Of a stretch of 64,000 bases of DNA, positions 1 to 64,000 are shown one piece after another. Source of the stretch: Flavobacteriales bacterium (GTDB lineage Bacteria > Bacteroidota > Bacteroidia > Flavobacteriales_F > PHOS-HE28). Made by a program: the position numbers and the translations under genes. Under the pieces are notes generated by a model that was not told where the DNA came from, ran no database searches, and saw only the letters and a program-made list of their open reading frames with translations. Location: positions 520,254 to 584,253 of the forward strand of contig JADJQW010000002.1 of assembly GCA_016712535.1 (NCBI GenBank), read 5' to 3'. How positions within the stretch are numbered: position 1 is the first letter of the stretch; each line of letters begins with the position of its first letter.

Positions 1-2
1 AG

Positions 3-440
3 GATACCCTCGCCGGATTCCAGAGCGGTGCCGATGATTACATCACCAAGCCCTTCGGCATGGAGGAGCTCCTGCTCCGCATCAGCGCTGTACTGCGCCG
101 CACCAAGGGCGCAGAGCCGCTTCCCGAAGAGCCCGCCCTTTACCGCTTCAGCCAGTCGGAGCTCGACCATCGCAAGCAGGTGCTGCGAACCCCCGCCGGG
201 GAACGCCGCCTCACCACCAAGGAGAACGAATTGTTACGGCTCCTGTGCGTGAACCGCAACCAAGTTCTTGAGCGCACCGTGGCCCTGAACCAGGTCTGGG
301 GCAACGACAGCTATTTCAATGGCCGCAGCATGGATGTGTACATCGCCAAGCTGCGCAAGTACCTGAAAGAGGACCCCGCCACCGAGATCATCAATATACA
401 CGGCAAAGGATTCCGCATGGTTGCGCCTGACGCGCAATGA
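3..440 (+). CDS. Two-component response regulator, C-terminal part (receiver end plus OmpR-type winged-helix DNA-binding domain); 5' end lies outside the window
   Basis: Open frame from base 3: DTLAGFQSGADDYITKPFGMEELLLRISAVLRR...NQVLERTVALNQVWG...MDVYIAKLRKYLKED...IHGKGFRM. This is a typical OmpR/PhoB-family C-terminus. The ORF track lists 60..440 from an internal Met. Confidence 0.6.
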   Translation, partial: DTLAGFQSGADDYITKPFGMEELLLRISAVLRRTKGAEPLPEEPALYRFSQSELDHRKQVLRTPAGERRLTTKENELLRLLCVNRNQVLERTVALNQVWGNDSYFNGRSMDVYIAKLRKYLKEDPATEIINIHGKGFRMVAPDAQ

Positions 441-480
441 TCCGCGGGCGCCTGCGGTTGATAAGGGAAACACCCTTGTC

Positions 481-1221
481 ATGCGCACCAACCATCAAGC
501 GAACAGGACTGCTGCCTTCGGCTTCGGCGGACGGTTCAGCATCGGGCTGAGCATCGCATTGGCCTTTGTTCTGGTGGCCTTTGAATGGAAGACGACCGCG
601 AGCAGGCCTGAACCGGCCGTATGCGATCTGCTTCCCGAGCCGGTTACGCCGGACCAGCCGACCATCCTATGGACGAAACAGAAGCAGGATAACGTGGAGG
701 CTGCCGAACCCAAGCCGCGCATGAAGCGCAACGGGCCGGCTGTCGTTGGCGAATTGCCGGAGGTCATCGAAGGCAAGGAGGTGCCCGACGGTGCCGGGCC
801 AACCGATCCCGGACCCGTGATCGATGACCCCGGGCCCGCGCCGGTTCCTTACCGTGAAGAGAAGGTGGAGACCCCGCCGACACCGTGGGACCGTGTGGAG
901 CAGCGACCCTACTTCCGCAAATGCCTCGACGCACGAAGGGCGGATCTTGATGAATGCACCGAGCGGACGATCGACCTGCACCTGAAGCGGTATTTCGTTG
1001 TGCCGGAAGCGATGCGGCGCGAGGAACGCACCACCGTCTCCATCGTGATCGACGCGGAAGGCCGCATAGCCAACGTGCTTTGCGTGCCGAAGCCGAGCCC
1101 GGCGGTGGCTGCTGAGATCGAGCGGGTGATCCGTGGATTGCCTCCCATGAATCCAGCCACGCAGAACGGCCTGCCGGTGCCGGTCGTCTTCCAACTGCCA
1201 TTCCGCGTTTCGCGCCTCTGA
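481..1221 (+). CDS. Energy transducer TonB-family protein (N-terminal TM anchor, Pro-rich linker, TonB C-terminal domain)
   Basis: ATG at 481 is followed by a hydrophobic segment (FSIGLSIALAFVLVAF). A Pro-rich spacer (PVTPDQP...DPGPVIDDPGPAPVP) follows. The C-terminus (RPYF...TVSIVIDAEGRIANV...AAEIERVIRGL...NGLPVPVVFQLPFRV) resembles the TonB_C fold. The ORF-track start at 421 is a TTG. Confidence 0.55.
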   Translation: MRTNHQANRTAAFGFGGRFSIGLSIALAFVLVAFEWKTTASRPEPAVCDLLPEPVTPDQPTILWTKQKQDNVEAAEPKPRMKRNGPAVVGELPEVIEGKEVPDGAGPTDPGPVIDDPGPAPVPYREEKVETPPTPWDRVEQRPYFRKCLDARRADLDECTERTIDLHLKRYFVVPEAMRREERTTVSIVIDAEGRIANVLCVPKPSPAVAAEIERVIRGLPPMNPATQNGLPVPVVFQLPFRVSRL

Positions 1222-1344
1222 TCCGCTTCCACGGAAGCCTGTTGCAAACCGTGCAGGGCCTGCCGCCGGGTGCATTGGGGGCTGCGGCTATCTTCGGCCC
1301 GTCGCGGGCGAAGCACGCAAGCGACTGAACCAACAACCCAACGC

Positions 1345-2652
1345 ATGAAGCACTTGTACCTTTTCGCGGCAGCTGCACTGCTGAGCACCGCCAGCGCCAC
1401 GGCGCAGAACACCAAGCACCCCAGCGGCGCATCGCCGGAACTGGTGCAGTTGAAATCAACCCCGCGTTCTACGGATTGGGCCACCGGCCTGCGCGGCGGC
1501 GGACCGGCCAACGATGAGTGCGCTGGTGCCATCGCCATGACCGTGAATGGCGATTGCGTATCGGTGGACGCCACGCTTGCCGGTGCCACCGAATCGCAGG
1601 CGGCATCGCAGTGCAGCGGATTCACATCCTCGGTTGCCAATGACGTGTGGTTCTCCTTCGTCGCCACATCCACCACCACGGCGATCTCCGTGACCGGCGG
1701 CGCTGGCACGACTGATCCGGACACCACCGGCATCGATCCCGTGTTCGAGCTCTTCAGCGGCGATTGCGGCAGCCTCACCGCCATCGGCTGCGTGGATGCC
1801 ACGCTTCCTGCCGGCACCACGGAGACCGCGCAGGCAACGACTGTTGTCGGCACCACCTATTACTACCGCGTCTATTACTGGGCCTACGGTGGCGCACCCA
1901 CCAATTTCGACTTCACCACCTGCGTGTACGCCGTGACGCTCCCGAATCCCCCTGCCAATGATGATTGCGCAGGAGCCACCGTGGTGACGCCTCTCGCGTT
2001 CTGCGGCCCGCTGAACTATTCCGGCGTGGGCGCTACCCAGTCTCTGCCTGGTGTGGTTTGCAACGGGTTCACCGGCAATGCCAACGATGATATCTGGTTC
2101 TCCTTCGTCGCCACGCAGACGACGATGACCATTGGTGCTACCGGCGCCGCTGGACCGGGTGCTGATAACGTGGTATACGATGCCGTGGTGGAGGCTTTCG
2201 ATGCATGCGGCGGAACATCCATCGGCTGCGCAGACGCCACCCTGAGCGCTGAAACCGAATCCTTGGAGCTCAGCGGCCTTACCGTGGGCAACACCTACTA
2301 CTTCCGTGTTTACCACTTTTTCACGCCTGCAGCCGACCCATTTGTTGTGGCTGTTTGCGTGGTGGAAGGTGGCGGGATCAATATCAGCGTGCCTGAATTG
2401 GCTGCCGGGCAGGAGTGGGTGCTCTACCCGAACCCCGCTGCCAACAGCGTGAGCCTGAGCTACGCCGGTGCGACGGGCATGGGCAGCATCGAGCTCTTCG
2501 ATGTGAGCGGCCGTCTGGCCTTGGCTCAGCGCGGCACCCTTGCCACCAACACCACTCAGCAGATCAACGTGGAGGCCCTTGCTCCCGGTGCATACACCGT
2601 GCGCGTGACCTTGAACGGCCAGCGCACCGAGCAGCGCTTGGTGATCGAGTAA
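1345..2652 (+). CDS. Secreted hypothetical protein with an internal duplicated domain and a T9SS (type-A, Por_Secre_tail-like) C-terminal sorting domain
   Basis: Signal peptide MKHLYLFAAAALLSTASATAQ. Two homologous ~150-aa units (ANDECAGAIAM...NDVWFSFVAT...TYYYRVYYW and ANDDCAGATVV...DDIWFSFVAT...TYYFRVYHF). C-terminus LYPNPAANSVSLSY...GAYTVRVTLNGQ is a typical T9SS CTD. Confidence 0.6.
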   Translation: MKHLYLFAAAALLSTASATAQNTKHPSGASPELVQLKSTPRSTDWATGLRGGGPANDECAGAIAMTVNGDCVSVDATLAGATESQAASQCSGFTSSVANDVWFSFVATSTTTAISVTGGAGTTDPDTTGIDPVFELFSGDCGSLTAIGCVDATLPAGTTETAQATTVVGTTYYYRVYYWAYGGAPTNFDFTTCVYAVTLPNPPANDDCAGATVVTPLAFCGPLNYSGVGATQSLPGVVCNGFTGNANDDIWFSFVATQTTMTIGATGAAGPGADNVVYDAVVEAFDACGGTSIGCADATLSAETESLELSGLTVGNTYYFRVYHFFTPAADPFVVAVCVVEGGGINISVPELAAGQEWVLYPNPAANSVSLSYAGATGMGSIELFDVSGRLALAQRGTLATNTTQQINVEALAPGAYTVRVTLNGQRTEQRLVIE

Positions 2653-2674
2653 TCGGATACGGATTCCGTTTGTC

Positions 2675-2703
2675 GAAGGGCGCTCCATCATGGAGCGCCC
2701 TTC
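2675..2703. terminator. Bidirectional hairpin between convergent genes (12-bp perfect stem GAAGGGCGCTCC/GGAGCGCCCTTC, 5-nt loop)
   Basis: Perfect inverted repeat read directly from the sequence. It lies between the stop of the 1345..2652 gene and the stop of the minus-strand SDR gene. Coordinates are approximate (+/-2). Confidence 0.45.
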
Positions 2704-2722
2704 GCGCATTCAGGGCAAGGGG

Positions 2723-3505
2723 TCAGAGGGAGGCCGTGCGCCCGCCATCCACAGGCAGGTTGATGCCGTTGATGCACGCACCGGACGGTCCGGCCAGGAA
2801 TGCCACCGCGAACGCGACCTCTTCGGGCCTGGCGAAACGGCGGAGCGGTATCTCAGCGCGCATTTCCTCGGATGCGTGCTCCTCGCTGATGCCCTGCTTG
2901 GCGGCCTTGTTGCGGATGATCGCTGTGAGGCGGTCGGTCTCGGTGGCCCCAGGCAGCACGTTGTTCACCGTGATTCCGAATGGCCCGAGCTCATTGGCCA
3001 TGGTCTTGGCCCAATTGGCCACCGCTGCGCGAATGGCGTTGCTCACGCCCAGGTTGTGCAGCGGCTGCTTCACGCTTGTGCTGATGATGTTGATGATGCG
3101 GCCGTGCCCGCGCTGCTTCATGCCGGGCACCAAGGCGCGAGCAACGGCCTGGTAAGCGATCAGGTGCTGGCGAAAGGCGGCTTCGAAGGCGATGGTGTCC
3201 GCCTCGTGCGCAGGTCCGGGAGCTGGCCCACCGCTGTTGTTCACCACGATATCAATCGGTGATTCGGCCGCGCGCGCCGCGATCAGCGAGGCTAGGGTTT
3301 CCGTATCGCTCACATCCACGACGATGGAGCGATGCGGCGCATGGGCAGCGGGCAATTCGCGCAGCAAGGCATCTAATCGCGATTGGTCGCGGGCCACGGC
3401 GGTTATGCTCGCGCCAAGACCGGCCAGCACCTGTGCCGAAGCCTTCCCGATCCCTTGCGAAGCGCCCATCACCAAGGCGTGCTGCCCATCGAGTCTGATA
3501 TCCAT
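2723..3505 (-). CDS. Classical short-chain dehydrogenase/reductase (SDR) family oxidoreductase
   Basis: [13 protein letters not shown] Rossmann motif, a NNSGG segment and overall SDR layout. Start chosen at Met 3505 ([14 protein letters not shown]). An upstream Met at 3550 is possible. Confidence 0.7.
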
Positions 3506-3586
3506 GGCGGCAAAGGTGCGGCCGGTAGGCCATTCTTGATCCGCGCTCATGCGGCCGGTTACTTTCGCCGCCAACACGAAACGAGC

Positions 3587-4780
3587 ATGTACGGCAAGCT
3601 GCAAGAGCATCTCCAGAAGGAATTGTCGGCCATTGAGCAGGCCGGCCTATTCAAGCGCGAGCGCATCATCACCAGCGAGCAGGGTGCTGAAATCACGGTG
3701 AATGGACGCACGGTGCTGAACTTCTGCGCCAACAACTACCTCGGGCTGTCGTCTCATCCGGAGGTGATCGCGGCGGCGCACGCCACCCTTGACGCGCACG
3801 GTTACGGCATGAGCAGCGTGCGCTTCATCTGCGGGACGCAGGACATCCACAAGGAACTGGAAGCGAAGCTGGCGGCCTTCCACGGCACAGAGGATACCAT
3901 CCTCTACGCGGCCTGCTTCGATGCGAATGGAGGCGTATTCGAGCCATTGCTCGGCGAAGAGGATGCCATCATCAGCGATGCGCTCAATCACGCCAGCATC
4001 ATCGACGGCGTCCGGCTGTGCAAGGCGAAACGTTACCGCTACGCCAACAACGACATGGCCGACCTGGAGCAGCAGCTCAAGCAGGCCCGGGCCGATGGCG
4101 CACGCCACATCATCATCGTCACCGATGGGGTCTTCAGCATGGACGGTATCGTGGCTGACCTCAAAGGCGTTTGCGAACTGGCCGACCGTTACGAGGCGCT
4201 CGTGATGGTGGATGAGTGCCATGCGGCGGGCTTCATCGGCAGAACTGGCCGCGGCAGCGTGGAGCATTGCGGTGTGATGGGCCGCGTGGACATCATCACC
4301 GGCACCCTGGGCAAGGCATTAGGGGGGGCCATGGGCGGTTACACCACCGGTCGGAAGGAGATCATCGAGATGCTTCGCCAGCGTTCACGGCCCTACCTCT
4401 TCAGCAATTCACTGGCGCCATCCATCGTGGGGGCGTCCATCAAGGTGATCGACCTGCTCAGCGCGAGCACTGAATTGCGCGATCGGCTTGAAAAGAACGT
4501 AGACCGCTTCCGGAACGGCATTGAGGCCTTCGGATTCAAGACGCGTGGTGCCGGGGCAGCCATCGTCCCTGTGATGCTCGGAGATGCCAGGCTCAGCCAG
4601 GTGATGGCCGACAAGCTCCTCGATGAGGGCATCTACGTGATCGGCTTCTTCTTCCCGGTAGTGCCGAAGGATACCGCACGGATCCGTGTGCAGCTGAGCG
4701 CGGCCCACACCGATGCGCACATCGACCGGGCGCTTGCGGCATTCCGGAAGGTGGGGAAGGAGTTGGGCGTCATTGCCTAA
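3587..4780 (+). CDS. kbl: Glycine C-acetyltransferase / 2-amino-3-ketobutyrate CoA ligase (PLP-dependent, class II aminotransferase family)
   Basis: [23 protein letters not shown]...[36 protein letters not shown]...SMDGIVADL...[14 protein letters not shown]. Collinear with Kbl/AONS-family enzymes, including the PLP-binding Lys region. Confidence 0.85.
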
Positions 4781-4881
4781 CGGGTCATTGTTGATTCGAT
4801 GAAGAGCGCAGTGCAGGACCCGATCCGCCGGTCTTCGAACTTTGGCGCGGTCTTCGTTAACGAAATGCAAAACCCTTGAAT

Positions 4882-5499
4882 ATGCGCTCTTCAAACTTCT
4901 CGTTCTGCGCCACGGCCGCGCTCCTCCTCTCCGGTGCTGTTGCATCTGCGCAATCCTTCGATGTAGGAAGCAATGGAATCAACCTGGGCCTTGGCCTCGG
5001 TGGCGGCAGGTACTCCTACATCACGGGTGTCGGCAACTACAGGGTCTCACCGGCTTTTGTGCTTTCCTACGACCGCGGGATCACCCAGCTCGGCCCCGGC
5101 GTGCTCGCCATTGGGGGCATGATCGCCAATCAAACGGTGAAGTACGAGTACAACTACAGCTCCTTCGGGTACACGTATAACTACGACCGGCGCTGGTCGA
5201 ACACCTTGGTTGGCGCCCGAGGCACTTGGCATTGGAATGACTGGCATGGCAACGACAAGCTTGATCTGTATGCAGGTGTATTCGCCGGTTATAACATCGG
5301 GACCTATCGTAACAAGTCGACCAGGACCCTTAACGGAGTGACGACTACCTGGGATGATGGATATTCCGCTACCTCAAGTTACCTGAGGAGCGGTGTCTTC
5401 GCCGGCTGCCGTTATCTCTTCACGGAGAAGTTCGGCGTTTATGGAGAGTTGGGCTATGGCATCGCCTATCTGAACGCCGGGGTCACTTTGGTGCTCTGA
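4882..5499 (+). CDS. Outer-membrane beta-barrel (porin-family/OmpW-like) protein
   Basis: Signal peptide (AALLLSGAVASAQS), Gly/Tyr-rich alternating beta-strand pattern and a C-terminal aromatic-rich strand. ATG at 4882; the ORF-track start at 4876 is TTG. Confidence 0.55.
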   Translation: MRSSNFSFCATAALLLSGAVASAQSFDVGSNGINLGLGLGGGRYSYITGVGNYRVSPAFVLSYDRGITQLGPGVLAIGGMIANQTVKYEYNYSSFGYTYNYDRRWSNTLVGARGTWHWNDWHGNDKLDLYAGVFAGYNIGTYRNKSTRTLNGVTTTWDDGYSATSSYLRSGVFAGCRYLFTEKFGVYGELGYGIAYLNAGVTLVL

Positions 5500-5593
5500 C
5501 CGGTCGGAAGCTTTTGAGCGCAACGGCCACCCTCAATGGGTGGCCGTTGCGTTTCGCCGCAGGCTGGGTCACCGCCATGGGTATCGATTGTGC

Positions 5594-5621
5594 TTGCATA
5601 TCCGCCAAGCCGCTATATTCG
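5594..5621 (+). promoter_or_regulatory. Candidate Bacteroidetes sigma-A promoter (TTG ... 17 nt ... TATATTCG) upstream of rplM
   Basis: TTG at ~5594 and a near-match to the TAnnTTTG -7 box (TATATTCG) at ~5614..5621, about 70 nt upstream of the rplM ATG. Identified by eye only. Confidence 0.2.
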
Positions 5622-5689
5622 CAGCCCGTTTTCGGGGAAGTACCCTTTCAATCCGCACTCACGTGGCATCCACGACCCACACCACCAGC

Positions 5690-6118
5690 ATGGCCAACGA
5701 GGCCACCGTGCAGCAAGAATGGCTGCTGGTAGACGCTGAGAACGAAGTACTTGGACGCTTGGCCAGCAAAGTGGCCATGCTGGTCCGGGGCAAGCACAAG
5801 ACCACTTTCACACCGCATGTGAACTGCGGCGACCAGGTGATCGTGATCAACGCCGATAAGGTGCGCCTGACCGGAACCAAGATGGCCGATAAGGAATACC
5901 AGCGCTACAGCCTCTATCCCGGTGGCCAGACCATTGAGAAGGCCAAGGACCTGAAGGTCCGCAAGCCAGAGGCCCTGCTTGAGAATGCCGTGCGCGGCAT
6001 GCTCCCCAAGAACCGCTTGGGCCGCCGCCTATTCAGCAACCTGCATGTCGTGGTGGGCACCGCTCACAAGCACGACGCCCAGAAGCCCCGCACCTTCGAC
6101 CTGAACACGATCAAGTAA
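5690..6118 (+). CDS. rplM: 50S ribosomal protein L13
   Basis: MANEATVQQEWLLVDAENEVLGRLASKVAMLVRGKHKTTFTPHVNCGDQVIVINADKVRLTG... Strong match to the L13 family. Start taken at internal Met 5690 of ORF 5540..6118. Confidence 0.9.
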   Translation: MANEATVQQEWLLVDAENEVLGRLASKVAMLVRGKHKTTFTPHVNCGDQVIVINADKVRLTGTKMADKEYQRYSLYPGGQTIEKAKDLKVRKPEALLENAVRGMLPKNRLGRRLFSNLHVVVGTAHKHDAQKPRTFDLNTIK

Positions 6119-6119
6119 G

Positions 6120-6506
6120 ATGGCAACCACCAACAGCCTCGGTCGCCGCAAGACCAGCATCGCCCGCGTGATCCTCGCCGAAGGCAAGGGCACCATCACG
6201 GTGAATGGCCGCGACAGCAAGCAGTATTTCCCCATCCTGCTGCAGCAGTACAAAGTGCAGCAGCCCTTCGCCCTCACCGAGACGGTGGGCAAGTACGATG
6301 TGACCGCCACCATCGACGGGGGCGGCATCACCGGCCAGGTGGAGGCCCTGCGCCTGGGCATCGCCCGTGCATTGGTGAAGATCGATGCCGAGCACAAGCC
6401 CAAGCTCAAGGCGCTCGACCTCATGACGCGCGACCCCCGCGAGGTGGAGCGCAAGAAGTTCGGTCGCAAGAAGGCGCGCAAGCGCTTCCAATTCAGCAAG
6501 CGTTAA
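6120..6506 (+). CDS. rpsI: 30S ribosomal protein S9
   Basis: 128 aa, ...GGGITGQVEALRLGIARALVK...RDPREVERKKFGRKKARKRFQFSKR. Canonical S9 C-terminus. Confidence 0.9.
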   Translation: MATTNSLGRRKTSIARVILAEGKGTITVNGRDSKQYFPILLQQYKVQQPFALTETVGKYDVTATIDGGGITGQVEALRLGIARALVKIDAEHKPKLKALDLMTRDPREVERKKFGRKKARKRFQFSKR

Positions 6507-6650
6507 GGTCCCTGCGCTTGGTGGCCCGCCGTAGCCTTGGCGAAGGCGGGTTCAGCATCCAATTCAAGAGGACTCGGTTGACCCCGGCTACCCCTTGAAT
6601 GCCTGCACAACGGGAAAAAGGAAAGTGAACCCAAACAGAACGACGAGGAC

Positions 6651-7478
6651 ATGGCACGAGTAGAATTCGAGCGCCTGCTGGAGGCCGGCGCGCATTTCGG
6701 GCATCTGCGCCGGAAGTGGAACCCGAACATGGCCCCCTATATCTTCGGGGAGAAGAAGGGCATCCACATCATCGACCTGAACAAGACTTCGGCGAAGCTT
6801 GAAGAAGCGGCGAACGCGATGAAGAGCATCGCTCGCGGCGGCAAGAAGATCCTGTTCGTCGCCACCAAGAAGCAGGCGAAGGACATTGTCGCGAACAAGG
6901 TGAAGCCCACGGGCATGCCCTTCGTCACGGAGCGTTGGAGCGGTGGCATGCTCACCAACTTCGCCACCATCCGGCGCACCATCAAGAAGATGGCCACCAT
7001 CGACCGCATGAAGACCGATGGCACCTTCGAGAACATGAGCAAGCGCGAGCGCCTGCAGGTGATGCGCCAGCGCGAGAAGATGGAGAAGAACCTTGGCTCG
7101 GTGGTTGACCTCACCCGCCTGCCCAGCGCCCTTTTCATCGTCGACATCGTGAAGGAGCACATCGCTGTGGCCGAGGCCCGCAAGCTGAGCATCCCCACCT
7201 TCGCCATCGTGGACACCAACAGCGACCCTACGCTGGTGGATTTCCCGATCCCGGCCAACGATGATGCCACCAAGAGCATCGAGCTCATCACCGACGTGAT
7301 GATCCAGGCCATTAACGAAGGCCTTGAGGAGCGCAAGAACGATAAGACCGCAGTGGACGAAGGCGCCGAAGAGGAAGGAGAGGCGTCCGACGCCGTTGAG
7401 GGCACGGATGGCGCTCCGGTAGCCGCTGCTGAAGAAGTGGCTCCTGCCGCAGAATCCGGCACCGACGCAACCGCCTGA
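6651..7478 (+). CDS. rpsB: 30S ribosomal protein S2 (with acidic C-terminal extension)
   Basis: MARVEFERLLEAGAHFGHLRRKWNPNMAPYIFGEKKGIHIIDL... S2 family. Confidence 0.9.
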   Translation: MARVEFERLLEAGAHFGHLRRKWNPNMAPYIFGEKKGIHIIDLNKTSAKLEEAANAMKSIARGGKKILFVATKKQAKDIVANKVKPTGMPFVTERWSGGMLTNFATIRRTIKKMATIDRMKTDGTFENMSKRERLQVMRQREKMEKNLGSVVDLTRLPSALFIVDIVKEHIAVAEARKLSIPTFAIVDTNSDPTLVDFPIPANDDATKSIELITDVMIQAINEGLEERKNDKTAVDEGAEEEGEASDAVEGTDGAPVAAAEEVAPAAESGTDATA

Positions 7479-7531
7479 GGCATCTTGAACCGCACGGGCG
7501 GGATTCTCCCGTTCCGACCAATTCCTCCAAA

Positions 7532-8371
7532 ATGAGCACCATGGCTATCACCGCCACCGACGTGAACAAGCTGCGCCAGATCACCGGCGCCGGCATGATG
7601 GATTGCAAGCAGGCCCTCACCGAGGCCAATGGCGACTTCGATGCGGCCATTGACATCCTGCGCAAGAAGGGCCAGAAAGTGGCCGCCAAGCGCGCTGATC
7701 GCGATGCCTCCGAGGGCCTCGTGATCGCGAAGACCAGCGCCGACGGCACCCGTGGCGTGCTGGTCTGCACCAATTGCGAGACCGACTTCGTGGCCAAGAA
7801 CGCCGACTTCGCCGCCATGGCCGGGCGCATCGCCGACATCGCCTTGGAGAAGGGCCTCGACAGCATCGATGCGCTGAAGGCCGCTGCTTATGACAGCAAC
7901 GGCCTTTCCATCGCTGAGAAGCTCATTGAGCAGACCGGCGTGATCGGCGAGAAGATCGATGTGAGCGCTTGTCATGCGCTCAGCGCGGGCTTCGTGTTCG
8001 CGTACAACCACCCCGGCAACAAGGTGGCGAGCCTCGTGGGCCTGAGCAAGGCAGGCTTCGATGGCGTGGCCAAGGATGTGGCCATGCAGGTGGCCGCCAT
8101 GGCGCCCATCGCCCTCGATAAGGCCAGCACCCCGCAGAGCGTGATCGACAAGGAGATCGAGATCGGCAAGGACCTCGCGATCCAGGAAGGCAAGCCTGCT
8201 GACATGGCTGAGAAGATCGCCCTTGGCCGACTGAACAAGTTCTTCAAGGAGAGCACCCTGCTCGCGCAAGAGTTCATCAAGGACAACAAGCTCAACGTGG
8301 AGCAGTACGTGAAGAGCGCCGATAAGGACCTCTCGGTCACCGGCTTCAAGCGGCACTCGCTCACGATCTGA
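7532..8371 (+). CDS. tsf: Translation elongation factor Ts
   Basis: ITATDVNKLRQITGAGMMDCKQALTEANGDFDAAIDILRKKGQKVAAKRADRDASEGLV... EF-Ts UBA-like N-terminus and dimerisation core. Alternative start at Met 7541. Confidence 0.9.
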   Translation: MSTMAITATDVNKLRQITGAGMMDCKQALTEANGDFDAAIDILRKKGQKVAAKRADRDASEGLVIAKTSADGTRGVLVCTNCETDFVAKNADFAAMAGRIADIALEKGLDSIDALKAAAYDSNGLSIAEKLIEQTGVIGEKIDVSACHALSAGFVFAYNHPGNKVASLVGLSKAGFDGVAKDVAMQVAAMAPIALDKASTPQSVIDKEIEIGKDLAIQEGKPADMAEKIALGRLNKFFKESTLLAQEFIKDNKLNVEQYVKSADKDLSVTGFKRHSLTI

Positions 8372-8392
8372 GCCATTGCAACAACTGATCGA

Positions 8393-8428
8393 AGAGGGAG
8401 GCCCGCGCCTCCCTCTTTTCTTTTCTTT
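8393..8428 (+). terminator. Rho-independent terminator after tsf (10-bp GC-rich stem AGAGGGAGGC/GCCTCCCTCT followed by a TTTCTTTTCTTT tract)
   Basis: Read directly from the sequence 22 bp after the tsf stop. Stem-loop plus a U-rich tail on the coding strand. Confidence 0.65.
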
Positions 8429-8440
8429 GGCCCGCTCATC

Positions 8441-9151
8441 ATGGCCACCCCCTACAAGCGAATCCTCCTGAAGCTCTCCGGCGAGAGCCTCATGGGCGAT
8501 CTGGACTACGGCATCGACCCGCAGCGCATCGGCCAATACGCCGATGAGATCATCGGCATCGCCAAGCAGGGCGTCGAGGTGGCCGTGGTCATCGGCGGGG
8601 GCAACATCTATCGCGGCATGCAAGCCGAAGGCAGCATTGACCGTGTACAAGGCGATCACATGGGCATGCTCGCCACCGTGATCAACAGCCTGGCCTTGCA
8701 GAGCGCACTCGAGGCCAAAGGCCACAAGACCCGCTTGATGACCGCCATCAAGATGGAGCAGATCGCCGAACCCTTCATCCGCCGCCGGGCCGTGCGCCAT
8801 CTGGAGAAGGGCCGGGTGGTCATCTTCGGCGCCGGCACGGGCAACCCCTACTTCACCACGGATACGGCTGCGAGCCTGCGCGCCATCGAGATCGAGGCCG
8901 ACGTGATCCTGAAAGGCACGCGCGTGGACGGCATCTACACCGCCGACCCCGAGAAGGACAAGACCGCAACCAAGTACGAGAGCATCTCATTCGCTGAGGT
9001 CTATGCCAAGGGCCTCAATGTGATGGACATGACGGCCTTCACGCTCTGCAAGGAGAACAAGCTGCCGATCATCGTCTTCGACATGAACAAGCCCGGCAAT
9101 CTCGGCCGACTGATCGCTGGCGAGCGCGTGGGCACGCTGGTGGAGTTCTGA
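8441..9151 (+). CDS. pyrH: UMP kinase
   Basis: [19 protein letters not shown]...[11 protein letters not shown]... Canonical PyrH. Confidence 0.9.
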
Positions 9152-9215
9152 AGCATTTCCGCGCCCGGAGCGCGCCGCTATTTTTGCGGCCCCTCAAGGG
9201 CCAATCCATTGCACC

Positions 9216-9776
9216 ATGATCAACAGCGCCGCCACCCTGAACACTTGCGAGGACCACATGCGCAAGGCCGTTGACCACCTTGAGCTCGAACTCACCAAGA
9301 TCCGCGCAGGCGCCGCCAACCCGGGCATGCTCGAGACCGTGCGCGTTGATTATTACGGCCAGATGGTGCCGCTCTCGCAAGTGGCATCGGTGAACACCGG
9401 CGATGCGCGCACCTTGTTCGTGAAACCGTGGGAGAAGAAGATGATCGACCCCATCGAGAAGGCCATCATCGGCGCCAACCTCGGCTTCAATCCCAGCAAC
9501 AACGGCGAGAGCGTGATCATCCATGTGCCCATGCTCACTGAGGAGCGGCGCAAGGCGCTGGTGAAGAGCGCGCATGCGGAGATGGAGCACGCCAAGGTGG
9601 GCATCCGCAGCAGCCGTCAGAAGGCCATGGAGGCCATCAAGGCCGCCAAGAAGGAAGGCCTGCCGGAGGACAACGCCAAGGACCTGGAGGGCCAGGTGGA
9701 GAAGCTAACGGGTACCTACAACAAGAAAGCGGATGAGTTGCTGGCCGCTAAGGAGAAGGACATCATGAAGGTCTAA
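9216..9776 (+). CDS. frr: Ribosome recycling factor
   Basis: 186 aa; ...ETVRVDYYGQMVPLSQVASVNTGDARTLFVKPWEKKMIDPIEKAI... Confidence 0.9.
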   Translation: MINSAATLNTCEDHMRKAVDHLELELTKIRAGAANPGMLETVRVDYYGQMVPLSQVASVNTGDARTLFVKPWEKKMIDPIEKAIIGANLGFNPSNNGESVIIHVPMLTEERRKALVKSAHAEMEHAKVGIRSSRQKAMEAIKAAKKEGLPEDNAKDLEGQVEKLTGTYNKKADELLAAKEKDIMKV

Positions 9777-10795
9777 GCCCACACCGGGCTCCCCTCACTG
9801 CAATTCCTGCACATCTCGATGCTGCTGCGCGATTGCAGCAGTGAGCGCCGGAAATCGTTGTAGGCATCGCTGTGCCACAACTCGCGGAAGCCCTGCGTGC
9901 GCAGGTCACCGAGAACATGGTGCGCATCCTTGTCGAAGCAGCAGGGCACCACACGGCCGTCCCAAGTGATCACGCAGCTGTGCCACATCTTCCAGCAGTT
10001 GTCCTCGAGCTTGTTCTTCACCTCCCACACGCCTGAGTCGCTGCGCCGATAGCGCGCGTATTCGTCCTGCGAGGGGATCAGCGGGTGATCGTCCTTCGGA
10101 TCGTAGATCTGCGCCGTCTTCAGCCAGAGCTCATCCACGCCCAGTTCGCGGGCCATCTTGCGCGCCTCGGGGATCTGGTGCTCATTGGGCTTCACCACCA
10201 GGAACTGGAAGACCACATGCGGCGTTCGGCTCTTCAGCCTGCGCTTCCACTCGACGATGCGCTTCGTGCCTTCGATCACCTTCGAGAGCTCGCCTTCGCG
10301 CCGGTATTGCGCATAGGTCTCTTGCGTGGTGCCATCGAGCGAGATGATGAGCCGCGACAGTCCGCTGCGCACGGTGGCCTCGGCTTTCGCATCGTCGAGG
10401 AAGTGCGCGTTGGTGCTGGTGGCGGTGTAGAGTCCCTTCTCATGAGCGTAGCGCACCATGTCCAGGAAGCCGGGATTGATGTACGGCTCCCCTTGGAAGT
10501 AGAAGGTGAGGGCCCAGATGTCCGGTGCGAGCTCGTCGATGACGCGCGTGAAGAGGTCCTGCTTCAGATTGCCCGTGGGCCGGGTGAAGCTGCGGAGGCC
10601 GCTGGGGCATTCGGGGCAGCGCAGGTTGCAGGCCGTGGTGGGCTCGAAGCTGATGCTGAAGGGCAGGGCGCCGATGCGGGGCTCTCTCGTTCGCTTGGCG
10701 CGTTGGAAGCTGGCCCAAAGCGCGGCGGCATTGCGCAAGCGCCGAGGCGTCGCATAGCGGCCCCATTCCAGCGCATCCTTCGCCCGCGCGATCAT
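9773..10795 (-). CDS. Radical SAM / SPASM-domain protein (HpnH-like layout, inferred)
   Basis: CNLRCPEC (CX3CX2C) cluster near the N-terminus and a Cys-rich C-terminal SPASM-like region (PCCFDKD...MCRNCSEG). Start chosen at Met 10795; the longer ORF extends to 10981. Converges on frr with a 4-bp overlap. Diverges from the MMPL gene. Confidence 0.7.
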   Translation of the reverse strand: MIARAKDALEWGRYATPRRLRNAAALWASFQRAKRTREPRIGALPFSISFEPTTACNLRCPECPSGLRSFTRPTGNLKQDLFTRVIDELAPDIWALTFYFQGEPYINPGFLDMVRYAHEKGLYTATSTNAHFLDDAKAEATVRSGLSRLIISLDGTTQETYAQYRREGELSKVIEGTKRIVEWKRRLKSRTPHVVFQFLVVKPNEHQIPEARKMARELGVDELWLKTAQIYDPKDDHPLIPSQDEYARYRRSDSGVWEVKNKLEDNCWKMWHSCVITWDGRVVPCCFDKDAHHVLGDLRTQGFRELWHSDAYNDFRRSLLQSRSSIEMCRNCSEGSPVWA

Positions 10796-10874
10796 GCGAG
10801 CAAGGTAGATCGATGGCCTAGGCCGGAAAGCGTTCCTTTGCCCGGCGCCGGAAATGGCTGGCGCGCGATCATCC

Positions 10875-13283
10875 ATGTGGGCCTGGCTCAGCAGCCGCAT
10901 CCTCCGCAACCGCAACGGCATCCTGGTGGTACTGGGCATGATGACGCTATTCATGGGCTGGGGCATGAGCCGCGTGCGCATGAGCTACCGTTACGGTGGC
11001 CTGCTCCCCAAGGACGATAGCGCTTACGTGCAGTACGAGCGCCTGCTGAGCCGCTTCAGCGAGGATGGCAATGTGATCGTGCTGGCGGTGGAGGACGAAC
11101 GCCTGGCCCAGGTGGGGAACTACCGCGCTTGGTGGCAATTGGGAACCGACCTTAAGGAGCAGCCCGGCGTCGATTCGGTATTCTCTGAGGCTCATCTCTT
11201 CAACTTGCTGCGCGACGATAGCCTCAAGCGCTTCCGCCTGCGCTCAATGGTCCCGGAGCCGCCCCGCACGCAGGCGGAGGCCGACAGCATCCGCGCGCTG
11301 GTGCGCACATTGCCGTTCTACCGCGACCTGCTTTACAACGACAGCACGGGTGCCAGCCTCATGATGGTGTTCGTGAACCCCGAGCGCTTCAACAGCGAGC
11401 AGCGAGGTGACATGGTGGAGTTGATTGATGCACGCGTGCGCGAGTTCGAGGCGACCGGCTTCAAGGTGCGCCGCAGCGGGCTGCCGTACATCCGCACGGT
11501 GGTCACCGGCCTCACCAAGTCGGAGCTGCGACTCTTCACCGGCCTCATGCTGCTGGTGGTGGCGGTGCTGCTGTTGCTCTTCTTCCGGAGCTGGCGCGTC
11601 ATGCTCACCTGCCTCACCGTGGTTGCGGTGGCCGTGGTCTGGGCGTTGGGCACCATCGGCTTGCTGGGCTATCCGATCACGCTCGTGATGGCCATCATGC
11701 CGCCGCTGATCGTGGTGATCGGAATCCCCAATTGCATATTCCTCATCAACAAGTACCACCAGGAGTACGCGGCGCACCGGAACAGGGTGAAGGCGCTGGG
11801 CCGGGTGGTGTACCGCGTGGGCCGGGCCTCCTTCATGACCAACGCCACAACGGCGGTCGGGTTCGGGTCTTTCGTGATCACCTACAGTGATACGCTGCGC
11901 CAATTCGGACTCGTGGCCTCTCTGAACATCATGGCCGTCTTCGCGCTGAGCCTGCTGCTCGTGCCCATCCTCTTCAGCCTGCAAGGCGAACCGAAGGAGC
12001 GCCACCTGGCCCATCTCGACCGCCGCTGGGTGGATAAAGCGACCTCCGGGCTCGAGCGCATCGTGCTGCATCATCGTCCATTGGTTTATGCGGTCACGGT
12101 CATGGTGGTGGTGGTGGGCCTCGTGGGAGTCTCAAGGCTGCGCAGCGATACGCGCGTGGTGGACGACCTGCCGCAGGATCATGCCATCATGGAGGACCTG
12201 CGTTTCCTGGAACAGCGCTTCGGTGGCGTGATGCCTTTGGAGGTGATGGTGGATACGCGCAAGAAAGGGCAGGTGCTGAAGGAGTCGAACCTAAAGCGCC
12301 TGGCGCGCCTGCAGGATTCACTCGCCACCTATCCGGAACTCTCTCGCTCGCTCTCCGTCGCTGATGCGGTCAAGTTCATCAAGCAATCGTTCTACGGCGG
12401 GGATCCCGAGCGATATGCGCTCCTGGCCGGAACGGAGAAGACCTTCATCCTGCCCTACCTCGAGCCGGCCTCAGGGCAGGATGGCGTGGCGCGCGGCTTC
12501 ATCGATGCCGACCGCCGATCGACACGCGTCACCGTGCAGGTGGCCGACATCGGGACCTTGCGCATGGATCCCCTGCTGGCGCGCATGCGCGTGCAGGTCG
12601 ATTCGCTATTCCCTCCGGATAAGTTCGATGCGGTGATCACCGGTACGAGCGTCGTGTTCCTTGAGGGCAGCAAGTACATGGTGAAGAACCTGGCGGTTTC
12701 GCTGGTGATGGCCGTGGTGCTGATCGCTGGCCTGATGGCCCTATTGCTCGGTTCCGTGCGCATGGTGCTCATCTCGCTCGTTCCCAACCTGGTGCCGTTG
12801 GTCGCCACCGCCGGCCTCATGGGCTACCTGGGCATTCCGATCAAGCCCAGCACGATCCTCGTATTCAGCGTGGCCTTCGGCATCGCCGTGGATGATGCCA
12901 TCCATTACCTGTCCCGCTACCGCATGGAGATCAAGCACGCCTCCGGCACGATCCGGCAAGCCGTGCTCTCGGCGCTGCACGAGGCCGGTGTGAGCATGAT
13001 GTACACCAGCATCGTGCTCTTCAGCGGCTTCTCGCTCTTCAGCTTCTCCGAATTCGGGGGCACGCAAGCGTTGGGCCTGCTCATCTCCTTCACCCTGCTG
13101 GTGGCCATGTTCACCAACCTGATCATCCTGCCATCGCTCCTGCTCAGTTTCGAGCGCAGCGTGACGGCCAAGAGCTTCCGTGAACCCTTGCTGGACATCC
13201 TCGACGAGGACCCGGACATCAACATCGAGGAGCTTCAGATCGAAGGCGAAGGCACCCGAACGAATACCGAGAACAGGACTTGA
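10875..13283 (+). CDS. MMPL / RND-superfamily exporter (two 6-TM bundles with large periplasmic loops, HpnN-like architecture)
   Basis: About 800 aa. Two blocks of hydrophobic helices ([14 protein letters not shown]...; [17 protein letters not shown]...) separated by soluble domains, as in MMPL/HpnN-type lipid exporters. Start at Met 10875. Confidence 0.75.
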
Positions 13284-13284
13284 C

Positions 13285-14148
13285 ATGAAAGGAATCATCC
13301 TCGCCGGTGGATCCGGCACCCGCCTGCATCCGCTCACCCTGGCCGTGAGCAAGCAGCTCATGCCCGTGTACGATAAGCCCATGATCTACTATCCCCTGAG
13401 CACGCTCATGGCCGCTGGGATACGCGAGATCCTGTTGATCAGCACGCCGCACGACCTGCCCCACTTCCGCAAGCTCCTGGGCGATGGCTCCGCTATGGGA
13501 TGCGTATTCACCTATGCCGAGCAGCCCGTCCCGAACGGATTGGCGCAGGCCTTCGTGATCGGGCGCGAGCACGTGGGAAGCGATCCCGTAGCGCTCATCC
13601 TCGGCGATAACATCTTCTATGGCGGCGGCTTGGGGCGAATGCTCAGCCGCCACACCACGCCCGATGGCGGATTGGTGTTCGCCTACCATGTGAGCGACCC
13701 AGAGCGCTATGGCGTGGTGGACTTCGATGCCGATGGCAAGGTGCTCAGCATCGAAGAGAAGCCGGCGAAGCCGAAGAGCAACTATGCCGTGCCCGGCCTC
13801 TATTTCTATGACAACAGCGTGCTCGATATCGCCCGGGACCTGAAGCCAAGCGCGCGGGGCGAGTACGAGATCACCGACGTGAACAAGGAGTACCTGCGGC
13901 GCGGCAAGCTGCGCGTGGAGCTGCTCGATCGCGGCACGGCCTGGCTCGACACGGGGACCTTCGCCTCGCTGATGCAGGCCGGGCAGTTCGTGCAGGTGAT
14001 CGAGGAGCGGCAGGGCTTGCGCATCGGCTGCATCGAAGAGGTGGCCTGGAAGAAAGGATGGATCACCGACGAACGATTGGAGGAGCTCGCGCGTCCGCTC
14101 ACGAAGAGCGGCTACGGGCAGTACCTGCTCTCGTTGCTTAAGCGCTGA
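13285..14148 (+). CDS. rfbA: Glucose-1-phosphate thymidylyltransferase
   Basis: [54 protein letters not shown]... Canonical RmlA/RfbA. Confidence 0.85.
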
Positions 14149-14150
14149 GC

Positions 14151-15104
14151 ATGCGGACCTTGGAAGAGCATCAGGCGGCCGTGGAGGCGCGCATCGCGCA
14201 ATGGTGCGGCGCCTTGCCGAAGGGCGACCTCTATGCGCCCATGGATTACCTGCTGCACCTCCCAGCGAAGCGCGTCCGCCCAGTGGCCACGCTCCTGGCC
14301 TGTGAGCTCTTCGGCGGCGATCCCGATGCCGCCCTCGATGCCGCTCTCGGAGTCGAGCTCTTCCACAACTTCACGCTGATGCACGATGACATCATGGATG
14401 CATCGCCCATCCGGCGCGGGCAGCCCACCGTGCATGTGCGCTGGGGCGCCAACATGGCCATCCTCAGCGGCGATGCCATGCTGGTGAAAGCCTACCAGTG
14501 CATGGGCGCCGACGCGCGCGCGCTGGCTGCATTCAATTCCTGCGCGCTGCAAGTGTGCGAAGGCCAGGAGCTCGACATGGCGTATGAGCAGGCCAGCGCA
14601 GTGACCGCTGATCAATACATGGGCATGATCCGTCGCAAGACTGCCGTGCTGCTGGCAGGCGCGTTGGAGATCGGCGCCATCAAAGCGGGCGCCAGCGAGC
14701 AGCAGCAGCGCATGATCGGCCGCTTCGGCGAGCAGCTCGGATTGGCCTTCCAGCTCCGCGATGATCACATCGATGCATTCGGTGATCCCGGCGTGACCGG
14801 CAAGCAGCGGGGGGGGGATCTGCGCGCAGGCAAAAAGACCTGGCTGCTGATCCGCGGGCTCGAGCTGGAGCGTGCGCATGGCGGCGGCGCGCTCACCACC
14901 GCTGTCGGCCAACTGAGCATCGCACGCGATGTAGGCGCCATGGTGGAAGCGCTCATCACCCTCGGAGTGCGCGAGGAATCCGATGCCCTGATCCGCGCAA
15001 CGGAACAGGTGGCCATGGATGCGCTCGACAGCTTGGACGTGGCCGAAGGACGCAAGGCGCCCTTGCGCAAGCTCGCCATGGGCTTGATGGGGAGGAAGAG
15101 CTAG
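14151..15104 (+). CDS. Polyprenyl diphosphate synthase (trans-isoprenyl diphosphate synthase family)
   Basis: Two Asp-rich motifs, LMHDDIMD and QLRDDHIDAFGD, with the characteristic spacing. Chain-length specificity cannot be told from sequence. Confidence 0.8.
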   Translation: MRTLEEHQAAVEARIAQWCGALPKGDLYAPMDYLLHLPAKRVRPVATLLACELFGGDPDAALDAALGVELFHNFTLMHDDIMDASPIRRGQPTVHVRWGANMAILSGDAMLVKAYQCMGADARALAAFNSCALQVCEGQELDMAYEQASAVTADQYMGMIRRKTAVLLAGALEIGAIKAGASEQQQRMIGRFGEQLGLAFQLRDDHIDAFGDPGVTGKQRGGDLRAGKKTWLLIRGLELERAHGGGALTTAVGQLSIARDVGAMVEALITLGVREESDALIRATEQVAMDALDSLDVAEGRKAPLRKLAMGLMGRKS

Positions 15105-15108
15105 GCCA

Positions 15109-16005
15109 TCACGCCAGGTCGCGCAGGGCATCATCGAGCAACGTGATCCTGGAGGCCACGCCTGCCACTTTCGCCCGCTCAGCGCGCATCGGCGATCCCT
15201 CGAGCAGCAGTCCGGCCATTTCACCGAAGGCCGCCTTCAGCAGGAAGCCCGGAACCGGCGGGAGCCAGAAAGGCCTGCCCACCGCACGCGCAACGCTGCG
15301 CATGAAGTCCGCATTCGTGGCATTGCCGCCCAGCACGTTGTACGCGCCGTGCATAGGCCTTTCATCCAAGGCGTGGAGGTAAGCGCGCACCAGGTCATCG
15401 ATGTGGATCCACGGCATCCATTGCCTGCCGCTGCCCAGCGCGGCGGCCAGCCCCCAGCGCGCAGGAGCGGCGAGCTTCGGCCATGCGCCGCCATCGCGGG
15501 CCAGCACCACGGGCGTGCGCAGCTTCACCACGCGGCAGAGCGCGCCCCATTCGTCCACGGCGCGCTCCCATTCCACAGTGATGCGCGCGATGGTATCGGT
15601 GCCCGGCGGATCACTCTCGCTGAACGGATCATCGCGCGTCACCGCGCCATAGTACCCTGAGCCCGATGCGCTCACGAAGCACTCGGGCGCGCATCCGTTC
15701 TCTTGGACAGCACGCAACAGGAGCCGGGCGGAAGCGGCGCGGCTCGCGATCAGCTCCGCCACGCGCGCCTTCGTCCAGCGCTTGTCGGCGATGCCCGACC
15801 CTGCCAGATGAACGATGCGATCGGCCCCATGCAGCGCATCCGGATCGATGCGGCCCTGCTTCACGTCCCACGCGAAAGCGCGGACACTGCCGTGGGTTCC
15901 AGCGCGTCTGCTGAGCCAGCGCACCTCGTGGCCTTGGGCGAGCAGTGCTTGAGTGAGCTTCCGCCCGATCATGCCGCTTCCGCCGGTGATGAGCACGATG
16001 GACAT
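15109..16005 (-). CDS. NAD-dependent epimerase/dehydratase-family protein of the TIGR01777 (YfcH-like) type
   Basis: MSIVLITGGSGMIGRKL N-terminal Rossmann motif and ~300-aa length, like YfcH-type atypical SDRs. Confidence 0.65.
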   Translation of the reverse strand: MSIVLITGGSGMIGRKLTQALLAQGHEVRWLSRRAGTHGSVRAFAWDVKQGRIDPDALHGADRIVHLAGSGIADKRWTKARVAELIASRAASARLLLRAVQENGCAPECFVSASGSGYYGAVTRDDPFSESDPPGTDTIARITVEWERAVDEWGALCRVVKLRTPVVLARDGGAWPKLAAPARWGLAAALGSGRQWMPWIHIDDLVRAYLHALDERPMHGAYNVLGGNATNADFMRSVARAVGRPFWLPPVPGFLLKAAFGEMAGLLLEGSPMRAERAKVAGVASRITLLDDALRDLA

Positions 16006-16020
16006 GGACGCTAAACAACA

Positions 16021-16046
16021 ACGGGCGCCGAAGGATCGGCGCCCGT
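16021..16046 (-). terminator. Hairpin (9-bp stem ACGGGCGCC/GGCGCCCGT) followed on the minus strand by UGUUGUUUAG; candidate terminator for the 16067..18115 gene
   Basis: Inverted repeat read directly, 20 bp downstream (minus sense) of the stop at 16067. Confidence 0.45.
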
Positions 16047-16066
16047 TGACATTTCGTTGGATCTGA

Positions 16067-18115
16067 TCAGCGGATGAGCTCGAAGCGGGCCACGGTCATG
16101 GAGCCATCCGGCCGCGTGATGCGCAGGGCATAGCTGCCATTGACCAGCGAGGCAGGAAGGTCAATGGTGTTGACACCGCTCCTGAGCTGAGTGCTCCAAG
16201 CCAAGCGCCCCGAGGGGTCGATCGCCTCAGCGCGCGACGGCAGCTCGGCACCAATGATGAGCGTGCCATGGCTCGGGTTCGGGTGCAAAGTCAAGTTAGT
16301 TGCTGTTTCTGCCACGCCGAGTGTCAGGCAATAGGGGTCGCCCGGATCCACGAAATTCACTCGCACGCAGGCCGTATCCGAACCGCACTGAGGGTGGAAC
16401 ACGATGTAGCAGTAGTCCCCTTCGGAGCTCATGGTGGGGTCGAACGTGCCGCTGGCGGGTTGCTCCTCGAAGAACCAGGATCCATCAGGATCAGGCGTTC
16501 CCAATAGCGAATCGAGCAGGTTGAAGGCATCCTGTTGGGGGCACGCAAGGATGGAGTTGGATTCGCCGGCATTCGGGGCAGGAATCAGGTTCACCGAGAA
16601 GACCGCCGCATCGCTGCCACAGCCGTTGCTCACGGTGTAGGTATAGTCCCCGGGAAGGCTCACTTCCGGCCCATCGCTCCACACGCCTCCATCGGCGCCG
16701 TTCACGTAGTCGGAAAGATCCACGGAGCTGTTGACGCATATTCCAATGACAGCGTCGGTGCCAGCATCCGGCGCTGTGCCGGGGACCACATCGATCACCG
16801 CGCTGTCCTCCCCGCATGCGCTTTGAACAGTGTAGGTATAGGCGCCTACCGCGCTCACGATCGGACCATCGCTCCAGGTTCCGCCATCCTCGCCTGTCAC
16901 GTAGTCGTCGAGGTCAATCACTTCGCCGGGGCAGAGCGGAACCGTGGCATCAGCCCCCGCGCCCGCGTTCGCGAGCACGTCGATGCTGTATGTGTACACC
17001 TGGGTGCCGATCACCGGGCACGCATCATCAGTCGCGGTGATGGTGAAGAGGTAGTTGCCCGCCGGTGCGGAACCATCCAGGCAAACAGCGGCCGACGCAG
17101 GATTGCCCGGTGTCAGCTCGATGCTCCCGCCCGGGATGGCGAAGTTGCTTTCCAAGCTCACCGTCTGCCCGGCATCGGCATCCGTGATGGCTGCGGTGAA
17201 GCAACCGGCGCCGCACGCGATGATCGCGTACGGTTCCGTGGCGGAGATGGCGCCGGTGATATCCGTAGCCACGCCGCTGGCCGTATCGGGCACGATGTTA
17301 TCGCACACCTGCGCGATGAAGGGGAAGTCGCGCATGATGGTGCCCCGCCAAACGCCGTTCGCATCGCGCACCTCGATGGCGATCACGCATACGATGTAGC
17401 CCTGCCCCAGCGCCGTGAAGGTGATCTGGCCGGTGAGGCTATCGATCGCAAGACCGGTGTAAGGCTCGGGCCCCGTGAAAGGCGATTGGTAGCCCACGGA
17501 TTGGATGTCGAGGTTCAAGGGGTCAGCGTTGAGCAGGCGGCGCGCCTCGATCAGGCGGAAGCGCAGTTGCTGTCCTTGGGTGAAGATCACGCCGGGGTCG
17601 TAGCTCACCGGCTGATTCACGCAAACAAGCGGTGGCGTGTTGTCGCTGAAGCTCGGGTACTCGATGCAGGTGCCGCCTTCGTTGTTCACCAAGGCTTCGA
17701 TGTAGATGCCCTGCGACCCTTGCAGGTTCAGCGCAGGGAATCGGCAGCAGGTGCTCCAGTAGATGCGCCAGAAATCGCACGGACTGAGGAAGACGTTGGT
17801 GCGGTACGTGTACTCTTCAATGCCGATCAGGTTCCCGCCATCGCAAGTGGTCTGGTCGGCTTGTCCTTCGCAGATCGGTGAGACATTGGCCATGGAGATC
17901 AGCGGGATATCATCGAGCGTGAATGTCACTCCGCATGAGCTCACGAAGTTGATGGACTGTGAGATCATCGGCACCCCGGTGCATTCGCGCCAGAGCTTCA
18001 GGGTGACCTCGTGCTGGTTGCCGCTCACGCAGCGCACGGAAATGTTGCCGCCGGGCAGGTGCTCGGCCAGGGCAGGCAAGGCCCAAAGAAGAAGGGAGAG
18101 TGTCAGGATGCGCAT
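16067..18115 (-). CDS. Cell-surface adhesin-like protein with Ig-like tandem units and a T9SS type-A C-terminal sorting domain
   Basis: Signal peptide MRILTLSLLLWALPALA (Met 18115). Duplicated units DYVTGEDGGTWSDGPIVSAVGAYTYTVQSACGEDSAV / DYVNGADGGVWSDGPEVSLPGDYTYTVSNGCGSDAAV. C-terminus LTLHPNPSHGTLII...GSYALRITRPDGS is a T9SS CTD. Confidence 0.65.
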   Translation of the reverse strand: MRILTLSLLLWALPALAEHLPGGNISVRCVSGNQHEVTLKLWRECTGVPMISQSINFVSSCGVTFTLDDIPLISMANVSPICEGQADQTTCDGGNLIGIEEYTYRTNVFLSPCDFWRIYWSTCCRFPALNLQGSQGIYIEALVNNEGGTCIEYPSFSDNTPPLVCVNQPVSYDPGVIFTQGQQLRFRLIEARRLLNADPLNLDIQSVGYQSPFTGPEPYTGLAIDSLTGQITFTALGQGYIVCVIAIEVRDANGVWRGTIMRDFPFIAQVCDNIVPDTASGVATDITGAISATEPYAIIACGAGCFTAAITDADAGQTVSLESNFAIPGGSIELTPGNPASAAVCLDGSAPAGNYLFTITATDDACPVIGTQVYTYSIDVLANAGAGADATVPLCPGEVIDLDDYVTGEDGGTWSDGPIVSAVGAYTYTVQSACGEDSAVIDVVPGTAPDAGTDAVIGICVNSSVDLSDYVNGADGGVWSDGPEVSLPGDYTYTVSNGCGSDAAVFSVNLIPAPNAGESNSILACPQQDAFNLLDSLLGTPDPDGSWFFEEQPASGTFDPTMSSEGDYCYIVFHPQCGSDTACVRVNFVDPGDPYCLTLGVAETATNLTLHPNPSHGTLIIGAELPSRAEAIDPSGRLAWSTQLRSGVNTIDLPASLVNGSYALRITRPDGSMTVARFELIR

Positions 18116-18218
18116 ATGCCCAGGTTTTAAGGATCGACAATGTAGAAACGCTGGGCACACCACCAAGCCCAGGCCCATGCATGCGCGCTCGGCCCACAGG
18201 CTGCTCAAGGTGGACCGC

Positions 18219-19091
18219 CTATCGCGCCCGCTCCAGCGCCTTCAGGTCCTCCTCGATGAAGCCTTCCTTCTTGCCGAAGATGGCCGCATCGTCGCGCAGG
18301 TACATCAGCTCGCCGGTACCGGCATTGAACACGCGCTTGAAGCAGTGCTTGTTCTTGTGGTCGCCGATGGTGATCACCGCATCGCTCACGGTCTTGGTGC
18401 GGTCCTGGGCCTCAATGGCGGCGATCGCATCTCCGATCCGGAAGGGTGAGGTATAGACCGCCTTGATGGCCTCGGCGCCCGGCAGGCTCTTGTCCAAGTG
18501 CTCCTTGCTGAAGAGCAGTTCCGTCTCGCGCACCAGTCGGGTGCGGCTCGCATACAGGCGATCGGCGGTGGCCATGTCGATGACCTTGCCGCCCTCCACC
18601 TGCTTGAGGTAGTCCTGCAAGTGCTTCACGTAGATGGTGATCATCGCTGCGGCCTTACCATCGGCAATGGCCTTGGGATCGATGAGGATCGAGGCCAGCT
18701 CCTGCTCGGCTCCGATGCCGGTGAAGCAATTGTCGGTCTGTTGCAGGGCATCGCCTTTCTTCTGCTTCCATCCTTTCACCACCGCCATGAAGCTGCCTTC
18801 GAACTTCACGGGGTCCGTGCGCCGTGTCTTCATCAGGTAGGTCCTGTCGGCGCTGATGGGTTGCATGCCGAGATCGGCCACGGTGATGAAGTCCACTGAG
18901 GCATTGAACTTCCATTCCGCCTTCACCGCGTTCATCAACGCGCGGTTGTACGGAGAATCGCCAGCATCGAGCACCACCACCAGCGGAAGCGCCTTCGCGG
19001 CCTTCACGGCCGGAGCGGCGAAGGAGCCGTACTGCGCGAGTGCGATGAGCGGAGCGGCGGTGAGCGTGACGAGGAATGAGCGGAGGAGCAT
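18219..19091 (-). CDS. Hypothetical secreted/periplasmic protein
   Basis: Signal peptide MLLRSFLVTLTAAPLIALAQ from Met 19091. No recognised domain. GC3-rich codon usage. Confidence 0.5.
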   Translation of the reverse strand: MLLRSFLVTLTAAPLIALAQYGSFAAPAVKAAKALPLVVVLDAGDSPYNRALMNAVKAEWKFNASVDFITVADLGMQPISADRTYLMKTRRTDPVKFEGSFMAVVKGWKQKKGDALQQTDNCFTGIGAEQELASILIDPKAIADGKAAAMITIYVKHLQDYLKQVEGGKVIDMATADRLYASRTRLVRETELLFSKEHLDKSLPGAEAIKAVYTSPFRIGDAIAAIEAQDRTKTVSDAVITIGDHKNKHCFKRVFNAGTGELMYLRDDAAIFGKKEGFIEEDLKALERAR

Positions 19092-19151
19092 GTGTTCGGT
19101 TTTTTCTTCGCCGGGCGAAAGTAGTGCCATGCGGTACGGACCTTTGAGGCC

Positions 19152-19529
19152 ATGAGCGAGGAGGCCAACACATCGCTGTCGAAAGGCGAGCTGGATGGCC
19201 TGCGCCCCTGGCTCGATCGCGCTGAAGTGCTCACATCGACCGTGCAGCAGCTCCGCAAGGACCTCGCGCTCGCAGAGGCGGACTTGCCGGAGCCTGGAGC
19301 GGTGGAGGGGGCCTTTGAGGAATTGCGTGCCGGAGTGCTTGCGCGACTCATGGAATTGGAGCGGGGAAGCGGGAATGCGGTGCAAACGGCCATGTACCGC
19401 GTCGACATCCCCGAGCGCCACTTGCAGCGCGCATTGGAAAGCGGAGGGCTCCACGCATTGGCCGGTGAATGCGTGCTCCGCGCGCTCCAGAAGGTATTGA
19501 CCCGCCTGCGCTTCGCGGGCCGATTCTGA
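19152..19529 (+). CDS. Small hypothetical protein (125 aa)
   Basis: ATG-initiated, GC3-rich ORF in the gap between the 18219..19091 gene and sucA. No recognisable family. Confidence 0.35.
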   Translation: MSEEANTSLSKGELDGLRPWLDRAEVLTSTVQQLRKDLALAEADLPEPGAVEGAFEELRAGVLARLMELERGSGNAVQTAMYRVDIPERHLQRALESGGLHALAGECVLRALQKVLTRLRFAGRF

Positions 19530-19629
19530 GCCTTGGCAATCGGGCTCCATTTGTGGATTCGGTCGTTCACAACCACCGACCGTCACATCCTTCAACCCCC
19601 AGCCGCAGGAATACCTTTGCGCCGCCTCC

Positions 19630-22437
19630 ATGGACAAGCTTTCCTACCTGAGCAACGTCGATAGCGCCTGGCTCGACGATCTCTACCAGAATTACCTGAA
19701 GGACCCCGCCAGCGTCGAGACCGGCTGGGCGCGCTTCTTCGAAGGATTCGAGTTCGCCCGCGCCTTGGAGGGCGGCAGCATCGAAGGAGGGGCTCCAGCA
19801 GCCCCTGCTCCCGGCGGCAATGACCGCTTCGAGAAGGAGTTCCGAGTCATCGAGCTCATCAACGCCTATCGGCAGCGGGGACACCTCTTCACCAAGACCA
19901 ATCCGGTCCGCGACCGCCGCACGTATTCGCCCACGCTCGATATCGAGCACTTCGGGCTGTCTTCCGCCGATCTCGACACCGTGTTCAGCGCCGGCAATGA
20001 GGTGGGCATCGGCCCGGCCAGGCTCCGTGACATCATCGACCTGCTCAAGCAGACCTATTGCCAGAGCGTGGGCGCCGAGTTCAAGTTCATCCGCAACCCG
20101 GAGAAGGTGCGGTGGCTGCAGCAGCGCATGGAGGGCGTGCGGAACACGCCGGATTTCACCATCGAGCAGAAGAAGGAGATCCTCGAGAAGCTCAACGAGG
20201 CCGTCGTCTTCGAGCGATTCCTGGGCAAGAAGTTCATCGGCCAGAAGCGCTTCAGCATCGAGGGCGCAGAGGCCTTGATCCCTGCGCTCGACACCGTGAT
20301 CGAGCATGGCGCCGAGCTGGGCATCACCGAGTACGTGATCGGCATGGCGCACCGCGGCCGCCTCAACGTGCTGGCCAACACCCTGCGCAAGAGCTACGAC
20401 CAGATCTTCTCCGAGTTCGAGGGCAAGGATTATGATGATGAGCTGGTGGAGGGCGACGTGAAGTACCACATGGGCTACAGCAGCGTGCTGAAGACCAATA
20501 CCGGCAAGGAGGTGCGCCTGACCTTGGCGCCGAACCCCAGCCACCTGGAGACGGTGGGCCCCATCATGCAAGGCATCTCGCGCGCCATCATCGAGCACGA
20601 CGACGATTTCGCCAAGGGCATCACCGCGCCGATCATCATCCATGGCGATGCCGCGGTAGCCGGGCAGGGCGTGGTGTATGAAGTGGTGCAGATGGCGGGC
20701 CTCAAGGCCTACGAGGTGGGCGGCACCATCCACATCGTGGTGAACAACCAGGTGGGCTTCACCACCAACTACATCGATGCGCGCACCAGCACCTATTGCA
20801 CCGATGTGGCCAAGGTGACCCAATGCCCGGTGTTCCACGTGAACGGCGATGATGCCGAGGCCGTGGCCTACACCATGAAGCTGGCCATGGATTACCGCCA
20901 GAAGTACGGCACCGATATCTGGGTGGACATCCTCTGCTACCGCAAGCACGGCCACAACGAGGGCGATGAGCCCAAGTTCACCCAGCCGCTGCTCTACAAG
21001 AAGATCCAGGAGCACCCCGATCCGCGGAAGATCTACATCGATAAGCTCAAGAGCAGCGGCGTCAACGAAGCGGAAGAGCTCGCTGCCGAGATGGAGGCCT
21101 CCTTCACCGGCATGCTGAATGCGCGCCTCGACGAAGCGAAGCAGGTGCGCGTGGGCAAGATCACCAACTTCCTCGAGGAGCGCTGGAAGGGATTCAAGCG
21201 CGCCGATGCGAAGGATTTCTTGCGCTCGCCCGAGACAGGCGTGCCGATGGAGACGCTCCAGCTGATCGGCGACAAGCTCAGCGTGCTGCACCCCGAAGGC
21301 AAGAAGTTCTTCAGCAAGCTGGAGAAGATCCTCGGCGACCGCAAGAAGATGATGGAGGCCGGCGTGATCGATTGGAGCATGGGCGAGCTGCTCGCTTACG
21401 GATCGCTGCTCCTGGAAGGCCACCCGGTGCGCATGACCGGCCAGGATGTTGAGCGCGGAACCTTCAGCCACCGCCATGCCGTGGTGAAGGTGGAGGACAG
21501 CGAGGAGGAATTCATCCACCTCAAGCACATCCGCGAGGGCCAAGCGCTGCTCCAGATCTACAATTCACTGCTGAGCGAGTACGCCGTCCTCGGCTTCGAG
21601 TTCGGCTATGCGTTGGCCATGCCCGATACGCTCACCATTTGGGAGGCGCAGTTCGGCGATTTCGTGAACGGCGCGCAGATCGTGCTGGATCAGTACCTCT
21701 GCTGCGCGGAAGAGAAATGGGGCACGCAGAACGGCGTGGTGCTCCTGTTGCCCCACGGTTATGAGGGCCAGGGCGCCGAGCACAGCAGTGCACGCATGGA
21801 GCGCTTCCTTCAGGGCTGCGCGGATGAGAACATGGTGGTCGTGAACTGCACCACGCCCGCCAACTTCTTCCATGTCCTGCGCCGCCAGTTGAAGTGGGAG
21901 TTCCGCAAGCCATTGGTGGTCTTCAGCCCCAAGAGCCTGTTGCGCCACCCGAAGTGCGTGAGCAAGCTGGAGGTCCTGACGAAGGGCTCGTTCCAGGAGC
22001 TGATCGACGATGACTCGGCCGATGCCGAGCAGGTGCGCACGGTGATCTTCACGCAGGGCAAGATCCACTACGAGCTCTCCGCCCACCGCGAAGAGAAGGG
22101 CATCGCCGGTACCGCGCTCGTGCGCATCGAGCAGCTGCATCCGCTGCCTGCCGACCAGATGCGCGCAGTGATCAAGAAGTACGCGAAGGCGGAGCGATGC
22201 CTCTGGGTGCAAGAGGAGCCGAAGAACATGGGCGCTTGGAGCCACATCGCCATGCACTTCCCCGAAATCAAGTGGGAGGTGATCGCCAGGCCCGCCAGCG
22301 GCGCCCCAGCCACCGGCAGCAGCAAGCGCAGCGCGAAGCAACAGGCCGAGATCATCGAGAAGGCGTTCGCACAGGTCGCACCCAAGCCTGCGGCAACCAA
22401 GCCGAAGAAGAGATCGCCAGCAAAGGCCAAAGCCTGA
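19630..22437 (+). CDS. sucA: 2-oxoglutarate dehydrogenase E1 component
   Basis: 935 aa; MDKLSYLSNVDSAWLDDLYQNYLKDP... and the ThDP-binding core (...RKHGHNEGDEP...). Collinear with SucA. Confidence 0.9.
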   Translation: MDKLSYLSNVDSAWLDDLYQNYLKDPASVETGWARFFEGFEFARALEGGSIEGGAPAAPAPGGNDRFEKEFRVIELINAYRQRGHLFTKTNPVRDRRTYSPTLDIEHFGLSSADLDTVFSAGNEVGIGPARLRDIIDLLKQTYCQSVGAEFKFIRNPEKVRWLQQRMEGVRNTPDFTIEQKKEILEKLNEAVVFERFLGKKFIGQKRFSIEGAEALIPALDTVIEHGAELGITEYVIGMAHRGRLNVLANTLRKSYDQIFSEFEGKDYDDELVEGDVKYHMGYSSVLKTNTGKEVRLTLAPNPSHLETVGPIMQGISRAIIEHDDDFAKGITAPIIIHGDAAVAGQGVVYEVVQMAGLKAYEVGGTIHIVVNNQVGFTTNYIDARTSTYCTDVAKVTQCPVFHVNGDDAEAVAYTMKLAMDYRQKYGTDIWVDILCYRKHGHNEGDEPKFTQPLLYKKIQEHPDPRKIYIDKLKSSGVNEAEELAAEMEASFTGMLNARLDEAKQVRVGKITNFLEERWKGFKRADAKDFLRSPETGVPMETLQLIGDKLSVLHPEGKKFFSKLEKILGDRKKMMEAGVIDWSMGELLAYGSLLLEGHPVRMTGQDVERGTFSHRHAVVKVEDSEEEFIHLKHIREGQALLQIYNSLLSEYAVLGFEFGYALAMPDTLTIWEAQFGDFVNGAQIVLDQYLCCAEEKWGTQNGVVLLLPHGYEGQGAEHSSARMERFLQGCADENMVVVNCTTPANFFHVLRRQLKWEFRKPLVVFSPKSLLRHPKCVSKLEVLTKGSFQELIDDDSADAEQVRTVIFTQGKIHYELSAHREEKGIAGTALVRIEQLHPLPADQMRAVIKKYAKAERCLWVQEEPKNMGAWSHIAMHFPEIKWEVIARPASGAPATGSSKRSAKQQAEIIEKAFAQVAPKPAATKPKKRSPAKAKA

Positions 22438-22557
22438 AAAGCCGCAAGGCCCAAGCCTCAAGCCCCAAGCATCAAGTGGCCCGAAACCGATTCGCCCGAA
22501 CCAATTGATGCTTGATACTTGGGCCTTGCGGCTTGAAGCTTCAACAACTGAAACATC

Positions 22558-23793
22558 ATGGCACTAGTCGAGATCAAAGTCCCCAGCCCCGGAGAGAGCA
22601 TCAGCGAAGTGCGCATCGCGCGCTGGAACGTGAAGGATGGCGATGTGGTGAACAAGGACCAGGTGCTGGGCGAGATCGACAGCGACAAGGCCACTTTGGA
22701 AGTGATCGCTGAGGAGGCCGGGAAGGTGAAGCTCCTCGCTGCCGCGGATGCTGAAGTGAAGGTGGGCGATGTGGTGGTGACGATCGATACGAGCGTGAAG
22801 CCGGAGCCGAAGGCGTTGCCGGTGAAGGAGGTGAAGGAAGAGAAGGAGGCGAAGAAGGCCTTGCCAGCAGCGGTGCCCGCGGCTGCCGGATCCGCAGCGC
22901 ACGCCACACCGGTCGCGCGAGCGATGCTCGATGAGAAGGGCGTGAGCGCCGATAAAGTGAAAGGCAGCGGACCCAATGGCCGGATCACCAAGAGCGATGT
23001 AGCCGCTTACGTGGCCGGCGGCGTGAATGCCGATGCCATCGCGCTGAACGGATGGGGCGGATCGCGCAACCAGAACCGCCAGAAGATGACCACCCTGCGC
23101 AAGAAGGTGGCCGAGCGCTTGGTGGCCGTGAAGAACCAGACCGCCATGCTCACCACCTTCAACGAAGTGGACATGAGCGCCGTTATGGCCTTGCGTGACA
23201 AGTACAAGGACAAGTTCAAGGAAGCGCACGGCGTGAACCTGGGCTTCATGAGCTTCTTCACCAAAGCAGTCACCGAGGCACTGCGCCTGTTCCCGCAGGT
23301 GAATGGCCAGATCGATGGCGATGAGCTGGTGATGCACGACTATGCCGACATCGGCATCGCGGTGAGCTCACCGAAGGGATTGATGGTGCCCGTGCTGCGC
23401 AACGCGGAGAAGCTGAGCCTTGCTGGGATCGAGGCGGGCATCAAGGCGCTGGCGGTGAAGGCACGTGACGGCAAGCTCAGCATCGATGAGATGACCGGCG
23501 GCACCTTCACCATCACCAACGGCGGCGTCTTCGGCAGCATGCTCAGCACGCCCATCCTCAACCCGCCGCAGAGCGCCATCCTGGGCATGCACAACATCGT
23601 GGAGCGCCCCGTGGCCGTGAACGGCCAGGTCGTCATCCGCCCCATCATGTACCTGGCGCTGAGCTATGATCACCGCATCATCGACGGCAAGGAGAGCGTG
23701 AGCTTCCTGATGGCCGTGAAGCAGATGATCGAGGACCCCGATAAGATGGTCTTCGGGAACCGCGAGCCGGGGGAGGTCCTGCTGGGGCTGTAG
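22558..23793 (+). CDS. sucB: 2-oxoglutarate dehydrogenase E2 (dihydrolipoyllysine-residue succinyltransferase)
   Basis: N-terminal lipoyl domain ([11 protein letters not shown]), an Ala/Pro linker and the catalytic domain ending [14 protein letters not shown]. Confidence 0.9.
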
Positions 23794-23991
23794 TCAACCA
23801 GGACTCCCGCCGGTGGGCGGAGACACCACGGTCCATGATCACGGGACCCAGGTCCGCTTTCCGTTCGGGGGCGCTTTCGAGATGCGCCTTTGAGCCGGCA
23901 GGTCGTGTCCTTGGCGCCTGAAGGACTGGCGAACCGCCTCCGACCGCCCCGTCTATCTTCGCCGCCCTTCGCACAGACCGTTCCCTACCGC

Positions 23992-25873
23992 ATGGACCGC
24001 AACTCGATCATCGGGATCATCCTCATCGTCGCCATCCTCTTCGGCTACACCCTCTGGACCATGCCGACCGAGGAGGAGCGGGCGGCCTTCCAGCGCCGAG
24101 CCGACAGCCTGGCGATCGTGGAGGCCGATCAGCGCGAGCAGGAGGCCGCCAAGAAGCTGATCGCCGATTCCATGCGGCAGGGCGCCCAAACGGTTGTGTT
24201 GGATACCACGGTCTCGCCTGCGGATCTCGCCTTGGCCGATAGTCTCCTGGAAGCGAACCTGTCCAAGCGCTTCGGGCCATTCGCTCCTGCTGCGGAAGGC
24301 AGGGCCGAGGAGGTCTCCATCGGCAATGAGCGCTTGCAGGTGAGCTTCAGCACCCAAGGCGCGCGGCCAACCCTGATGCTGCTGAAGGAGTACCGCACTT
24401 ACCGCCAGGCTCCGCTGCTGCTCGCCGATCCCGATTCCGGCGCCTTCTATTTCCGGTTCCTCACCGGCGGTACGGACCTCAGCACTTCCGACCTCTATTT
24501 CTCCGCGGAGAAGATCGGTGAGGATGCCGTTCGGTTCACCGCTCCCACCGCCGATCCGGCCAAGAAGCTGCAGATCACCTATCGTCTCGACAGCACCAGC
24601 TATTTCCTGCACACGAGCCTTGATTTCGTTGGCATGCAGGGGCGAGGTCGACGCGCGGAGCCTGCTCTTCAACTGGGAGCTGACGGGCCTGAGCAACGAG
24701 AAGCACCAGCCCAGCGAGATGCAGAAATGCGGCGTGTACTACAAGTACTTCAACGACGACCGCAACTACCTCAGTGAATCAAGCGCCGAGCAGAAGAAGC
24801 TCGAGGGCCGGACCAACTGGGTGGCCTTCAAGCAGGGCTTCTTCACCGTGGGCATGATCAGCGAAGGCGGCTTCAGCAGCAACGGCAGCCAGATCGCCAT
24901 CAATCCGCTCCTCGCCGAGACGCATACCAAGCACTACAGCGCCAAGCTGCTCTTTGAGAAGGAGCGCGATGCGCAGCCATCGGTGGACATGCGCCTCTAC
25001 CTCGGCCCGAACCATTTCGGCACCCTTCGCCGCACGGAGATCGCGGACTTCCAGAAGATCATCGATCTCGGCTGGGGCATCTTCGGATGGATGAACCAGT
25101 GGCTGGTGATCCCGATCTTCAACTGGCTCGATGGCTGGGGCTGGAACTATGGCATCATCATCCTGGTGCTCACCGTCGTGATCAAGCTCCTGCTGATGCC
25201 GCTCACCTACAAGAACCTGGTGGCGAGCGCCAAGATGCGCGTGCTCAAGCCCGAGATGGACGCCATCAACGAGAAGCACAAGGAGGGCGACGCGCTCAAG
25301 AAGCAGCAGGCCACCATGGAGCTGTACCGCAAGGCCGGCGTGAACCCCGCCAGCGGCTGCGTGCCCATGCTCATCCAGCTGCCCGTGCTCTACGCCATGT
25401 TCCGCTTCTTCCCCGCCAGCATCGAATTGCGGCAGGAGAAGTTCCTCTGGGCCGACGACCTCAGCAGCTACGATAGCATCTTCGAGTGGACCCAGCACAT
25501 CCCCTTGATCAGCGACAGCTACGGCAATCACATCAGCCTCTTCACCCTGCTCATGGCGGCCAGCACCATCGTGTACTCGGTGATCAACCAGAAGCAGATG
25601 CCCAGCCAGCAGAACATGCCGGGCATGAAGATGATGATCTACCTCTTCCCGATCATGATGCTGTTCTTCCTGAACAACTTCAGCGCGGGCCTCAGCTACT
25701 ACTACCTGCTGGCCAACCTGATCAGCATAGCGCAGATGACCGTGCTGAAGAGCTGGTTCGTGGATGAGAACAAGATCCGCGCGCAGCTGGAGCTGAACAT
25801 GCGCACCCCGAAGAAGAAGAGCAAGTGGCAGCAGCGGCTCGATGAGATGCAGAAGCAGCAGCGGCGCAAATGA
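23992..25873 (+). CDS. yidC: Membrane protein insertase YidC (long Bacteroidetes type), interrupted by a +1 frameshift in a GGGG run at ~24639..24642
   Basis: Frame 1 (23992..) encodes the N-terminal TM helix and periplasmic domain up to ...SLDFVGMQG. Frame 2 continues EVDARSLLFNWELTG... through the conserved YidC core (PLTYKNLVASAKMRVLKPEMDAINEKHK...GCVPMLIQLPVLYAMFRFF) to the stop at 25873. Removing one G from GGGG restores one ORF. Confidence 0.75.
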
Positions 25874-25957
25874 GCGGCATCGCTCCATCGGGCCTGCTTG
25901 CTCATCGTGCTGATGACTGAGCTGCGATAAAGGCACGCCATTCGATACGTGAGCACC

Positions 25958-26479
25958 ATGAAGCACCTGATCGCTATTCCCATCGCCGCATTGGCGCTGG
26001 CCTGCAGCACCAACCAGCCCGTTGCTACGGCAGAGCCGGCCGTCGACCAAGAAGCGGCTGCCGCTGCGCCACGGCTCGGCGGCGCTGGCAAGGCCGACAC
26101 CCTGTTCCTCAGTCTGGAGCGAACGCCCTGCTTCGGGCAGTGCAAGGCCTACCGGATCGACCTGTACCGCAGCGGATATGCCACCTACGACGGTCGGGGG
26201 AACGTGGAGAAAATGGGTCGGCACAGTGCGCGCATCGGCGTCGATTCGATGATCACCATGCTGAACCGGGCCGACGAATTGGGGTTCTTCGGCCTGCAAG
26301 CCAAGTACGATGCTGAGGTGACGGACCTGCCCAGCACCGTGCTGCGGATCATCGCCGATGGCCGGGACAAGAAGGTGCTTGGCCGGGTGGGACAGCCCCA
26401 GGCGTTCAAGGCCTTGGTGGCCGAGATCGAAAGCCTCCTCCTGCCGGTGGCCTGGGTGCCGGTTACGCCCGAACCTTAG
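25958..26479 (+). CDS. Hypothetical lipoprotein
   Basis: MKHLIAIPIAALALAC signal peptide with a lipobox-like Cys. No recognised domain. Confidence 0.5.
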   Translation: MKHLIAIPIAALALACSTNQPVATAEPAVDQEAAAAAPRLGGAGKADTLFLSLERTPCFGQCKAYRIDLYRSGYATYDGRGNVEKMGRHSARIGVDSMITMLNRADELGFFGLQAKYDAEVTDLPSTVLRIIADGRDKKVLGRVGQPQAFKALVAEIESLLLPVAWVPVTPEP

Positions 26480-26600
26480 CGCCTATCACCGGCCACGCCG
26501 TTGGTCCCTTAACGGTCCGTCACGCACGGGTCCTCCGGCTACATTTGGCGCCCCTCGGCAGGATGCACCAGCCGGGTGAAGCTGAACCAACCCCTCATTC

Positions 26601-28844
26601 ATGAAGAAGTTCCTTTCACTCCTCGTCGCCGCCCTGGTGGCGATCGCCGCCAACGCCCACGAGGGCATGTGGCTCCTCACCAAGCTCAAGCAGATCAACG
26701 AGGCCGAGATGCAGAAGCTCGGCTTCAAGCTCACTGCCGAGGACATCTACGACATCAACCGCAGCGGTGTGAAGGATGGCGTGGTGCGCCTGGGCCGCGG
26801 ATTCTGCAGCGGCGAGATGGTGAGCGCCGAAGGCCTATTCCTCACCAACCACCACTGCGGCTACGATGCCGTGCAGAGCCTCAGCAGCGTGGAGCACGAC
26901 TACCTCACCGACGGTTTCTGGGCCATGAGCCGCAAGGATGAGTTGCCCGCCGGCTTCAGCGTGAGCTTCCTGCAGCGCATCGACGACGTCACCGGCCAGG
27001 TGCTGGCTGAGCTCAATGACGCCATGACTGAGGAACAGCGTGCCGAGGCGATCCAGGCCGTTGCCACCAAGCTCAAGTCGGTCGTGGGCAAGGAGAACGG
27101 TCTGAGCGCCGATTTCAAGGTCATGTTCGAGGGCAACGAGTTCTACCTCTTCGTGTACAAGACTTACCGCGACGTGCGCCTGGTGGGCACCCCGCCCAGC
27201 GCCATCGGCAAGTTCGGCGGCGATACCGACAACTGGATGTGGCCCCGCCACACGGGCGATTTCAGCATGTTCCGCGTGTACACCGGTCCCGATGGAGAGC
27301 CCGCCGATTTCAATGAGGCCAACATCCCGTTCAAGCCCAAGTGGCACTTCCCCGTGAGCATCGCCGGGGTGAAGGAGGGCGACTTCGCCATGGTGATGGG
27401 CTACCCCGGCACCACCGACCGTTTCCTGAGCAGCCACGGCGTGAAGCTCGCCCTCGACATTGAGCAGCCCAGCCGCGTGAAGATCCGTGGTCAGAAGCTC
27501 GAGCTCATGAAGCAGGACATGGACGCCAGCGACGCCGTGCGCATCCAATACGCCAGCAAGTACGCTCAGGTGAGCAACTACTGGAAGTACTTCATCGGCC
27601 AGCAGCGCGGCCTCAAGCGCCTGCGCGTCCATGACAAGAAGAAGGCGCAAGAGGAATCGCTCATGGCCTGGGTGAGCGCCGATCCGAAGCGAAAGGCGAA
27701 GTACGGCGAGATCATCTCCCTGCTCGAGCGCGGGTACAGCGACCGCGCCAAATTCGAGAAGGCCAGCACCTACATGCAGGAAGCCGCCTTCGGCAGTGAG
27801 CTGATCACGTTGGGCTTCCGTCTGCAGGGCCTCAAGGCGCAATTGGAAACCGACCCCAAGGACGCCGCGAAAGTCGCCGCTGCCGTGGCGCAGGTTCAGG
27901 CGATGACCGCCGATCACTGGAAGGACTACAACGCCCCCACTGACGAGAAGATCACGGCAGCCATGTTCGACCTGATCCGGAACGATGTGGAGCAGGACCT
28001 CCAACCGCAGGTGATGGCCACCATCACCAAGAAGTTCAAGGGCAGCACCTCCGCGTGGTCAAAGGCGATCTTCGCCACGAGCATGCTCGCGGACAAGAAG
28101 CGCCTCGATGCCTTCTTGGCGAAGCCCTCCTTGAAGGCGCTCCAGAAGGACCTCGGTTTCCAAGCCAGCGAGAGCTGCCTGAACCACTGGCGCAATGTGC
28201 TCGGTCCTGCCGTGGGAGCAACGGAGGCCGACACCGAGAAGGGTTACCGCCTGATGGTGGCCGCCATGCGCGAGATGGAGCCGAACAAGAGCTGGTACCC
28301 CAACGCCAACAGCACCATGCGCCTCACCTACGGGCAGGTGGGCAGCTACGTGCCCATGGACGGCGCCTTCTACAAGCACATCACCACCGCCAAGGGCATC
28401 CTGGAGAAGGAGGACCCCACGAATGATGAGTTCATCGTGCCCGCCCGACAGAAGGAGCTGCTATTGAAGAAGGACTACGGCCGTTACGCCGATGAGAACG
28501 GCGAGCTGGTCACCTGCTTCATCAGCAACAACGACATCACCGGCGGCAACAGCGGCAGCCCCGTGATCAACGGCAACGCCGAGCTCATCGGCATCGCCTT
28601 CGATGGCAACTGGGAGGCCATGAGCGGCGACATCGCCTTCGAGCCCGAGCTGCAGCGCACCATCAGCGTCGATATCCGATACGTGCTCTGGTGCATCGAC
28701 AAGCTCGCCGGCGCCGGCCACCTGGTGAACGAGATGACCTTGGTGGAGCGCAAGCCCGTGGTGGAAGAGGTGAAGGCCGAACTGCCTCCGCCGGTTGAAC
28801 CGGTGAAGCCAACTCCCGCGAAGAAGCCGGCGGGGAAGAAGTAG
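26601..28844 (+). CDS. S46-family dipeptidyl-peptidase (DPP7/DPP11-like serine peptidase)
   Basis: Signal peptide followed by the family-defining HEGMWL motif. Catalytic-Ser region GGNSGSPVIN near the C-terminus. ~720-aa mature length is typical of S46. Confidence 0.8.
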   Translation: MKKFLSLLVAALVAIAANAHEGMWLLTKLKQINEAEMQKLGFKLTAEDIYDINRSGVKDGVVRLGRGFCSGEMVSAEGLFLTNHHCGYDAVQSLSSVEHDYLTDGFWAMSRKDELPAGFSVSFLQRIDDVTGQVLAELNDAMTEEQRAEAIQAVATKLKSVVGKENGLSADFKVMFEGNEFYLFVYKTYRDVRLVGTPPSAIGKFGGDTDNWMWPRHTGDFSMFRVYTGPDGEPADFNEANIPFKPKWHFPVSIAGVKEGDFAMVMGYPGTTDRFLSSHGVKLALDIEQPSRVKIRGQKLELMKQDMDASDAVRIQYASKYAQVSNYWKYFIGQQRGLKRLRVHDKKKAQEESLMAWVSADPKRKAKYGEIISLLERGYSDRAKFEKASTYMQEAAFGSELITLGFRLQGLKAQLETDPKDAAKVAAAVAQVQAMTADHWKDYNAPTDEKITAAMFDLIRNDVEQDLQPQVMATITKKFKGSTSAWSKAIFATSMLADKKRLDAFLAKPSLKALQKDLGFQASESCLNHWRNVLGPAVGATEADTEKGYRLMVAAMREMEPNKSWYPNANSTMRLTYGQVGSYVPMDGAFYKHITTAKGILEKEDPTNDEFIVPARQKELLLKKDYGRYADENGELVTCFISNNDITGGNSGSPVINGNAELIGIAFDGNWEAMSGDIAFEPELQRTISVDIRYVLWCIDKLAGAGHLVNEMTLVERKPVVEEVKAELPPPVEPVKPTPAKKPAGKK

Positions 28845-28863
28845 AGCGGCATCACATCGCTTT

Positions 28864-28887
28864 GAGAGGGGGCCTGCGCCCCCTCTC
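28864..28887 (+). terminator. Hairpin (10-bp stem GAGAGGGGGC/GCCCCCTCTC, 4-nt loop) after the S46 peptidase gene
   Basis: Read directly, 20 bp after the stop. The downstream tract is only weakly U-rich. Confidence 0.4.
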
Positions 28888-28910
28888 TTGCGTTCAGCTA
28901 CTTTCACCCC

Positions 28911-30206
28911 ATGCCCGCCCCCAAGCTCCTCGATGCGCTTCCGCAGCTCGTGCGCGAAGGGCTCATCACGGCGGAGCAGGCCGAGCGCATCCGCGCGCGC
29001 TTCGCCAACGATTCTGCACAGGGCACCAGCCGCATGCTGCTCGTGTTCGCCATCCTCGGCAGCGTGCTGGTTGGTCTGGGCATCATGCTCATCGTGGCGC
29101 ACAACTGGGACGATTTCACCCGGCCGGTGCGCACGGTGCTCGCATTCGCGCCGGTGCTGATCGGCCAGGCGCTGGTCTGGCATGCGCTGCGCGCCAAGCC
29201 CGATGTCCGCGCGTGGCGCGAGGGCAGCGCCATCTTCCTCGCCTGCGCGCTCTTCGCCTGCGTGGCGCTCATCAGTCAGATCTACCACATCGAGGGCTCG
29301 CTGCATGGCTACCTGCTCACCTGCGCGCTGCTGATCCTGCCGCTGATCTACCTGCCCGGTTCCTTGATCGTATCGCTCGGCTACATCGCCACGGTCACCT
29401 GGCACGCGGCGGCGTACCACTGGGATGGCCCGGGCCGCATGGCTTTGCCCTGGTCCTCTTTGCTGCTGCTCGCCGCTGCCGTGCCCATGTACTTGCGCGC
29501 GGCTCGGTTGAATGGCGAGCGCATCGGTTTCTGGTGGCTCAGCCTGTTCGCGGCGTTGAGCGTGGGCCTGATCTCGCAATGGTTCTACCGCGATTGGAGC
29601 ATCGTGCATGTATTCGGCGTGCTGGGCATGGCCACGGCCTTCACGCTGGTGCCCTGGCTGCACACGGGCCGCGAGCTGCGCTCCTGGCCGTGGGCCCTCG
29701 TTGGCGGCGCGGCGGTGCTCATCACCTTCTTCGTGCTCAGCTATCGCGACGCATGGGGTTTCCGCTCGGCGGACCGTGATCGGTCCATGGTGGAAACGAG
29801 CGAGGCGATCGTGATCGCCGCAATGACGCTCATCGGCATCGTTGCTTACGTGCTGTCACTCAGGCGGCGCAGGCCATTCGAGCAGTGGCCTTACCCGGAG
29901 GCCATGGGCTTCTTCGCGCTCTGTTATGTCGCTGGCCTGCTGCAACCTTGGCTGGCGCCCTTGCTCGTGAATGCCGCCCTGCTCGCCATGGGCGTGGTCA
30001 CGGTGCGCGCGGGCATCGCGCACGATTCGCTGAAGCGCATGAACCTCGGACTGGCCATCATCGGCCTCACCGTGCTGCTGCGCTTCCTGGATACGGACAT
30101 GAGCTTCGCGCTGCGGGGATTGGCCTTCATCGCCATCGGTGGCGGCTTCTTGTACATGAACCTGCGCATGGTGCGCCAGCGCGACAAGCAGAAGCCTGAC
30201 GCATGA
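28911..30206 (+). CDS. DUF2157-type integral membrane protein (possibly fused with a DUF4401-like region)
   Basis: N-terminal soluble segment (LITAEQAERIRARF) then about 10 predicted TM helices. Sits directly upstream of, and overlaps by 4 bp with, a GDYXXLXY protein. This is the usual partner arrangement. Confidence 0.6.
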   Translation: MPAPKLLDALPQLVREGLITAEQAERIRARFANDSAQGTSRMLLVFAILGSVLVGLGIMLIVAHNWDDFTRPVRTVLAFAPVLIGQALVWHALRAKPDVRAWREGSAIFLACALFACVALISQIYHIEGSLHGYLLTCALLILPLIYLPGSLIVSLGYIATVTWHAAAYHWDGPGRMALPWSSLLLLAAAVPMYLRAARLNGERIGFWWLSLFAALSVGLISQWFYRDWSIVHVFGVLGMATAFTLVPWLHTGRELRSWPWALVGGAAVLITFFVLSYRDAWGFRSADRDRSMVETSEAIVIAAMTLIGIVAYVLSLRRRRPFEQWPYPEAMGFFALCYVAGLLQPWLAPLLVNAALLAMGVVTVRAGIAHDSLKRMNLGLAIIGLTVLLRFLDTDMSFALRGLAFIAIGGGFLYMNLRMVRQRDKQKPDA

Positions 30207-30889
30207 ACCGCAAGCCGCTCCTCTTCCTCGGCATCGCCCTCGCGCAGCTCGCCGTGCCTGCATGGATGATCACGGGTCGCGAGCGCGTGCTCACCCAAGG
30301 TGAGGTGTTCAAATTCAAAACGGCGCCCATCGACCCACGCGATCCGTTCCGGGGCGAGTACGTGCGGCTGGAGTTCGAGGCGGAGAGCGGTTCCTGGCAA
30401 GCGCCGGACACCACGGTCACCAATCCGCAGGGCTATGCTGCCTTCGATGAGCAAGAGGCGTATGGCGTGCTCAGTGTGGACAGCAGCGGATTCGCGCTCA
30501 TCAGCGCGCTGAGCGAGCATCCTCCGGCTGGGCAGACGTTCATCCGCGTGCTCTACAACTCGGCGAATGAGCAGCGCATTGACCGCGTGTTCCTGCCCTT
30601 CGACCGCTTCTACTTGGAGGAAGGCGACGGAGCGAAGACCGAGGAACTCTTGCAGCCTCAATGGAACGATGGCGAGGTGACGCAGCCGCTGCCGGCTTAC
30701 GCACTGGTGCGCGTGCTCAACGGCGAAGCCGTCATCGAGGACCTGATTGTGGATGAGCGTTCCATCCATCAATGGCTCGCAGACCCCTCCTTGGAACCGA
30801 GTGCCGCTGGGGTCAGCGCGCTTGCGGATTCTGTTGCCCTCCCGGCGGATTCCGCATCAGCGCTTGCTTCTCCCGCTCCAGCACCGTGA
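30203..30889 (+). CDS. GDYXXLXY-domain protein
   Basis: N-terminal TM anchor and the motif RGEYVRLEF (GDYxxLxY-like). Second member of the DUF2157 partner pair. Confidence 0.6.
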   Translation: MNRKPLLFLGIALAQLAVPAWMITGRERVLTQGEVFKFKTAPIDPRDPFRGEYVRLEFEAESGSWQAPDTTVTNPQGYAAFDEQEAYGVLSVDSSGFALISALSEHPPAGQTFIRVLYNSANEQRIDRVFLPFDRFYLEEGDGAKTEELLQPQWNDGEVTQPLPAYALVRVLNGEAVIEDLIVDERSIHQWLADPSLEPSAAGVSALADSVALPADSASALASPAPAP

Positions 30890-31640
30890 TTGATGCGCCC
30901 ACACTGGCCATCACCGGCGCGAGCATGAGTCCGATCAACGGGATCTTCATCAGCAGGCTGAAGCAGGCGCCGTTGGCCAGCACCGCGCCGAGCTGGCTGT
31001 TCACCGCGCGCGTGGTCTCGCCGATGCGCATGCGCCGCCGCTCGAACACGTAATCGAACATGCTGAAGCCATAGAAGTACGACGACACCACGAAGAGCAG
31101 GATGAAGCTGATGGGCGTGATCAAGGGCAGGAAGAACGAAGCGACCCAGATGGCCACGGTGAACGCCAGCTCGAGCACGCCGTTGCGCATGGCCACCAGC
31201 GCGCCGCGCAGGGCATCCTTCATCAACTGCCGCCAACTGAACGGGAACTGCCGGCCCGTGAGCTTCTCTTCTGCCAGCTCGCTCGCATAGGCCAGCAGCG
31301 GCGAGAGCAGCACCAGCACGATGTACTTGTTGGCCACGAAGAGCAGGTAGCCGATGGCCAGGCGGAGGATCCAGCGTACGATCACCTCGCGCGCGCCGTT
31401 CATCCAGGCTTTGAAAGCCTCCCACCAATCACCGGTGCTGGTCTGCGCCACAGGCAGCTCCAGCCACACGGCCAGTTGCGCGCTCGCTGCCTCCACCATG
31501 CCTTCCATGGCATGGAAGAACCCATAGAAGAGCGCCACCCAGAGCACGATCGGCACCAGGAACATCCAGCCCATGCCGTTGCGCAGGGTGAAGCGGAAGG
31601 CGCTGATGAAGCCGTTGAGGCCAAGGCCGAGGTCGCGCAT
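30813..31640 (-). CDS. EI24/CysZ-like multi-pass membrane protein
   Basis: About 275 aa with 4-6 hydrophobic helices. Resembles the EI24/CysZ family. Start at Met 31640. Its 3' end overlaps the 3' end of the GDYXXLXY gene by 77 bp. Confidence 0.5.
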   Translation of the reverse strand: MRDLGLGLNGFISAFRFTLRNGMGWMFLVPIVLWVALFYGFFHAMEGMVEAASAQLAVWLELPVAQTSTGDWWEAFKAWMNGAREVIVRWILRLAIGYLLFVANKYIVLVLLSPLLAYASELAEEKLTGRQFPFSWRQLMKDALRGALVAMRNGVLELAFTVAIWVASFFLPLITPISFILLFVVSSYFYGFSMFDYVFERRRMRIGETTRAVNSQLGAVLANGACFSLLMKIPLIGLMLAPVMASVGASITVLEREKQALMRNPPGGQQNPQAR

Positions 31641-31653
31641 GGGGCGAAGTAAT

Positions 31654-31773
31654 GGGTTGAAGAGGTTGAGCGGTTGAGAGTTGCGCCTGCGCGCAGGCTG
31701 GCGCCGGTTGAAGGTTGAACACCCCCCAACCTTCATCAACCCTCAACCTCTTCAACCATCAACCTCACAACCT
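31654..31773. repeat. Composite inverted-repeat element built from GGTTGAR heptads (left half) and YTCAACC heptads (right half) around a central palindrome GCCTGCGCGCAGGC
   Basis: 16-bp perfect arms GGTTGAAGAGGTTGAG (31655..31670) and CTCAACCTCTTCAACC (31742..31757). Inner imperfect arms GGTTGAAGGTTG / CAACCTTCATCAACC. At least 5 GGTTGA and at least 5 TCAACC copies. Located in the divergent intergenic region between the EI24-like and DUF5606 genes. Confidence 0.6.
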
Positions 31774-31784
31774 ACTTTCGCCCC

Positions 31785-32333
31785 ATGGATTTGAGCAAGA
31801 TCATCACCGTAGCGGGCAAGCCCGGATTGCACCGTGTCGTGGCGCAAGGCCGCCAAGCCATCATCACCGAATCGCTGGCCGATGGCAAGCGCGCGCCGGT
31901 GCCCTTGAGCGTGAAGGTGAGCAGCCTCGATGAGATCAGCATGTTCACCACCGGCGACGATGTGCTGCTGAAGGACGTGCTCGCGAAGCTGCACGAAGTG
32001 AACGGTGGAGGCGCCGCCGCTGATCCGAAGAGCGACGACAACACGCTCTGGGAAGCGCTCCTCAAGGCCCTGCCCACTGCCGACCGTTCGCGCATCTATG
32101 CCAGCGACGTGCGCAAGCTCTTCACCTGGTACGGCCAGTTATTGAAGGCCGGTGAGTTCGAGAAGAAGGAGGAGCCTGTGAAAGAGGCCGAGTCCAAAGA
32201 GGCTGCACCCGAGAAGAAGACCGTGGAGAAGGCCGTGAAGAAGAAGGCCGATGCCGCCGCGAAGGTGAAGCCGGCCAGCAGCGGCGCCCCCAAGGCAGCG
32301 GCCGTTCGCCGGGGTGGCCAGCGCGGCAGCTAG
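31785..32333 (+). CDS. DUF5606-family protein with Lys/Ala-rich basic tail
   Basis: MDLSKIITVAGKPGLHRVVAQGRQAIITESL matches the Bacteroidetes DUF5606 N-terminus. The C-terminal third is low-complexity KEAE/KKK. Confidence 0.55.
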   Translation: MDLSKIITVAGKPGLHRVVAQGRQAIITESLADGKRAPVPLSVKVSSLDEISMFTTGDDVLLKDVLAKLHEVNGGGAAADPKSDDNTLWEALLKALPTADRSRIYASDVRKLFTWYGQLLKAGEFEKKEEPVKEAESKEAAPEKKTVEKAVKKKADAAAKVKPASSGAPKAAAVRRGGQRGS

Positions 32334-32437
32334 GACGCAGCGAACCAAGCCCGGCCCGGAAGGGTTTCAAGGCAACCCATGAGGCGCGTCAGGAAGCGGG
32401 CTCCGCGCCCGGCTATCTTGCTCGCCCAACGCCACGC

Positions 32438-34429
32438 ATGAAACGCATCCGTACCCTCTCCGCTCGCACTTTCGCAATCGCTGTAATCGTAGGCCTCGTG
32501 TCCGTGCTGGTGGCTTGGAACCAGGACGGGCTTCCGGAAGCCAAGGCGTACCACTCGCAGGCCGAGATCGACGCTTTCCGAGGCGGCGGACAAGGGCTCT
32601 CCAGCGGCGCCAACAACTTCTTCCGCGCCAGCGGCGATTGCTACGGCTGCCACGGCCCGGACAACATCGGCCCGGTGTTCGCCAACCGCGACGCCAACGG
32701 GCACGATGTGAACCCCATCGATTCCTGGCGCAGCAGCATGATGGGCAACAGTGCCCGTGATCCCTTCTGGCGCGCCAAGGTGAGCCATGAGGTGAGCGTG
32801 AATCCGGGCCATCAGACGGCATTGGAGGACAAATGCACCAGCTGCCATGCACCCATGGGCCGCTACGACAAGCACCTCATGGGAGCGGGACCCTTCAGCA
32901 TCGCTGAGCTCGTGCAGGATCCCATCGCCCTCGATGGCGTGAGCTGCCTGGCCTGCCATATGCAGAAGCCGGATAGCTTAGGCCTGCTCTTCAGCGGCAA
33001 CCTGAAGTTCGAGACCAGCGGCATCCTCTATGGACCCTACGGAGGACCGGAGGAAGAGCCCATCTTCGGATCGCCCATGGCCGGCTTCGTGGGCTACGAG
33101 CCGCTTTGGGGGCCTCACCTAAGTGATGCAGGCACCTGCGCCGGCTGCCATACGCTCATCACTGAGACCGCCGACCTCGATGGCAATCTCACGGGCGATG
33201 AATTCGTGGAGCAGGCCACCTACCACGAGTGGCTCAACTCGTCCTACAACACCGATGCGGATCCCGAGAACGGCCTCAGCTGCCAGGCCTGCCACATGCC
33301 GCGCATCAGCGACGCCGTCGTGATCTCCGCCCTCTATGATTTCCTCACCCCGCGCACGCCTTTCGGTAAGCACCACCTTGTCGGCGCCAACGTGTTCATG
33401 CTGAACCTGCTCAAGCACAATAACACCGCGCTCGAGCTCACGGCCAACCAGGTGCATTTCGACAGCACCATCGCACGCACCGAACGCATGCTTCAGCAGC
33501 AGACCCTCCTGATCGAGACCTCGGTCATCGACCGCACCGCTGACCTCGCGTCCATCGATGTGAAGCTCACCAACCTCGCCGGCCACAAGTTCCCGAGCGG
33601 CTACCCCGCGCGCCGCGCCTTCATCGAGCTGCATGTGCAGGACGACGCGGGCAACACCCTCTTCCGCAGCGGCAATTGGGACGGCACCTATGAGGTCGTG
33701 GGTCACGATGCCGATTGGGAGCCTCACCACGATGTGATCACCAGCGAGGATCAGGCCCAGATTTATGAGATGGTCATGGGCGATGTGAATGGCGATAAGA
33801 CGACCGTCCTCGAGCGCGCGAAGGAGCCATTGAAGGACAACCGCCTCGCTCCGCTCGGATTCACCACCTCGCACATCAGCTACGACACCACGCTGATCGC
33901 CGGTGTCCCGCCCGAAGACCTTGACTTCAACCGCTTCACCAATGGCACCGAGGGCAGCGGCACCGACATCACGCATTACCAGATCGCCATGGGTGGCTAC
34001 TCCGGCGCGATCACCATCACCGCTCGCGTGTGGTACCAGAGCGCGCCGCCGCGCTGGATGGAGGAGATGTTCGAGTTCAACACGCCCGCCATCGACACCT
34101 TCCGGGACATGTACGAGGCCGAGGACGGCAGCCCGACGCTGGTGAAGGAGGAGGTGATCGTGGATACGAGCCTCGAGATCGACAACCTCGCCGAAGCAGG
34201 CATCCGCATCTTCCCCAATCCAGTGCGCGATGGACTGCTCCGCATCGAGGGCATCAGCGAGAAGGTGCGCAGCATCGAGGTGCTCGATATCAAGGGAGCG
34301 CGTCTGGCCCTGTTGCGCCGCAACCTCGAGCAAAGCTTCACCGTGCGGCTGCCCGACGCGCCCGGCACCTACCTGGTGGTGATCGAAGTGGCCGGCAAGC
34401 GCTTCGTGGAGCGCGTGGTGAGGCCCTAG
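32438..34429 (+). CDS. Pentaheme c-type cytochrome with a T9SS type-A C-terminal sorting domain
   Basis: Signal peptide. Five CxxCH motifs (CYGCH ~aa68, CTSCH ~133, CLACH ~170, CAGCH ~234, CQACH ~282), then a ~280-aa haem-free domain. C-terminus IRIFPNPVRDGLLRIEG...GTYLVVIEVAGKRFVERVV is a T9SS CTD. Confidence 0.75.
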   Translation: MKRIRTLSARTFAIAVIVGLVSVLVAWNQDGLPEAKAYHSQAEIDAFRGGGQGLSSGANNFFRASGDCYGCHGPDNIGPVFANRDANGHDVNPIDSWRSSMMGNSARDPFWRAKVSHEVSVNPGHQTALEDKCTSCHAPMGRYDKHLMGAGPFSIAELVQDPIALDGVSCLACHMQKPDSLGLLFSGNLKFETSGILYGPYGGPEEEPIFGSPMAGFVGYEPLWGPHLSDAGTCAGCHTLITETADLDGNLTGDEFVEQATYHEWLNSSYNTDADPENGLSCQACHMPRISDAVVISALYDFLTPRTPFGKHHLVGANVFMLNLLKHNNTALELTANQVHFDSTIARTERMLQQQTLLIETSVIDRTADLASIDVKLTNLAGHKFPSGYPARRAFIELHVQDDAGNTLFRSGNWDGTYEVVGHDADWEPHHDVITSEDQAQIYEMVMGDVNGDKTTVLERAKEPLKDNRLAPLGFTTSHISYDTTLIAGVPPEDLDFNRFTNGTEGSGTDITHYQIAMGGYSGAITITARVWYQSAPPRWMEEMFEFNTPAIDTFRDMYEAEDGSPTLVKEEVIVDTSLEIDNLAEAGIRIFPNPVRDGLLRIEGISEKVRSIEVLDIKGARLALLRRNLEQSFTVRLPDAPGTYLVVIEVAGKRFVERVVRP

Positions 34430-34447
34430 CGCTTCTACCTTGCCGCC

Positions 34448-35659
34448 ATGAAGACCAGAAGCCTGCTGCTCGTCGCAGCGTTCGCGCCATTGCTCGCGGG
34501 CGCCCAGCATCCCGTGATCCAAGGCATCCTCGATGAAGTGCGCATCGACAGCATGATGGGGTGGGTGAGCGAGGTCAGCGGCGAGGTGCCTGTGATGATT
34601 GATGGGCAGGAACACACCCTGCTGAGCCGGCACAAGAACAACGAAGGCAACAACCTCGCTCAGGCCTGGCTGATGCAGAAGCTCGTGCAGCTGGGCTATG
34701 CGCCCGTGGAGCAGCCCTTCAACAGCACGGGAAGGAACATCCTGGTGACCAAGCCCGGCAACGGGAGCACCGAGGAGATCGTGATCATCTGCGCGCACTA
34801 CGATGCCATGCCCGCTGGCATCGTGAATGCACCGGCGGCCGACGATGACGGCAGCGGCGTGGCTGCGGTCCTGGAGGCGGCGCGGGTGCTGCGCGACATC
34901 GACTTCGTGCATCCCATCGTGTTCGCGCTCTGGGACGAAGAGGAGCAAGGCAAGGTGGGCAGCGCATTCTATGCAGGCGCGATGGCCGCGAACGATGCGC
35001 TCATCAAGGCCGCGATCAACATGGACGCCATCGCCTACGACGGCAATGCCGATGCGAAGGCGCGCATCCACACGCGGCCCATCGCCAACTCGCTGGCCAT
35101 CGCCGATACGGTCTTCAGCGTGCATCAGCAATACGGCATCGGCCTCGACCTGATCCTCACCAACCCCGGCGCCACCTACAGCGACCACGCTTCGTTCTGG
35201 AACGAGGGCTACGGTTCCGTGCTCGTGATCGAAGAGTTCACCAACGACGGCAACCCGCATTACCACACGCCCACCGACCTCACGCAATACTTCGACGTGC
35301 CGTATTATGAGAAGCTCGCCAAGCTGAGCATCGCCAGCACGGCCGCGCTTGCGATCCCGGTCACGGTCGACATGAACGTGGTGGAGGTCAACGCCGCGCC
35401 CCTGACGCTCTACGCTTACCCGAACCCCGCTGGAGATGCCGCAGGGCTATGGATCGAAATGCCCGTTGCCAGCCGTGCGCGCCTTTCAATCCACGATGCG
35501 CTTGGCCGCGAGCTGGACCTGCTTCATGACGGCATGCTCCCGAGCGGGAAGTCAGCGTTCACGGTTGACCTGCAAGGGCTGCCGGCCGGCGGTTATGTGG
35601 CCCGCGCGGCGATCGAAGGCCGCGAGGTCAGGTCGGTGCGGCTGATGAAGCTGCCCTGA
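34448..35659 (+). CDS. M28-family aminopeptidase with a T9SS C-terminal sorting domain
   Basis: ICAHYDAMP...ADDDGSGVAAVLE...ALWDEEEQGKVGS...SDH. M28 Zn-ligand pattern. C-terminus LYAYPNPAGDAAGLWIEM...GGYVARAAIEGREV is a T9SS CTD. Starts 19 bp after the cytochrome gene. Confidence 0.75.
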   Translation: MKTRSLLLVAAFAPLLAGAQHPVIQGILDEVRIDSMMGWVSEVSGEVPVMIDGQEHTLLSRHKNNEGNNLAQAWLMQKLVQLGYAPVEQPFNSTGRNILVTKPGNGSTEEIVIICAHYDAMPAGIVNAPAADDDGSGVAAVLEAARVLRDIDFVHPIVFALWDEEEQGKVGSAFYAGAMAANDALIKAAINMDAIAYDGNADAKARIHTRPIANSLAIADTVFSVHQQYGIGLDLILTNPGATYSDHASFWNEGYGSVLVIEEFTNDGNPHYHTPTDLTQYFDVPYYEKLAKLSIASTAALAIPVTVDMNVVEVNAAPLTLYAYPNPAGDAAGLWIEMPVASRARLSIHDALGRELDLLHDGMLPSGKSAFTVDLQGLPAGGYVARAAIEGREVRSVRLMKLP

Positions 35660-36277
35660 TCAGTCCTTGGTGAAGGGCTTGGCCAACACCCGGCCATCGC
35701 GCTCGGTGATCAACAGGAAGTAATTCGAGGGCTTCAGCGCGCTCACATCGAGCGCGAGCACGCGACTCGCCACGATGCCCTGTTCCATCACCGCTTCGCC
35801 GCTGAGGTTGATCACGGTGATCGATCGCGCATCTACGCCACCCAAGTCAACGGTCAGCCAATCGGCGGCCGGTATCGGGCTCAGGCGCACGTCGGCGGTT
35901 TCCCCCACCTCGGCCACGCCCGTGGGGTCGATCACCGTGATGGTGCCGAACTGCGTGGCTGCATGCCCATTCCCATCGCATTCGTAGTTGTACACGCCCG
36001 GGATGGTGAAGGTGAAGGTGTACGTCCAATTCCCGCTTGCGGTGTTGCCGCTCGTGAAGCCTTGCGGATTGCTCGGGAAATCGCTCAAGGTGCCATTCAC
36101 GTTGTGCGTGCCGCTCTGGTTCTCCCAGCGCACCTGATCGCCCACGTCGATGGTGAGGAATTGCGGGCTGTAATAGGGGTCGGTGCTGCCGATGGTGCTG
36201 CCTCCGGATTGCACGATCCAGAGTGCGGCGGAAGCGGTGAAGGGGAGAAGCAGCAGGGATGAGGCGAGAAGACGCAT
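35660..36277 (-). CDS. Cupredoxin (plastocyanin/azurin-like type-1 copper) domain protein with a T9SS C-terminal sorting domain
   Basis: Signal peptide MRLLASSLLLLPFTASA. Candidate Cu ligands H (GTHNVNG) ... C-(x4)-H-(x3)-Q (YECDGNGHAATQ), i.e. azurin-like spacing with Gln at the axial position. C-terminus VINLSGEAV...NYFLLITERDGRV is a T9SS CTD. Confidence 0.65.
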   Translation of the reverse strand: MRLLASSLLLLPFTASAALWIVQSGGSTIGSTDPYYSPQFLTIDVGDQVRWENQSGTHNVNGTLSDFPSNPQGFTSGNTASGNWTYTFTFTIPGVYNYECDGNGHAATQFGTITVIDPTGVAEVGETADVRLSPIPAADWLTVDLGGVDARSITVINLSGEAVMEQGIVASRVLALDVSALKPSNYFLLITERDGRVLAKPFTKD

Positions 36278-36358
36278 GCGGTTCTTGAGTTTGGCGCGAA
36301 AGATACCCGGGGTACTAACCGGGCCCGATCTTCCTGCGCACCATGCTTGGCATCGCAC

Positions 36359-38545
36359 TCACCGGACGTCCGGCCGCACGTGTTCGTCGATGTAGCCCAG
36401 CACCTTCTCCATCAGGTGCAGGCGGTCCTTGCCGCGCACGTTATGGCCATGGCCCGGGTAGTTGAAGAATTCCACCTGCACGCCAGCGGCCACGCAGGCC
36501 TTCAGGAACTGGTAGCTGTGCTCGGGCACCACGGTATCGTCCTTGCCGCCAGTGATGATCAGCAAGGGGTCCTTCAGGTCCTTAGCGAAGTTGCTCAGGG
36601 TGGTTGCGGCATAGCCTTCAGGGTTCTCCTGTGGCGTGTCCATGTAGCGCTCGCCGTACATCACTTCATACAGGCTCCAATCGATCACCGGCCCACCGGC
36701 TGCGCCCGCTCTGAATGCGCCGGGATGCCGCGTGAGCATGGCGGTGGTCATGTGCCCGCCGTAGCTCCATCCGTGGACGGCTAAGCGGTCGCCATCGACC
36801 CAAGGCTGTTCCTTCAGCCAGGCCACGCCGCGCATCTGGTCCTTCACCTCCACCACCCCGAGCTGGCGGTGCACCACTTGCTCGAAGTCACGGCCGCGGT
36901 TCGGTGTTCCATGCCCATCCACGGTGAAGACCACATAACCGCGCTCGGCCGCGTGAAGCATCCATGCGGACGCGCCGCCGAGGAAGGAGTTGCTCACCAA
37001 CTGCACATGCGGTCCGTTATAGACGTAGACCAGCACCGGGTAGCGCTGCCGCGATTGGAAGGTGCTCGGCTTGATCACGCGCGCGTTGAGCCTGTCTCCG
37101 TTCTCGCCTTCGATGCTGAGCAGTTCGATGCTGCCCACCTGATGCCCCGCGAACGGGTCCTTCGCGTCAACCAGGGTCTTCATCGCCGAGCCATCGCGCG
37201 TGTTGCGGATCATGCTGCGGTTGGGCACCGTGAGGCTGCTCCACGTGTCGAGGAGGTATTTGCCATCGCTGCTGAGCTGGCCGTGGTGCGAGCCAGGCTC
37301 GCTCGTGAGCCGCGTGGTGCGCCCGTTGGCGAGGTCGATGCGGTAGAGGTGCGTCTCCAGTGCACCGGCGGGATTCTTCGGGTCGATGTTGCCCGTGCCC
37401 TCGACGATCGCGAATGACTCCTTGGGGTCGAGGCCCACGATGCGCTCCACTTCCCACGCGCCTTGGGTGAGCTGGCGCACGAGCCCTTTCTTCACATCGT
37501 AGAGGTAGAGGTGCTGCCAGCCATCGCGACGGCTGCGCCAGATGAACTGCGTGGGCCGTGTCTTCAGGTGGCGCGCAGCCTGAAGCGGCTCGATGTACTT
37601 CTCGTCGCGCTCGGTGAACACAGTGCCTTCGGCTTCGCCGGTGGCGGCATCGTAGCGCACCATGCGCAGGTTCTGCGTGGCGCGGTCGATGTGGGCCACG
37701 AGCAAGTGCTGCTCGTCGGGCTCCCAACTGATGTTGGTGAGGTACTGGTCCAGCGGCTCGCCCGTCTTCAGGAACACGGTGCTGCCTGTGTTCATGTCGT
37801 GCACACCGATGGTGACGTGGTGGCTGGCCTGCCCCGCCATAGGGTAGCGGATGGGCTCGAAGGTGCTGGGCTTGGTGCCGATGTCCTCGAGCATGTAGGT
37901 GCTCACCATGGATTCATCCATGCGGTAGAAGGCGAGCTTGCCGCCCTTCGGCGCCCAGAAGAGGCCTTTCTCCACGCCGTATTCCTGCCGGTGCACGCTC
38001 TGTCCGTTCACGATGCCGTTGCCGCCATCGCTCGTGATCGGCGTGGGCTTGTTCTTGCCCTCGCCGGCGCGCATCACCAGGATGTTATCGTCCTTCACGA
38101 AGGCCACGGCTCCCGTGCTGGGCTCGATCTCCTCATGACCGGAACCGGCCTCGATCCTCGTCACGGCCTGCAATTCGGCTTTCGCGAGGTCGTAGGCGTA
38201 GAAGCGCTGGTTATGCACGAAGGTGAAGCGGTTCGCATTGCTCCAGGTGATCGGCAACCACGCTTTCAGTTTGGCGCTATCCGGAAGCTGCGCATTGATC
38301 GCGCTCAGTTCCACCAGCACGCGGTCCATGCTCTTGCCGATGTCGCCGCGCATGAGCTGCTCGCCCTTCACGTAACTGTAGCGTTGCGCGCCTTCGATCC
38401 ATTGCAGGCCGCGCAGGCGCTCCGGCGCGAGTTCGGTGCCGGCCTTCAGAACGGCATCTTTCAAGGTGAGCGGTTGCAGCTGCGCGGAAAGCAGCAGGGC
38501 TGTGCCAACGAATGAGGGCGCCAGGAGCGCGCGGAGTGCGAGCAT
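36359..38545 (-). CDS. S9-family serine peptidase (dipeptidyl-peptidase IV-like: beta-propeller plus alpha/beta-hydrolase)
   Basis: 728 aa. N-terminal propeller region. Catalytic GWSYGG nucleophile elbow, then downstream D and H (…GKDDTVV…GHGH). Confidence 0.8.
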   Translation of the reverse strand: MLALRALLAPSFVGTALLLSAQLQPLTLKDAVLKAGTELAPERLRGLQWIEGAQRYSYVKGEQLMRGDIGKSMDRVLVELSAINAQLPDSAKLKAWLPITWSNANRFTFVHNQRFYAYDLAKAELQAVTRIEAGSGHEEIEPSTGAVAFVKDDNILVMRAGEGKNKPTPITSDGGNGIVNGQSVHRQEYGVEKGLFWAPKGGKLAFYRMDESMVSTYMLEDIGTKPSTFEPIRYPMAGQASHHVTIGVHDMNTGSTVFLKTGEPLDQYLTNISWEPDEQHLLVAHIDRATQNLRMVRYDAATGEAEGTVFTERDEKYIEPLQAARHLKTRPTQFIWRSRRDGWQHLYLYDVKKGLVRQLTQGAWEVERIVGLDPKESFAIVEGTGNIDPKNPAGALETHLYRIDLANGRTTRLTSEPGSHHGQLSSDGKYLLDTWSSLTVPNRSMIRNTRDGSAMKTLVDAKDPFAGHQVGSIELLSIEGENGDRLNARVIKPSTFQSRQRYPVLVYVYNGPHVQLVSNSFLGGASAWMLHAAERGYVVFTVDGHGTPNRGRDFEQVVHRQLGVVEVKDQMRGVAWLKEQPWVDGDRLAVHGWSYGGHMTTAMLTRHPGAFRAGAAGGPVIDWSLYEVMYGERYMDTPQENPEGYAATTLSNFAKDLKDPLLIITGGKDDTVVPEHSYQFLKACVAAGVQVEFFNYPGHGHNVRGKDRLHLMEKVLGYIDEHVRPDVR

Positions 38546-38587
38546 GAGATTCGGGTTGCGGTGGGCGAAGATGCCGAAAGCGCTTGA

Positions 38588-39649
38588 TCACTCCGGATCA
38601 CTGAACGCCGGATCGTTCAGGAAGCGCTCATCGGTGAGGGCTTGCAGGAAGGCCTTGAGGTCGGCGCGCTCCTGGGCATCGAGGTCGATCTGGCCGCTGG
38701 TCCATGGCCACATGTGATTGTCCAGATTGGGCTCATTGATGTTCACGCTGTCGGCGTAGAAGTCGATCACTTCTTCAAGCGTGGCGAAGCGCCCATCGTG
38801 CATGTAGGGCGCGGTGACGGCAATGTTGCGCAGGCTGTTCACCTTGAAGCGGCCGCGGTCGCTCACGAGTCCGGTGATCTCCGCCAATCCTTGATCCGGT
38901 CCGGGCGCCATGCCGATGTTGCGTAGGTCGTGGTCCTGGAAGAGCGGCGCCATGTGGCAGAGGTCGCACTCGGCTTCGCCGAAGAAGAGGTCCATGCCGC
39001 GTATCTCGGCATCGGACATGGCCGTGGCATCACCGCTGTAGAAGTAGCGGTCGAAGGGCGAATCGAAGCTGAGCAGCGTGCGCTCGAATTGCGCTATGGC
39101 TTTCACCACGCGCACGCTGTCAATGTCCGGTGATCCGAAGGCGCGTGCGAAAAGCTCGGGATAGTTGGGCAGTCGGCGGAGCCGTTCCTCCACCACGGGC
39201 CAGCTGTTGCGCATCTCGAGGTGATTCACCACGGGGCCGAAGGCTTGCTCTTCCAACGAAGCCGCGCGGCCATCCCAGAAGAGGAGATGGTCCCAGAGCA
39301 TGTTCTGCACGGGCATCGATTGCCGCCGCCCCACGGACCCATCCGATCCGAGCGAGAATCTACGCGGGTCGCTGAAGGCGAACTCCTGCTGGTGGCAGCT
39401 GCTGCAGCTGATCGAGTAGTTGTCCGACAGCGCTTTCTCATAGAACAGCTTGCGGCCCAGCGCAACGCCTTCCACGGTGAGCGGATTGTCGGCGGGCAGG
39501 TTCATCGGATGCGGCAGGTTCTGCGTCCAAGGCGGCAGTTCCAGCGCCAAGGGCGTGGGCCCCGTGAAGGCATCGGCCTGCTCCACGGCGGGATCCTTCC
39601 GGCACGCCGCGATGGCGAGCAAGGCGAAGAGGAAGGGGAGGCGCCGCAT
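38588..39649 (-). CDS. Di-haem cytochrome c peroxidase (CCP/MauG family), lipoprotein
   Basis: Lipobox LLAIAAC. Two haem sites, CSSCHQQ and CDLCHMAP. Conserved ...VTAPYMHDGRFATLEEVIDFY block. Confidence 0.8.
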   Translation of the reverse strand: MRRLPFLFALLAIAACRKDPAVEQADAFTGPTPLALELPPWTQNLPHPMNLPADNPLTVEGVALGRKLFYEKALSDNYSISCSSCHQQEFAFSDPRRFSLGSDGSVGRRQSMPVQNMLWDHLLFWDGRAASLEEQAFGPVVNHLEMRNSWPVVEERLRRLPNYPELFARAFGSPDIDSVRVVKAIAQFERTLLSFDSPFDRYFYSGDATAMSDAEIRGMDLFFGEAECDLCHMAPLFQDHDLRNIGMAPGPDQGLAEITGLVSDRGRFKVNSLRNIAVTAPYMHDGRFATLEEVIDFYADSVNINEPNLDNHMWPWTSGQIDLDAQERADLKAFLQALTDERFLNDPAFSDPE

Positions 39650-39676
39650 GCGTGGCGAAGATCGATAGTGCGACGA

Positions 39677-40750
39677 TCAACGGCGGTGACCGGGGGGGCC
39701 GAAACGCGGATTAACGAGGAAAGCCGAATCGGTGAGCGTGCGCAGGAAGGCCACCAGGTCCGTGCGGTCCTGCTTGGAGAGCCGCACTTCGCCTTTGCGC
39801 CAGGGCAGCATGTGCTCATCGAGCGTGGGCGATGCCGTGAACACGTCATCCGCATAGAAATCGACGACCTGCTCCAGCGTGGCGAATCGGCCATCGTGCA
39901 TGTAGGGCGCCGTAACGGTGATGTTGCGGAGCGAAGGGGTCTTGAATCGCCCCGCGTGCCAGGGCAGGCCCGTGCGAGCACCCATGCCGAGGTCCGTGGG
40001 CACGCTGTCGAGCCCGATGTTCAGCACATGATGCCCCTTGAAGAGCGGCGGCTCGTGGCAATCGACGCAATGCGCGCGGGTGAAGAAGAGGTCCTTGCCG
40101 CGCTTCTCCTGCGCATTGAGCGCATCGGCCTGCTTCCCGTAGAAGTAGCGGTCGAATCGCGAATCGAGTGAGACCATGGTGCGCTCGAACTGCGCCAGGG
40201 CGAATGCGATGCGCAGGCTGTCGATGCGCGCATCGCCGAAGGCGGCGGCGAAGAGCGGCGGATAACGCTTGTCCTGCGCAAGGCGATGGCTCACTTCGAT
40301 CCAGCGGCTCGCCATCTCGCGGTGCGCGGTCACCGGCTCGAAGGCCTGCAGCTCGAGGCTGAGGGCGCGGGCGTCCCAGAAGAAGAAATGGTCCCACGCC
40401 AGGTTCATCAAAGGCATGCTGTTGCGCGCGGTGCGCTGGCCGCTCATGCCGCTGGAGAAGCGCGCGCTATCCGCGAAGGCGAAGCGCTGCAGGTGGCAAC
40501 TGGCGCAAGAGAGCGATCCATCGGCGCTCAGCGCTTTCTCATGGAAGAGCATGCGGCCCAGCGCTGCGCCTTCCACGGTGAGCGGATTATCGTAGGGGGA
40601 ATCGAGGCGGAGCGCGGTGTCGGCGATAGCCCAGGCGGGGAGCTCGAGTCGCAGGGGTGTTGATCCGGTTGGTGCAGCGTTCTTGGGCGGATGATGGCAT
40701 GCCATCAGGGCCGCGAGAGCGGTCGGAAGTACGAATCGATTCGCTGACAT
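39677..40750 (-). CDS. Di-haem cytochrome c peroxidase paralog (CCP/MauG family), lipoprotein
   Basis: Lipobox ALMAC. CASCHLQ and CVDCHEP haem sites. About 55% identical to the downstream paralog (VTAPYMHDGRFATLEQVVDFY). Confidence 0.8.
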   Translation of the reverse strand: MSANRFVLPTALAALMACHHPPKNAAPTGSTPLRLELPAWAIADTALRLDSPYDNPLTVEGAALGRMLFHEKALSADGSLSCASCHLQRFAFADSARFSSGMSGQRTARNSMPLMNLAWDHFFFWDARALSLELQAFEPVTAHREMASRWIEVSHRLAQDKRYPPLFAAAFGDARIDSLRIAFALAQFERTMVSLDSRFDRYFYGKQADALNAQEKRGKDLFFTRAHCVDCHEPPLFKGHHVLNIGLDSVPTDLGMGARTGLPWHAGRFKTPSLRNITVTAPYMHDGRFATLEQVVDFYADDVFTASPTLDEHMLPWRKGEVRLSKQDRTDLVAFLRTLTDSAFLVNPRFGPPGHRR

Positions 40751-40764
40751 GGCGGGGTCCGGAT

Positions 40765-41067
40765 TCAGCGCCGCCGCTTCTTCGATCGCAATGGCCTGCG
40801 ACTCGTATGGAAAACACTGTACACAATGGCTAGGCCATCCGTCAACTCGAACACGATGCAATACGGGAAGTCCTGGACCGGGGCGTATCGGAATCCGTTC
40901 ACCCGTTCAGGGTAGCTGCATGTCACGCGAACCAGGTCCTCAATGGCTTTGAGCACTGCTGTTTCGAAGCGCGCGCCAAGTTTCGGTTGCTCGAGCTCGT
41001 AGTGCAATGAGGCCTCCTGCCATTCCTGCCAAGCCAGGTCGCGCAGCTCAATGGCCTTCGCCTTCAT
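40765..41067 (-). CDS. Type II toxin, RelE/ParE family
   Basis: 100 aa; ...FRYAPVQDFPYCIVFELTDGLAIVYSVFHTSR matches the RelE/ParE C-terminal pattern. Start overlaps the antitoxin stop (ATGA). Confidence 0.65.
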   Translation of the reverse strand: MKAKAIELRDLAWQEWQEASLHYELEQPKLGARFETAVLKAIEDLVRVTCSYPERVNGFRYAPVQDFPYCIVFELTDGLAIVYSVFHTSRRPLRSKKRRR

Positions 41068-41285
41068 GCGCGCTTGCGCTTCAGCATGGCCTTCACCTCC
41101 TTCAGGGAGTATCCCTTGCCTTTGCCTTGCCGCCGCGCTTCTCGCCGCTCCTCGAGCATGGCCAATTGCTCCTTGGTGAATCGGAACTCGCCGGCCTCAG
41201 CCTCCAACGCCTTGCTCACCTTGGCCAGCACATGTTCATCATTGGTGGCAATGATGCGTTCGATCAGGTCGAGCTTCGTGAACAT
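41064..41285 (-). CDS. Antitoxin, putative addiction-module component (TIGR02574-like)
   Basis: 73 aa; MFTKLDLIERIIATNDEHVLAKVSKALEAEA... resembles TIGR02574-family antitoxins. Immediately upstream of the RelE/ParE toxin. Confidence 0.6.
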   Translation of the reverse strand: MFTKLDLIERIIATNDEHVLAKVSKALEAEAGEFRFTKEQLAMLEERREARRQGKGKGYSLKEVKAMLKRKRA

Positions 41286-41339
41286 GATCCCGTGTTTCGG
41301 CCAAAGCTATGCGCCGGGCATGCCCGTTGGATGCTGGTC

Positions 41340-41450
41340 ATTGGCATTCAACCCTCAGCCCTCGAACGCTGCAGCATCAGTGACGGCTGTTAACCCTCAA
41401 CCTGCCTTGTCATCCCGGGCTTGACCCGGGACAACCCTCAACACCCAACC
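41340..41450. repeat. Array of CAACCCTCARC motifs plus a 7-bp palindrome (TCCCGGG-CTTGA-CCCGGGA) in the antitoxin/murB intergenic region; shares an exact 12-mer with the 31654..31773 element
   Basis: TTCAACCCTCAGCC, TTAACCCTCAACCTG and ACAACCCTCAACACCCAACC, read directly. AACCCTCAACCT also occurs at ~31735. Confidence 0.4.
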
Positions 41451-41452
41451 GC

Positions 41453-42466
41453 CTAGATGATATTCACCTCGCGCTCCAGCTCCACGCCGAAACGCTCGCG
41501 CACGCTGCGAAGCACTTGATCGCTCAGTTCCCAGACCTCAGCGCCTGTGGCGCCGCCGTGGTTCACCAGCACCAGTGCCTGCTTCTCATGCACCCCGCAT
41601 GCGCCGATGCGCCTGCCCTTCCAGCCGCATTGCTCAATGAGCCAGCCTGCCGCGAGCTTGCTGTGGCCTTCGCCTGCTGGATAGACCGGTGCGTTCGGGT
41701 GAGCGAGCTTGATGCGCTCTGCGACGCGTGCATCCACCACCGGGTTCTTGAAGAAGCTCCCTGCGTTGCCCAGCACCTTGGGGTCGGGCAATTTGCTGCT
41801 TCGGATGGCGATCACGGCATCGCTCACATCCTTGATCGTCGGTTGCGCCACGCCCATTCGGGACAGCTCACCTTGGATGTCGCCGTAGGCGGTGCGGATG
41901 AGGTGATCGCGCTTCGTGAGGGTGAAGCTGACATTCAGGATGATGAAACGATCCTTGCCCTCGCGCTTGAAGAAGCTCTCGCGGTAGCCGAACGCACAAG
42001 CCGAGCGATCGAAGCGAATGATCTCACCATCGCTCACGCGCAAGGCTTCCAGCGACACGAAGCAATCCTTGATCTCCACGCCATAGGCGCCGATATTCTG
42101 CATCGGCGCGGCGCCCACCTTGCCGGGAATCAGGCTGAGGTTCTCGAGCCCGCCCCAGCCCTTGGCCACGCAATGCATCACCAGGTCATGCCACACCACG
42201 CCAGCGCCAGCGCGCACCACGACGCGATCGTCGGTCTCGGCTTCGATTGCGATGTCCGGGACTTCATTCAGCAGCACCAGTCCTTCGAAATCGCGGGTGA
42301 AGAGGATGTTGCTGCCGCCGCCAAGCACGAGGCGCGGCAGGGCGCTGAGCTCGGGCGCGGCCAGCAGCGCGCGCAATTCTTCCACCGTTTGGAATCGGCC
42401 AAGTGCATCCGCCTTTGCGGCTATGCCGAAGGTGTTGAAGGGCTGGAGGTCGGCGTTGCGGAGCAC
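41453..42466 (-). CDS. murB: UDP-N-acetylenolpyruvoylglucosamine reductase
   Basis: 337 aa; FNTFGIAAKADALGRFQTVEELRALL...LVLGGGSNILFTRDFEGLVL. FAD-binding MurB. Confidence 0.85.
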   Translation of the reverse strand: MLRNADLQPFNTFGIAAKADALGRFQTVEELRALLAAPELSALPRLVLGGGSNILFTRDFEGLVLLNEVPDIAIEAETDDRVVVRAGAGVVWHDLVMHCVAKGWGGLENLSLIPGKVGAAPMQNIGAYGVEIKDCFVSLEALRVSDGEIIRFDRSACAFGYRESFFKREGKDRFIILNVSFTLTKRDHLIRTAYGDIQGELSRMGVAQPTIKDVSDAVIAIRSSKLPDPKVLGNAGSFFKNPVVDARVAERIKLAHPNAPVYPAGEGHSKLAAGWLIEQCGWKGRRIGACGVHEKQALVLVNHGGATGAEVWELSDQVLRSVRERFGVELEREVNII

Positions 42467-42619
42467 GTCTATAGGCGGACAAGTTTACCGGAGAAAGCAC
42501 AGCCATGAGTGCAGGGTAATTGCGGCGCCGGATGCCTAGCCTATTGCGATTGCTCTTAGATTCGCTCTGCCGTGGCCAATAGCATGGTCCGAATTAGGTC
42601 TGAACAAACACGACCAGAC

Positions 42620-43588
42620 ATGCACTCGGCATTCCAGCTTTGCCTTGCGCTGCTTGCGCCCGGCTTGTGCGCACAAAACCTGGTGCCCAATCCGAGCTTC
42701 GAGATGGTGGATACATGCCCGCAGTTTCCCCTCGTGCTGGGCTACCAGCCAGGGGCGGTGCCCCAGCATTGGTACAGTTCGAGCGATACCCCGGATTATT
42801 TCAACTCTTGTGAGGATAACGATGTTGGCGGTGTACCTAACAACGTTTTCACGCACCAATTGGCTCACGATGGGGGCGCATATTCGGGAATGTGGTCATT
42901 CCTCGCGGACGACCATAGGGAGATGATTGGAGTTGAGTTATTGAGCGACCTGGTCGTCGGTGAGACCTACTACGCAAGTTTCTACGCCAACGCTGCTTTC
43001 GGCGGCAGTCAGGGAACCGGCCGCGTATGCGATAATCTCGGGTTGCTCTTTTGCACAGCCCCGTACTACTGGCTCTATGGGTCGTCCATGCCGGAATTCG
43101 GCTGTCGCAACTACGCGCACGTGTGGTCAACCGAGGTCATCAGCGATACCTCTGCGTGGGTGCTCGTGAGCGGGGCATTCGTTGCGGATTCAGCCTATCG
43201 GTACATGGTTGTTGGGAATCACTTCGACAACGCCAACACGGTTACCGATAGCCTGGGCCCGAACCCGAACGCCTATCAATTGGTTGATCAGGTCTGTGTC
43301 TCACTGAACCCTTCGCAATGCCCGTTGATCAACGGAGCGGGAGAGTTTTCCAGGACATGGATTGGTGTCCATCCGAATCCTGCGAAGGATGTATTCCAGG
43401 TCTCCTGGGAAGGGCGGGCCAACCGACTGCATGTGTTCGATATGGTCGGTCGGAGCATCTGGCAGGCCACAACACAGGGCGAGAATGGTCTTGTGGTCGA
43501 TGTTGCGCACTGGGCTCGTGGCCACTATGCAATGATTCTCGAAGGGGATAGCTGGTGCTACTCGCACAAGTTAGTTCTGGTGGAGTGA
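42620..43588 (+). CDS. Hypothetical secreted protein with a T9SS type-A C-terminal sorting domain (lower-GC gene)
   Basis: Signal peptide MHSAFQLCLALLAPGLCAQN. C-terminus IGVHPNPAKDVFQVSWEG...GHYAMILEGDSW is a T9SS CTD. Noticeably more A/T at third codon positions than neighbouring genes. Confidence 0.55.
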   Translation: MHSAFQLCLALLAPGLCAQNLVPNPSFEMVDTCPQFPLVLGYQPGAVPQHWYSSSDTPDYFNSCEDNDVGGVPNNVFTHQLAHDGGAYSGMWSFLADDHREMIGVELLSDLVVGETYYASFYANAAFGGSQGTGRVCDNLGLLFCTAPYYWLYGSSMPEFGCRNYAHVWSTEVISDTSAWVLVSGAFVADSAYRYMVVGNHFDNANTVTDSLGPNPNAYQLVDQVCVSLNPSQCPLINGAGEFSRTWIGVHPNPAKDVFQVSWEGRANRLHVFDMVGRSIWQATTQGENGLVVDVAHWARGHYAMILEGDSWCYSHKLVLVE

Positions 43589-43614
43589 CCCTTCTTCAAC
43601 AAAAACGGTAAACC

Positions 43615-45672
43615 ATGGAGAACTGGAAAACCTTCAAAAGCCTTGGCTTGGTCGTGTTCCTATTCGTCAGTGCGAAAGGCAAGGGTCAAGTATCGCAGCT
43701 GAACAATACGGTTACCGCCGTGACCGACTACATAGGCTGCGACGTGAACAGCAACCAGCCGTTGCGATTCACAACGCAGTTGAACTTTCCACATCAATGG
43801 CGAACGGATAATGCACTCCGGATGCGGCTTACACAAACGCTTACGGGCCAGTCAGTGAACGGCTAAGGAAACCGGGACCTGTCAGGGCATCTGGGAATTG
43901 GCCTGTTCACGGATCCGGATGTGAACCGGCCCTTCTCCATGCTTCACATTGATTCGGCGGGCGGGCAGGACACCGGCTACCGCCCGTGGATGAAGGTGGG
44001 CATGACGCTCACTCAATGGTCGGACCTGAGCTACTTCGGCCTGAAATCGGAGAGCAACGACGACAACCATGCGGTGATTGCTTGGAGCGATAACCAAACG
44101 GGCTTGGATGGCCCGGACCTGTTGAAATTCATCTTTTTGATGAACAACAACACAAGCGGTCCAACGGCCGCTTTGGACAATGGTTTGGAGGCGGCCCGCT
44201 TCCTGCCACACACCAGCGGGAATCAATCGTTCTTCGGTGTTGGAGATTGGTTCACGGCTGGCCTCAATCCGACGGAACGCGTCGATCTTCTTGATGGTCG
44301 CTTACGCATCCGCCAGCTTCCGGATGATTCGGAGACTGACCAGGCCTTCAAGGTGATGGTAGTGGACGACACGAACGACCCGTTGGAACGCGGTGTGGTG
44401 AAGTGGAAGAACATCAACCTAAGCGCTGATTGCGATTGGGTGGTGCAGACTGGAGACCCGCATGTGTCGAGCGTGTACGATGGGAGCAGCTGCTTGTGGG
44501 ACCGTCGGCATGGCGTGGGCATCGGCATGGATGTGCCCCGCGCCAAATTGCACGTGCATCACAACAACTATGAGTTGCTAGCTCGCATTGGTACCTGGTC
44601 TAGGACCGAGTCGGATGATTTTCAGAATGAGTTCCAGGGGGTCTTGGGCGAATGTGGTCCTATAGATCCTGACGGCTTCTTTGGCCACGCTGAAGGAGTA
44701 CAAGGACTCGCCTACAACTGCAAGACCACCATCGGTGTGCATGGCCACGGCCGTTACGACTCCCAACAACCGGGAACCGGCACCGGATTCCTGGTGGGCG
44801 TGCTCGGCGTGGCCGAGTACGATCAGCCGTGGCAGGCTTCATTCTCCGCAGGCGTGTATGGTCGATCCATAGCCCCGCAAGGCGCTGGCCAGGCATGGGC
44901 TGGTTTCTTCCAGGGCGATGTGATGATCACCGGGAACGGTTTTGTTAATGGGGCCATCCCCATCACCTCCGATGCTCAGTTCAAGACCGGCGTGGAGGAA
45001 TTGACAGGCGCCTCGGAGTTGCTATCTGCCTTGCAGCCGAAGCGCTACTCCTTCAATGACCTTGGGCAATCCGTGGTCGGTTTGCCGGATGGTGAGCAAC
45101 TCGGGTTCATCGCGCAGGAATTGGAGGAGGTGCTTCCAGATTTGGTGCATGAAACACAGCGACCGGCTGATCTGAATGATGCAGGCGATGTCGTCCAAGA
45201 AGCCATCGACTACAAAGCGGTGAACTACATCGGGCTCATCCCGGTCCTGGTTGCGGGCTTCCAGGAATTGCAAGGGCGCGTTGCGGCGCAGGAGTCGGTG
45301 ATCGCGCAGCTCCAGGAAGAACTCGCCGCCTGTTGCGCCGCCTCGAACGACGATGGCACGCGCTCAATTACGGGGAGCACGACCGATGAGGGCTCCATCA
45401 CCCCCACCCAGGAGCGCCTGCTCCGCATCGCACCCAATCCCTTCACCGACCGCACCACGCTCTTCTGCACGCTGGAGCACGCAGGCCGCATGCAGTTGCT
45501 GGCCAACAGTACCGATGGCCGCAGCTTGATGGTGCTGAGCGAGGGCCAGCGCGAGGCCGGTGAGTTCCAGTATGAATGGAGCACGGAGAAACTCGCGCCC
45601 GGCGTGTACTACATCAACCTCTTGCTCGACGGCGAGCCGGTGGTGAAGCGCGCGGTGAAAGTGGGGAAGTAA
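43615..45672 (+). pseudogene. Tail-fibre-domain / S74 intramolecular-chaperone-domain surface protein with a T9SS CTD, interrupted by a single in-frame TAA at 43864..43866
   Basis: ORF 43615..43866 (signal peptide MENWKTFKSLGLVVFLFVSAKG) and ORF 43921..45672 are in the same frame, separated only by TAA. The downstream part has no start or signal peptide of its own. It ends with an endosialidase-chaperone-like segment (LSALQPKRYSFNDLG...GFIAQELEEVLPDLV...IDYKAVNYIGLIPVLVAGFQEL) and a T9SS CTD (LRIAPNPFTDRTTL...GVYYINLLLDGE). Confidence 0.5.
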
Positions 45673-45767
45673 GGGATTGACCTAAGTGAGATTCCGGATG
45701 GCTGGGTCCATCGCGCTTCGCGCGCCCAGCCTCCGTAATGAGGCCTTCGGCGAAATGCGAGTCGAAC

Positions 45768-45799
45768 GAACGGCCCGGAGCAGCAACTCCGGGCCGTTC
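45768..45799 (+). terminator. Hairpin (11-bp stem GAACGGCCCGG/CCGGGCCGTTC) after the tail-fibre-like gene, just upstream of the GT4 start
   Basis: Read directly from the sequence. A second weaker hairpin lies at ~45700..45730. Confidence 0.4.
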
Positions 45800-45810
45800 C
45801 TTTGGCGCTC

Positions 45811-46914
45811 ATGCGTGCCCTCGTCTGCGTCACCAACGACCTCAGCACCGATAACCGCGTGCACCGCACCTGCGTGGTGCTGCGCGAGTTGGGCTACGAG
45901 GTCCTGCTGGTGGGGCGGCTGTTGCCCGATAGCCTTCCGCTCCAGCGGCCCTACGGTACCAAGCGCATGCGGCTGCTCTTCCGCAAGGGGCCGATCTTCT
46001 ACGCCGAGTACAACCTGCGGCTCCTTTTCCTCCTGCTCTTCAGCAAGGCCAACCTGATCGTGGCCAACGACCTCGACACCTTGCTGGCCTGCTACCTGGC
46101 GAAGGGGAAGCGCGCGCTGGTTTATGACAGCCACGAGTACTTCACCGAGGTGCCGGAGATCCAGGGCCGTTTCGCGAAGCGCGCATGGCTGGCCATCGAG
46201 CGCTGGATCTTCCCGAAGCTGCGGCACGTGATCACCGTGAACGGCAGCATTGCAAACGCCTACCGTGAGCGCTACGGAGTGCCTGTGGAGGTCGTGCGCA
46301 ACATCCCCATGCACAAGGAGCTCGGACCGTTGCCCTCGCGCAGCGATCTGGACCTGCCCGAGGACCGCTTCATCCTCGTCCTGCAGGGCAGCGGCATCAA
46401 CGTGGACAGGGGAGGCGAAGAGGCGGTGCTGGCGATGAAGGAGCTGCCCGATGCCCTGCTGCTCATCATCGGTGGCGGTGATGCATGGCCTTTGCTGGAG
46501 CGTTTGGTCAAGGAGCAAGCGCTTGAAGGCCGCGTGCGCCTCTTGCCGCGCATGCCCTACGAGCGCATGATGCAGTACACGCGCAACGCCGACCTCGGCC
46601 TCTCGCTCGACAAGGACACCAGCCTCAACTACCGCTTCAGCCTGCCAAACAAGCTCTTCGACTACTTCCGCGCGCACATCCCGGCGCTGGTGAGCGAACT
46701 CCCTGAGGTCGCCGGGATCGTGCGTCGGTACGAGGCGGGCATCGTGATCCCGCGCGTGGAGCCTGCGGTGATCGCCGCCGAGGTGCGCCGCTTGATGCCC
46801 GATCGCGCGCGCCGTGATGCCTTGCGGCTGAAGGCTATTTTCGCCGCCACTGAATTGGATGGCGAGCGCGAGAAGGAAGCGCTGAAGGCCTTCCTGCGAC
46901 GCGTTGGCGGATAA
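45811..46914 (+). CDS. Glycosyltransferase, GT4-like (GT-B fold)
   Basis: About 365 aa. N-terminal MRALVCVTNDLSTDNRVHRTCVVLRELGYEV and a C-terminal E-x7-E-like region, typical of GT-B retaining transferases. ATG 45811; the ORF-track start at 45802 is TTG. Confidence 0.65.
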   Translation: MRALVCVTNDLSTDNRVHRTCVVLRELGYEVLLVGRLLPDSLPLQRPYGTKRMRLLFRKGPIFYAEYNLRLLFLLLFSKANLIVANDLDTLLACYLAKGKRALVYDSHEYFTEVPEIQGRFAKRAWLAIERWIFPKLRHVITVNGSIANAYRERYGVPVEVVRNIPMHKELGPLPSRSDLDLPEDRFILVLQGSGINVDRGGEEAVLAMKELPDALLLIIGGGDAWPLLERLVKEQALEGRVRLLPRMPYERMMQYTRNADLGLSLDKDTSLNYRFSLPNKLFDYFRAHIPALVSELPEVAGIVRRYEAGIVIPRVEPAVIAAEVRRLMPDRARRDALRLKAIFAATELDGEREKEALKAFLRRVGG

Positions 46915-48022
46915 GCATCTACATATCGTCTCCTTCGACGTGCCCGCCCCACCAAGCTATGGCGGCGTGATTGACGTGTACTACAAGGCGAAAGCGCTCG
47001 CGGAGCTGGGGGTGAAGGTCCATCTGCACTGCTTCCACTACGGCCGGCCCAAGGCGAAGGAACTGGAGCGCTTCTGCGCCAGCGTGCACTACTACCCGCG
47101 CAACACCGGCAAACTGCAGTTGCTCAATGCGCTGCCCTACGTGGTGGTGAGCCGCCGCAGCGAAGCGCTGATGGAGCGCTTGCTCCAGGATGAGCACCCC
47201 ATCCTCTTCGAGGGGCTGCACTGCTGCTACCACCTCGGCGATCCGCGCCTGCACGGCCGCATCCGGATCGTGCGCGCGCACAACGTGGAGCACGACTACT
47301 ACGGCGCGCTCGCGAAGGCGGCATCGAACGCCTTCCGCCGCACCTACTTCATCAACGAGGCGCACAAGCTGCAGCGCTTCGAGCCGGTGCTGGCCGAAGC
47401 CACGCGCGTGCTGGCCATCTCGCCGAAGGACGAGGCCTACTTCGGGTCGCACTTCCACAACGTGGCGCATGTGCCGGCCTTCCATGCCAGCGAGAAGGTG
47501 GAGGTGCCCGATGGACTCGGCGATTTCGCGTTCTACCACGGCGCCTTGGGCGTGGCGGAGAACGATCAAGCCGCGCTCTACCTGGTGAAGAAGGTCTTCG
47601 AGGGACTGCCCGTGAAGCTCGTGATCGCAGGCAGCGACGCCAGCGCAGAGCTGAAGCGCGCTGTGGCTAAGGCGCCGAATGCGGAATTGCGCGAGGGCAT
47701 CTCCACGGAGCAGATCCATGCACTGGTCCGTAGCGCGCAGGTGAACGTGCTGCCCACGTTCCAGGCCACGGGCATCAAGCTGAAGCTGCTGCTCTGCCTC
47801 TTCACCGGCCGCCACGTGGTGTGCAACACGCCCATGGTGGAGGGCACCGGCCTCGAAGGGCTCTGCCATGTGCACGACGATCCGAGGAGCATGCGCGAGA
47901 GCATCCTGGCGTGCATGGGCAAGCCCGCGAATGGCCAGGCCTTGGAGGAGCGTGCGCAAGTGCTGGAGGAGCGCTTCAGCAACTGGAGGAACGCGGAGCG
48001 GATCGTTGGGTTGCTGGGTTAG
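46904..48022 (+). CDS. Glycosyltransferase family 1-like protein
   Basis: 372 aa; MADKHLHIVSFDVPAPPSYGGVIDVYYKAKALAELGVKVHLHC... GT-B N-terminus. Overlaps the upstream GT by 11 bp, suggesting an operon. Confidence 0.6.
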   Translation: MADKHLHIVSFDVPAPPSYGGVIDVYYKAKALAELGVKVHLHCFHYGRPKAKELERFCASVHYYPRNTGKLQLLNALPYVVVSRRSEALMERLLQDEHPILFEGLHCCYHLGDPRLHGRIRIVRAHNVEHDYYGALAKAASNAFRRTYFINEAHKLQRFEPVLAEATRVLAISPKDEAYFGSHFHNVAHVPAFHASEKVEVPDGLGDFAFYHGALGVAENDQAALYLVKKVFEGLPVKLVIAGSDASAELKRAVAKAPNAELREGISTEQIHALVRSAQVNVLPTFQATGIKLKLLLCLFTGRHVVCNTPMVEGTGLEGLCHVHDDPRSMRESILACMGKPANGQALEERAQVLEERFSNWRNAERIVGLLG

Positions 48023-48026
48023 CGCG

Positions 48027-48716
48027 CTACACCGCACCCACCGCCCCCAATTCAAGGAGCTTCCCTTCCTCGCAGCGCACCACGCGCGTGTTCAGCTTCT
48101 TCATGTGGGTGTAGTCGTGCGTGGCCATGATCACGCTGCGGCCTTGGGTGCTGATGGCGAAGAGCAGGTCCAGGATCTCGCCCGTGGTCTCGGGATCGAG
48201 GTTGCCGGTGGGCTCGTCGGCGAGGATCAGCTCGGGGTCGTTCACCAGCGCGCGGGCGATGCTCACGCGCTGCTGCTCGCCGCCGCTGAGCTCGTGCGGC
48301 ATCTTGTAGCCCTTGTTCGCCAGGCCCACTTTCTCCAGCACCTCCTGCGTGCGGGCGTCCATGGCCTTGCGGTCGGTCCAGCCGGTGGCGCGCATCACGA
48401 AGAAGAGGTTCTCCTGCACCGTGCGGTCGCTCAGCAGCTGGAAGTCCTGGAACACGATGCCGATCTTCCGCCGGAGGTAGGGCACCTGCGCTCGCTTCAG
48501 TTTCCGCAGGTCGAAGCCGCAGCAGAAGCCCTCGCCCTCGGTGAGCGGCACATCGCCGTAGAGCACGCGCATGAGGCTGCTCTTGCCGCTGCCGGTGCGG
48601 CCGATGAGGTACAGGAACTCGCCCTTGTACACGGCGAAGTCGACATTGTTGAGCACCAGGTTCTCGCGCTGGAAGATGCGCGCGCTGTTGAGCTGGACGA
48701 GCGGTGCGGTGGACAT
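48027..48716 (-). CDS. ftsE: ABC-transporter ATP-binding protein of the FtsE type
   Basis: Walker [10 protein letters not shown], signature [15 protein letters not shown], Walker [12 protein letters not shown], ~229 aa. Start at Met 48716 of the longer ORF. No ftsX adjacent. Confidence 0.75.
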
Positions 48717-48873
48717 GATCGGGGGCAAAGGTGCGCACGCATCCAATACGATCGCACCATGGCGCGTTGGCTCTGGCGGCCCGATGCTTGCGAAGCACCA
48801 ACACGCGAGGGTGGAAATCTCCACCGGCGCAGCGCCAAGCGCCCTGTGCCGCCCCGTGAACTTTGAACGCTTG

Positions 48874-51800
48874 ATGATGACCCTGATAACGCGCCTTCCC
48901 GCGCTGCTGGCCGCCCTCGCGCTGGGCCTGCTCATCCATGCCCAGCGGCCCGCCCACTACACCCACCAGGATGCCGACCTGATCAACGCGATCGAGCTCT
49001 TCGGCATGGAGAAGTACGGCGCCGCCCAGTACGAGTTCCAGCACGTGGCCGACCGCATCAGCGACCTGCACGACCCGCGCCGCACCGAAGCCGAGTTCTA
49101 CATCGCCCTCTGCAGCGTGCGCCTCTTCAACGACGATGCCGGCTACCGCCTCAAGCGCTTCATGACCGAGCACCCCGAGGACCTGCATGTGCCCTTGATC
49201 AAGCTCGAGCTCTTCCGCCACAGCTTCAACCAGAAGGATTGGGAGGACGTGATCGCGTGGAGCGATCAGGTGAACGCCTCGGCCTTGAGCACCAGCGATG
49301 CGGAGGAGTTCCGTTTCAAGCGCGGCTACGCCTTCTTCCAGACCGGCAATAGCGAGAAGGCCCTCTCCGAATTCGCTCAGGTGAAGGACAGCGAGGGCCT
49401 CTTCGGGGCGCCCGCGCTCTATTACACCTCGCACATCCACTACGAGCGCGGCAACCACGAGACGGCGCTGCAAGGCTTCCGCAGGCTCGAGGGCAATGCG
49501 GACTTCGCCCCGCTGGTGCCCGTTTACATCGCCGAGATCCTCTTCGTGCAGGGCAAGTACGATGAGCTGGCAGAGTACGTGAAGCCCTTGCTCGCTGATC
49601 CGCAAGGCATCAAGCGGCAGGCGGAGATCAACCGTTTGGCGGGCGAGGCCAACTACCGTCGTGGCAATTACGCTGAAGCACTGCCCTACCTCCAGAAGAG
49701 CGCTCAGCGCGTGGGTGTTGACCGCAGCGACCGCTACATCCTCGGGTATGCCTATTACAAGACGGGCGATTGCCAGAAAGCGCTGGCTGAGCTGATCACG
49801 GTGGCCAATGCCGATGACAGCCTCGCGCAGCTCGCCAGCTACCACATGGCCGACTGCTACTTCAAGCTGAACGAGAAGAACTACGCGCGCAACGCCTTCA
49901 AGAAGGCCTATGAGATCGGCAAGCCGGGCGAGGGCGAAACGAAGGGCGACGCGAAAGTGACCGAGGATGCCCTCTTCCAGTACGCCAAGCTGGCCTATGA
50001 GCTCAGCTTCGATCCCTACCACGAGGCAATCACCGCGTTGCGCAGCTACCTGCGCGCATACCCGAACACCCCGCGCCGCGATGAAGCCTACGAATTCCTG
50101 TTGAACGTGTACTTGAAGACGCGCAACTACGAGGATGCGCTCGCTTCATTGGATGAGATCCAGAACAAGGACCTCCGACTGCGGGAGGCTTATCAAAAGC
50201 TCGCCTACAACCGCGGCGTGGAATTGTACGAGGGCCGCAAGTACAGCGATGCCGCGCTCTTCTTCGAACGGGCGCTGAAGTACCCGGTGAACCAGGGCAC
50301 CAATGCGCGCGCGCACTTCTGGATGGCCGAGAGCCATTACGGCAAGGGCGACCTCACGGCAGCGCTCCAGAAGTACGACGACCTGCGCAATTCACCCGGC
50401 GCGTACAGCACCGACCTGTATGAGCAGGCCGGCTATGGCATGGGCTACGCCTACCTGAAGCAGAAGGATTACACCGAGGCCGCCGTGGCCTTCCGCCGCT
50501 ATGTGCTGAGCAAGAAAGGGGAGGCGAGGCAGCGCGCGGATGCCATGCTACGCACCGGCGATTGCTACTTCGTGCTGAAGGACAACGAGCAGGCCGTGAA
50601 GTGGTACGACGATGCCATGCGCACCGGATCGCCTGACCGCGACTACGCGATGTACCAGAAAGGCGTGTGCCAGGGACTGCTGCGCCGCTATCCGGAGAAG
50701 ATCGCCACGCTGAAGGCGCTGCTCGCGGAGCTCCCCAACTCGCGCTACGCCGCCGATGCCAAGTTCCAGCTGGGTGAGACCTACATCGTGCAGGGCGGCG
50801 ACAGCGAGGCGCTGAGCTATTACACCCAGGTGACCAACGTCCACCCGAACAGCCCGCTCGTGCGGCAGTCCATGCTGCAGAGCGCGCTCATCCACAAGCG
50901 CCAGGGCCGCACCGAGGAGGCCATCTCCGGCTTCAAGGCCGTGGTGGAGAAATACCCCACGATGGATGGCGCGCGTGACGCGCTCGCCGGACTGGAGAAC
51001 ATCTACATAGAGCTGGGCCGCGTGAGCGAGTACGAGGCGTACGTGCGTTCGCTGAAATGGGTGGACCCCGGCACGCTGGAGTTCGACGAGAAGTACTACC
51101 AGAGCGCGGAGAAGCTCTACTTCGAGGAGAAGTGCCCGCAAGCCATAGGCGCCTTCGGCGATTACATCAGCAAGTACCCCAATGGCGGCTATGTGCTCAA
51201 CGCCCTCTACTACCGCGGCGATTGCCACTACCGTTCGGGCGCATACGACCAGGCGATCACCGATCTGGAAGAGGTGATCCGCCGCAATGGGGCGCAATTC
51301 ATGGAGAGCGCTTCGGCCATGGCGGCCGATATCCTCTTCCGCGACAAGCGGTACGAGGGCGCGCTCGACCACTTCAAGCGCTTGGAGCCCATCGCGGCAT
51401 CGCCGCAGAACACCTTGGTTGCGCAGGTGGGTCAGATGCGCTGCTTGCGGGAATTGGGGCGCATCGCCGAAGCCTCGGCCGCCGCAGAGAAAGTGGTCGC
51501 GAACAGCCAGGCGGACAACGACCTGAAGAGCGAGGGCAACATCCTCATCGCCCGCAACCTGGCCGACCGGGGCGAGCTTGATGCGGCCTACGCGAAGTTC
51601 AAGGCCGTTGCCACGGGAAGCACCACGGCGCGCGGCGCAGAGGCCAAGTACAACATGGCTTACATCCGTCACCTGCAGACGCAGTACCGCAAGGCTGAAA
51701 CGGAAGTCTTCGAGCTGGCGCAGCGCTATTCCAGCCACGACCATTGGAAGGCGCGCTCCTTCATCCTGCTCGGCGATGTGTACGTGCAGCTCAACGACCT

Positions 51801-51978
51801 CTTCCAGGCGCGCGCCACGTTGCAGAGCGTGATCGACAATTGCCGCGAGCCTGACCTGGTGGCGCAGGCGCGCCAGCGCCTCGATGCCATCAACGCCAGT
51901 CAGGTGCCACGAGAGCAGCTCGTCCCCGGTGGATCGGACGAGATCATCCTTCCCCAGCCCGGCGGCAACGGCCAATAG
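48874..51978 (+). CDS. Large tetratricopeptide-repeat (TPR) protein with signal peptide
   Basis: About 1034 aa. Signal peptide MMTLITRLPALLAALALGLLIHAQ. Many 34-aa TPR-like units (…YYRGDCHYRSGAYDQAI…, …ALYYTSHIHYERGNHETAL…). Confidence 0.65.
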   Translation: MMTLITRLPALLAALALGLLIHAQRPAHYTHQDADLINAIELFGMEKYGAAQYEFQHVADRISDLHDPRRTEAEFYIALCSVRLFNDDAGYRLKRFMTEHPEDLHVPLIKLELFRHSFNQKDWEDVIAWSDQVNASALSTSDAEEFRFKRGYAFFQTGNSEKALSEFAQVKDSEGLFGAPALYYTSHIHYERGNHETALQGFRRLEGNADFAPLVPVYIAEILFVQGKYDELAEYVKPLLADPQGIKRQAEINRLAGEANYRRGNYAEALPYLQKSAQRVGVDRSDRYILGYAYYKTGDCQKALAELITVANADDSLAQLASYHMADCYFKLNEKNYARNAFKKAYEIGKPGEGETKGDAKVTEDALFQYAKLAYELSFDPYHEAITALRSYLRAYPNTPRRDEAYEFLLNVYLKTRNYEDALASLDEIQNKDLRLREAYQKLAYNRGVELYEGRKYSDAALFFERALKYPVNQGTNARAHFWMAESHYGKGDLTAALQKYDDLRNSPGAYSTDLYEQAGYGMGYAYLKQKDYTEAAVAFRRYVLSKKGEARQRADAMLRTGDCYFVLKDNEQAVKWYDDAMRTGSPDRDYAMYQKGVCQGLLRRYPEKIATLKALLAELPNSRYAADAKFQLGETYIVQGGDSEALSYYTQVTNVHPNSPLVRQSMLQSALIHKRQGRTEEAISGFKAVVEKYPTMDGARDALAGLENIYIELGRVSEYEAYVRSLKWVDPGTLEFDEKYYQSAEKLYFEEKCPQAIGAFGDYISKYPNGGYVLNALYYRGDCHYRSGAYDQAITDLEEVIRRNGAQFMESASAMAADILFRDKRYEGALDHFKRLEPIAASPQNTLVAQVGQMRCLRELGRIAEASAAAEKVVANSQADNDLKSEGNILIARNLADRGELDAAYAKFKAVATGSTTARGAEAKYNMAYIRHLQTQYRKAETEVFELAQRYSSHDHWKARSFILLGDVYVQLNDLFQARATLQSVIDNCREPDLVAQARQRLDAINASQVPREQLVPGGSDEIILPQPGGNGQ

Positions 51979-51981
51979 ACC

Positions 51982-53691
51982 ATGAAGCGCAACCTCCTCC
52001 TCCTCGCCGCACTGCTGCCGATCGCGCTGTTCCTGCCCCGTCAGGCATGCGCGCAGAACGAGGGCCAGTACGTGATCCAGGGCATCTACAACCCTACGCT
52101 CATCGATGCGCAGAAGATCGATCTGCGGCCCGAGGGCATCGACACCATCCTGCCCACCCTGCCCGTGAGCTACAACCTGTTGCCGGCCAAGGCCGATATC
52201 GCGCCGCGCGCCGACAGCCTGGCCGCCGCCAAGCTCAACGTGGAGAAGGCGCAGGCACGGCTCTACAAGGGCTTCGTGAAGGCCGGCTACGGCTTGTACA
52301 ACACGCCCATCGGCGAGCTCCACTTCAATCAGGTGCGCTCCCGCAAGAACGGCTACGGCTTCCACCTGAAGCACATGAGCAGCAATGGCGGGCTCGACGA
52401 TGTGGGCCCGAGCCGCTACGGCAACAACAGCATCGATGCCTTCTATCGCCACATCATCCAGAAGAACGAGGCCAGCGGCAGGCTCATGTACGACCGGCGC
52501 CGCATCAGCTATTACGGCTACCCCAGCAACGAAGGGCTTGAGGATTCATTGAGCCTGCTCGGAGGCGACAAGGACCGCCTGAAGCAGTTCTACAACGACA
52601 TCGGCTTCGCCGCGCGTGTGCGCAGCCTCTACGAGGACAGCAGCCGCATCGCGCATGATGTCGGCCTCGAAGCGCACACCTACAGCAATTTCAGCGGGAG
52701 CCGCGAGACCAACATCCGGGTGGCGGCGGAAGCCGGCAAGCAAGAGAAGACCGAGTACTACCACGCCACACTGCTGATTGACAACAACGCCTTCCGTGGA
52801 AGGGTCTCGCCCGACTCATCGGAGTTCAGGCAGAACGGCACGCTCATCGGCCTCTTGCCCAGCGTGCGCACCGTTGGCCGCAAGTACTTCGTGCGCGCCG
52901 GCGTGGGCCTCTACCTCGATGCGCTCGGCGAGACCACCTTCCACTTCTTCCCGCAGGCCTACGCGCACTACGCGCTGTTCGACAACATCCTGGTGCCATA
53001 CGTGGGCCTCGATGGAGAGCGCCGGCGCAACAGCTTCCGCAGCCTCACGCGCGAGAACCCCTGGCTCAACCCCGCTCCGCGCCAGCGCAACACCAGCAAG
53101 CTGTTCGATGCGTATGGAGGCCTCCGCGGCAGCTTCGGCAACCACATCGGCTTCGATGTCCGCGCCAGCTTCAGCTCGAATGAGGACATGCCCCTCTACA
53201 TCAACACGCCCAATGCGCCCTTCGGCGACCGCATGGATGTGGTGTACGACGAGGTGGAGATCATGGACTTCAGCGGTGAGCTCACGTACAGCACCGCCAA
53301 GGACACGCGCCTGAGCGCCCGGATCGACGTGTACACCTACGCCACCCGCGTAGAGGATGAGCCTTGGAACCTGCCGCCTTACAAGATCACCTTCGCCGCG
53401 CGCCACAGCCTGCGCGACAAGCTCGTGCTGAAGGCCGAGGCCCTCTTCCTGGGCCGCCGCACCGCCTACCGCGCGCCCGAGGCCAGCACCGACAGCAGCG
53501 TGGTGGCCGTGAGCACCCGCACCCAGCTCGATGGATTCCTCGACCTCTACCTCGGTGCCGAGTACCGCTACACCAAGCGGCTGAGCATGTTCCTCGACAT
53601 CAGCAACCTCAGCGCGAGCAAATACGAGCGCTGGTACCGCCACCCCACGCAGCGGGGGCTGATCATGATCGGGGCGACCTACGCGTTCTGA
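51982..53691 (+). CDS. Hypothetical outer-membrane beta-barrel protein
   Basis: Signal peptide (LLLLAALLPIALFLPRQACAQ). Alternating amphipathic strands. C-terminal ...LIMIGATYAF with a terminal Phe. Starts 4 bp after the TPR gene. Confidence 0.5.
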   Translation: MKRNLLLLAALLPIALFLPRQACAQNEGQYVIQGIYNPTLIDAQKIDLRPEGIDTILPTLPVSYNLLPAKADIAPRADSLAAAKLNVEKAQARLYKGFVKAGYGLYNTPIGELHFNQVRSRKNGYGFHLKHMSSNGGLDDVGPSRYGNNSIDAFYRHIIQKNEASGRLMYDRRRISYYGYPSNEGLEDSLSLLGGDKDRLKQFYNDIGFAARVRSLYEDSSRIAHDVGLEAHTYSNFSGSRETNIRVAAEAGKQEKTEYYHATLLIDNNAFRGRVSPDSSEFRQNGTLIGLLPSVRTVGRKYFVRAGVGLYLDALGETTFHFFPQAYAHYALFDNILVPYVGLDGERRRNSFRSLTRENPWLNPAPRQRNTSKLFDAYGGLRGSFGNHIGFDVRASFSSNEDMPLYINTPNAPFGDRMDVVYDEVEIMDFSGELTYSTAKDTRLSARIDVYTYATRVEDEPWNLPPYKITFAARHSLRDKLVLKAEALFLGRRTAYRAPEASTDSSVVAVSTRTQLDGFLDLYLGAEYRYTKRLSMFLDISNLSASKYERWYRHPTQRGLIMIGATYAF

Positions 53692-53884
53692 GCGCCCGTG
53701 ATGGGCTCAGGAATCGGCTGAGAAGGTGGTCTCCTGCGGAGGCGGGGATCCAGTTTCAAGGGCTTCTACGCCCCCTGTCAACGCCCTCTTCCGAACAAGC
53801 GTTAATTATCAACAGAATCCGCGTCCGTGTTGGGAAAACGGCCCTGTTAACCGGGTGTGAAAAGGTACCTTTGGGAGCCTTTGA

Positions 53885-55888
<2,004 letters not shown>

Positions 55889-55905
55889 CTCGTCCATCCC
55901 GTCAG

Positions 55906-55940
55906 AGCGAAGGCCCCAGTGTTTCACCGGGGCCTTCGCT
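55906..55940. terminator. Bidirectional terminator hairpin between convergent gyrB and the giant adhesin gene (12-bp perfect stem AGCGAAGGCCCC/GGGGCCTTCGCT)
   Basis: Read directly. Lies between the gyrB stop (55888) and the adhesin stop (55971). Confidence 0.5.
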
Positions 55941-55970
55941 CATTCCATGGGATGCGTGGAATCTGGTCTT

Positions 55971-58900
55971 CTACTTCAGCACAGTCACGTGCCCGACCCT
56001 TTCGGTCAGCTCGTTGGTGAGCTTGTTCTTGAACTTCATCTTCCACACATACACATCCTCCTGCACCACTTCGCCTTGGTAATCGCCGCCCCAGGGCGCA
56101 TGCACCTGTTCACTCCGGGTGAGCAGCAATCCCCATCGGTCGAAGATCATGAACTCGTAGTCCTTCACGAGCTGCGGAAGGTTGAAGATGGGCATGAACG
56201 TGTCGTTCTCGCCGTCGCCATTCGGGGTGACGGCATTGGGCACCCAGACCACGAGCGCGTCGAGCACCTCGACCGGCTCGCAATGCGTGTCGGCGCAGCC
56301 GTTGGCATCGTACGCGGTGAGGCAGACCATGTAAGTATCACCCAATCCGCCGGGGAAGGTGAACGATGGTGAGGTGGCTGTGCTGCTTCCCACGCCTCCG
56401 AAATCCCAAGAGAAGCTCACCGCATTCGGCGATGAGGTGTTCGTGAAGTCCGCGGTTGATGAGCCTACGTAAAGCGTCTCTGGCGCGAAGTCGAAGTCGG
56501 CCACAACGGGTGCCGGGCGCGCGATCGTGGCCATTCCAGAAGCCGAGCAGCCGTTCGCATCCTGCATCAGCACCACGTATTGCCCAGGGCAGAGTCCGGT
56601 GAACACGCTGCCGGAGCCGAATGCGCCGCCGTTCAAGCTGAAGAGCGCGCCTTCTGGATCGACCACTGTGATGCTGCCGTCGCAAGCGCCGGGACAGGTC
56701 TCGTCGGTGGCGAGGATCGTGTCGATCACCAGCGGTTCCGGTTCATCGATGCTGAACGGAACGATGGTGAAGCATCCGTTCTCGTCGAGGACGGTCACGG
56801 TGTATTCACCAGCGCAGATGCCCGTTGCACTGGGCGAATTGCCCGCGATGGAGCCTGACCAAGCGTAGTCGTATGCACCGTTGCCGCCCGTTGCGGATAC
56901 GCTTGCCGTTCCATCGCAAACGCCGTTGCAGATGGCGTCGGTCAAGGCGACTACGGGAACGATCGCATCCGTGAAGATGATCGTCACCTCATCCTGCGTG
57001 GCGCAGCCATCAGTGGATAGCACGCTCCAGGTTAGCGTGTATGGGCCGCCGGCGATCGCGGTCACGGTGCTCGTAGGCGAACCGGGATCGCTGAAGGTCA
57101 TGCCGGCCGGGCCGCTCCACGAGCCGCTTGCCCAACTGCCCGTGGCGTTCAGCGTGTATTCGAGCGTGCAGCTCACTGCATCGGGCCCGGCGTTGGGCGG
57201 CGCGATCAGGAAAACCGTGGCCGTTGAGCTCGCATAGGCATTGGGGCAGGGCAATAGGCCGAGGACCGTGTAGGTGTACACGCCTTGCGCGCTTGTCGCG
57301 GGGTCGAAGATGCCGTTGCTCGGCTGGCCTCCGGGACCGGTCCAAGTGCCACCCGCCATCGGGGTTCCGCCCAGCAACGAGAAGAGCTCGATGGCCGCGG
57401 CCTCCGGGCATAGTGTGATGGCGCCGTTCGTTCCGGCATCGGGCAAGGGGTTCACCGCCATGGTGACCGTGGCGCTCTGGTCCAAGCAGGGTGCTGTGGC
57501 TTGCACGGTGTACACATAACTGCCGGGCGCGTCCGTCGCAGGGTCGAAGTTGTTCTCGCTGGGCGTGCCGTTCGGTGCTGTCCATTCACCGCCCGCATCC
57601 GGCGATCCGTTCAGGAGGTTGAAGAGCGCGACAGGCGCATCATCGGAGCAGAGCGTGGCGCTGCCATCGATTCCAGGATCCACCGGGGCAACAATGCTCA
57701 TGGCCACAATGCTGGTGTCATTCTCACAAGGCGCAGGAACGAATAGGATGTAGGTGTAAGTGCCAGCGGCTTGTACGCTCGGATCGAAGCCGCCCGTCGC
57801 CGGGCTTCCATCCGGCGCAAACCATGATCCTCCTGCATCAGGGCTTCCACCGAGCAGATCGAAGAGGTCGATGGGAGCGTTATCGCCACAAAGCGTGGAA
57901 GCGCCATCGATTCCTGCATCCGCGTTCGAGAGCACGTTCACGGTGATCACCGCCGAGGCCGACGGACAGGGCGCCACGCCATTCACGGAGTAGGAGTAAT
58001 CGCCCGGAGCGCTTGCGCCCGGCGTGAAGATCCCGTTGGAAGTGCCGTTCGGCCCCGTCCATGTTCCTCCGGGATCGGCAGCGCCAAGCAGGGGGTAGAG
58101 GTCCACTGCATCTCCGACCACGCATAGGTTCAGGATGTCATCCGCTCCAGCGTTGGGCAGCTGCGTCACGGCCACCGTTACACTGGCCGCATCCGCCGGG
58201 CATGGTGCAGCGCCTTGAACGGTATAGGAGAACACGCCGGGTGCATCGGTTGCGGGATCGAAGGTCCCGCTGTAAGAGCTGCCACCGCTCGTAGTCCAGC
58301 TGCCGCCGGGCTCTGGCGTTCCTCCAAGGATGGCGAAGAGGTCCTGAGGCGCATTGCTGAAGCAGAGCGTAATTGCGCAATCGAGTCCTGCATCAGGCGG
58401 CGAGACCACATCCACCGTGACCGTGCTGCTCACGCTGGCGCATGGCGGCGGAACCGCGATCGTGTAGGTGTATACGCCGCTGGCCATCACAGCAGGATCG
58501 AAGAGGCCATTGAAGGCCGTTCCTGCGGGGGTGGTCCACAGGCCACCTTGATCAGGAGAGCCCTCGAGGTAGCTGAAGAGGTCATCCGGGGCAGCATTTC
58601 CACAGATGGTGAGGAAGCCAGGGCCGCCGGGATCGGGTTCGGTCACGACGGTCAGGGTTGCCGTGGCGGCATCAGCAGGGCAAGGCGTGGTTCCATTCAC
58701 CGTGTAGGTATACGCTCCCGCGCTCATCGTTGCAGGGTTGAAGGCCCCGCCTATCACCGGCGATGGTCCGCTCCATGTGCCGCCTGCATCTGGCGTGCCT
58801 CCCAGCGAGTTGATCAATGCAACGGCCGGGCTTGTGATGCACAGGGTCAATGCACCGTCGATTCCTGCATCCGGAGGCTGGATGACATTCACAACGACCG

Positions 58901-61900
58901 TGCTGCTGACGCTCGCGCAAGGCGGCGGAACAGCAATCGTGTACGTATATGCGCCGGCACTCATGGTAGCGGGGTCGAAGAGGTCACCGGCTACAGCACT
59001 GGGTCCTGTCCAGGCGCCACCAGGGTCAGGTGAGCCACCGAGCTGGGCGAACAGGCCGATCGGCGCATCGCTGAAGCATAGGGTGATGGAACCATCTGTG
59101 CCGGGGTCGGGTTCACTAACGACCGTCACCATCACCTGTGATTGATCATCAGGGCAAGGCGCCGTTCCGTTCACCGTGTAGGCGTATGCGCCAGCCGTCA
59201 TCGTTGCGGGGTTGAACATCCCGCCCGCCACCGGCGAGGGACCGCTCCACGTTCCACCCGCCTGCGCGCCGACGCCAAGCGCTGCGAACAACAATGCCGG
59301 CGGACTGCTGATGCAGAGCGTGATCGCCCCATCGGTGCCTGCGTTCGGCGGTGCGATCTCGGTGATGGTCACGGTGCTGCTCGCGTTCACGCACGGCGGC
59401 GGAACGGTGATCGTGTAGGTGTAGACGCCGGGGACCATCGTGGCGGGATCAAACAGTCCACCGACCACTGCGGAAGGCCCGCTCCACGTGCCGCCTGCAT
59501 CGGGTGTGCCGCCTAGTTCAGCGAAGAGGTCGATGGAAGCATCCGTTGCGCAGAGCGTCGCGCTGCCCGGTGCACCAGCATCCGGTGCGGCAACAACGGT
59601 CACCGTCACCTGTGATTGAGCATCAGGGCAAGGCGCCGTTCCGTTCACCGTGTAGGTGTATGCGCCAGCCGTCATCGTTGCGGGGTTGAACATCCCGCCC
59701 ACCACCGGCGAAGGACCGCTCCACGTTCCACCCGCCTGCGCGCCGCCGCCAAGCGCTGCGAACAACGATGCCGGCGGACTGCTGATGCAGAGCGTGATCG
59801 CCCCATCGGTGCCTGCGTTCGGCGGTGCGATCTCGGTGATGGTCACGGTGCTGCTGGCGTTCACGCATGGCGGCGGCACCGTGATCGTGTAGGTGTAGAC
59901 GCCGGGGACCATCGTGGCGGGGTCGTATTGTCCGCCGAGCACGGGAGAAGGGCCGCTCCATGTGCCGCCGAGATCCGGTGTGCCGCCCAATTCAGCGTAG
60001 AGGTCTATGGCCGCATCCGTGGCGCAAAGTGTCGCACTGCCGGGCGTGCCTGCATCCGGCGCAGCAACGACGTTCACCGTCACCGTGCTTTGGTCATTCG
60101 GGCATGGTGCCGTGCCGCTCACGGTGTAGGTGTACACACCTGCGCTCATCGTCGCCGGGTTGAACATGCCGCCGACGACAGGCGATGGTCCGCTCCATGT
60201 TCCGCCAGCCTGTGCGCCGCCACCCAGCGCTGCGAACAGCGATGCCGCCGGGCTGCTGATGCAGAGCGTGATCGCGCCATCGGTGCCTGCGTTGGGCGGC
60301 GCGATCTCGGTGATGGTCACGGTGCTGCTGGCGTTCACGCATGGCGGCGGCACCGCGATCGTGTAGGTGTACACCCCGGGGTTCATCGTGGCAGGGTCAT
60401 ACACGCCGCCTACTACGGGTGATGGCCCGCTCCACGCACCGCCTGCGTCGGGTGTTCCGCCCAATTCACTGAAGAGCAAGAGTGAAGCATCGATCGCGCA
60501 GAGCGTAGCGCTGCCCGGAGTCCCTGCATTCGGATTCGTCGCCACGCTCACATCAACTGTTGCGGAAACCGAGGGGCATGGGGCAGTTCCGTTGACCGTG
60601 TATGAGTACAAACCGACTGCATCCACACCGGGCGTGAAGCTTCCGGTGGAGGCGCCTCCTCCGGGCGCAGTCCAGCTTCCACCGAGGTCAGGCGTGCCAT
60701 TCAGTCCTGTGATCAGTGCTGTGGCCGGGCTCGAAGAGCAGAGCGTGAGGCCGCCATTGATGCCCGCATCGGGCATGGTGTTCACTGTGACTGTGACGAG
60801 CGCGATGTCAGCTGGACAGGGAGTTGCGCCATTGACCGCATAGGAGTAAACGCCTGATGCATCGATCCCAGGGGTGAAGGTGCCCGAATGCGCGGCTGCA
60901 TTGAAGCTCCATGCGCCACCAACTTGCGGTGCACCATTCAACAAGCCGAACAAGTCGAATGCCGCATCGATTTCACATACCGTGATTCCTCCATCGCCAC
61001 CTGCATCGGGCGGTGCGTTGATCGTCACCGTCACCGTAGATGCTGCGTCAATGCACGGCGCAGCGCCGGCGACCGTGTAGGTGTACACGCCCGCGAGCAT
61101 CGTCGCAGGATCGATCATGCCGCCGACGACCGGCGAAGGACCGCTCCATGTTCCACCGGCATCCGGCGTTCCGCCGAGCTGCGCGAAGAGACTTGCGGCA
61201 GCATCACTCGAGCAGAGCGTGATCGCGCCATCGGTCCCGGGATCAGGCGGTGCGTTGATCGTCACCGTCACCGTTGCTTGCTCATCGGGGCAAGGCGCTG
61301 TTCCGGTCACGGTGTAGGTGTACACGCCCGCGAGCATCGTCGCGGGATCAATCATGCCGCCGACGACCGCAGAAGGACCGCTCCATGCTCCACCGGCATC
61401 CGGCGTTCCGCCGAGCTGCGCGAAGAGACTTGCGGCAGCATCACTCGAGCAGAGCGTGATCGCGCCATCGGTTCCGGGATCCGGCGGTGCGTTGATCGTC
61501 ACCGTCACCGTTGCTTGCTCATCGGGGCAAGGCGCTGTTCCGGTCACGGTGTAGGTGTACACGCCCGCGAGCATCGTCGCGGGATCGATCATGCCGCCGA
61601 CGACCGGCGAAGGACCGCTCCATGTTCCACCGGCATCCGGCGTTCCGCCGAGCTGCGCGAAGAGACTTGCGGCAGCATCACTCGAGCAGAGCGTGATCGC
61701 GCCATCGGTCCCGGGATCAGGCGGTGCGTTGATCGTCACCGTCACCGTTGCTTGCTCATCGGGGCAAGGCGCTGTTCCGGTCACGGTGTAGGTGTACACG
61801 CCCGCGAGCATCGTCGCAGGATCGATCATGCCGCCGACCACTGCACTTGGACCGCTCCATGTTCCACCGGCATCCGGCGTTCCGCCGAGCTGCGCAAAGA

Positions 61901-64000
61901 GTGAAGCAGGAGCATCGCTCGAGCAGAGCGTGATTGCGCCATCGGTCCCGGGATCGGGCGGTGCGTTGATCGTCACCGTCACCGTTGCTTGCTCGTCGGG
62001 GCAAGGCGCTGTGCCTGTCACGGTGTAGGTGTACACGCCCGCGAGCATCGTCGCGGGATCGATCATGCCGCCGACGACCGGCGAAGGACCGCTCCATGCT
62101 CCACCGGCATCCGGCGTTCCGCCGAGCTGCGCGAAGAGTGAAGCAGGAGCGTCGCTCGAGCAGAGCGTGATCGCGCCATCGGTCCCGGGATCAGGCGGTG
62201 CGTTGATCGTCACCGTCACCGTTGCTTGCTCATCGGGGCAAGGCGCTGTGCCTGTCACGGTGTAGGTGTACACGCCCGCGAGCATCGTCGCGGGATCGAT
62301 CATGCCGCCGACGACCGGCGAAGGACCGCTCCATGCTCCACCGGCATCCGGCGTTCCGCCGAGCTGCGCGAAGAGTGAAGCAGGAGCGTCGCTCGAGCAG
62401 AGCGTGATCGCGCCATCGGTCCCGGGATCAGGCGGTGCGTTGATCGTCACCGTCACCGTTGCTTGCTCATCGGGGCAAGGCGCTGTGCCTGTCACGGTGT
62501 AGGTGTACACGCCCGCGAGCATCGTCGCGGGATCGATCATGCCGCCGACGACCGGCGAAGGACCGCTCCATGCTCCACCGGCATCCGGCGTTCCGCCGAG
62601 CTGCGCGAAGAGTGAAGCAGGAGCATCGCTCGAGCAGAGCGTGATCGCGCCATCGGTCCCGGGATCGGGCGGTGCGTTGATCGTCACCGTCACCGTTGCT
62701 TGCTCGTCGGGGCAAGGCGCTGTGCCTGTCACGGTGTAGGTGTACACGCCCGCGAGCATCGTCGCGGGATCGATCATGCCGCCGACGACCGGCGAAGGAC
62801 CGCCCCATGTTCCACCGGCATCCGGCGTTCCGCCGAGCTGCGCGAAGAGTGAAGCAGGAGCATCGCTCGAGCAGAGCGTGATCGCGCCATCGGTCCCGGG
62901 ATCGGGCGGTGCGTTGATCGTCACCGTCACCGTCGCGCTCTCGTCAGGGCAGGGCGCTGTGCCTGTCACGGTGTAGGTGTACACGCCCGCGAGCATCGTC
63001 GCGGGATCGATCATGCCGCCGACGACCGGCGAAGGACCGCTCCATGTTCCACCGGCATCCGGCGTTCCGCCGAGCTGCGCGAAGAGTGAAGCAGGAGCGT
63101 CGCTCGAGCAGAGCGTGATCGCGCCATCGGTCCCGGGATCAGGCGGTGCGTTGATCGTCACCGTCACCGTTGCTTGCTCATCGGGGCAAGGCGCTGTGCC
63201 TGTCACGGTGTAGGTGTACACGCCCGCGAGCATCGTCGCGGGATCGATCATGCCGCCGACGACCGGCGAAGGACCGCTCCATGCTCCACCGGCATCCGGC
63301 GTTCCGCCGAGCTGCGCGAAGAGTGAAACAGCTGGATCTGATGAACACAGCGTGATAGCACCGCTCGTGCCGGCATTCGGGGCCTGATTAATGGCGACGG
63401 TCAGTGTGGCAATGTCATTCGGGCATGGGGCCGTGCCAATGACGGTGTAGGTGTAAACACCTGGCGGATCAACTGCTGGGTCGAGGCCGCCGCTCATCGC
63501 ACCGCCTCCAGGACCTGTCCATGAACCAGTTCCATCGGGCCCACCGCCTAACTGCGCAACCATCACTACCGGCGCGCTGGTCGTGCATAGCGTAATGCTC
63601 GCGTCCAGTCCGGCGTTGGGAGGTGCGCTCTCCGAAACAGCAACGGTAGCATCAGCGTTCGGGCATGGCGCCGTTCCGTTCACCGTGTAGGTGTACACGC
63701 CAGGGTTCATCGTGGCCGGGTTGTAGTTGCCTCCAATCACCGGCGATGGCCCGGTCCAGGTGCCGCCGGGCTGCGCGTTTCCACCGAGCAGAAAGAACAT
63801 CGATTGCGCAGCATCGGTGCTGCAAACAGCGAGGCTCGTCGGCGTGCCGGCATCGGGCAACGGATATACGGTCACATTCACTGTACTGCTCACCGGCGCG
63901 CCGCACGCTCCACCGCCACCCACCGTGTAGGTGTAGATGCCCGGTGGGTCGACGCCCGGGACGAACATGTTGGAATGCGCTCCGCCGCCGGGCATCGTCC
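55971..64000 (-). CDS. Giant SprB-like cell-surface adhesin, C-terminal part (>2,670 aa in window): tandem ~79-aa Ig-like repeats, SprB-type repeats, a PKD-like domain and a type-B T9SS / gliding-motility-associated C-terminal domain. The N-terminus lies beyond the window.
   Basis: Single open frame across 8 kb. C-terminus VPNAVTPNGDGENDTFMPIF...MIFDRWGLLL...VYVWKMKF is the type-B T9SS CTD. Upstream are SprB-repeat-like units (CNGVCDGTASVSATGGNGAYDYAWSG..., CPGACDGSITVV...GQYVVLMQDANGC). Before that are at least 30 units of the pattern DAG.DG.ITLC...LF..LGG.PD.GG.W.GP...GG..DPA....G.YTYTV.G..PC.D..ATVTV. Confidence 0.8.
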   Translation of the reverse strand, partial: TMPGGGAHSNMFVPGVDPPGIYTYTVGGGGACGAPVSSTVNVTVYPLPDAGTPTSLAVCSTDAAQSMFFLLGGNAQPGGTWTGPSPVIGGNYNPATMNPGVYTYTVNGTAPCPNADATVAVSESAPPNAGLDASITLCTTSAPVVMVAQLGGGPDGTGSWTGPGGGAMSGGLDPAVDPPGVYTYTVIGTAPCPNDIATLTVAINQAPNAGTSGAITLCSSDPAVSLFAQLGGTPDAGGAWSGPSPVVGGMIDPATMLAGVYTYTVTGTAPCPDEQATVTVTINAPPDPGTDGAITLCSSDAPASLFAQLGGTPDAGGTWSGPSPVVGGMIDPATMLAGVYTYTVTGTAPCPDESATVTVTINAPPDPGTDGAITLCSSDAPASLFAQLGGTPDAGGTWGGPSPVVGGMIDPATMLAGVYTYTVTGTAPCPDEQATVTVTINAPPDPGTDGAITLCSSDAPASLFAQLGGTPDAGGAWSGPSPVVGGMIDPATMLAGVYTYTVTGTAPCPDEQATVTVTINAPPDPGTDGAITLCSSDAPASLFAQLGGTPDAGGAWSGPSPVVGGMIDPATMLAGVYTYTVTGTAPCPDEQATVTVTINAPPDPGTDGAITLCSSDAPASLFAQLGGTPDAGGAWSGPSPVVGGMIDPATMLAGVYTYTVTGTAPCPDEQATVTVTINAPPDPGTDGAITLCSSDAPASLFAQLGGTPDAGGTWSGPSAVVGGMIDPATMLAGVYTYTVTGTAPCPDEQATVTVTINAPPDPGTDGAITLCSSDAAASLFAQLGGTPDAGGTWSGPSPVVGGMIDPATMLAGVYTYTVTGTAPCPDEQATVTVTINAPPDPGTDGAITLCSSDAAASLFAQLGGTPDAGGAWSGPSAVVGGMIDPATMLAGVYTYTVTGTAPCPDEQATVTVTINAPPDPGTDGAITLCSSDAAASLFAQLGGTPDAGGTWSGPSPVVGGMIDPATMLAGVYTYTVAGAAPCIDAASTVTVTINAPPDAGGDGGITVCEIDAAFDLFGLLNGAPQVGGAWSFNAAAHSGTFTPGIDASGVYSYAVNGATPCPADIALVTVTVNTMPDAGINGGLTLCSSSPATALITGLNGTPDLGGSWTAPGGGASTGSFTPGVDAVGLYSYTVNGTAPCPSVSATVDVSVATNPNAGTPGSATLCAIDASLLLFSELGGTPDAGGAWSGPSPVVGGVYDPATMNPGVYTYTIAVPPPCVNASSTVTITEIAPPNAGTDGAITLCISSPAASLFAALGGGAQAGGTWSGPSPVVGGMFNPATMSAGVYTYTVSGTAPCPNDQSTVTVNVVAAPDAGTPGSATLCATDAAIDLYAELGGTPDLGGTWSGPSPVLGGQYDPATMVPGVYTYTITVPPPCVNASSTVTITEIAPPNAGTDGAITLCISSPPASLFAALGGGAQAGGTWSGPSPVVGGMFNPATMTAGAYTYTVNGTAPCPDAQSQVTVTVVAAPDAGAPGSATLCATDASIDLFAELGGTPDAGGTWSGPSAVVGGLFDPATMVPGVYTYTITVPPPCVNASSTVTITEIAPPNAGTDGAITLCISSPPALLFAALGVGAQAGGTWSGPSPVAGGMFNPATMTAGAYAYTVNGTAPCPDDQSQVMVTVVSEPDPGTDGSITLCFSDAPIGLFAQLGGSPDPGGAWTGPSAVAGDLFDPATMSAGAYTYTIAVPPPCASVSSTVVVNVIQPPDAGIDGALTLCITSPAVALINSLGGTPDAGGTWSGPSPVIGGAFNPATMSAGAYTYTVNGTTPCPADAATATLTVVTEPDPGGPGFLTICGNAAPDDLFSYLEGSPDQGGLWTTPAGTAFNGLFDPAVMASGVYTYTIAVPPPCASVSSTVTVDVVSPPDAGLDCAITLCFSNAPQDLFAILGGTPEPGGSWTTSGGSSYSGTFDPATDAPGVFSYTVQGAAPCPADAASVTVAVTQLPNAGADDILNLCVVGDAVDLYPLLGAADPGGTWTGPNGTSNGIFTPGASAPGDYSYSVNGVAPCPSASAVITVNVLSNADAGIDGASTLCGDNAPIDLFDLLGGSPDAGGSWFAPDGSPATGGFDPSVQAAGTYTYILFVPAPCENDTSIVAMSIVAPVDPGIDGSATLCSDDAPVALFNLLNGSPDAGGEWTAPNGTPSENNFDPATDAPGSYVYTVQATAPCLDQSATVTMAVNPLPDAGTNGAITLCPEAAAIELFSLLGGTPMAGGTWTGPGGQPSNGIFDPATSAQGVYTYTVLGLLPCPNAYASSTATVFLIAPPNAGPDAVSCTLEYTLNATGSWASGSWSGPAGMTFSDPGSPTSTVTAIAGGPYTLTWSVLSTDGCATQDEVTIIFTDAIVPVVALTDAICNGVCDGTASVSATGGNGAYDYAWSGSIAGNSPSATGICAGEYTVTVLDENGCFTIVPFSIDEPEPLVIDTILATDETCPGACDGSITVVDPEGALFSLNGGAFGSGSVFTGLCPGQYVVLMQDANGCSASGMATIARPAPVVADFDFAPETLYVGSSTADFTNTSSPNAVSFSWDFGGVGSSTATSPSFTFPGGLGDTYMVCLTAYDANGCADTHCEPVEVLDALVVWVPNAVTPNGDGENDTFMPIFNLPQLVKDYEFMIFDRWGLLLTRSEQVHAPWGGDYQGEVVQEDVYVWKMKFKNKLTNELTERVGHVTVLK
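61081..63213. repeat. Nine near-identical 237-bp (79-aa) tandem coding repeats inside the giant adhesin gene
   Basis: Same-phase ORFs of identical length at 61081, 61318, 61555, 61792, 62029, 62266, 62503, 62740 and 62977 (period exactly 237 bp). They differ by only 0-4 codons. Flanking units (60874.., 63214..) are progressively more divergent. Confidence 0.8.

Follow-up and report, generated by a model that had tools for sequence, protein, structure and literature searches.

YidC of the Gram-negative type, represented by the Escherichia coli protein (PDB 3WVF) and by the NCBIfam family NF002356, is built from TM1, the periplasmic domain P1, and the 60KD_IMP core. It is essential for the viability of E. 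coli, where TM1 is a signal sequence and P1 is not essential for function (PMC4252904). In the 64-kb stretch of Flavobacteriales DNA analyzed here, which we refer to as the window, we found a yidC gene whose repaired product has the same three parts but whose open reading frame is interrupted at codon 217. The interruption resembles the residual homopolymer indels of long-read and metagenome assemblies, including polished ones: there, too, a change of one base splits a conserved gene into two adjacent open reading frames in different frames, and an independently made assembly of that sequence is free of it. It differs from them in that the run involved is short (3 to 4 G) and is the sole event found, while the G7 and G9 tracts of the window are correct.

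Reading frames and product of yidC

The gene lies on the forward strand and starts at ATG 23992. Its upstream frame can be read to Gly217 (GGG, 24640-24642), ending in DFVGMQG; this part (codons 1 to 217, 23992-24642, frame position mod 3 = 1) encodes TM1, an N-terminal signal anchor (MDRNSIIGIILIVAILFGYTLW, a YidC N terminus typical of Bacteroidota), as well as the first half of P1. By direct reading, positions 24634-24649 are ATGCAGGGGCGAGGTC, in which four G stand in a row at 24639-24642, and in upstream-frame codons 24631-24649 read GGC ATG CAG GGG CGA GGT C. Past Gly217, the upstream frame as the sequence stands runs through 44 out-of-frame codons (RGRRAEPALQ...LPQ) and then meets a premature TGA at 24775-24777 (together 24643-24777, forward strand), so that yidC as given has no uninterrupted reading frame. 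Open from 24386 onward, the +1 frame runs as EVDARSLLFNWELTG... and ends with the stop at 25871-25873. From 24644 to 25873 on the forward strand, it supplies codons 218 to 626 and the stop, encoding the second half of P1 and the five helices of the conserved 60KD_IMP core.

A preliminary description of the locus had held that the upstream frame extends to ...DFVGMQG and that the YidC core continues in the +1 frame to the C terminus. The translations bear this out, as does a tblastn comparison of the repaired protein with the window, in which residues 1 to 217 match in frame 1, ending at 24642, and the remainder matches in frame 2; a GC3 frame plot changes phase at about 24571-24601 without a gap. 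Deleting one G from GGGG (24639-24642) gave a protein of 626 amino acids, just as the single insertase of ~626 amino acids had been foreseen, and this protein matches the NF002356 YidC equivalog profile end to end, with 611.8 bits against a cutoff of 460 (residues 1 to 625, profile positions 1 to 616 of 627). DNA alignments with three orthologous loci and one near-identical contig place the sole extra base in the same G run at which the junction had been set. In the sequence as given, yidC is genuinely broken at these coordinates.

Pfam matches in the repaired protein are YidC_periplas (PF14849, residues 108 to 372) and 60KD_IMP (PF02096, residues 386 to 586), and the break, at codon 217 of 626, is within P1. 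The core matches the solved structures 3WO6, 3WVF, and 4UTQ. In TM2 (VVIKLLLMPLT, window ~25180-25200), the window protein has a Lys where the solved YidC2 chain 3WO6 has the Arg of IRLALLPLT. We take this Arg to be the conserved groove Arg, equivalent to R366 of E. coli; with that equivalence assumed, the repaired protein combines a positively charged groove residue with P1 and 60KD_IMP. An R366K mutant of E. coli YidC has been reported to be functional (PMC4252904).

Upstream of yidC are sucA and sucB, and downstream are a DUF6438 protein gene and an S46 peptidase gene. sucB (2-oxoglutarate dehydrogenase E2; 22558-23793, forward strand) is intact, and its protein is identical in JGI contig Ga0245063_00111. 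The DUF6438 gene (25958-26479, forward strand) is also intact and is identical in JGI metagenome 3300038320 and in the Logan contigs of SRR3586902 and SRR11674035. A tblastn search with the repaired protein found no second yidC within the 64-kb window. The locus is an ordinary Gram-negative-type yidC, present in single copy, of a high-GC Flavobacteriales bacterium of activated sludge or wastewater.

Orthologues and independent contigs at the junction

The best protein matches to the repaired YidC are Flavobacteriales MAG proteins. The preliminary description had proposed that orthologues be compared for length around the junction. All seven members read from the 90% cluster, the YidC of Ga0245063_00111 among them, are 626 amino acids long and carry VG[LM]QGEVD at the junction, and an alignment of 120 homologues is collinear with the repaired protein across it. 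Conserved G, V-D, and F-x-W residues flank the junction on both sides, with G present in 110, V in 107, D in 120, and F in all of the 121 sequences. At the DNA level, the closest species-level genome (L001; JADIYA010000001, an activated-sludge MAG) is 90% identical over 2.56 kb with one gap, in the G run. Two further loci (L002 and L003) agree with it in being one base shorter there, and so does a near-identical JGI contig (L053); the junction codons in these sequences are CAG GGC GAG, CAA GGC GAG, or AAG GGC GAG.

The JGI contig, Ga0245063_00111 of metagenome 3300038320, was reached by exact look-up of the SucB protein of the window. Over window positions 17558-27206 (9,648 bp) the two are 99.97% identical, with 2 substitutions and 1 indel, which is the extra G. 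The contig has GGG at the junction, and its yidC is called intact at 626 amino acids. Thus, the discordant base falls in the G run and is absent from an independent assembly. The complete comparison spans 36.3 kb in three contigs of the JGI assembly, of which the other two cover window positions 28893-42001 and 41982-55560. It contains 41 substitutions and exactly one indel, the extra G in yidC. Since 34 of the substitutions are synonymous and 7 are nonsynonymous, we regard them as real strain differences filtered by purifying selection, not as noise. Among the differences, only the yidC frameshift should have been stopped by purifying selection, and it is the odd one out.

These comparisons bear on whether the extra G could be a real, very recent slipped-strand insertion that made yidC a pseudogene. 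Viability would then call for a second YidC/Oxa1 paralogue elsewhere, or the reads would stem from a transient nonviable or minority lineage. A null allele would fit with the 41 SNPs by which the window consensus differs from the JGI contigs and with the correct resolution of long G tracts elsewhere in the assembly, and one indel per 41 substitutions would not be abnormal as a natural ratio. However, the same local haplotype exists intact in Ga0245063_00111, and the downstream part of yidC shows no decay past the break, with one substitution in 1.2 kb relative to that contig and complete identity to Logan contigs over 25187-26710. A second yidC is missing from the window, the gene is essential in E. 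coli (PMC4252904), and the excess of synonymous over nonsynonymous changes (34 versus 7) marks strong purifying selection. We therefore consider a real null or leaky allele unlikely.

Other observations concern the relation between the window and the JGI contigs, which are different consensus sequences. Ga0245063_00111 positions 1-18439 (L075) are only 93 to 96% identical to window positions 1-10524, as opposed to 99.97% at 17558-27206, and have extra genes: a 372-amino-acid open reading frame between pyrH and frr, and HTH, DUF7948, and 475-amino-acid open reading frames between frr and the radical-SAM gene. Such a mismatch suggests that one of the two assemblies contains a recombinant mosaic or is a chimera of coexisting strains. 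The substitutions cluster at the ends of the JGI contigs, with 10 of 15 within 109 bp (28916-29024) in one contig (L054) and 21 of 24 within 1.2 kb (54196-55408) in the other (L055), and contigs 00671 and 00643 share an overlap of 20 nt (window positions 41982-42001). Such clustering and overlap are typical of strain bubbles that broke the short-read assembly and that the assembly of the window spans. Within yidC, an A/C difference at 25631 changes Met to Leu in GMK[M/L]MIY. The Leu occurs in the JGI contig only; Met is found in the window, in all more distant relatives, and in a Logan contig (L068), and the window therefore has the ancestral state at this position. Logan contigs of SRR3586902 (window 25187-26705, with the A at 25631) and SRR11674035 (window 25699-26710) are 100% identical to the window, and both start 3' of the junction.

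We also searched with the frameshifted sequence itself. The 261-amino-acid product had no exact match in the assembly collection, which counts in favor of an error in the window, and exact-product look-ups of the MMPL protein, the radical-SAM protein, the 682-amino-acid protein, and the S46 peptidase likewise returned no match. A 40-nt pattern (GGG or GGGN) had no match in metagenomes. The 11 matches of a 21/22-nt allele pattern in metagenomes were all in unrelated GC-rich genes with no yidC homology, which makes that pattern uninformative. A protein search with the frameshifted product listed relatives at ≤55% identity only; a 94%-identical protein (P0001) was not among the matches listed, so that this search is no proof of absence.

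Two matches in the same search, P0129 and P0133, extended over the out-of-frame tail. Both are other frameshifted yidC calls. We rejected a recurrent or programmed frameshift site because these calls break at different positions, in loci where several neighboring genes are fragmented too. Two public assemblies of related Flavobacteriales are examples, in which pyrG, yidC, the DUF6438 gene, and the S46 peptidase gene are fragmented or shortened to varying extents. At one locus (L070; ERZ25039600 contig_27000), each of pyrG, yidC, and the S46 peptidase gene is broken into several pieces; at another (L071; GCA_963851815.1, CAWKQA010000008.1), yidC is in two pieces and the neighboring calls are shorter than in relatives. 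The yidC breaks in both are at positions other than that of the window, and both look like unpolished long-read assemblies with many indels. As such cases show, assembly errors have repeatedly left frameshifted yidC genes in databases, and they have done so at varying positions, not at a single conserved one. Another database entry, P0134 (ENA, 240 amino acids), is a partial YidC that ends in ...DVYKRQ.... We take DVYKRQ to be the translation of the Nextera mosaic-end adaptor, GATGTGTATAAGAGACAG, which suggests that the contig ends in contaminating adaptor sequence.

Recoding, an internal start, and phase variation as alternative explanations

The preliminary description had named a programmed or slippage-prone site as its second choice. 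As in the programmed +1 frameshift of prfB (RF2), a +1 shift would be needed at the window site, and a rare and perhaps slow codon (CGA) follows the codon on which a slip could occur. Unlike the prfB type, whose sites are conserved across species, the window site is unconserved in orthologues and has neither an in-frame stop at the shift site nor a stimulatory element. If the extra G were real, full-length YidC could be made by +1 ribosomal frameshifting: with the rare CGA in the A site, the tRNA-Gly paired to GGG (24640-24642) would shift to GGC, giving M-Q-G-E-V-D, and quadruplet decoding would lead to the same protein. Slipping by +1 at GGG-C would restore the orthologous QGEVD exactly, and CGA is indeed rare, making up 4.1% of Arg codons (34 of the 13,179 codons counted in the window). 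However, CGA stands in the A site at the shift solely because of the extra G, and the extra base is absent from Ga0245063_00111, from the three orthologous loci, and from the 120 homologues. A search for a stimulatory RNA structure in the 98 nt downstream gave a fold no better than those of shuffled sequences (z = +0.54). A tRNA scan found no tRNA genes within the window. Frameshifting at +1 that is not programmed is normally inefficient. We consider this recoding extremely improbable. The second choice of the preliminary description is thus not supported, given a run of 4 nt, an extra base found in no relative, and no downstream structure.

A real extra G could also be tolerated if the gene were split and translation of the TM2-TM6 core began at an internal start (for instance, ATG 24719). 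The break falls within P1, at residue 217 of 626, and in E. coli neither P1 nor TM1, the signal sequence, is needed for activity (PMC4252904), which would favor a core able to act alone. However, a product that begins inside P1 would carry ~140 hydrophilic residues ahead of TM2 with no translocation signal, the internal start is hypothetical, and the arrangement occurs in no relative, either in the 90% cluster or among the 120 homologues. The chance that the core is made in this way seems to us exceedingly small. Taken as one proposition, that a living strain truly has the four-G allele and makes functional YidC from it through +1 recoding at CAG-GGG-CGA or through a separate TM2-TM6 core, the idea is very unlikely.

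We also rejected a phase-variable contingency locus. At poly-G/poly-C contingency loci, as in the window, a change in G-run length switches the frame. Such tracts are typically at least 7 nt long and lie in dispensable surface or restriction genes, whereas the tract in the window is 4 nt long and lies in yidC, a housekeeping gene. For phase variation, as for transcriptional slippage, 4 nt is much too short a run.

Homopolymer accuracy and the origin of the extra G

Apart from the G run in yidC, we found no other indels in the 36.3 kb compared with the JGI contigs, and the remaining homopolymer runs in this comparison agree between the assemblies (150 of length 4, 21 of length 5, 3 of length 6, and 1 of length 7). 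A G9 tract at 14809-14817 lies in frame in a polyprenyl synthetase gene (14151-15104), where it encodes ...GKQRGGDLRAGKKT..., and a G7 tract at 4322-4328 lies in frame within a class I/II aminotransferase gene; read at full length, both genes give strong Pfam matches. Another G7 tract (39692-39698), in the end portion of a CCP_MauG peroxidase gene, is the same in the JGI contig. The G9 tract could be a hot spot for mutation, and it offers a useful internal check on how accurately homopolymers are resolved. No other broken genes were found in the window, either by the GC3 plot, in which every other transition is at a normal gene boundary, or by Pfam scans, in which 18 further open reading frames gave normal full-length-looking matches or none. 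Further errors of the same kind were not seen in the window. Since the assembly is clean elsewhere, the extra G, if it is an error, is an isolated one and not a sign of systematic homopolymer trouble.

The GC3 plot also has a periodic signal, with segments roughly every 240 nt over 61950-63300, in a giant open reading frame on the reverse strand (55971-63995, 2,674 amino acids). The periodicity suggests tandem repeats of ~80 amino acids. With a C-terminal CHU_C type IX secretion sorting domain, an SprB repeat, and a PKD-like domain, this frame probably encodes a T9SS cell-surface adhesin.

The window haplotype is also found, as a Logan contig, in SRR11674035, which is the Illumina run of a sample from the Fredericia WWTP (PMC11809585) and has SRR11673978 as its Nanopore partner. 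This run belongs to the Danish activated-sludge survey, as do several of the closest public genomes (L001, L005, L006, L017, and L029). MAGs of that survey are CANU Nanopore assemblies that were polished with Racon, medaka, and one final Illumina Racon round (PMC8012365), and the most frequent error in assemblies of this sort is a leftover indel that alters the length of a homopolymer and frameshifts a gene (PMC8812927; PMC9262707). It is plausible that the window itself comes from such a Nanopore MAG.

We conclude, with a probability of about 85%, that the extra G is an isolated consensus, polishing, or assembly error. The real gene would read CAG GGC GAG (Q-G-E) at the junction and would encode the 626-amino-acid insertase; a G3 run would have been lengthened by one base in the consensus, and no biological mechanism would be needed. 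Two points stand against this reading. The assembly is not generally homopolymer prone, and a systematic error would strike the longer G7 and G9 tracts first. In addition, the window and JGI consensus sequences differ (41 SNPs, and 93 to 96% identity over 1-10524), so that a true strain-specific mutation is formally possible. In contrast to L070 and L071, which bear the marks of systematic error in their fragmented or shortened neighboring genes, the error in the window would be isolated. A homopolymer-length error was what the preliminary description had thought likeliest. The evidence favors that view: Ga0245063_00111 has GGG and an intact gene with 2 SNPs in 9.6 kb, the cluster members are uniformly 626 amino acids long, and the homologues are collinear. 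What we observe directly is that yidC is broken, at which exact position, and that a near-identical independent contig has an intact allele; from this we infer that the sequenced organism does not carry the extra base in its DNA.

Separate expression of the TM2-TM6 core would show that a Bacteroidota YidC can lose TM1 and P1. A real extra G would mean that a gene essential for membrane biogenesis had tolerated a frameshift, which is rare. If the extra G is an artifact, as we favor, it matters for annotation only: the locus should be annotated as one yidC of 626 amino acids, and an essential insertase should not be counted as missing from the genome.

Follow-up and report, generated by a model that had tools for sequence, protein, structure and literature searches.

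The window, by which we mean the whole stretch of 64,000 nt analysed here (GC = 63%), belongs to a MAG of an uncultured Flavobacteriales lineage. Its nearest species representative is JADIYA010000001.1 ('Flavobacteriales bacterium AalE_18-Q3-R2-46_BAT3C.189'), whose DUF5606 protein is 96% identical to that of the window and whose DNA is ~89% identical over aligning stretches. An EI24/CysZ-family gene and a DUF5606/DUF6852 gene are transcribed divergently from either side of a 144-bp spacer (Table 1). The first-pass annotation of this DNA had read the spacer as a divergent promoter region built of inverted repeats that neither flanking coding sequence explains; both points hold. The palindrome is not an assembly artefact since the identical sequence was found in two other, independent assemblies. 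An exact-sequence look-up of the EI24 protein returned the source contig as the sole match. No regulator gene adjoins the spacer among the window genes (ORFs and Pfam), and Pfam gave zero matches for two small genes at 40765-41285 and for a 79-aa repeat unit.

Table 1. Features of the EI24-DUF5606 spacer and of related sites (all positions are those of the window)
Feature	Position	Strand	Remarks
Second heptad hairpin, ~six AAGCCNC units per arm	22437-22545		between sucA and sucB
Third box-CCCC-ATG instance, TACTTTCACCCCATG	28899-28913		upstream of DUF2157 gene
Composite quasi-palindrome	31638-31787		150 nt
EI24/CysZ-family gene	start 31640 (CAT 31638-31640)	-	Pfam
Predicted left outer arm: start codon 31640-31638, CCCC 31644-31641, -7-like box TTACTTCG 31652-31645	31638..31652	-	
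Outermost inverted pair CATGGGGCGAA / TTCGCCCCATG	31638-48 / 31777-87		11 nt, perfect; both start codons inside
EI24/CysZ-DUF5606 spacer	31641-31784		144 bp; genes divergent
16-nt inverted repeat GGTTGAAGAGGTTGAG / CTCAACCTCTTCAACC	31655-31670 / 31742-31757		complementarity 100%
Left array GGTTGAA GA GGTTGAG C GGTTGAG AGTTG	31655..31683	+	YTCAACC on EI24 coding strand
GC-only perfect 14-bp palindrome GCCTGCGCGCAGGC	31685-31698		window-specific; missing in L010, L013
Central hairpin GGTTGAAGGTTGAAC ... CAACCTTCATCAACC, left arm TGAAGGTTGAAC	31706..31741		only conserved block inside spacer
Run without G, right array inside	31718-31779	+	62 nt; 2x next longest run in window
Right array, five CAACC (31737, 31744, 31753, 31760, 31768)	31737..31772	+	DUF5606 coding strand
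Predicted right outer arm: -7 box TACTTTCG 31773-31780, CCCC 31781-31784, ATG 31785-31787	31773..31787	+	
DUF5606/DUF6852 gene	start 31785	+	Pfam
Second motif site: GGTTGGGTGTTGAGGGTTG, AGGTTGAGGGTTAA, GCTGAGGGTTGAATG	41340..41452	-	murB coding strand, directly 3' of murB stop

The spacer and both start codons together form a genuine, highly non-random composite quasi-palindrome. The 16-bp perfect inverted repeat, the further imperfect pairs (81% complementary over 21 nt, and 93% over 14 nt) and the 14-bp palindrome that had been described before were all recovered, together with the outermost perfect pair, which the first-pass annotation had not listed. The 14-bp palindrome alone has no significance because, by our estimate, several perfect palindromes of this length are expected by chance per 64 kb at 63% GC. 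Exact GGTTGAR sites are concentrated here: 7 of the 23 in the window fall within the 103 bp from 31655 to 31757, against 11.0 ± 3.1 per whole 64 kb in shuffles and, by our arithmetic, ~0.04 expected per 103 bp. Five GGTTG units start at 31655, 31664, 31672, 31706 and 31713 (spacing 7–9 nt), and six CAACC units start at 31727, 31737, 31744, 31753, 31760 and 31768 (spacing 7–10 nt). TRF detected repeats with periods 7, 8 and 16 in the stretches 31655-31680 and 31723-31772, and the arrays are imperfect. The earlier description of a spacer made almost entirely of heptads was thus correct in that the arrays are real, and overstated in that heptad-like units occupy slightly more than half of it; given unit spacings of 7–10 nt, 'heptads' is only an approximate name.

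Predicted single-strand folding of the 150 nt on both strands, a check that had been proposed at the outset, gave RNA free energies of -80.3 (+) and -86.0 (-) kcal/mol, and a DNA value of -49.0 kcal/mol (z ~ -9; 0 of 200 shuffles folded equally well). The predicted fold is a single long stem, which is interrupted and has two small hairpins inside it, and it ranked 5th in stability among 15,129 110-nt windows (~380 kb from this and related genomes). A known structured RNA was ruled out, as no Rfam family matched: a search of Rfam 15 returned 0 matches in the window, the best sub-threshold hit scoring 23.9 bits vs a gathering score of 90, and the sub-threshold matches were miRNA-type hairpin lookalikes only. 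Scans of the spacer for sigma-70 promoters and intrinsic terminators returned nothing. A CRP/FNR-type box (TTGAT-N4-ATCAA) was ruled out on reading the spacer sequence. A stable G-quadruplex is unlikely because it needs at least four G-tracts of at least three G, and the G runs of the units are only 2 long.

Replication-origin iterons, also put forward in the first-pass annotation, share with the spacer its iterated short motifs and nothing more. The units here are 7–9 bp, vs ~17–22 bp for iterons; the spacer has a GC of 60% and lacks any AT-rich stretch, skew switch or DnaA box; and neither rep nor dnaA lies close by, the surroundings being chromosomal housekeeping genes. We therefore regard the chance that these are iterons as close to nil.

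Flavobacterial promoters carry a -7 box, TAnnTTTG, that sits at -12 to -5 (Guerin et al., 2021, PMC9723704). Boxes resembling TAnnTTTG and kept in orthologues were found at both outer arms of the palindrome. On the EI24 side, this promoter end is invariant across the window, L010, L013 and L005; on the other side, DUF5606 in more than 15 related genomes has the canonical TAAGTTTG at the equivalent position. The two arms, TACTTTCG-CCCC-ATG and TTACTTCG-CCCC-ATG, are near mirror images of each other. A third instance of box-CCCC-ATG lies upstream of the DUF2157 gene, and TACTTTCG boxes are also present upstream of other genes. Judged by sequence and position, each outer arm consists of a -7 box of the Bacteroidota type, CCCC and the start codon of its gene. 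From the box positions, we infer transcription to start at the A of each ATG. Because -7 boxes at -12 to -5 put the starts on the ATG, both mRNAs are probably leaderless and the spacer probably untranscribed. Among 112 predicted promoters, position-weight analysis detected neither a -33 motif nor CAACC at a fixed position, but this set consists mostly of DUF5606 orthologues and is hence uninformative. We also considered whether Rho might load onto the 62-nt G-free, C-rich tract, and set this aside since the predicted starts would leave the tract untranscribed. The coincidence of the outer arms with promoters and start codons had been missed in the first-pass annotation.

Next, we compared the spacer with its counterparts in related genomes. 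The spacers of L010 and of L013/L005/L006 are ~143–147 nt, the same length as that of the window, and can be aligned with it end to end; L010 shares 96% amino-acid identity in DUF5606 and ~89% nucleotide identity with the window. Invariant in this alignment are the EI24 promoter end and the central block TGAAGGTTGAAC, the remainder being ~50–60% identical. The counterpart of the left array is diverged yet homologous, and reads GGGTTGAAGAGATTGAGGGTTG in L013 and GGGTGGAGAGGTGAGTGTTG in L010. Thirteen predicted pairs of the central hairpin are kept in the window, L010, L013 and L003, with covariation nearly nil, and the sister genomes retain this small hairpin alone, the long stem being missing from their EI24-DUF5606 spacer. 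Other relatives depart further: the spacer is ~70 nt in L019; in L007/L011 it is ~213 nt and holds other direct repeats, each with a GCGACGCATGCGTCGC-type palindrome (exact in L011); and in L003 and L102 T9SS-cargo genes are inserted between EI24 and DUF5606. These several other arrangements mark the EI24-DUF5606 spacer, as read from the compared genomes, as a rearrangement hot spot and not as the landing site of a discrete element. A metagenome scan with the conserved left anchor GCGCATGGGGCGAAGTAA gave five unrelated chance matches and nothing else, and hence no population series.

This comparison bears directly on a small non-autonomous mobile element (MITE or REP-like) between the two genes, a reading that the first-pass annotation had raised along with the proposal that orthologous spacers be compared to see if it is an insertion. 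Such an element would account for the terminal inverted symmetry, and small REP-like hairpins are present elsewhere in these genomes (window 41408-41431). However, the spacers of L010, L013 and L005 are homologous and of equal length, so that there is no empty site; no target duplication is seen either, and what look like terminal repeats coincide with the promoters and start codons. Neither the window nor 1.4 Mb of DNA from relatives contains a further copy of the palindrome. These results contradict an inserted element, which we regard as very improbable.

How, then, might the symmetry have arisen? From ~-55 to +12 relative to DUF5606, the window is 94% identical to L096 and only 42–56% identical to L010, L013 and L003. 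To the left of ~-55 the relation flips, the window being closer to L010, L013 and L003 than to L096, which makes the spacer a mosaic. Upstream of DUF5606, L096/L097 have a near-identical right array and box (CAACCCTCAACCTCCTCAACCATCAACCTCACAACCTACTTTCGCCCCATG), plus three extra direct CAACCTC units, without the EI24 gene and without the GGTTGA arm. The right array is hence independent of a partner arm, as it is present alone in L096/L097. When the EI24 side of L013 was reverse-complemented and aligned with the right side of the window, 41 of 52 columns matched, and the alignment spans both the array and the ATG (local score 46, z 9.4, 0 of 300 shuffles). Self-similarity of this kind is absent from genomes with the TAAGTTTG promoter ('allele A'). 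By this alignment, the right-hand module is shown to be a paralogue of the promoter module on the EI24 side, inverted and colinear with it.

The EI24-side module was found in every genus member examined, whereas the CAACC/TACTTTCG promoter of DUF5606 ('allele B') is restricted to the window and L096/L097. This distribution argues that the palindrome most likely arose when the EI24 promoter module was duplicated, in inverted orientation, to the DUF5606 side, with a polarity that rests on parsimony over ~8 genomes and not on a tree reconstruction. As expected of a template switch, the derived segment corresponds to a neighbouring ancestral segment in reverse complement and is missing in outgroups. 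We suggest that an inverted copy of the EI24-side module replaced the TAAGTTTG promoter used for DUF5606 in the sister species. The simplest route would be template switching during replication, initiated at the small hairpin that is conserved in the centre, and this would yield the 150-nt quasi-palindrome; both this mechanism and its direction are inferred. The first-pass annotation, which had described the symmetry in detail, did not connect it with the inverted duplication of an entire promoter module.

The repeat units themselves recur beyond this spacer. A genome-wide search for the 12-mer AACCCTCAACCT had been recommended, and within the window its matches are confined to 31.6 kb and 41.3 kb (9 with up to 2 mismatches allowed, vs 2.4 expected). 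In relatives, the heptad 12-mer occurs in three independent spacers (1.4 Mb). The 41.3-kb site follows the murB stop, where the motif reads GGTTGAGGGTTG and is found in the same place in L010, L005, L014 and L016 (with the window, five genomes of the genus). At the murB site of L048 the repeat is (GGTTGTC)n, and more distant relatives are without the motif. The GGTTG core 3' of murB persists from 76% to 100% MurB identity, for which selection could be an alternative explanation. In L074, L075 and L077 the heptad motif lies 3' of the stop of the gene upstream of DUF5606, and L071 has it in both orientations. Pure heptad arrays of other sequences were also found, namely TGAAAGC in at least 17 copies in L040 and (GGCTGGA)7 in L044, besides that in L048. 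In these examples, the G-rich strand is the non-coding one upstream of starts and the coding one after stops.

Collectively, the units show at least three head-to-tail copies of ~7 nt, intergenic positions at several loci and rapid change between relatives, which are the marks of a heptameric simple-sequence repeat. As part of the whole explanation given below, and with the same moderate confidence, we take them to be a lineage-specific repeat of this type that is intergenic, follows the orientation rule and turns over fast. Polymerase slippage would maintain and reshape the heptads in the G-free DNA upstream of promoters, although no copy-number polymorphism was seen among near-identical assemblies (L001/L002; L096/L097; L005/L006/L013).

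Alternatively, the array could be an operator or activator site, in which a protein binds the GGTTGA/TCAACC units, or the TGAAGGTTGAAC-N-CAACC..TTCAAC pair, and co-regulates both genes. The central block agrees with this in being invariant in four lineages with diverged flanks, and in forming a conserved inverted pair midway between the promoters, ~50–60 bp from each -7 box; moreover, the sequence CTCAACCTCTTCAACC is common to both promoters. Outside the central block, however, the arrays are poorly conserved between species at ~89% nucleotide identity, and they are missing from the EI24-DUF5606 spacers of L019, L007 and L011. Unit spacing of 7–10 bp is off helical phase, and the right array stands without the left one in L096/L097. 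Across 1.4 Mb of DNA from relatives, the central TGAAGGTTGAAC 12-mer was confined to orthologous spacers, which gives no sign of a regulon; none of the neighbouring genes is a regulator gene; and the same motif follows stop codons at other loci. We consider an operator unlikely. Nevertheless, the invariance of the TGAAGGTTGAAC block and hairpin amid a ~50–60% identical spacer is unexplained by the simple-repeat reading and points to some specific role, for which a binding site is one candidate.

The spacer between sucA and sucB contains another heptad hairpin, on account of which such hairpins may have a structural role. This hairpin has a predicted stability of -55.6 kcal/mol (z -7.7). The sucA-sucB spacer of L102 holds a related CAAGACW hairpin (z 8.3 vs the window), while that of L099/L100 holds an unrelated GGCGAAT/ATTCRCC hairpin (z 1.2 vs the window), although the first 120 nt of sucB are identical at 114 of 120 positions. 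In L101 and L103-105 this spacer is only ~32 nt. Tentatively, these Flavobacteriales may possess a distinct class of intergenic 'heptad hairpins', with ~five 7-nt units arrayed in each arm of the stem, in which the architecture is kept and the heptad sequence is replaced, though we think this doubtful. If true, it would imply selection on structure and concerted evolution between the arms via slippage and template switching, and the 31.6-kb palindrome would be a class member that captured two promoters.

The corresponding reading of the EI24-DUF5606 spacer is a hairpin selected for its structure, which would work by forming a cruciform; were it transcribed, it could instead serve as a bidirectional terminator or an insulator. 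The heptads would be no more than the mode of stem growth. In its favour are the extreme stability of the fold, the occurrence of two such elements with different heptads within these 64 kb, and the presence of sucA-sucB heptad hairpins in three lineages, one of them unrelated in sequence. Against it, the sister species do without the long stem at the EI24-DUF5606 spacer and the right array of L096/L097 is unpaired. In addition, the stem would be untranscribed given the predicted starts, and a terminator is unnecessary between divergent genes. We give this reading a small chance.

Our preferred explanation, which we hold to be somewhat more probable than not, is that the spacer consists of two mirror-image Bacteroidota sigma-A-type promoters, produced by inverted duplication, on a heptameric-repeat background. 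Each promoter would comprise a YTCAACC array on its own coding strand, followed by a -7 box (TTACTTCG or TACTTTCG), CCCC and the ATG. A likely consequence is that near-identical promoters drive both genes. The palindrome itself would be a by-product with at most a modulatory effect at the DNA level, for example through cruciform extrusion or supercoiling. On this explanation, the locus would be a clean natural case in which a promoter gave way to its divergent neighbour, copied in inverted orientation, and would show that template switching can rewire expression and make long palindromes in bacterial regulatory DNA. For annotation, symmetry alone is insufficient to call such palindromes MITEs, iterons or RNAs.

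With respect to known systems, the outer arms agree in sequence and position with Bacteroidota sigma-A promoters, and their orthologues have the canonical TAAGTTTG. They differ in that this lineage frequently has TTCG, not TTTG, and in that the box-ATG distance predicts leaderless mRNAs, a minority type that makes up only 5.5% of F. psychrophilum mRNAs (PMC9723704). Like REP and MITE elements, the palindrome is intergenic and has a very stable fold; unlike them, it is single copy, occupies an equal-length orthologous spacer and has no target duplication. Template switching at replication is well established as a cause of inverted repeats (PMC8794818, PMC5941160, PMC7202029; for promoters, PMC13100816). 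As in template-switch quasipalindromes, a nearby segment appears as its reverse complement in place of the ancestral sequence, and an older short hairpin lies at the centre. By contrast, the copied unit here would be a whole promoter module of ~50 nt, and the event is deduced from few genomes.

Among the long simple repeats of prokaryotes, heptamers are the most frequent, and TAACTGA repeats include some in Flavobacteria (MacGregor, 2015, PMC4679880; for bacterial long simple sequence repeats, see also Mrazek, 2007, as cited in PMC4679880). The closest parallel is with the GGGNATC heptamers of Xanthomonas and Nostoc, which obey the same strand rule at starts and stops, have an unknown function (Rehm et al., 2015, PMC4692102), and occupy the same gene pairs in relatives with variable length and sequence (PMC4692102). 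The repeats described here share with known heptameric repeats the intergenic unit of ~7 nt, the strand rule, the gene pairs kept with variable length and sequence, and inverted arrays able to form stem-loops. They differ in their irregular 7–10 nt spacing, in a unit (GGTTGAR/YTCAACC) with GG runs only, unlike GGGNATC, and in lying between divergent genes, a position under-represented in Xanthomonas (PMC4692102). Heptameric simple repeats would thereby extend to an abundant, uncultured wastewater lineage of Flavobacteriales, and an orientation rule shared with Xanthomonas and Nostoc argues for a general cause.

Downstream of murB, the heptad motif of the divergent EI24-DUF5606 spacer recurs, and a small REP-like hairpin, GTCATCCCGGGCTTGACCCGGGAC (41408-41431), is located between two copies of GGTTGAGGGTTG in the window. 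L010, the closest of the stretches from related genomes (L-numbers), has the same pair of GGTTGAGGGTTG copies downstream of murB, but the hairpin that they enclose is a different one, CGTCATTGCGAGGCCGTGCGAAGCAA; in L005 and L016 no hairpin is present. Heptad arrays may be favoured as landing sites for tiny hairpin elements. We also noted that an ~3.3 kb segment (window 42494-45810) is missing from the 20.5-kb stretch of L010 that was compared, which otherwise aligns on either side of it; this segment might be an insertion.

The hairpin in the sucA-sucB spacer is built of approximately six 7-nt units per arm (AAGCCNC/GNGGCTT). The same spacer carries a related CAAGACW hairpin in L102 (9895-9978), a GGCGAAT hairpin unrelated to that of the window in L099 (9893-9973), and no hairpin in L101 and L103-105. 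Long, almost pure heptad repeats were also found in L040, L044, and L048. Elsewhere in the window, longer tandem repeats comprise a 474-nt unit (3 copies, 85% matches) and a 237-nt unit (9.8 copies, 95% matches); the 79-aa repeat unit has no match in Pfam.

Repeat features in the window and in related stretches
Feature	Position	Context
Heptad hairpin	window 22437-22545	between sucA stop and sucB start
Post-murB heptad region	window 41286-41452; L010 19150-19230	
Tandem repeats	window 59118-63331	minus-strand open reading frame, >1666 aa
(TGAAAGC), at least 17 copies	L040 20413-20552	after stop codon
(GGCTGGA)7	L044 18403-18470	
(GACAACC)n	L048 19297-19345	downstream of murB

Inserted T9SS-cargo genes (DUF5122/Por_Secre_tail) separate EI24 from DUF5606 in L003 (7860-10000) and L102 (19080-21236). 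In L003, EI24 now begins at a newly gained start, and its 5' end is duplicated together with the entire spacer beside the insertion. The spacers of L007 (9830-9960) and L011 (8870-9000) instead contain two ~55-nt direct repeats. Within each repeat lies a palindrome of the GCGACGCATGCGTCGC type, matching it exactly in L011, which is a better candidate than the heptads for a putative operator.

The -7 boxes of this lineage frequently end in TTCG in place of TTTG (window 28899-28913, 31638-31652, and 31773-31787, among many loci). Several are directly followed by CCCC-ATG, an arrangement that predicts leaderless mRNAs.

Follow-up and report, generated by a model that had tools for sequence, protein, structure and literature searches.

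Outward-facing multihaem c-type cytochromes have been described in Shewanella, where MtrC and its relatives (OmcA and MtrF) are ten-haem lipoproteins that the type II system exports and that dock on the MtrAB porin-cytochrome conduit. Cytochromes of the PHC fold have an unrelated architecture, in which a helical five-haem cap sits on an Ig-like stem. One of them is the low-potential c552 of T. tepidum (PDB 5ZE8), which has been linked tentatively to sulfur metabolism (PMC11976967). Another is MccSep (ExtKL) of G. sulfurreducens, a periplasmic polysulfide reductase with the Sec peptide loop GHSIPDG-U325-P, whose catalysis requires Sec325 and the haem-ligating Cys239 and in which R83 binds the substrate (PMC13510729). 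Work on cable bacteria has placed c552, ExtKL and Gsu2801 in one PHC family, related to AvECN (PMC11976967). The c552/MccSep-fold family is large and almost uncharacterised, and only MccSep has a proven function.

A survey in mSystems in 2024 predicted extracellular multihaem cytochromes "especially among Bacteroidota" (PMC11495043); it covered the wastewater ecosystem and Danish MAG set to which our organism belongs, and its data include GCA_016705545.1 (PHOS-HE28), the nearest species representative. Conditions in activated sludge alternate between oxic and anoxic, and extracellular electron exchange has been proposed there for Bacteroidota (PMC11495043). That survey counts CxxCH motifs and predicted localisation and gives prominence to Saprospiraceae proteins that have very large numbers of haems; T9SS sorting, the pentahaem family described below and its fold are not mentioned in it. 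Here we analyse a gene in a 64-kb stretch of DNA from a wastewater Flavobacteriales bacterium, which we call the window. The initial annotation had held that an outward-facing multihaem cytochrome is not a described trait of Bacteroidota. After the survey this view is partly outdated, since extracellular multihaem cytochromes had already been predicted in the phylum, and what is new here is the predicted T9SS route and the fold assignment.

Organization of the gene and its product

The product of the gene (Table 1) contains five CxxCH motifs, C68YGCH, C133TSCH, C170LACH, C234AGCH and C282QACH, all within residues 68-286. They use all ten cysteines of the 663-aa protein, so that chance is no credible explanation for them, and none of the five varies among 120 close homologues or in a 55-sequence alignment of the wider family. 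The proposal that the protein is a pentahaem cytochrome was thus borne out. The N-terminal segment resembles a signal peptide, with K2, R3, R5 and R10, a hydrophobic stretch at residues 11-27 and A35-K-A37 ahead of Y38, as judged by reading of the sequence and its hydropathy, and A37 is conserved at a level of at least 90% in close homologues. With five CxxCH motifs behind a signal-like segment, the protein is by its sequence a multihaem c-type cytochrome. An AlphaFold model, which is haem-free, reached a pLDDT of 76 and a pTM of 0.72, the pLDDT falling under 50 in the segments 260-312 and 425-433. An antisense ORF of 722 aa (33119-35287) that overlaps the cytochrome gene was rejected as a high-GC artefact.

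Table 1. Coordinates of the cytochrome gene, its parts and neighbouring genes, numbered within the window
Feature	Position	Strand	Basis or remark
Pentahaem cytochrome precursor with predicted T9SS sorting, whole gene	32438..34429	+	ORF list and translation; ATG start, 663 aa
Probable Sec signal peptide, residues 1-37	32438..32548	+	sequence reading and hydropathy profile
Helical five-haem domain, residues ~38-355	32549..33502	+	
CxxCH codons	32639-32653, 32834-32848, 32945-32959, 33137-33151, 33281-33295	+	
Met101-Met102, Met102 a candidate axial ligand (His/Met haem)	32738..32743	+	alignment only
Ig-like beta-sandwich "stem" domain, residues ~357-580	33506..34177	+	enlarged relative to c552
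Loop G382-H-K-F-P-S-G-Y389-P390	33581..33607	+	HMMER alignments to 9wt8, 5ze8
Type-A T9SS C-terminal sorting domain (CTD), residues 591-663 and stop codon	34208..34429	+	
M28 aminopeptidase with CTD-like tail	34448..35659	+	Peptidase_M28 E 4.6e-31; TIGR04183 22.0 bits vs 23
Cupredoxin with T9SS CTD, possible partner	35660..36358	-	Copper-bind 26.4 vs 21.2 bits; Por_Secre_tail E 9e-5
Two CCP_MauG/MbnH-like di-haem proteins	38588-39649 and 39677-40861	-	CCP_MauG E about 1e-53 each

Fold and relation to described cytochromes

The cytochrome matches T. tepidum c552 in structure and is related to Geobacter MccSep/ExtKL by sequence homology. The family profile gave an E-value of 1.8e-12 against 5ze8 and of 2.2e-9 against MccSep (9wt8), with the five haem motifs in register. 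A five-haem helical domain is packed on an Ig-like domain, the haem motifs follow in the same order, and the protein belongs to the PHC fold of the c552/MccSep type. A haem-free domain of ~280 aa had been described as a unit of its own; it is instead part of the pentahaem fold, namely its Ig-like stem, where the family-invariant His383 lies, itself likely to be a haem ligand. From homology with MccSep we expect a haem chain in which Fe-Fe distances are 9.5-15.5 A, and likewise the Y-shaped five-haem arrangement of that protein. Our cytochrome, which is predicted to be extracellular, has the fold of the PHC family defined in the work on cable bacteria, to which the archaeal nanowires AvECN have been related (PMC11976967); AvECN was absent from its fold matches.

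The loop H-x-[MF]-P-[TS]-G-x-P is common to c552 and our cytochrome, and the corresponding MccSep loop (GH-x-[IF]-P-x-G-x-P) is in register, so that the segment G382-Y389-P390 is, by HMMER alignment, the equivalent of the MccSep active-site loop. In other respects the three proteins differ. The c552 protein is soluble, 435 aa long and without a CTD, whereas ours has a CTD and a larger stem of about 220 aa; c552 has His (in "SMH") where ours has M102, and Ala where the loop of ours has Tyr. The host of c552 is a phototrophic sulfur bacterium, whereas the hosts of our protein are aerobic heterotrophs of sludge and freshwater. MccSep is a periplasmic tetramer, while our protein carries the T9SS CTD. 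Tyr389 takes the Sec position, at which Y, F, I or H is found in the family; in the alignment C239 of MccSep falls on a T/G segment and R83 on M101, and the ExtKL model NF040886 scored 19 bits against a cut-off of 250. With both members of the Sec/Cys catalytic pair missing, no free Cys and so low a score, a polysulfide reductase of the MccSep type was ruled out.

Six His or Met residues are conserved throughout the family in the alignment (M102, M214, H227, H312, H383 and H430), which is enough to make all five haems six-coordinate. M102, found in about 97% of the wider family, lies opposite the His of c552, and M101 opposite R83 of MccSep. At least one haem would probably be His/Met-ligated and hence of higher potential, as would suit the oxic or micro-oxic habitats of the hosts. 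The loop residues G382, H383, P386, G388, P390 and R392 are invariant across the family together with a cluster of residues in the stem domain, where H430, Y443, K466, D467 and R469 are strongly conserved. The latter could mark a catalytic or substrate site, and this conservation leaves room for an enzymatic role.

An HMM comparison with multihaem-cytochrome families had also been suggested. Its scores spoke against a grouping with MtrC/OmcA, NrfA/NrfB, c554 or HAO, and the c552/MccSep pentahaem fold was found instead. OmcA/MtrC membership was rejected because the protein has five haems and not ten, has no lipobox Cys and scored 15.7 bits against 209.3 with TIGR03507. A weak local similarity to MtrC, seen with PF22113 for domains II/IV (25.1 bits, cut-off 30) and with 7o7g (E 0.47), covered two haem motifs. 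For NrfA/NrfB, c554 and HAO there was no Pfam or NCBIfam hit at E<=0.01 and no CxxCK motif, and NrfA structures matched the family profile in no more than one or two motifs, with E-values between 1.6e-4 and 0.8. Although our protein, like the Shewanella proteins, is a multihaem c-type cytochrome that by prediction faces outward, it differs from them in its five haems, unrelated fold, T9SS signal and lack of conduit genes.

Sorting domain and predicted export

The initial annotation had also assigned a type-A T9SS CTD to the tail of the cytochrome, and this assignment was upheld. TIGR04183, the model of this domain, matched residues 591-661 of 663 with 28.3 bits, above its curated cut-off of 23, while Pfam Por_Secre_tail (PF18962) remained below its own (17.4 vs 27). 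The ~75 C-terminal residues have the Ig-like beta-sandwich of such domains and superpose at 2.3-2.7 A on solved CTDs of the RgpB, mirolase, NucA and RemA type, including CTDs in complex with the translocon; in both the TIGR04183 match and the beta-sandwich the tail is like that of these type-A cargo proteins. The FPNP and GxY motifs and the basic/hydrophobic C-terminal end are kept among homologues of 59-100% identity. Since the CTD is genuine, crossing of the outer membrane is the expected fate of the protein, and we consider its pentahaem identity and its T9SS export route, as predicted from the sequence, to be highly likely.

Other T9SS cargo is encoded in the window as well, namely three type-A proteins (the M28 peptidase, the cupredoxin and the product of 42572-43588) and an SprB-like protein with a type-B CTD, the CHU_C domain (55971-63995), and this points indirectly to a T9SS in the host. 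The window contains no T9SS core genes and no cytochrome-maturation genes (Ccs/Ccm); that the host makes c-type cytochromes is indirectly supported by the two di-haem CCP genes. The T9SS cargo known to us consists of proteases, glycosidases, nucleases and adhesins, and our search of the searchable literature found no T9SS cargo with covalently bound haems. If our cytochrome is exported as predicted, the T9SS can carry a folded multihaem cytochrome with its covalent haems, which would be such a cargo class.

Distribution of the family

At 50% identity the family forms 2739 clusters. Searches recovered more than 4900 homologues, among them a 100% identical protein on a 2.4-Mb contig of a Flavobacteriales MAG. 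The 80 best genome matches were all uncultured Bacteroidota MAGs; the best were Flavobacteriales and Saprospiraceae, the nearest belonging to the family PHOS-HE28, as does the nearest species representative, GCA_016705545.1. Among the matches listed in protein searches and the genome scan there were MAGs only and no cultured host.

All 120 close homologues possess the CTD, as do 43 of 116 full-length representatives of the family; the other 73 have none, and it was absent in 110 of 110 members of an Anaerolineae-type clade. The CTD-less relatives are presumably periplasmic or otherwise extracytoplasmic. These counts come from an iterated HMM, as an HMM built from close homologues alone missed known CTDs. 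When the tree is read as an unrooted bipartition, a single split has all 58 CTD-bearing sequences on the same side; midpoint rooting divided the group. Because a five-haem protein of the c552 fold is here joined to a genuine T9SS tag, it is probable that in hundreds of Bacteroidota species a multihaem electron carrier is located outside the cell.

Gene neighbourhood

The M28 gene begins 18 nt downstream of the cytochrome gene on the same strand, with no terminator-like site on the + strand between them, and the two are probably co-transcribed. Their adjacency is conserved solely in the close clade. The cupredoxin, whose true start is probably the Met of MRLLASS, shows ligand-like residues, a His in GTHNV and Cys and His in YECDGNGH, and its axial residue may be Gln or Phe; it adjoins the cytochrome gene in nine loci, all within the collinear clade. 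Each of the di-haem proteins has two CxxCH motifs and no CTD, and the first starts with MRRLPFLFALLAIAAC, which resembles a lipoprotein signal. Without a CTD, and with one lipoprotein-type signal, they would be periplasmic and so in a compartment different from that of the exported proteins. Their copy number among relatives is 0-2.

The cupredoxin and the two peroxidases had been combined with the cytochrome into a small redox module. All of these neighbours are real, but such a module is doubtful: they co-occur with the gene only in about 10 close Flavobacteriales loci, in which the entire region is collinear (DnaB, AccA, MurB, peptidases) and peptidase genes are interspersed. CTD-like tails were found in 37 of 146 immediate neighbours of the gene, as against 76 of 683 ORFs within 8 kb; the cupredoxin of the window and an FG-GAP/UnbV_ASPIC protein are among those neighbours. 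The sole recurrent long-range partner, an FG-GAP/UnbV_ASPIC protein with a CTD, is present in 21 loci and absent from the window.

Could the cytochrome be the outer end of a respiratory chain? No porin-cytochrome conduit or other multihaem cytochrome is encoded nearby, either here or in 80 related Bacteroidota loci, and the close-clade peroxidases are the only other c-type cytochromes that recur within 8 kb in 85 loci. Nor is a conduit present near CTD-less relatives (Anaerolineae, Burkholderiales-type and other contigs), where the gene stands among unrelated genes; it is solitary in every phylum examined. With no conduit nearby in any of these lineages, an MtrC-like respiratory role is without genomic support, and a link of the cytochrome to respiration is unsupported.

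Possible function

We propose that the gene product is secreted and that it consists of a pentahaem c-type cytochrome of the PHC fold with an added type-A T9SS domain. The precursor would cross the inner membrane through Sec, and, to judge from the motifs, five haems would be attached in the periplasm, where the protein would fold. The CTD would then bring the folded holo-protein of ~64 kDa to the T9SS translocon, as its validation and the knowledge of T9SS cargo suggest, and would be removed, leaving the cytochrome surface-anchored or released. Outside the cell it would act as an electron-transfer protein and not as a MccSep-type catalyst, with Tyr389 at the Sec site and Met101-Met102 at the Arg site. 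It might exchange electrons with diffusible or surface-bound partners such as the cupredoxin, Fe, humics, reactive oxygen species or secreted dehydrogenases, and would not terminate a dedicated respiratory conduit, as no lineage encodes one with the gene. An exported electron-transfer cytochrome is in our opinion the best explanation overall, although we give it no better than an even chance. Our suggestions for its physiological partner and for the way in which electrons flow are tentative, and more probably wrong than right; it is not obvious what a cell would gain from an exported carrier that has no electron route connecting it to that cell, which makes this statement of function weak.

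The conserved loop raises the question of whether the protein is rather an extracellular redox enzyme working at haem 2, an exported analogue of MccSep with other active-site chemistry and possibly polysulfide and other sulfur species, H2O2, superoxide or nitrogen oxides as substrates. The fold and the homology are shared with MccSep, whose active site arises from the same loop, and the loop and stem residues are invariant across the 2739 clusters. Most T9SS cargo are enzymes, and a self-contained enzyme that draws on generic donors would accord with a gene found alone in every phylum examined. A His/Met haem may, moreover, shed its Met ligand and then work as a peroxidase. Yet both catalytic residues of MccSep are missing, M101/M102 occupy the position of its substrate-binding Arg, the conserved His and Met residues suffice to close all five haems, and a reductase would have no electron donor outside the cell; we therefore find an enzyme unlikely. 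Rather less credit still is due to an MtrC/OmcA-like terminal reductase or oxidase of an extracellular electron-transfer pathway, which would reduce Fe(III), Mn(IV) or humics or take electrons from Fe(II), through an unrecognised conduit or shuttles. Such a pathway would be in keeping with the multiple haems, the validated signal for export across the outer membrane and the co-located exported cupredoxin, cytochrome/cupredoxin chains being present in iron oxidisers, and with the weak PF22113 similarity, which is below the cut-off. Against it stand the lack of porin-cytochrome or multihaem genes near the gene in the 85 related loci, the equally solitary CTD-less homologues of other phyla, the TIGR03507 score, five haems instead of ten and the absence of a lipoprotein signal. 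The best genome matches, moreover, belong to Flavobacteriales and Saprospiraceae, which are generally regarded as aerobic polymer degraders, and we infer that probable His/Met ligation speaks against low-potential metal reduction. The extracellular electron exchange proposed for Bacteroidota in the wastewater MAG survey, and the oxic/anoxic cycling of activated sludge, would again favour such a pathway (PMC11495043).

That the protein is an ordinary periplasmic cytochrome, its CTD-like tail being non-functional or a structural beta-sandwich, we hold to be very improbable. MccSep is periplasmic, 73 of the 116 representatives do without a CTD and Por_Secre_tail is below its cut-off. The TIGR04183 score, however, exceeds a curated cut-off, the tail superposes on translocon-bound CTDs, its motifs are conserved over homologues of 59-100% identity, the CTD occupies one coherent side of the tree, and genes for other cargo cluster nearby.

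If the exported electron-transfer cytochrome that we favour is indeed outside the cell, redox-active haem proteins are present on or around very abundant Bacteroidota of wastewater and freshwater. Three questions are affected: which members of flocs under alternating oxic and anoxic conditions exchange electrons with iron, humics and oxygen species; whether extracellular electron transfer exists beyond the classical metal reducers; and what role the c552/MccSep-fold family plays. Perhaps, though we think it improbable, aerobic and facultative Bacteroidota (Flavobacteriales PHOS-HE28, Saprospiraceae, Lewinellaceae and relatives) deploy haem-loaded cytochromes sent out by the T9SS, in some clades with the cupredoxin, as a working extracellular electron-transfer system, coupled to metabolism by shuttles, an unrecognised conduit or secreted dehydrogenases. 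Were this true, there would be a secretion route and a fold for extracellular electron transfer independent of the Mtr/Omc paradigms, in organisms abundant in sludge and freshwater.

Homologues that carry a source name have no other database labels than "hypothetical protein", a generic cytochrome c term or "T9SS type A sorting domain-containing protein". The fold assignment corrects this annotation, as the pentahaem fold goes unrecognised in these labels.

Results

Our ORF list and translation returned the cytochrome gene exactly as the initial annotation had described it; on the plus strand, it starts with ATG and encodes 663 aa. All ten cysteines of the protein belong to its CxxCH motifs, of which there are five (residues 68, 133, 170, 234 and 282). 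Because the G+C content of the window is 62.9%, spurious long ORFs are numerous; the antisense ORF which overlaps the cytochrome and M28 peptidase genes is taken to be such an artefact. Homologues are numerous for the genes on the sense strand and, judged from these, the real gene is the plus-strand frame. A protein 100% identical to the cytochrome is encoded on a 2.4-Mb contig of a Flavobacteriales MAG, and the protein search found homologues in more than 4900 clusters, the best 120 being full length and 59–100% identical. The N-terminus, in which a basic n-region is joined by a run of 17 hydrophobic residues and an A-K-A site precedes Tyr38, would fit a Sec signal peptide. In some close relatives (loci L001/L002 and L007) the gene is duplicated in tandem, giving paralogues of 658 and 663 aa; those of L001/L002 are P0014, which shares 71% identity with our cytochrome, and P0111, which shares 59%.

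At the other end of the protein, residues 591–661 scored 28.3 bits against TIGR04183, the type A sorting domain of the type IX secretion system (T9SS; curated cut-off 23), which supports the annotated C-terminal sorting domain (CTD); the Pfam T9SS tail model scored under its own threshold. Structural matches of the tail, also by Foldseek, were the CTDs of RgpB, RemA and RemZ. Since the CTD motifs are kept in all 120 close homologues, it is unlikely that this tail is a fortuitous beta-sandwich. Further T9SS cargo of the window is listed in the table, and its SprB-repeat protein suggests that the source organism possesses the gliding/T9SS machinery and employs CTDs of both classes. A domain characteristic of phage tail fibres, Peptidase_S74, occurs in a protein whose gene adjoins that of the 338-aa CTD protein.

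None of the curated multihaem families in Pfam and NCBIfam claims the cytochrome. Cytochrome_C7 was barely over its cut-off, whereas scores for the MtrC domain model, TIGR03507 (OmcA/MtrC) and NF040886 (ExtKL) all fell far short of the required values, and the NrfA-type and c554 models gave no match. A diverse profile of the family matched Thermochromatium tepidum c552 (5ZE8; E 1.8e-12) and the Geobacter multihaem selenoprotein MccSep (9WT8; E 2.2e-9), with the stem loop and all five haem motifs in register. The pentahaem cytochrome (PHC) family comprises c552, ExtKL/MccSep and Gsu2801 (PMC11976967; PMC13510729). The annotated haem-free domain of about 280 aa is therefore not a separate one: it is the Ig-like stem of this family. 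The MccSep haems form a branched chain with Fe-Fe distances of 9.5–15.5 Å (PMC13510729), and by homology those of our cytochrome should be arranged in the same way.

An exhaustive HMMER search limited to E<=1e-3 collected 2739 family clusters (50% identity), of which 623 reached E<=1e-30; the five haem motifs and an H-K-[FL]-P-[ST]-G-x-P loop recur in nearly all. Using an iterated CTD HMM built for this analysis, we found a T9SS-type CTD in 120/120 close homologues, in 43/116 full-length family representatives and in 0/110 members of the Anaerolineae-type clade. In a neighbour-joining tree the 58 sequences with a CTD all fall on the same side of a single split, together with twelve others, some with degenerate or replaced tails; the CTD is thus the hallmark of a single coherent branch, in a family that otherwise lacks it. 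Among GTDB species-representative genomes at least 595 stretches encode a relative, and the best 80 are all from Bacteroidota MAGs (Flavobacteriales, Saprospiraceae, Lewinellaceae, Chitinophagales and Crocinitomicaceae). No cultured strain was among the matches listed in the protein searches and the GTDB genome scan. The closest species representative, GCA_016705545.1 (95% identical), belongs to GTDB family and genus PHOS-HE28 (NS9 marine group in MiDAS) and comes from a Danish wastewater plant.

The M28 peptidase gene starts 18 nt 3' of the cytochrome gene, with no terminator-like site between them, and is followed on the opposite strand by genes for the cupredoxin, a DPP-IV peptidase, two CCP/MauG-like di-haem proteins and MurB. 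The same order occurs in about 10 relatives whose cytochromes are 58–95% identical. In these loci DnaB, AccA and MurB are also collinear and the peroxidase genes number 0 to 2, so the arrangement is evidence of shared ancestry and not of a functional module. Of the redox module which the initial annotation had drawn, the genes are there, and the two peroxidases, both lacking a CTD, would be periplasmic as it held, apart from the exported proteins. The best model for the first of them, TIGR04039 (MbnH-type), scored 277, under its cut-off of 363. The cupredoxin has ligand-like residues (His in GTHNV, Cys-x4-His in YECDGNGH) and, with Gln or Phe at the Met position of plastocyanin, may have a stellacyanin-like axial Gln; its true start is probably downstream of the annotated GTG, the signal peptide beginning at MRLLASS. 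In L003, another related locus, DnaB carries a Hint/LAGLIDADG homing-endonuclease intein; the DnaB of other relatives has about 510 aa. Elsewhere in the window, the genes for a radical-SAM/SPASM protein and a transporter overlap by about 130 nt, and one start is therefore probably mis-set.

Outside this collinear clade, essentially no other c-type cytochromes were found within 8 kb, and each CTD-less homologue looked at, on contigs of Anaerolineae, of Burkholderiales type and of other kinds, stands alone amid unrelated genes. Of 80 Bacteroidota loci, 21 have as immediate neighbour a gene for an FG-GAP/UnbV_ASPIC protein of ~950 aa with a T9SS CTD, mostly downstream on the same strand at 14–95 nt. 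As the cytochromes of these 21 loci are only 38–85% identical among themselves (median 45%), this pairing of two T9SS cargo genes is long-lived; it is the only such association found for the cytochrome gene, and the partner gene is absent from the window.

Features of the window and, where a locus is named, of related loci in other genomes
Feature	Position	Strand	Remarks
Radical-SAM/SPASM protein	9773-10981	-
MMPL/RND-type transporter	10854-13283	+	sterol-sensing domain
Pentahaem cytochrome	32438-34429	+	663 aa
Antisense ORF	33119-35287	-	722 aa; longer than cytochrome gene
M28 peptidase			3' of cytochrome gene; T9SS cargo, CTD-like type-A tail
Cupredoxin	35660-36358	-	T9SS cargo, type-A tail
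CCP/MauG-like di-haem protein (first)	38588-39649	-	starts MRRLPFLFALLAIAAC, lipoprotein-signal-like
338-aa protein	42572-43588	+	sole Pfam match Por_Secre_tail
Peptidase_S74 protein	43921-45672	+	583 aa; endosialidase intramolecular chaperone
SprB-like protein (SprB repeats)	55971-63995	-	2674 aa; CHU_C type-B T9SS C-terminal domain
Tandem cytochrome genes, L001/L002	10001-13981
DnaB helicase, L003	4573-7152	+	859 aa
FG-GAP_3 repeats, UnbV_ASPIC, Ig_7, Por_Secre_tail protein, L050	6050-8896	+	equivalents e.g. L026, L043, L047, L060, L077
PQQ-type glucose/sorbosone dehydrogenase (GSDH), L093	21221-21965	-
Fe/Mn superoxide dismutase, L093	12909-13547	-

Discussion

The cytochrome combines a pentahaem motif set and a bona fide type-A CTD with what prediction and comparison indicate is the PHC fold. 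We suppose that its precursor would cross by Sec export, receive haem in the periplasm and be translocated by the T9SS as a folded holo-protein, after which the CTD would be removed and the protein attached to the surface or released; retention in the periplasm is unlikely. Once outside, it might shuttle single electrons among extracellular partners. In its own clade the partner that suggests itself is the exported cupredoxin, and Fe, humics, oxygen species or secreted dehydrogenases could serve instead. In L093, an 8.87-Mb Saprospiraceae-like contig with a CTD-bearing cytochrome, a gene at a distance of 9 kb from that of the cytochrome encodes a GSDH which bears PKD domains and a T9SS CTD, and a superoxide dismutase gene is 1 kb away; a dehydrogenase secreted by the cell would have to pass its electrons to an acceptor outside. 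Could the cytochrome be the MtrC-like terminal of a respiratory pathway? This has no genomic support, as no porin-cytochrome conduit adjoins the gene in any lineage examined.

Is it perhaps an enzyme? MccSep is a periplasmic polysulfide reductase which requires two residues, Sec325 on the loop GHSIPDG-U-P and Cys239, which ligates haem 2 on its distal side; Arg83 binds the anionic substrate (PMC13510729). In our protein the loop is G382-H-K-F-P-S-G-Y389-P, with Y389 in place of Sec325; Cys239 aligns to a Thr/Gly segment, no cysteine is free, and Arg83 aligns to Met101. We therefore reject an MccSep-type enzyme, and since the wider family has Y, F, I or H at the Sec position, there is no nucleophile there. 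Six His/Met residues conserved family-wide in the alignment (M102, M214, H227, H312, H383 and H430) would suffice to supply each of the five haems with its sixth ligand. Met102 stands opposite a His in c552, and at least one haem is probably His/Met-ligated. The alignment thus points to an electron-transfer protein with a higher potential than c552 and not to an open-site catalyst. The conserved loop and four stem residues that are also strongly conserved (Y443, K466, D467 and R469) keep alive the reading as an exported small-molecule redox enzyme.

We found no relevant publication in the searchable literature on the T9SS together with multihaem cytochrome, CXXCH or c-type cytochrome. Extracellular multihaem cytochromes had been predicted, 'especially among Bacteroidota', in a survey of the same Danish MAGs published in 2024, which mentions neither the T9SS nor this family (PMC11495043). 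The claim that such a protein is not a described Bacteroidota trait was thus overstated. What appears to be new is that a covalently haem-loaded multihaem cytochrome is predicted to be T9SS cargo and that it can be assigned to the c552/MccSep fold and told apart from MccSep and MtrC, together with the family's breadth across Bacteroidota and orphan genomic status. Lastly, His117, His125, His263 and His423 (nt 32786-32788, 32810-32812, 33224-33226 and 33704-33706) are invariant in the close CTD-bearing clade, whereas CTD-less relatives mostly have Ala/Ser at the first position, Leu/Tyr at the second, Leu/Ser at the third and Asn at the fourth; exported members may therefore not ligate or surround their haems in the same way as non-exported ones.

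Follow-up and report, generated by a model that had tools for sequence, protein, structure and literature searches.

The window analysed here is a stretch of 64,000 nucleotides from an uncultured Flavobacteriales genome (63% GC), and as a whole it includes core genes (rpsB, tsf, sucA/sucB, yidC, gyrB). The feature under study (34448-40750) encodes an M28 aminopeptidase, a cupredoxin, a serine peptidase and two di-haem lipoproteins, here called CCP1 and CCP2. The genes described in the earlier note were all recovered where it placed them. A five-haem cytochrome, encoded just outside these coordinates, is included as context. The genes of CCP2, CCP1, S9 and the cupredoxin converge on those of the cytochrome and M28, and the following features are referred to below:

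31785..32333, plus strand: DUF5606/DUF6852 protein (Pfam PF18347 and PF21186), left edge of the synteny conserved in the clade
32438..34429, plus strand: five-haem c-type cytochrome with five CXXCH motifs, a non-haem domain and a T9SS type A C-terminal tag
34448..35659, plus strand: M28 aminopeptidase with a T9SS tag (PF04389, 108.5 bits)
35660..36277, minus strand: type-1 cupredoxin with a signal peptide and a T9SS tag (PF00127, 26.8 bits for a cutoff of 21.2)
36359..38545, minus strand: DPP-IV-like S9 serine peptidase (PF00930, 231 bits; PF00326, 174 bits)
38588..39649, minus strand: CCP1, di-haem CCP_MauG lipoprotein (PF03150, 181.8 bits; two CXXCH; lipobox LLAIAAC)
39677..40753, minus strand: CCP2, di-haem CCP_MauG lipoprotein (PF03150, 180.4 bits; two CXXCH; lipobox ALMAC)
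40765-41067 and 41064-41285, minus strand: two small ORFs (100 and 73 aa) with a 4-nt overlap
41453..42466, minus strand: MurB, cell-wall synthesis (MurB Pfam families recorded on orthologues)

Peptidases and small open reading frames

The M28 gene is co-oriented with the cytochrome gene, as the earlier note had described, and starts 18 nt past its stop codon rather than the 19 bp given there. The C-terminal T9SS tag claimed for M28 is borderline (TIGR04183, 22.0 bits for a cutoff of 23), an unmarked PF18962 match being present in an orthologue, and the match to the LapA model falls far under its cutoff (70.9 versus 600 bits). The S9 protein combines the DPPIV_N and Peptidase_S9 domains with the serine motif GWSYGG in its translation, which bears out the proposed DPP-IV-like identity; it has a signal peptide, no T9SS tag and a predicted periplasmic location. 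The third peptidase formerly counted in this cluster (S46/DPP7, 26601-28844) lies beyond the coordinates given for it. M28, exported by the T9SS, would act at the cell surface and S9 in the periplasm, both in the service of peptide nutrition. The data agree with the reservation, already made in the earlier note, that these peptidases may simply reflect a proteolytic lifestyle, and in some relatives the same block includes an additional M3 peptidase.

In layout the two small ORFs resemble a toxin-antitoxin pair. They occupy the space between MurB and CCP2 as a variable insertion, seen in the window and at two loci (L004 and L105) only. Searches of Pfam and NCBIfam gave no match for either of them, and a promoter-like motif, TAGCTTTG, is located at 41302-41309, 16 nt upstream of the pair.

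Metal sites of the cupredoxin, the cytochrome and the di-haem proteins

In the AF2 model of the cupredoxin (pLDDT 88), whose stop codon abuts that of M28, a beta-sandwich tail forms a unit of its own behind the cupredoxin sandwich. Its top Foldseek matches include pseudoazurin, plastocyanin and amicyanin. The tail itself scores under threshold (23.5 bits versus 27 for Pfam and 19.9 versus 23 for TIGR04183), but PF18962 is precomputed for most of the homologues; taken with the fold and the PF00127 match, this sustains the description of a T9SS-tagged cupredoxin, and the tag leads to a prediction of surface display. The copper ligands are His58 and the residues of the motif C100-x4-H105-x3-Q109, with codons read directly on the DNA at 36106-36104 (His58), 35980-35978 (Cys100), 35965-35963 (His105) and 35953-35951 (Gln109). 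Aligned with azurin, plastocyanin and stellacyanin, a check proposed in the earlier note, these residues occupy canonical cupredoxin positions, with azurin Met121, plastocyanin Met92 and stellacyanin Gln99 all aligned to Gln109. In an alignment with distant cupredoxin family members, Gln109 likewise occupies the Met column; the ligand columns are conserved and so is the Gln across the family. The same set of ligands (His/Cys/His and axial Gln) is found in plant stellacyanin and in auracyanin D of Chloroflexus aurantiacus, a bacterial precedent with a potential of +90 mV (PMC10804444), and by analogy the potential of the window protein is probably low. However, its loop has the azurin length where stellacyanin has C-x4-H-x4-Q, its nearest single-domain folds are the three Foldseek matches named above, and it is predicted to be surface-displayed rather than periplasmic or membrane-tethered. 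Exported by the T9SS, the cupredoxin would carry single electrons at its His/Cys/His/Gln copper site.

The T9SS tag of the cytochrome exceeds its cutoff (TIGR04183, 28.3 bits versus 23). The family, with 2739 representatives at 50% identity, gives profile matches to the pentahaem c552 of T. tepidum (5ZE8, E=6.6e-13) and to the polysulfide reductase MccSep, a multihaem protein of Geobacter (9WT8, E=2e-6), the homology being detectable at the profile level only. All three proteins have five haems followed by an Ig-like domain, in which a G-H-x-x-P-x-G-x-P loop points towards a haem. In the window protein, Tyr389 occupies the position of the catalytic selenocysteine of MccSep and Glu258/Gln259 that of its haem-ligating Cys239 (residues counted on the profile alignment), and its T9SS tag is a further difference.

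CCP1 and CCP2 are 55% identical. The best solved relative of CCP1 is the di-haem enzyme 6E1C (E=1.8e-61), which we take to be MbnH, canonical peroxidases matching at 1e-44 or weaker. The canonical enzymes of N. europaea (1IQC) and Pseudomonas aeruginosa (1EB7) share PF03150, the di-haem architecture and the inter-haem Trp with the window proteins, but Met258, a haem ligand in 1IQC, aligns with Tyr298 of CCP1, and Thr or Ser stands where they have the loop His. Tyr is invariant in this column (122 of 122 family members); CCP2 is also of the Tyr type, the inter-haem Trp is conserved and the distal His is absent from both proteins. His/Tyr ligation at the electron-transfer haem defines MauG-type enzymes, which have poor peroxidase activity (PMC11892367). 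On these aligned residues, CCP1 and CCP2 are of the MauG/MbnH type rather than of the His/Met type of peroxide scavengers; the tandem di-haem lipoproteins on one strand are as first described, and their designation as peroxidases needs correction to the MauG type. Like MbnH and MauG, they have two c-type haems, a Tyr in the place of the sixth ligand to the electron-transfer haem, the inter-haem Trp and no distal His. Unlike them, they are lipoproteins, are present in 0 to 2 tandem copies in an accessory-like way in the clade and are not encoded near an MbnP or methylamine dehydrogenase partner; their scores are under the curated cutoffs (277 versus 362.85 bits for MbnH, 207 versus 443.85 bits for MauG). 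Rather than scavenging peroxide, they would need H2O2 as the oxidant that brings them to a bis-Fe(IV) state, from which some substrate is oxidised.

Extent of the conserved gene order

The conservation of the neighbourhood in related genomes, another check suggested earlier, was found, and it is limited to one clade. The cytochrome and the cupredoxin occur together in 37 of the 39 complete blocks (about 40 species, cupredoxin identity down to 40%), a cupredoxin count that is inflated because the cupredoxin itself served as query for 30 of these blocks; among the nine retrieved through the cytochrome or CCP, seven have it. M28 is found in 37 and S9 in 38 complete blocks. CCP is the least conserved member (no copy in 10 blocks, one in 15, two in 14) and varies independently of the cupredoxin: nine complete blocks have the cupredoxin without CCP, and locus L162, one of the two lacking the cupredoxin, has CCP. 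A neighbour-joining tree implies several independent gains, losses and duplications of CCP.

On the left, the DUF5606/DUF6852 gene is found in 49 of 56 clade loci and the order is lost beyond it, the next window gene being kept in only 4 of 40 loci. On the right, MurB is present in 41 of 56 clade loci; as this housekeeping gene is kept beside the block, the conservation of order extends to more than redox genes. Past MurB, the clade order runs on into the window genes 45802-51978, with a glycosyltransferase (45802-46914) kept in 26 of the 29 loci with enough flank, the gene after it in 25, and an ABC ATPase and a TPR protein likewise retained. The same clade thus holds gene order over at least 20 kb, including MurB, the glycosyltransferase, the ABC ATPase and the TPR protein. 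Outside the clade, 63 loci encode a cytochrome with 37-51% identity to the window protein, and none of them has a cupredoxin, CCP, M28, S9 or MurB gene within 10 kb. The genes that recur around these cytochromes encode PQQ-type GSDH dehydrogenases, FG-GAP/UnbV proteins and TonB-dependent receptors. The cytochrome, M28, S9 and CCP genes are likewise missing from about 40 loci with distant cupredoxin homologues.

Relations between the neighbouring genes

The earlier note had suggested a coordinated cell-surface redox or peroxide-handling function. This claim is not sustained, given a conservation confined to one clade, unrelated flanking genes that are also kept in order, variable CCP genes and CCPs of the MauG type. 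We favour, with a probability of about 0.55, functionally separate envelope genes in a core-chromosome stretch of at least 20 kb whose order was inherited by one family-level clade of uncultured Flavobacteriales; the genes would be adjacent because this clade inherited the stretch intact. The conservation is no proof of coordinated function since it concerns one clade that also keeps unrelated flanking order, and we infer that a single coordinated system is absent.

A less likely alternative is electron exchange on the outer cell face between the T9SS-displayed cytochrome and the Gln cupredoxin with its low potential. It might serve an oxidoreductase outside the cell, or else an external acceptor or donor of electrons, and the CCPs would be optional extras. 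Both proteins bear T9SS tags, their genes are adjacent in nearly all complete blocks and, by the tree, the pair seems to predate the CCP insertions. Moreover, the cytochrome family of other lineages is encoded beside, or fused to, extracytoplasmic PQQ-type dehydrogenases and therefore partners redox enzymes outside the cytoplasm. However, the two genes are convergent and therefore not co-transcribed, neither family has the other as neighbour outside the clade, unrelated adjacent genes are about equally conserved and two clade members lost the cupredoxin and kept the cytochrome. An outer-membrane electron conduit is not encoded nearby, and the relationship to MccSep and c552 makes the cytochrome more enzyme-like than wire-like. 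The proximity of two tagged redox genes is also less improbable than it looks because T9SS cargo is locally dense, about 30 kb encoding at least five tagged proteins.

It is unlikely that, in the manner of MauG with methylamine dehydrogenase and MbnH with MbnP, the CCPs act in the periplasm to modify a neighbouring product (cupredoxin, S9 or cytochrome) oxidatively. The MauG-type ligation, the closeness to 6E1C and the short distances to the co-oriented S9 and cupredoxin genes fit such a role, MauG-type enzymes being usually encoded beside their substrates, but the candidate substrates persist in the 10 blocks devoid of CCP, the scores are below the curated cutoffs, and neither an MbnP-like gene in the block (Pfam, NCBIfam and orthologue annotations) nor a conserved candidate target residue was found. 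Cupredoxins donate electrons to some di-haem peroxidases in other bacteria, such as pseudoazurin in Paracoccus, and PF03150, the two haems and the conserved Trp would suit a periplasmic detoxification in which the cupredoxin feeds both proteins for the reduction of H2O2 to water, the peroxide-handling idea of the earlier note in its classical form. We consider this very improbable given the invariant Tyr in place of Met, the missing distal His, the poor peroxidase activity of this type (PMC11892367) and the independent losses of CCP and cupredoxin genes. The targeting signals would also place the partners in different compartments, the cupredoxin tag directing it out of the periplasm to the cell surface and the CCPs being lipoproteins without a clear surface-export signal.

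Some points run against the inheritance of separate genes as a neighbourhood: the frequent joining of a tagged cytochrome with a tagged cupredoxin; the spacing of 27 to 78 nt between the co-oriented CCP2, CCP1, S9 and cupredoxin genes, compatible with one transcript; and the electron donation by cupredoxins to some di-haem peroxidases noted above. Finally, if any functional link within this inherited stretch is real, the likeliest would be that of the surface cytochrome with the surface cupredoxin.

Gene organisation and export signals of the region

The region lies in core chromosome (the window has a GC content of 63%) and is centred on a run of genes from MurB to a DUF5606 protein, hereafter called the block; the uncultured Flavobacteriales that share it are called the clade. 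Open reading frame (ORF) calling with Pfam and NCBIfam searches confirmed the gene descriptions of the earlier note. We judged by eye the signal peptides, the lipoboxes and the active-site motifs of the peptidases. [quoted passage not shown]

Table. Genes of the block (window positions, strand, product)
31785-32333, plus strand: DUF5606/DUF6852 protein (Pfam)
32438-34429, plus strand: five-haem c-type cytochrome (five CXXCH) with a T9SS type A C-terminal domain (TIGR04183, 28.3 bits, cutoff 23)
34448-35659, plus strand: M28 aminopeptidase (PF04389, 108.5 bits), borderline T9SS tag
35660-36277, minus strand: cupredoxin (PF00127), signal peptide and T9SS-like tail
36359-38545, minus strand: DPP-IV-type S9 peptidase, signal peptide, no T9SS tag
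38588-39649, minus strand: CCP1, di-haem protein with lipobox (PF03150)
39677-40753, minus strand: CCP2, di-haem protein with lipobox (PF03150)
41064-41285 and 40765-41067, minus strand: two small overlapping ORFs
41453-42466, minus strand: MurB

The layout has the co-orientation and short gaps of a functionally coupled cluster or operon, both from CCP2 to the cupredoxin and in the cytochrome-M28 pair. Indeed, the gaps CCP2-CCP1, CCP1-S9 and S9-cupredoxin measure 27, 42 and 78 nt on a single strand, CCP2 is 11 nt from the small ORF pair, and 18 nt separate the cytochrome stop codon from the M28 start. The two gene strings converge, the stop codons of M28 and cupredoxin abutting. The cluster had been described as holding three peptidases; M28 and S9 do belong to it, whereas the third, of the S46/DPP7 type (26601-28844), lies outside the coordinates given for it (34448-40750). 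Some relatives (L006 and L031) carry an M3 peptidase between cytochrome and DUF5606, with a similar gap of about 2 kb in several other loci, so the region appears generally peptidase-rich. An Rce1-like protease is inserted in another locus (L162).

Sigma-70-type promoters and intrinsic terminators occurred at chance level within 31700-42600, and the window showed no excess of the Bacteroidota TAnnTTTG motif (5 found, 5.0 expected). Its matches, at 9179, 19612, 26540, 41302 (minus strand) and 53866, are nevertheless all correctly oriented and precede a start codon by no more than about 60 nt, respectively those of the ORF at 9216, 2-oxoglutarate dehydrogenase E1, the S46 peptidase, the small ORF pair and gyrB. 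Within the block, the motif marks only the small ORF pair (40765-41309, minus strand), which lies between MurB and CCP2, encodes 73 and 100 aa with a 4-nt overlap, and has a TAGCTTTG motif 16 nt upstream of its first member. This arrangement is like that of a toxin-antitoxin pair; neither ORF matched Pfam or NCBIfam, and among the scanned loci the pair was found only in the window and in two relatives (L004 and L105).

Table. Further ORFs with coding-like base composition and no Pfam match
16067-18208, minus strand: 713 aa
18219-19637, minus strand: 472 aa
46904-48022, plus strand: 372 aa, adjoining a glycosyltransferase gene in 25 of 29 clade loci
51982-53691, plus strand: 569 aa

Against the TIGR04183 cutoff of 23, the cytochrome passes (28.3) and both M28 (22.0) and the cupredoxin (19.9) fall slightly under; the related tag PF18962 was detected on most cupredoxin homologues and on one M28 orthologue. 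Other T9SS-type proteins are encoded nearby: a 338-aa protein with a Por_Secre_tail (42572-43588), which is further T9SS cargo, and a 583-aa protein with a Peptidase_S74 chaperone domain (43921-45672), whose tail resembles a sorting domain by eye, together form a variable insertion inside the syntenic region of the clade. Positions 55971-63995 encode a SprB-like protein with a type B (CHU_C) tag and a length of 2674 aa or more; only 5 nt separate the start of its ORF from the window end, and the true start may fall outside. In the literature collection searched, none of the papers mentioned 'type IX secretion' together with 'multiheme', and we found no link between T9SS and a cupredoxin among the top matches of a broader literature search, which is weak evidence of absence.

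The copper and haem proteins

The cupredoxin matches PF00127 with 26.8 bits (cutoff 21.2) over profile positions 9-98 of 99. Its AlphaFold2 (AF2) model (pLDDT 88) shows a Greek-key beta-sandwich domain followed by a separate C-terminal beta-sandwich, and pseudoazurin, plastocyanin and amicyanin are among its top Foldseek matches (TM-scores 0.6-0.79, target-normalised). The proposal that an H/C/H/Q set occupies the copper ligand positions was borne out by both reference and family alignments. In a MAFFT alignment with azurin, plastocyanin and cucumber stellacyanin, His58, Cys100, His105 and Gln109 fall in the ligand columns of plastocyanin and stellacyanin; azurin Cys112, His117 and Met121 also align with the ligands, and azurin His46 is outside the His58 column. 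All four sequences have the Cys and the second His in common, and Gln109 shares its column with azurin Met121, plastocyanin Met92 and stellacyanin Gln99. A PDB sequence search likewise placed His58 and Cys100 opposite the His and Cys ligands of a cyanobacterial plastocyanin, and in the model Cys100 ends one strand and Gln109 immediately precedes the next, as in all cupredoxins. Across a 25-member family His58 and Cys100 are invariant, His105 is nearly so and Gln109 is kept in 22. A shorter loop, with Met in or beside the Gln column, marks the three members most distant from the rest.

The description of this protein as stellacyanin-like holds for the axial Gln and not for the rest: stellacyanin and other phytocyanins combine a C-x4-H-x4-Q loop with the phytocyanin fold, whereas the window protein has a C-x4-H-x3-Q loop of azurin-length spacing and its nearest single-domain folds are those of plastocyanin, pseudoazurin and amicyanin. 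An axial Gln is not new among bacteria, being known from auracyanin D, for which +90 mV is given, a value lower than any other cited for this class (PMC10804444). A low redox potential may reasonably be inferred for the window cupredoxin. Gln-type cupredoxin domains also form the N-terminus of T9SS proteins of about 1000 residues in Saprospiraceae and Lewinellaceae (L047, L056, L059-L063, L071, L075, L076, L078), which bear in addition OB-fold and DUF5689 domains (e.g. L076:3111-6182) and are adjoined by an outer-membrane protein of 1121 aa that resembles TonB receptors and occurs in 12 loci. These long homologues shed no light on what the window cupredoxin does.

CCP1 and CCP2 had been called peroxidases, and they do possess the PF03150 domain, two CXXCH motifs and the inter-haem Trp of di-haem peroxidases. 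The closest solved relative of CCP1, however, is 6E1C (E=1.8e-61), which we take to be MbnH, canonical peroxidases scoring 1e-44 or weaker. Tyr298 of CCP1 stands opposite Met258 of the Nitrosomonas europaea enzyme (1IQC), the sixth ligand of the electron-transfer haem, and in 6E1C this position is likewise Tyr. Where the N. europaea enzyme has its loop His, Ser stands here and Thr in most relatives. This Tyr is present in all 122 sequences aligned (CCP1, CCP2 and 120 homologues), as are both haem motifs, and the Trp is kept in 118. His/Met versus His/Tyr ligation at this haem divides canonical peroxidases from MauG-type enzymes, which are poor peroxidases and, with H2O2, generate a bis-Fe(IV) oxidant (PMC11892367). 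By alignment, the proteins thus have the His/Tyr ligation of MauG, MbnH and BthA rather than the His/Met ligation of canonical bacterial di-haem peroxidases, and the original label does not stand.

CCP1 and CCP2 nevertheless score below the cutoffs of the MbnH model TIGR04039 (277 and 255 bits against 362.85) and of the MauG model TIGR03791 (207 and 199 bits against 443.85), and no gene for a protein substrate of the MbnP or methylamine dehydrogenase kind, whether MbnP-like or a dehydrogenase subunit, was seen among the annotated genes of the block, to which this search was confined. We file them, on their sequences, as putative MauG-type members of PF03150 and not as MbnH or MauG orthologues. 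With such proteins relabelled as MauG-type oxidants, claims of peroxide defence drawn from these genomes would be unsafe.

The cytochrome belongs to a family of 2739 representatives at 50% identity, one of which (P0326) is a GSDH-cytochrome fusion. The family sequence profile relates it to the pentahaem c552 of T. tepidum and to MccSep, a five-haem polysulfide reductase in which an Ig-like domain sets a selenocysteine beside a His/Cys-ligated haem (bioRxiv 10.1101/2025.11.18.688581). By manual residue counts on the profile alignment, the selenocysteine position of MccSep corresponds to Tyr389 of the window cytochrome, and its haem-ligating Cys239 to the invariant Glu258/Gln259. The AF2 model of the cytochrome (mean pLDDT 58.8, the haem domain mostly below 50) was too poor for use, so that these relationships are drawn solely from the profile. 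On this remote homology, the residues at the two MccSep positions suggest that the cytochrome may act as an open-pocket haem enzyme, more so than as a plain electron wire, and hint at an extracytoplasmic catalyst. Tandem copies of the cytochrome occur in L011 (11861-15838) and L161 (14274-18254).

Conservation of the neighbourhood

Loci were collected by two scans. As the 25-sequence cupredoxin alignment held no stretch conserved enough to serve as a query, 14 closer sequences were used instead, which gave 80 loci with one genome per species. L001-L038 and L050 keep the gene order DUF5606, cytochrome, M28, cupredoxin, S9, CCP, MurB at cupredoxin identities as low as 40%; the roughly 40 remaining loci, mostly from Saprospiraceae, Lewinellaceae and Crocinitomicaceae, have the cupredoxin alone, with an S46 homologue added in two. 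Two cupredoxin copies each are found in L003, L004 and L105. Distant cytochrome homologues, used as queries in a metagenome scan, led to 80 further loci: 17 have a cytochrome at least 55% identical to that of the window and show the block wherever the contig is long enough, and the other 63 (37-51% identity) have no cupredoxin, CCP, M28, S9, MurB or DUF5606 gene within 10 kb. Recurrent neighbours in those 63 are FG-GAP/UnbV T9SS proteins (8), TonB-dependent receptors (6) and GSDH-type PQQ dehydrogenases, the commonest cytochrome neighbours outside the clade (13 loci, within L081-L160). The search for CCP homologues returned only clade members, all at 55% identity or more, and hence is silent on CCP partners in other lineages. 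The related genomes are all metagenome-assembled, and locus counts are affected by contig ends.

The earlier note had proposed conservation of the neighbourhood as a check on its idea of a coordinated cell-surface redox or peroxide-handling function. The neighbourhood is indeed conserved in related genomes, but in one clade only, with unrelated flanking genes kept equally well. Beyond MurB, a glycosyltransferase gene (45802-46914) is retained in 26 and the next gene in 25 of the 29 clade loci with at least 3.5 kb on that side, and an ABC ATPase and a large TPR protein are retained in many. Since the order continues past MurB, the conserved stretch extends at least from 31785 to 51978 and includes cell-wall and glycosyltransferase genes as well as those for redox proteins and peptidases; conservation neither exceeds the surrounding synteny nor, in the 63 distant cytochrome loci and roughly 40 distant cupredoxin loci, crosses to other lineages. 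A neighbourhood test can thus pass and yet say little, when everything around is conserved too within a single clade.

Inside the 39 complete blocks (MurB to DUF5606), M28 and the cupredoxin are each found in 37 and S9 in 38. The cupredoxin had itself been the query that recovered 30 of these blocks; among the nine found through the cytochrome or CCP, it is present in seven. CCP is the least stable element, with 0, 1 and 2 copies in 10, 15 and 14 blocks. Nine blocks have the cupredoxin and no CCP, and L162 has CCP without cupredoxin, its overlapping S9 and M28 genes leaving no space for one. A rough neighbour-joining tree of cytochrome and MurB (a quick distance tree with midpoint rooting) indicates several independent gains, losses and duplications of CCP and two independent losses of cupredoxin. 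Members of a coupled cluster would be expected to be gained and lost together, and CCP and cupredoxin were not.

Possible functions of the block

We consider it somewhat probable (roughly 55%) that the block assembles separate envelope functions whose adjacency is inherited: two peptidases that supply the cell with peptides, an electron carrier at the surface, and oxidants of the MauG type as accessories. Each component belongs to a known family. Classical detoxification of peroxide with electrons fed by the cupredoxin is very unlikely, since the gain-and-loss pattern, the Tyr haem ligand and the differing predicted compartments all contradict the peroxide-handling idea. That the CCPs mature a neighbouring protein in the manner of MauG agrees with their His/Tyr ligation and is still improbable, being contradicted by the same pattern; as a substrate, the cupredoxin was set aside because it is unchanged in the nine blocks without CCP.

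The rival with most support, which we regard as possible though well short of probable, is a surface pair formed by the cytochrome and the cupredoxin, both with T9SS or T9SS-like tags and nearly always found together in the clade, in a pairing that seems to predate the CCP insertions. Against it, the two genes are convergent and not co-transcribed, the link was found in no other lineage examined, and two clade members have lost the cupredoxin. A more specific proposal, that a five-haem cytochrome akin to catalytic multihaem enzymes and a low-potential Gln cupredoxin, both displayed by the T9SS with their cofactors loaded, make up a module for electron transfer or oxidoreductase activity outside the cell, of a sort undescribed in Bacteroidota, is rather doubtful; its hosts may be uncultured Flavobacteriales of a single family, mostly from wastewater and freshwater. 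Alongside the preferred reading of separate envelope functions, surface display of both redox proteins is a testable lead, and cheap to test. If the two are partners, a T9SS-tagged multihaem cytochrome with a Gln cupredoxin would matter for the extracellular redox biology of Bacteroidota.
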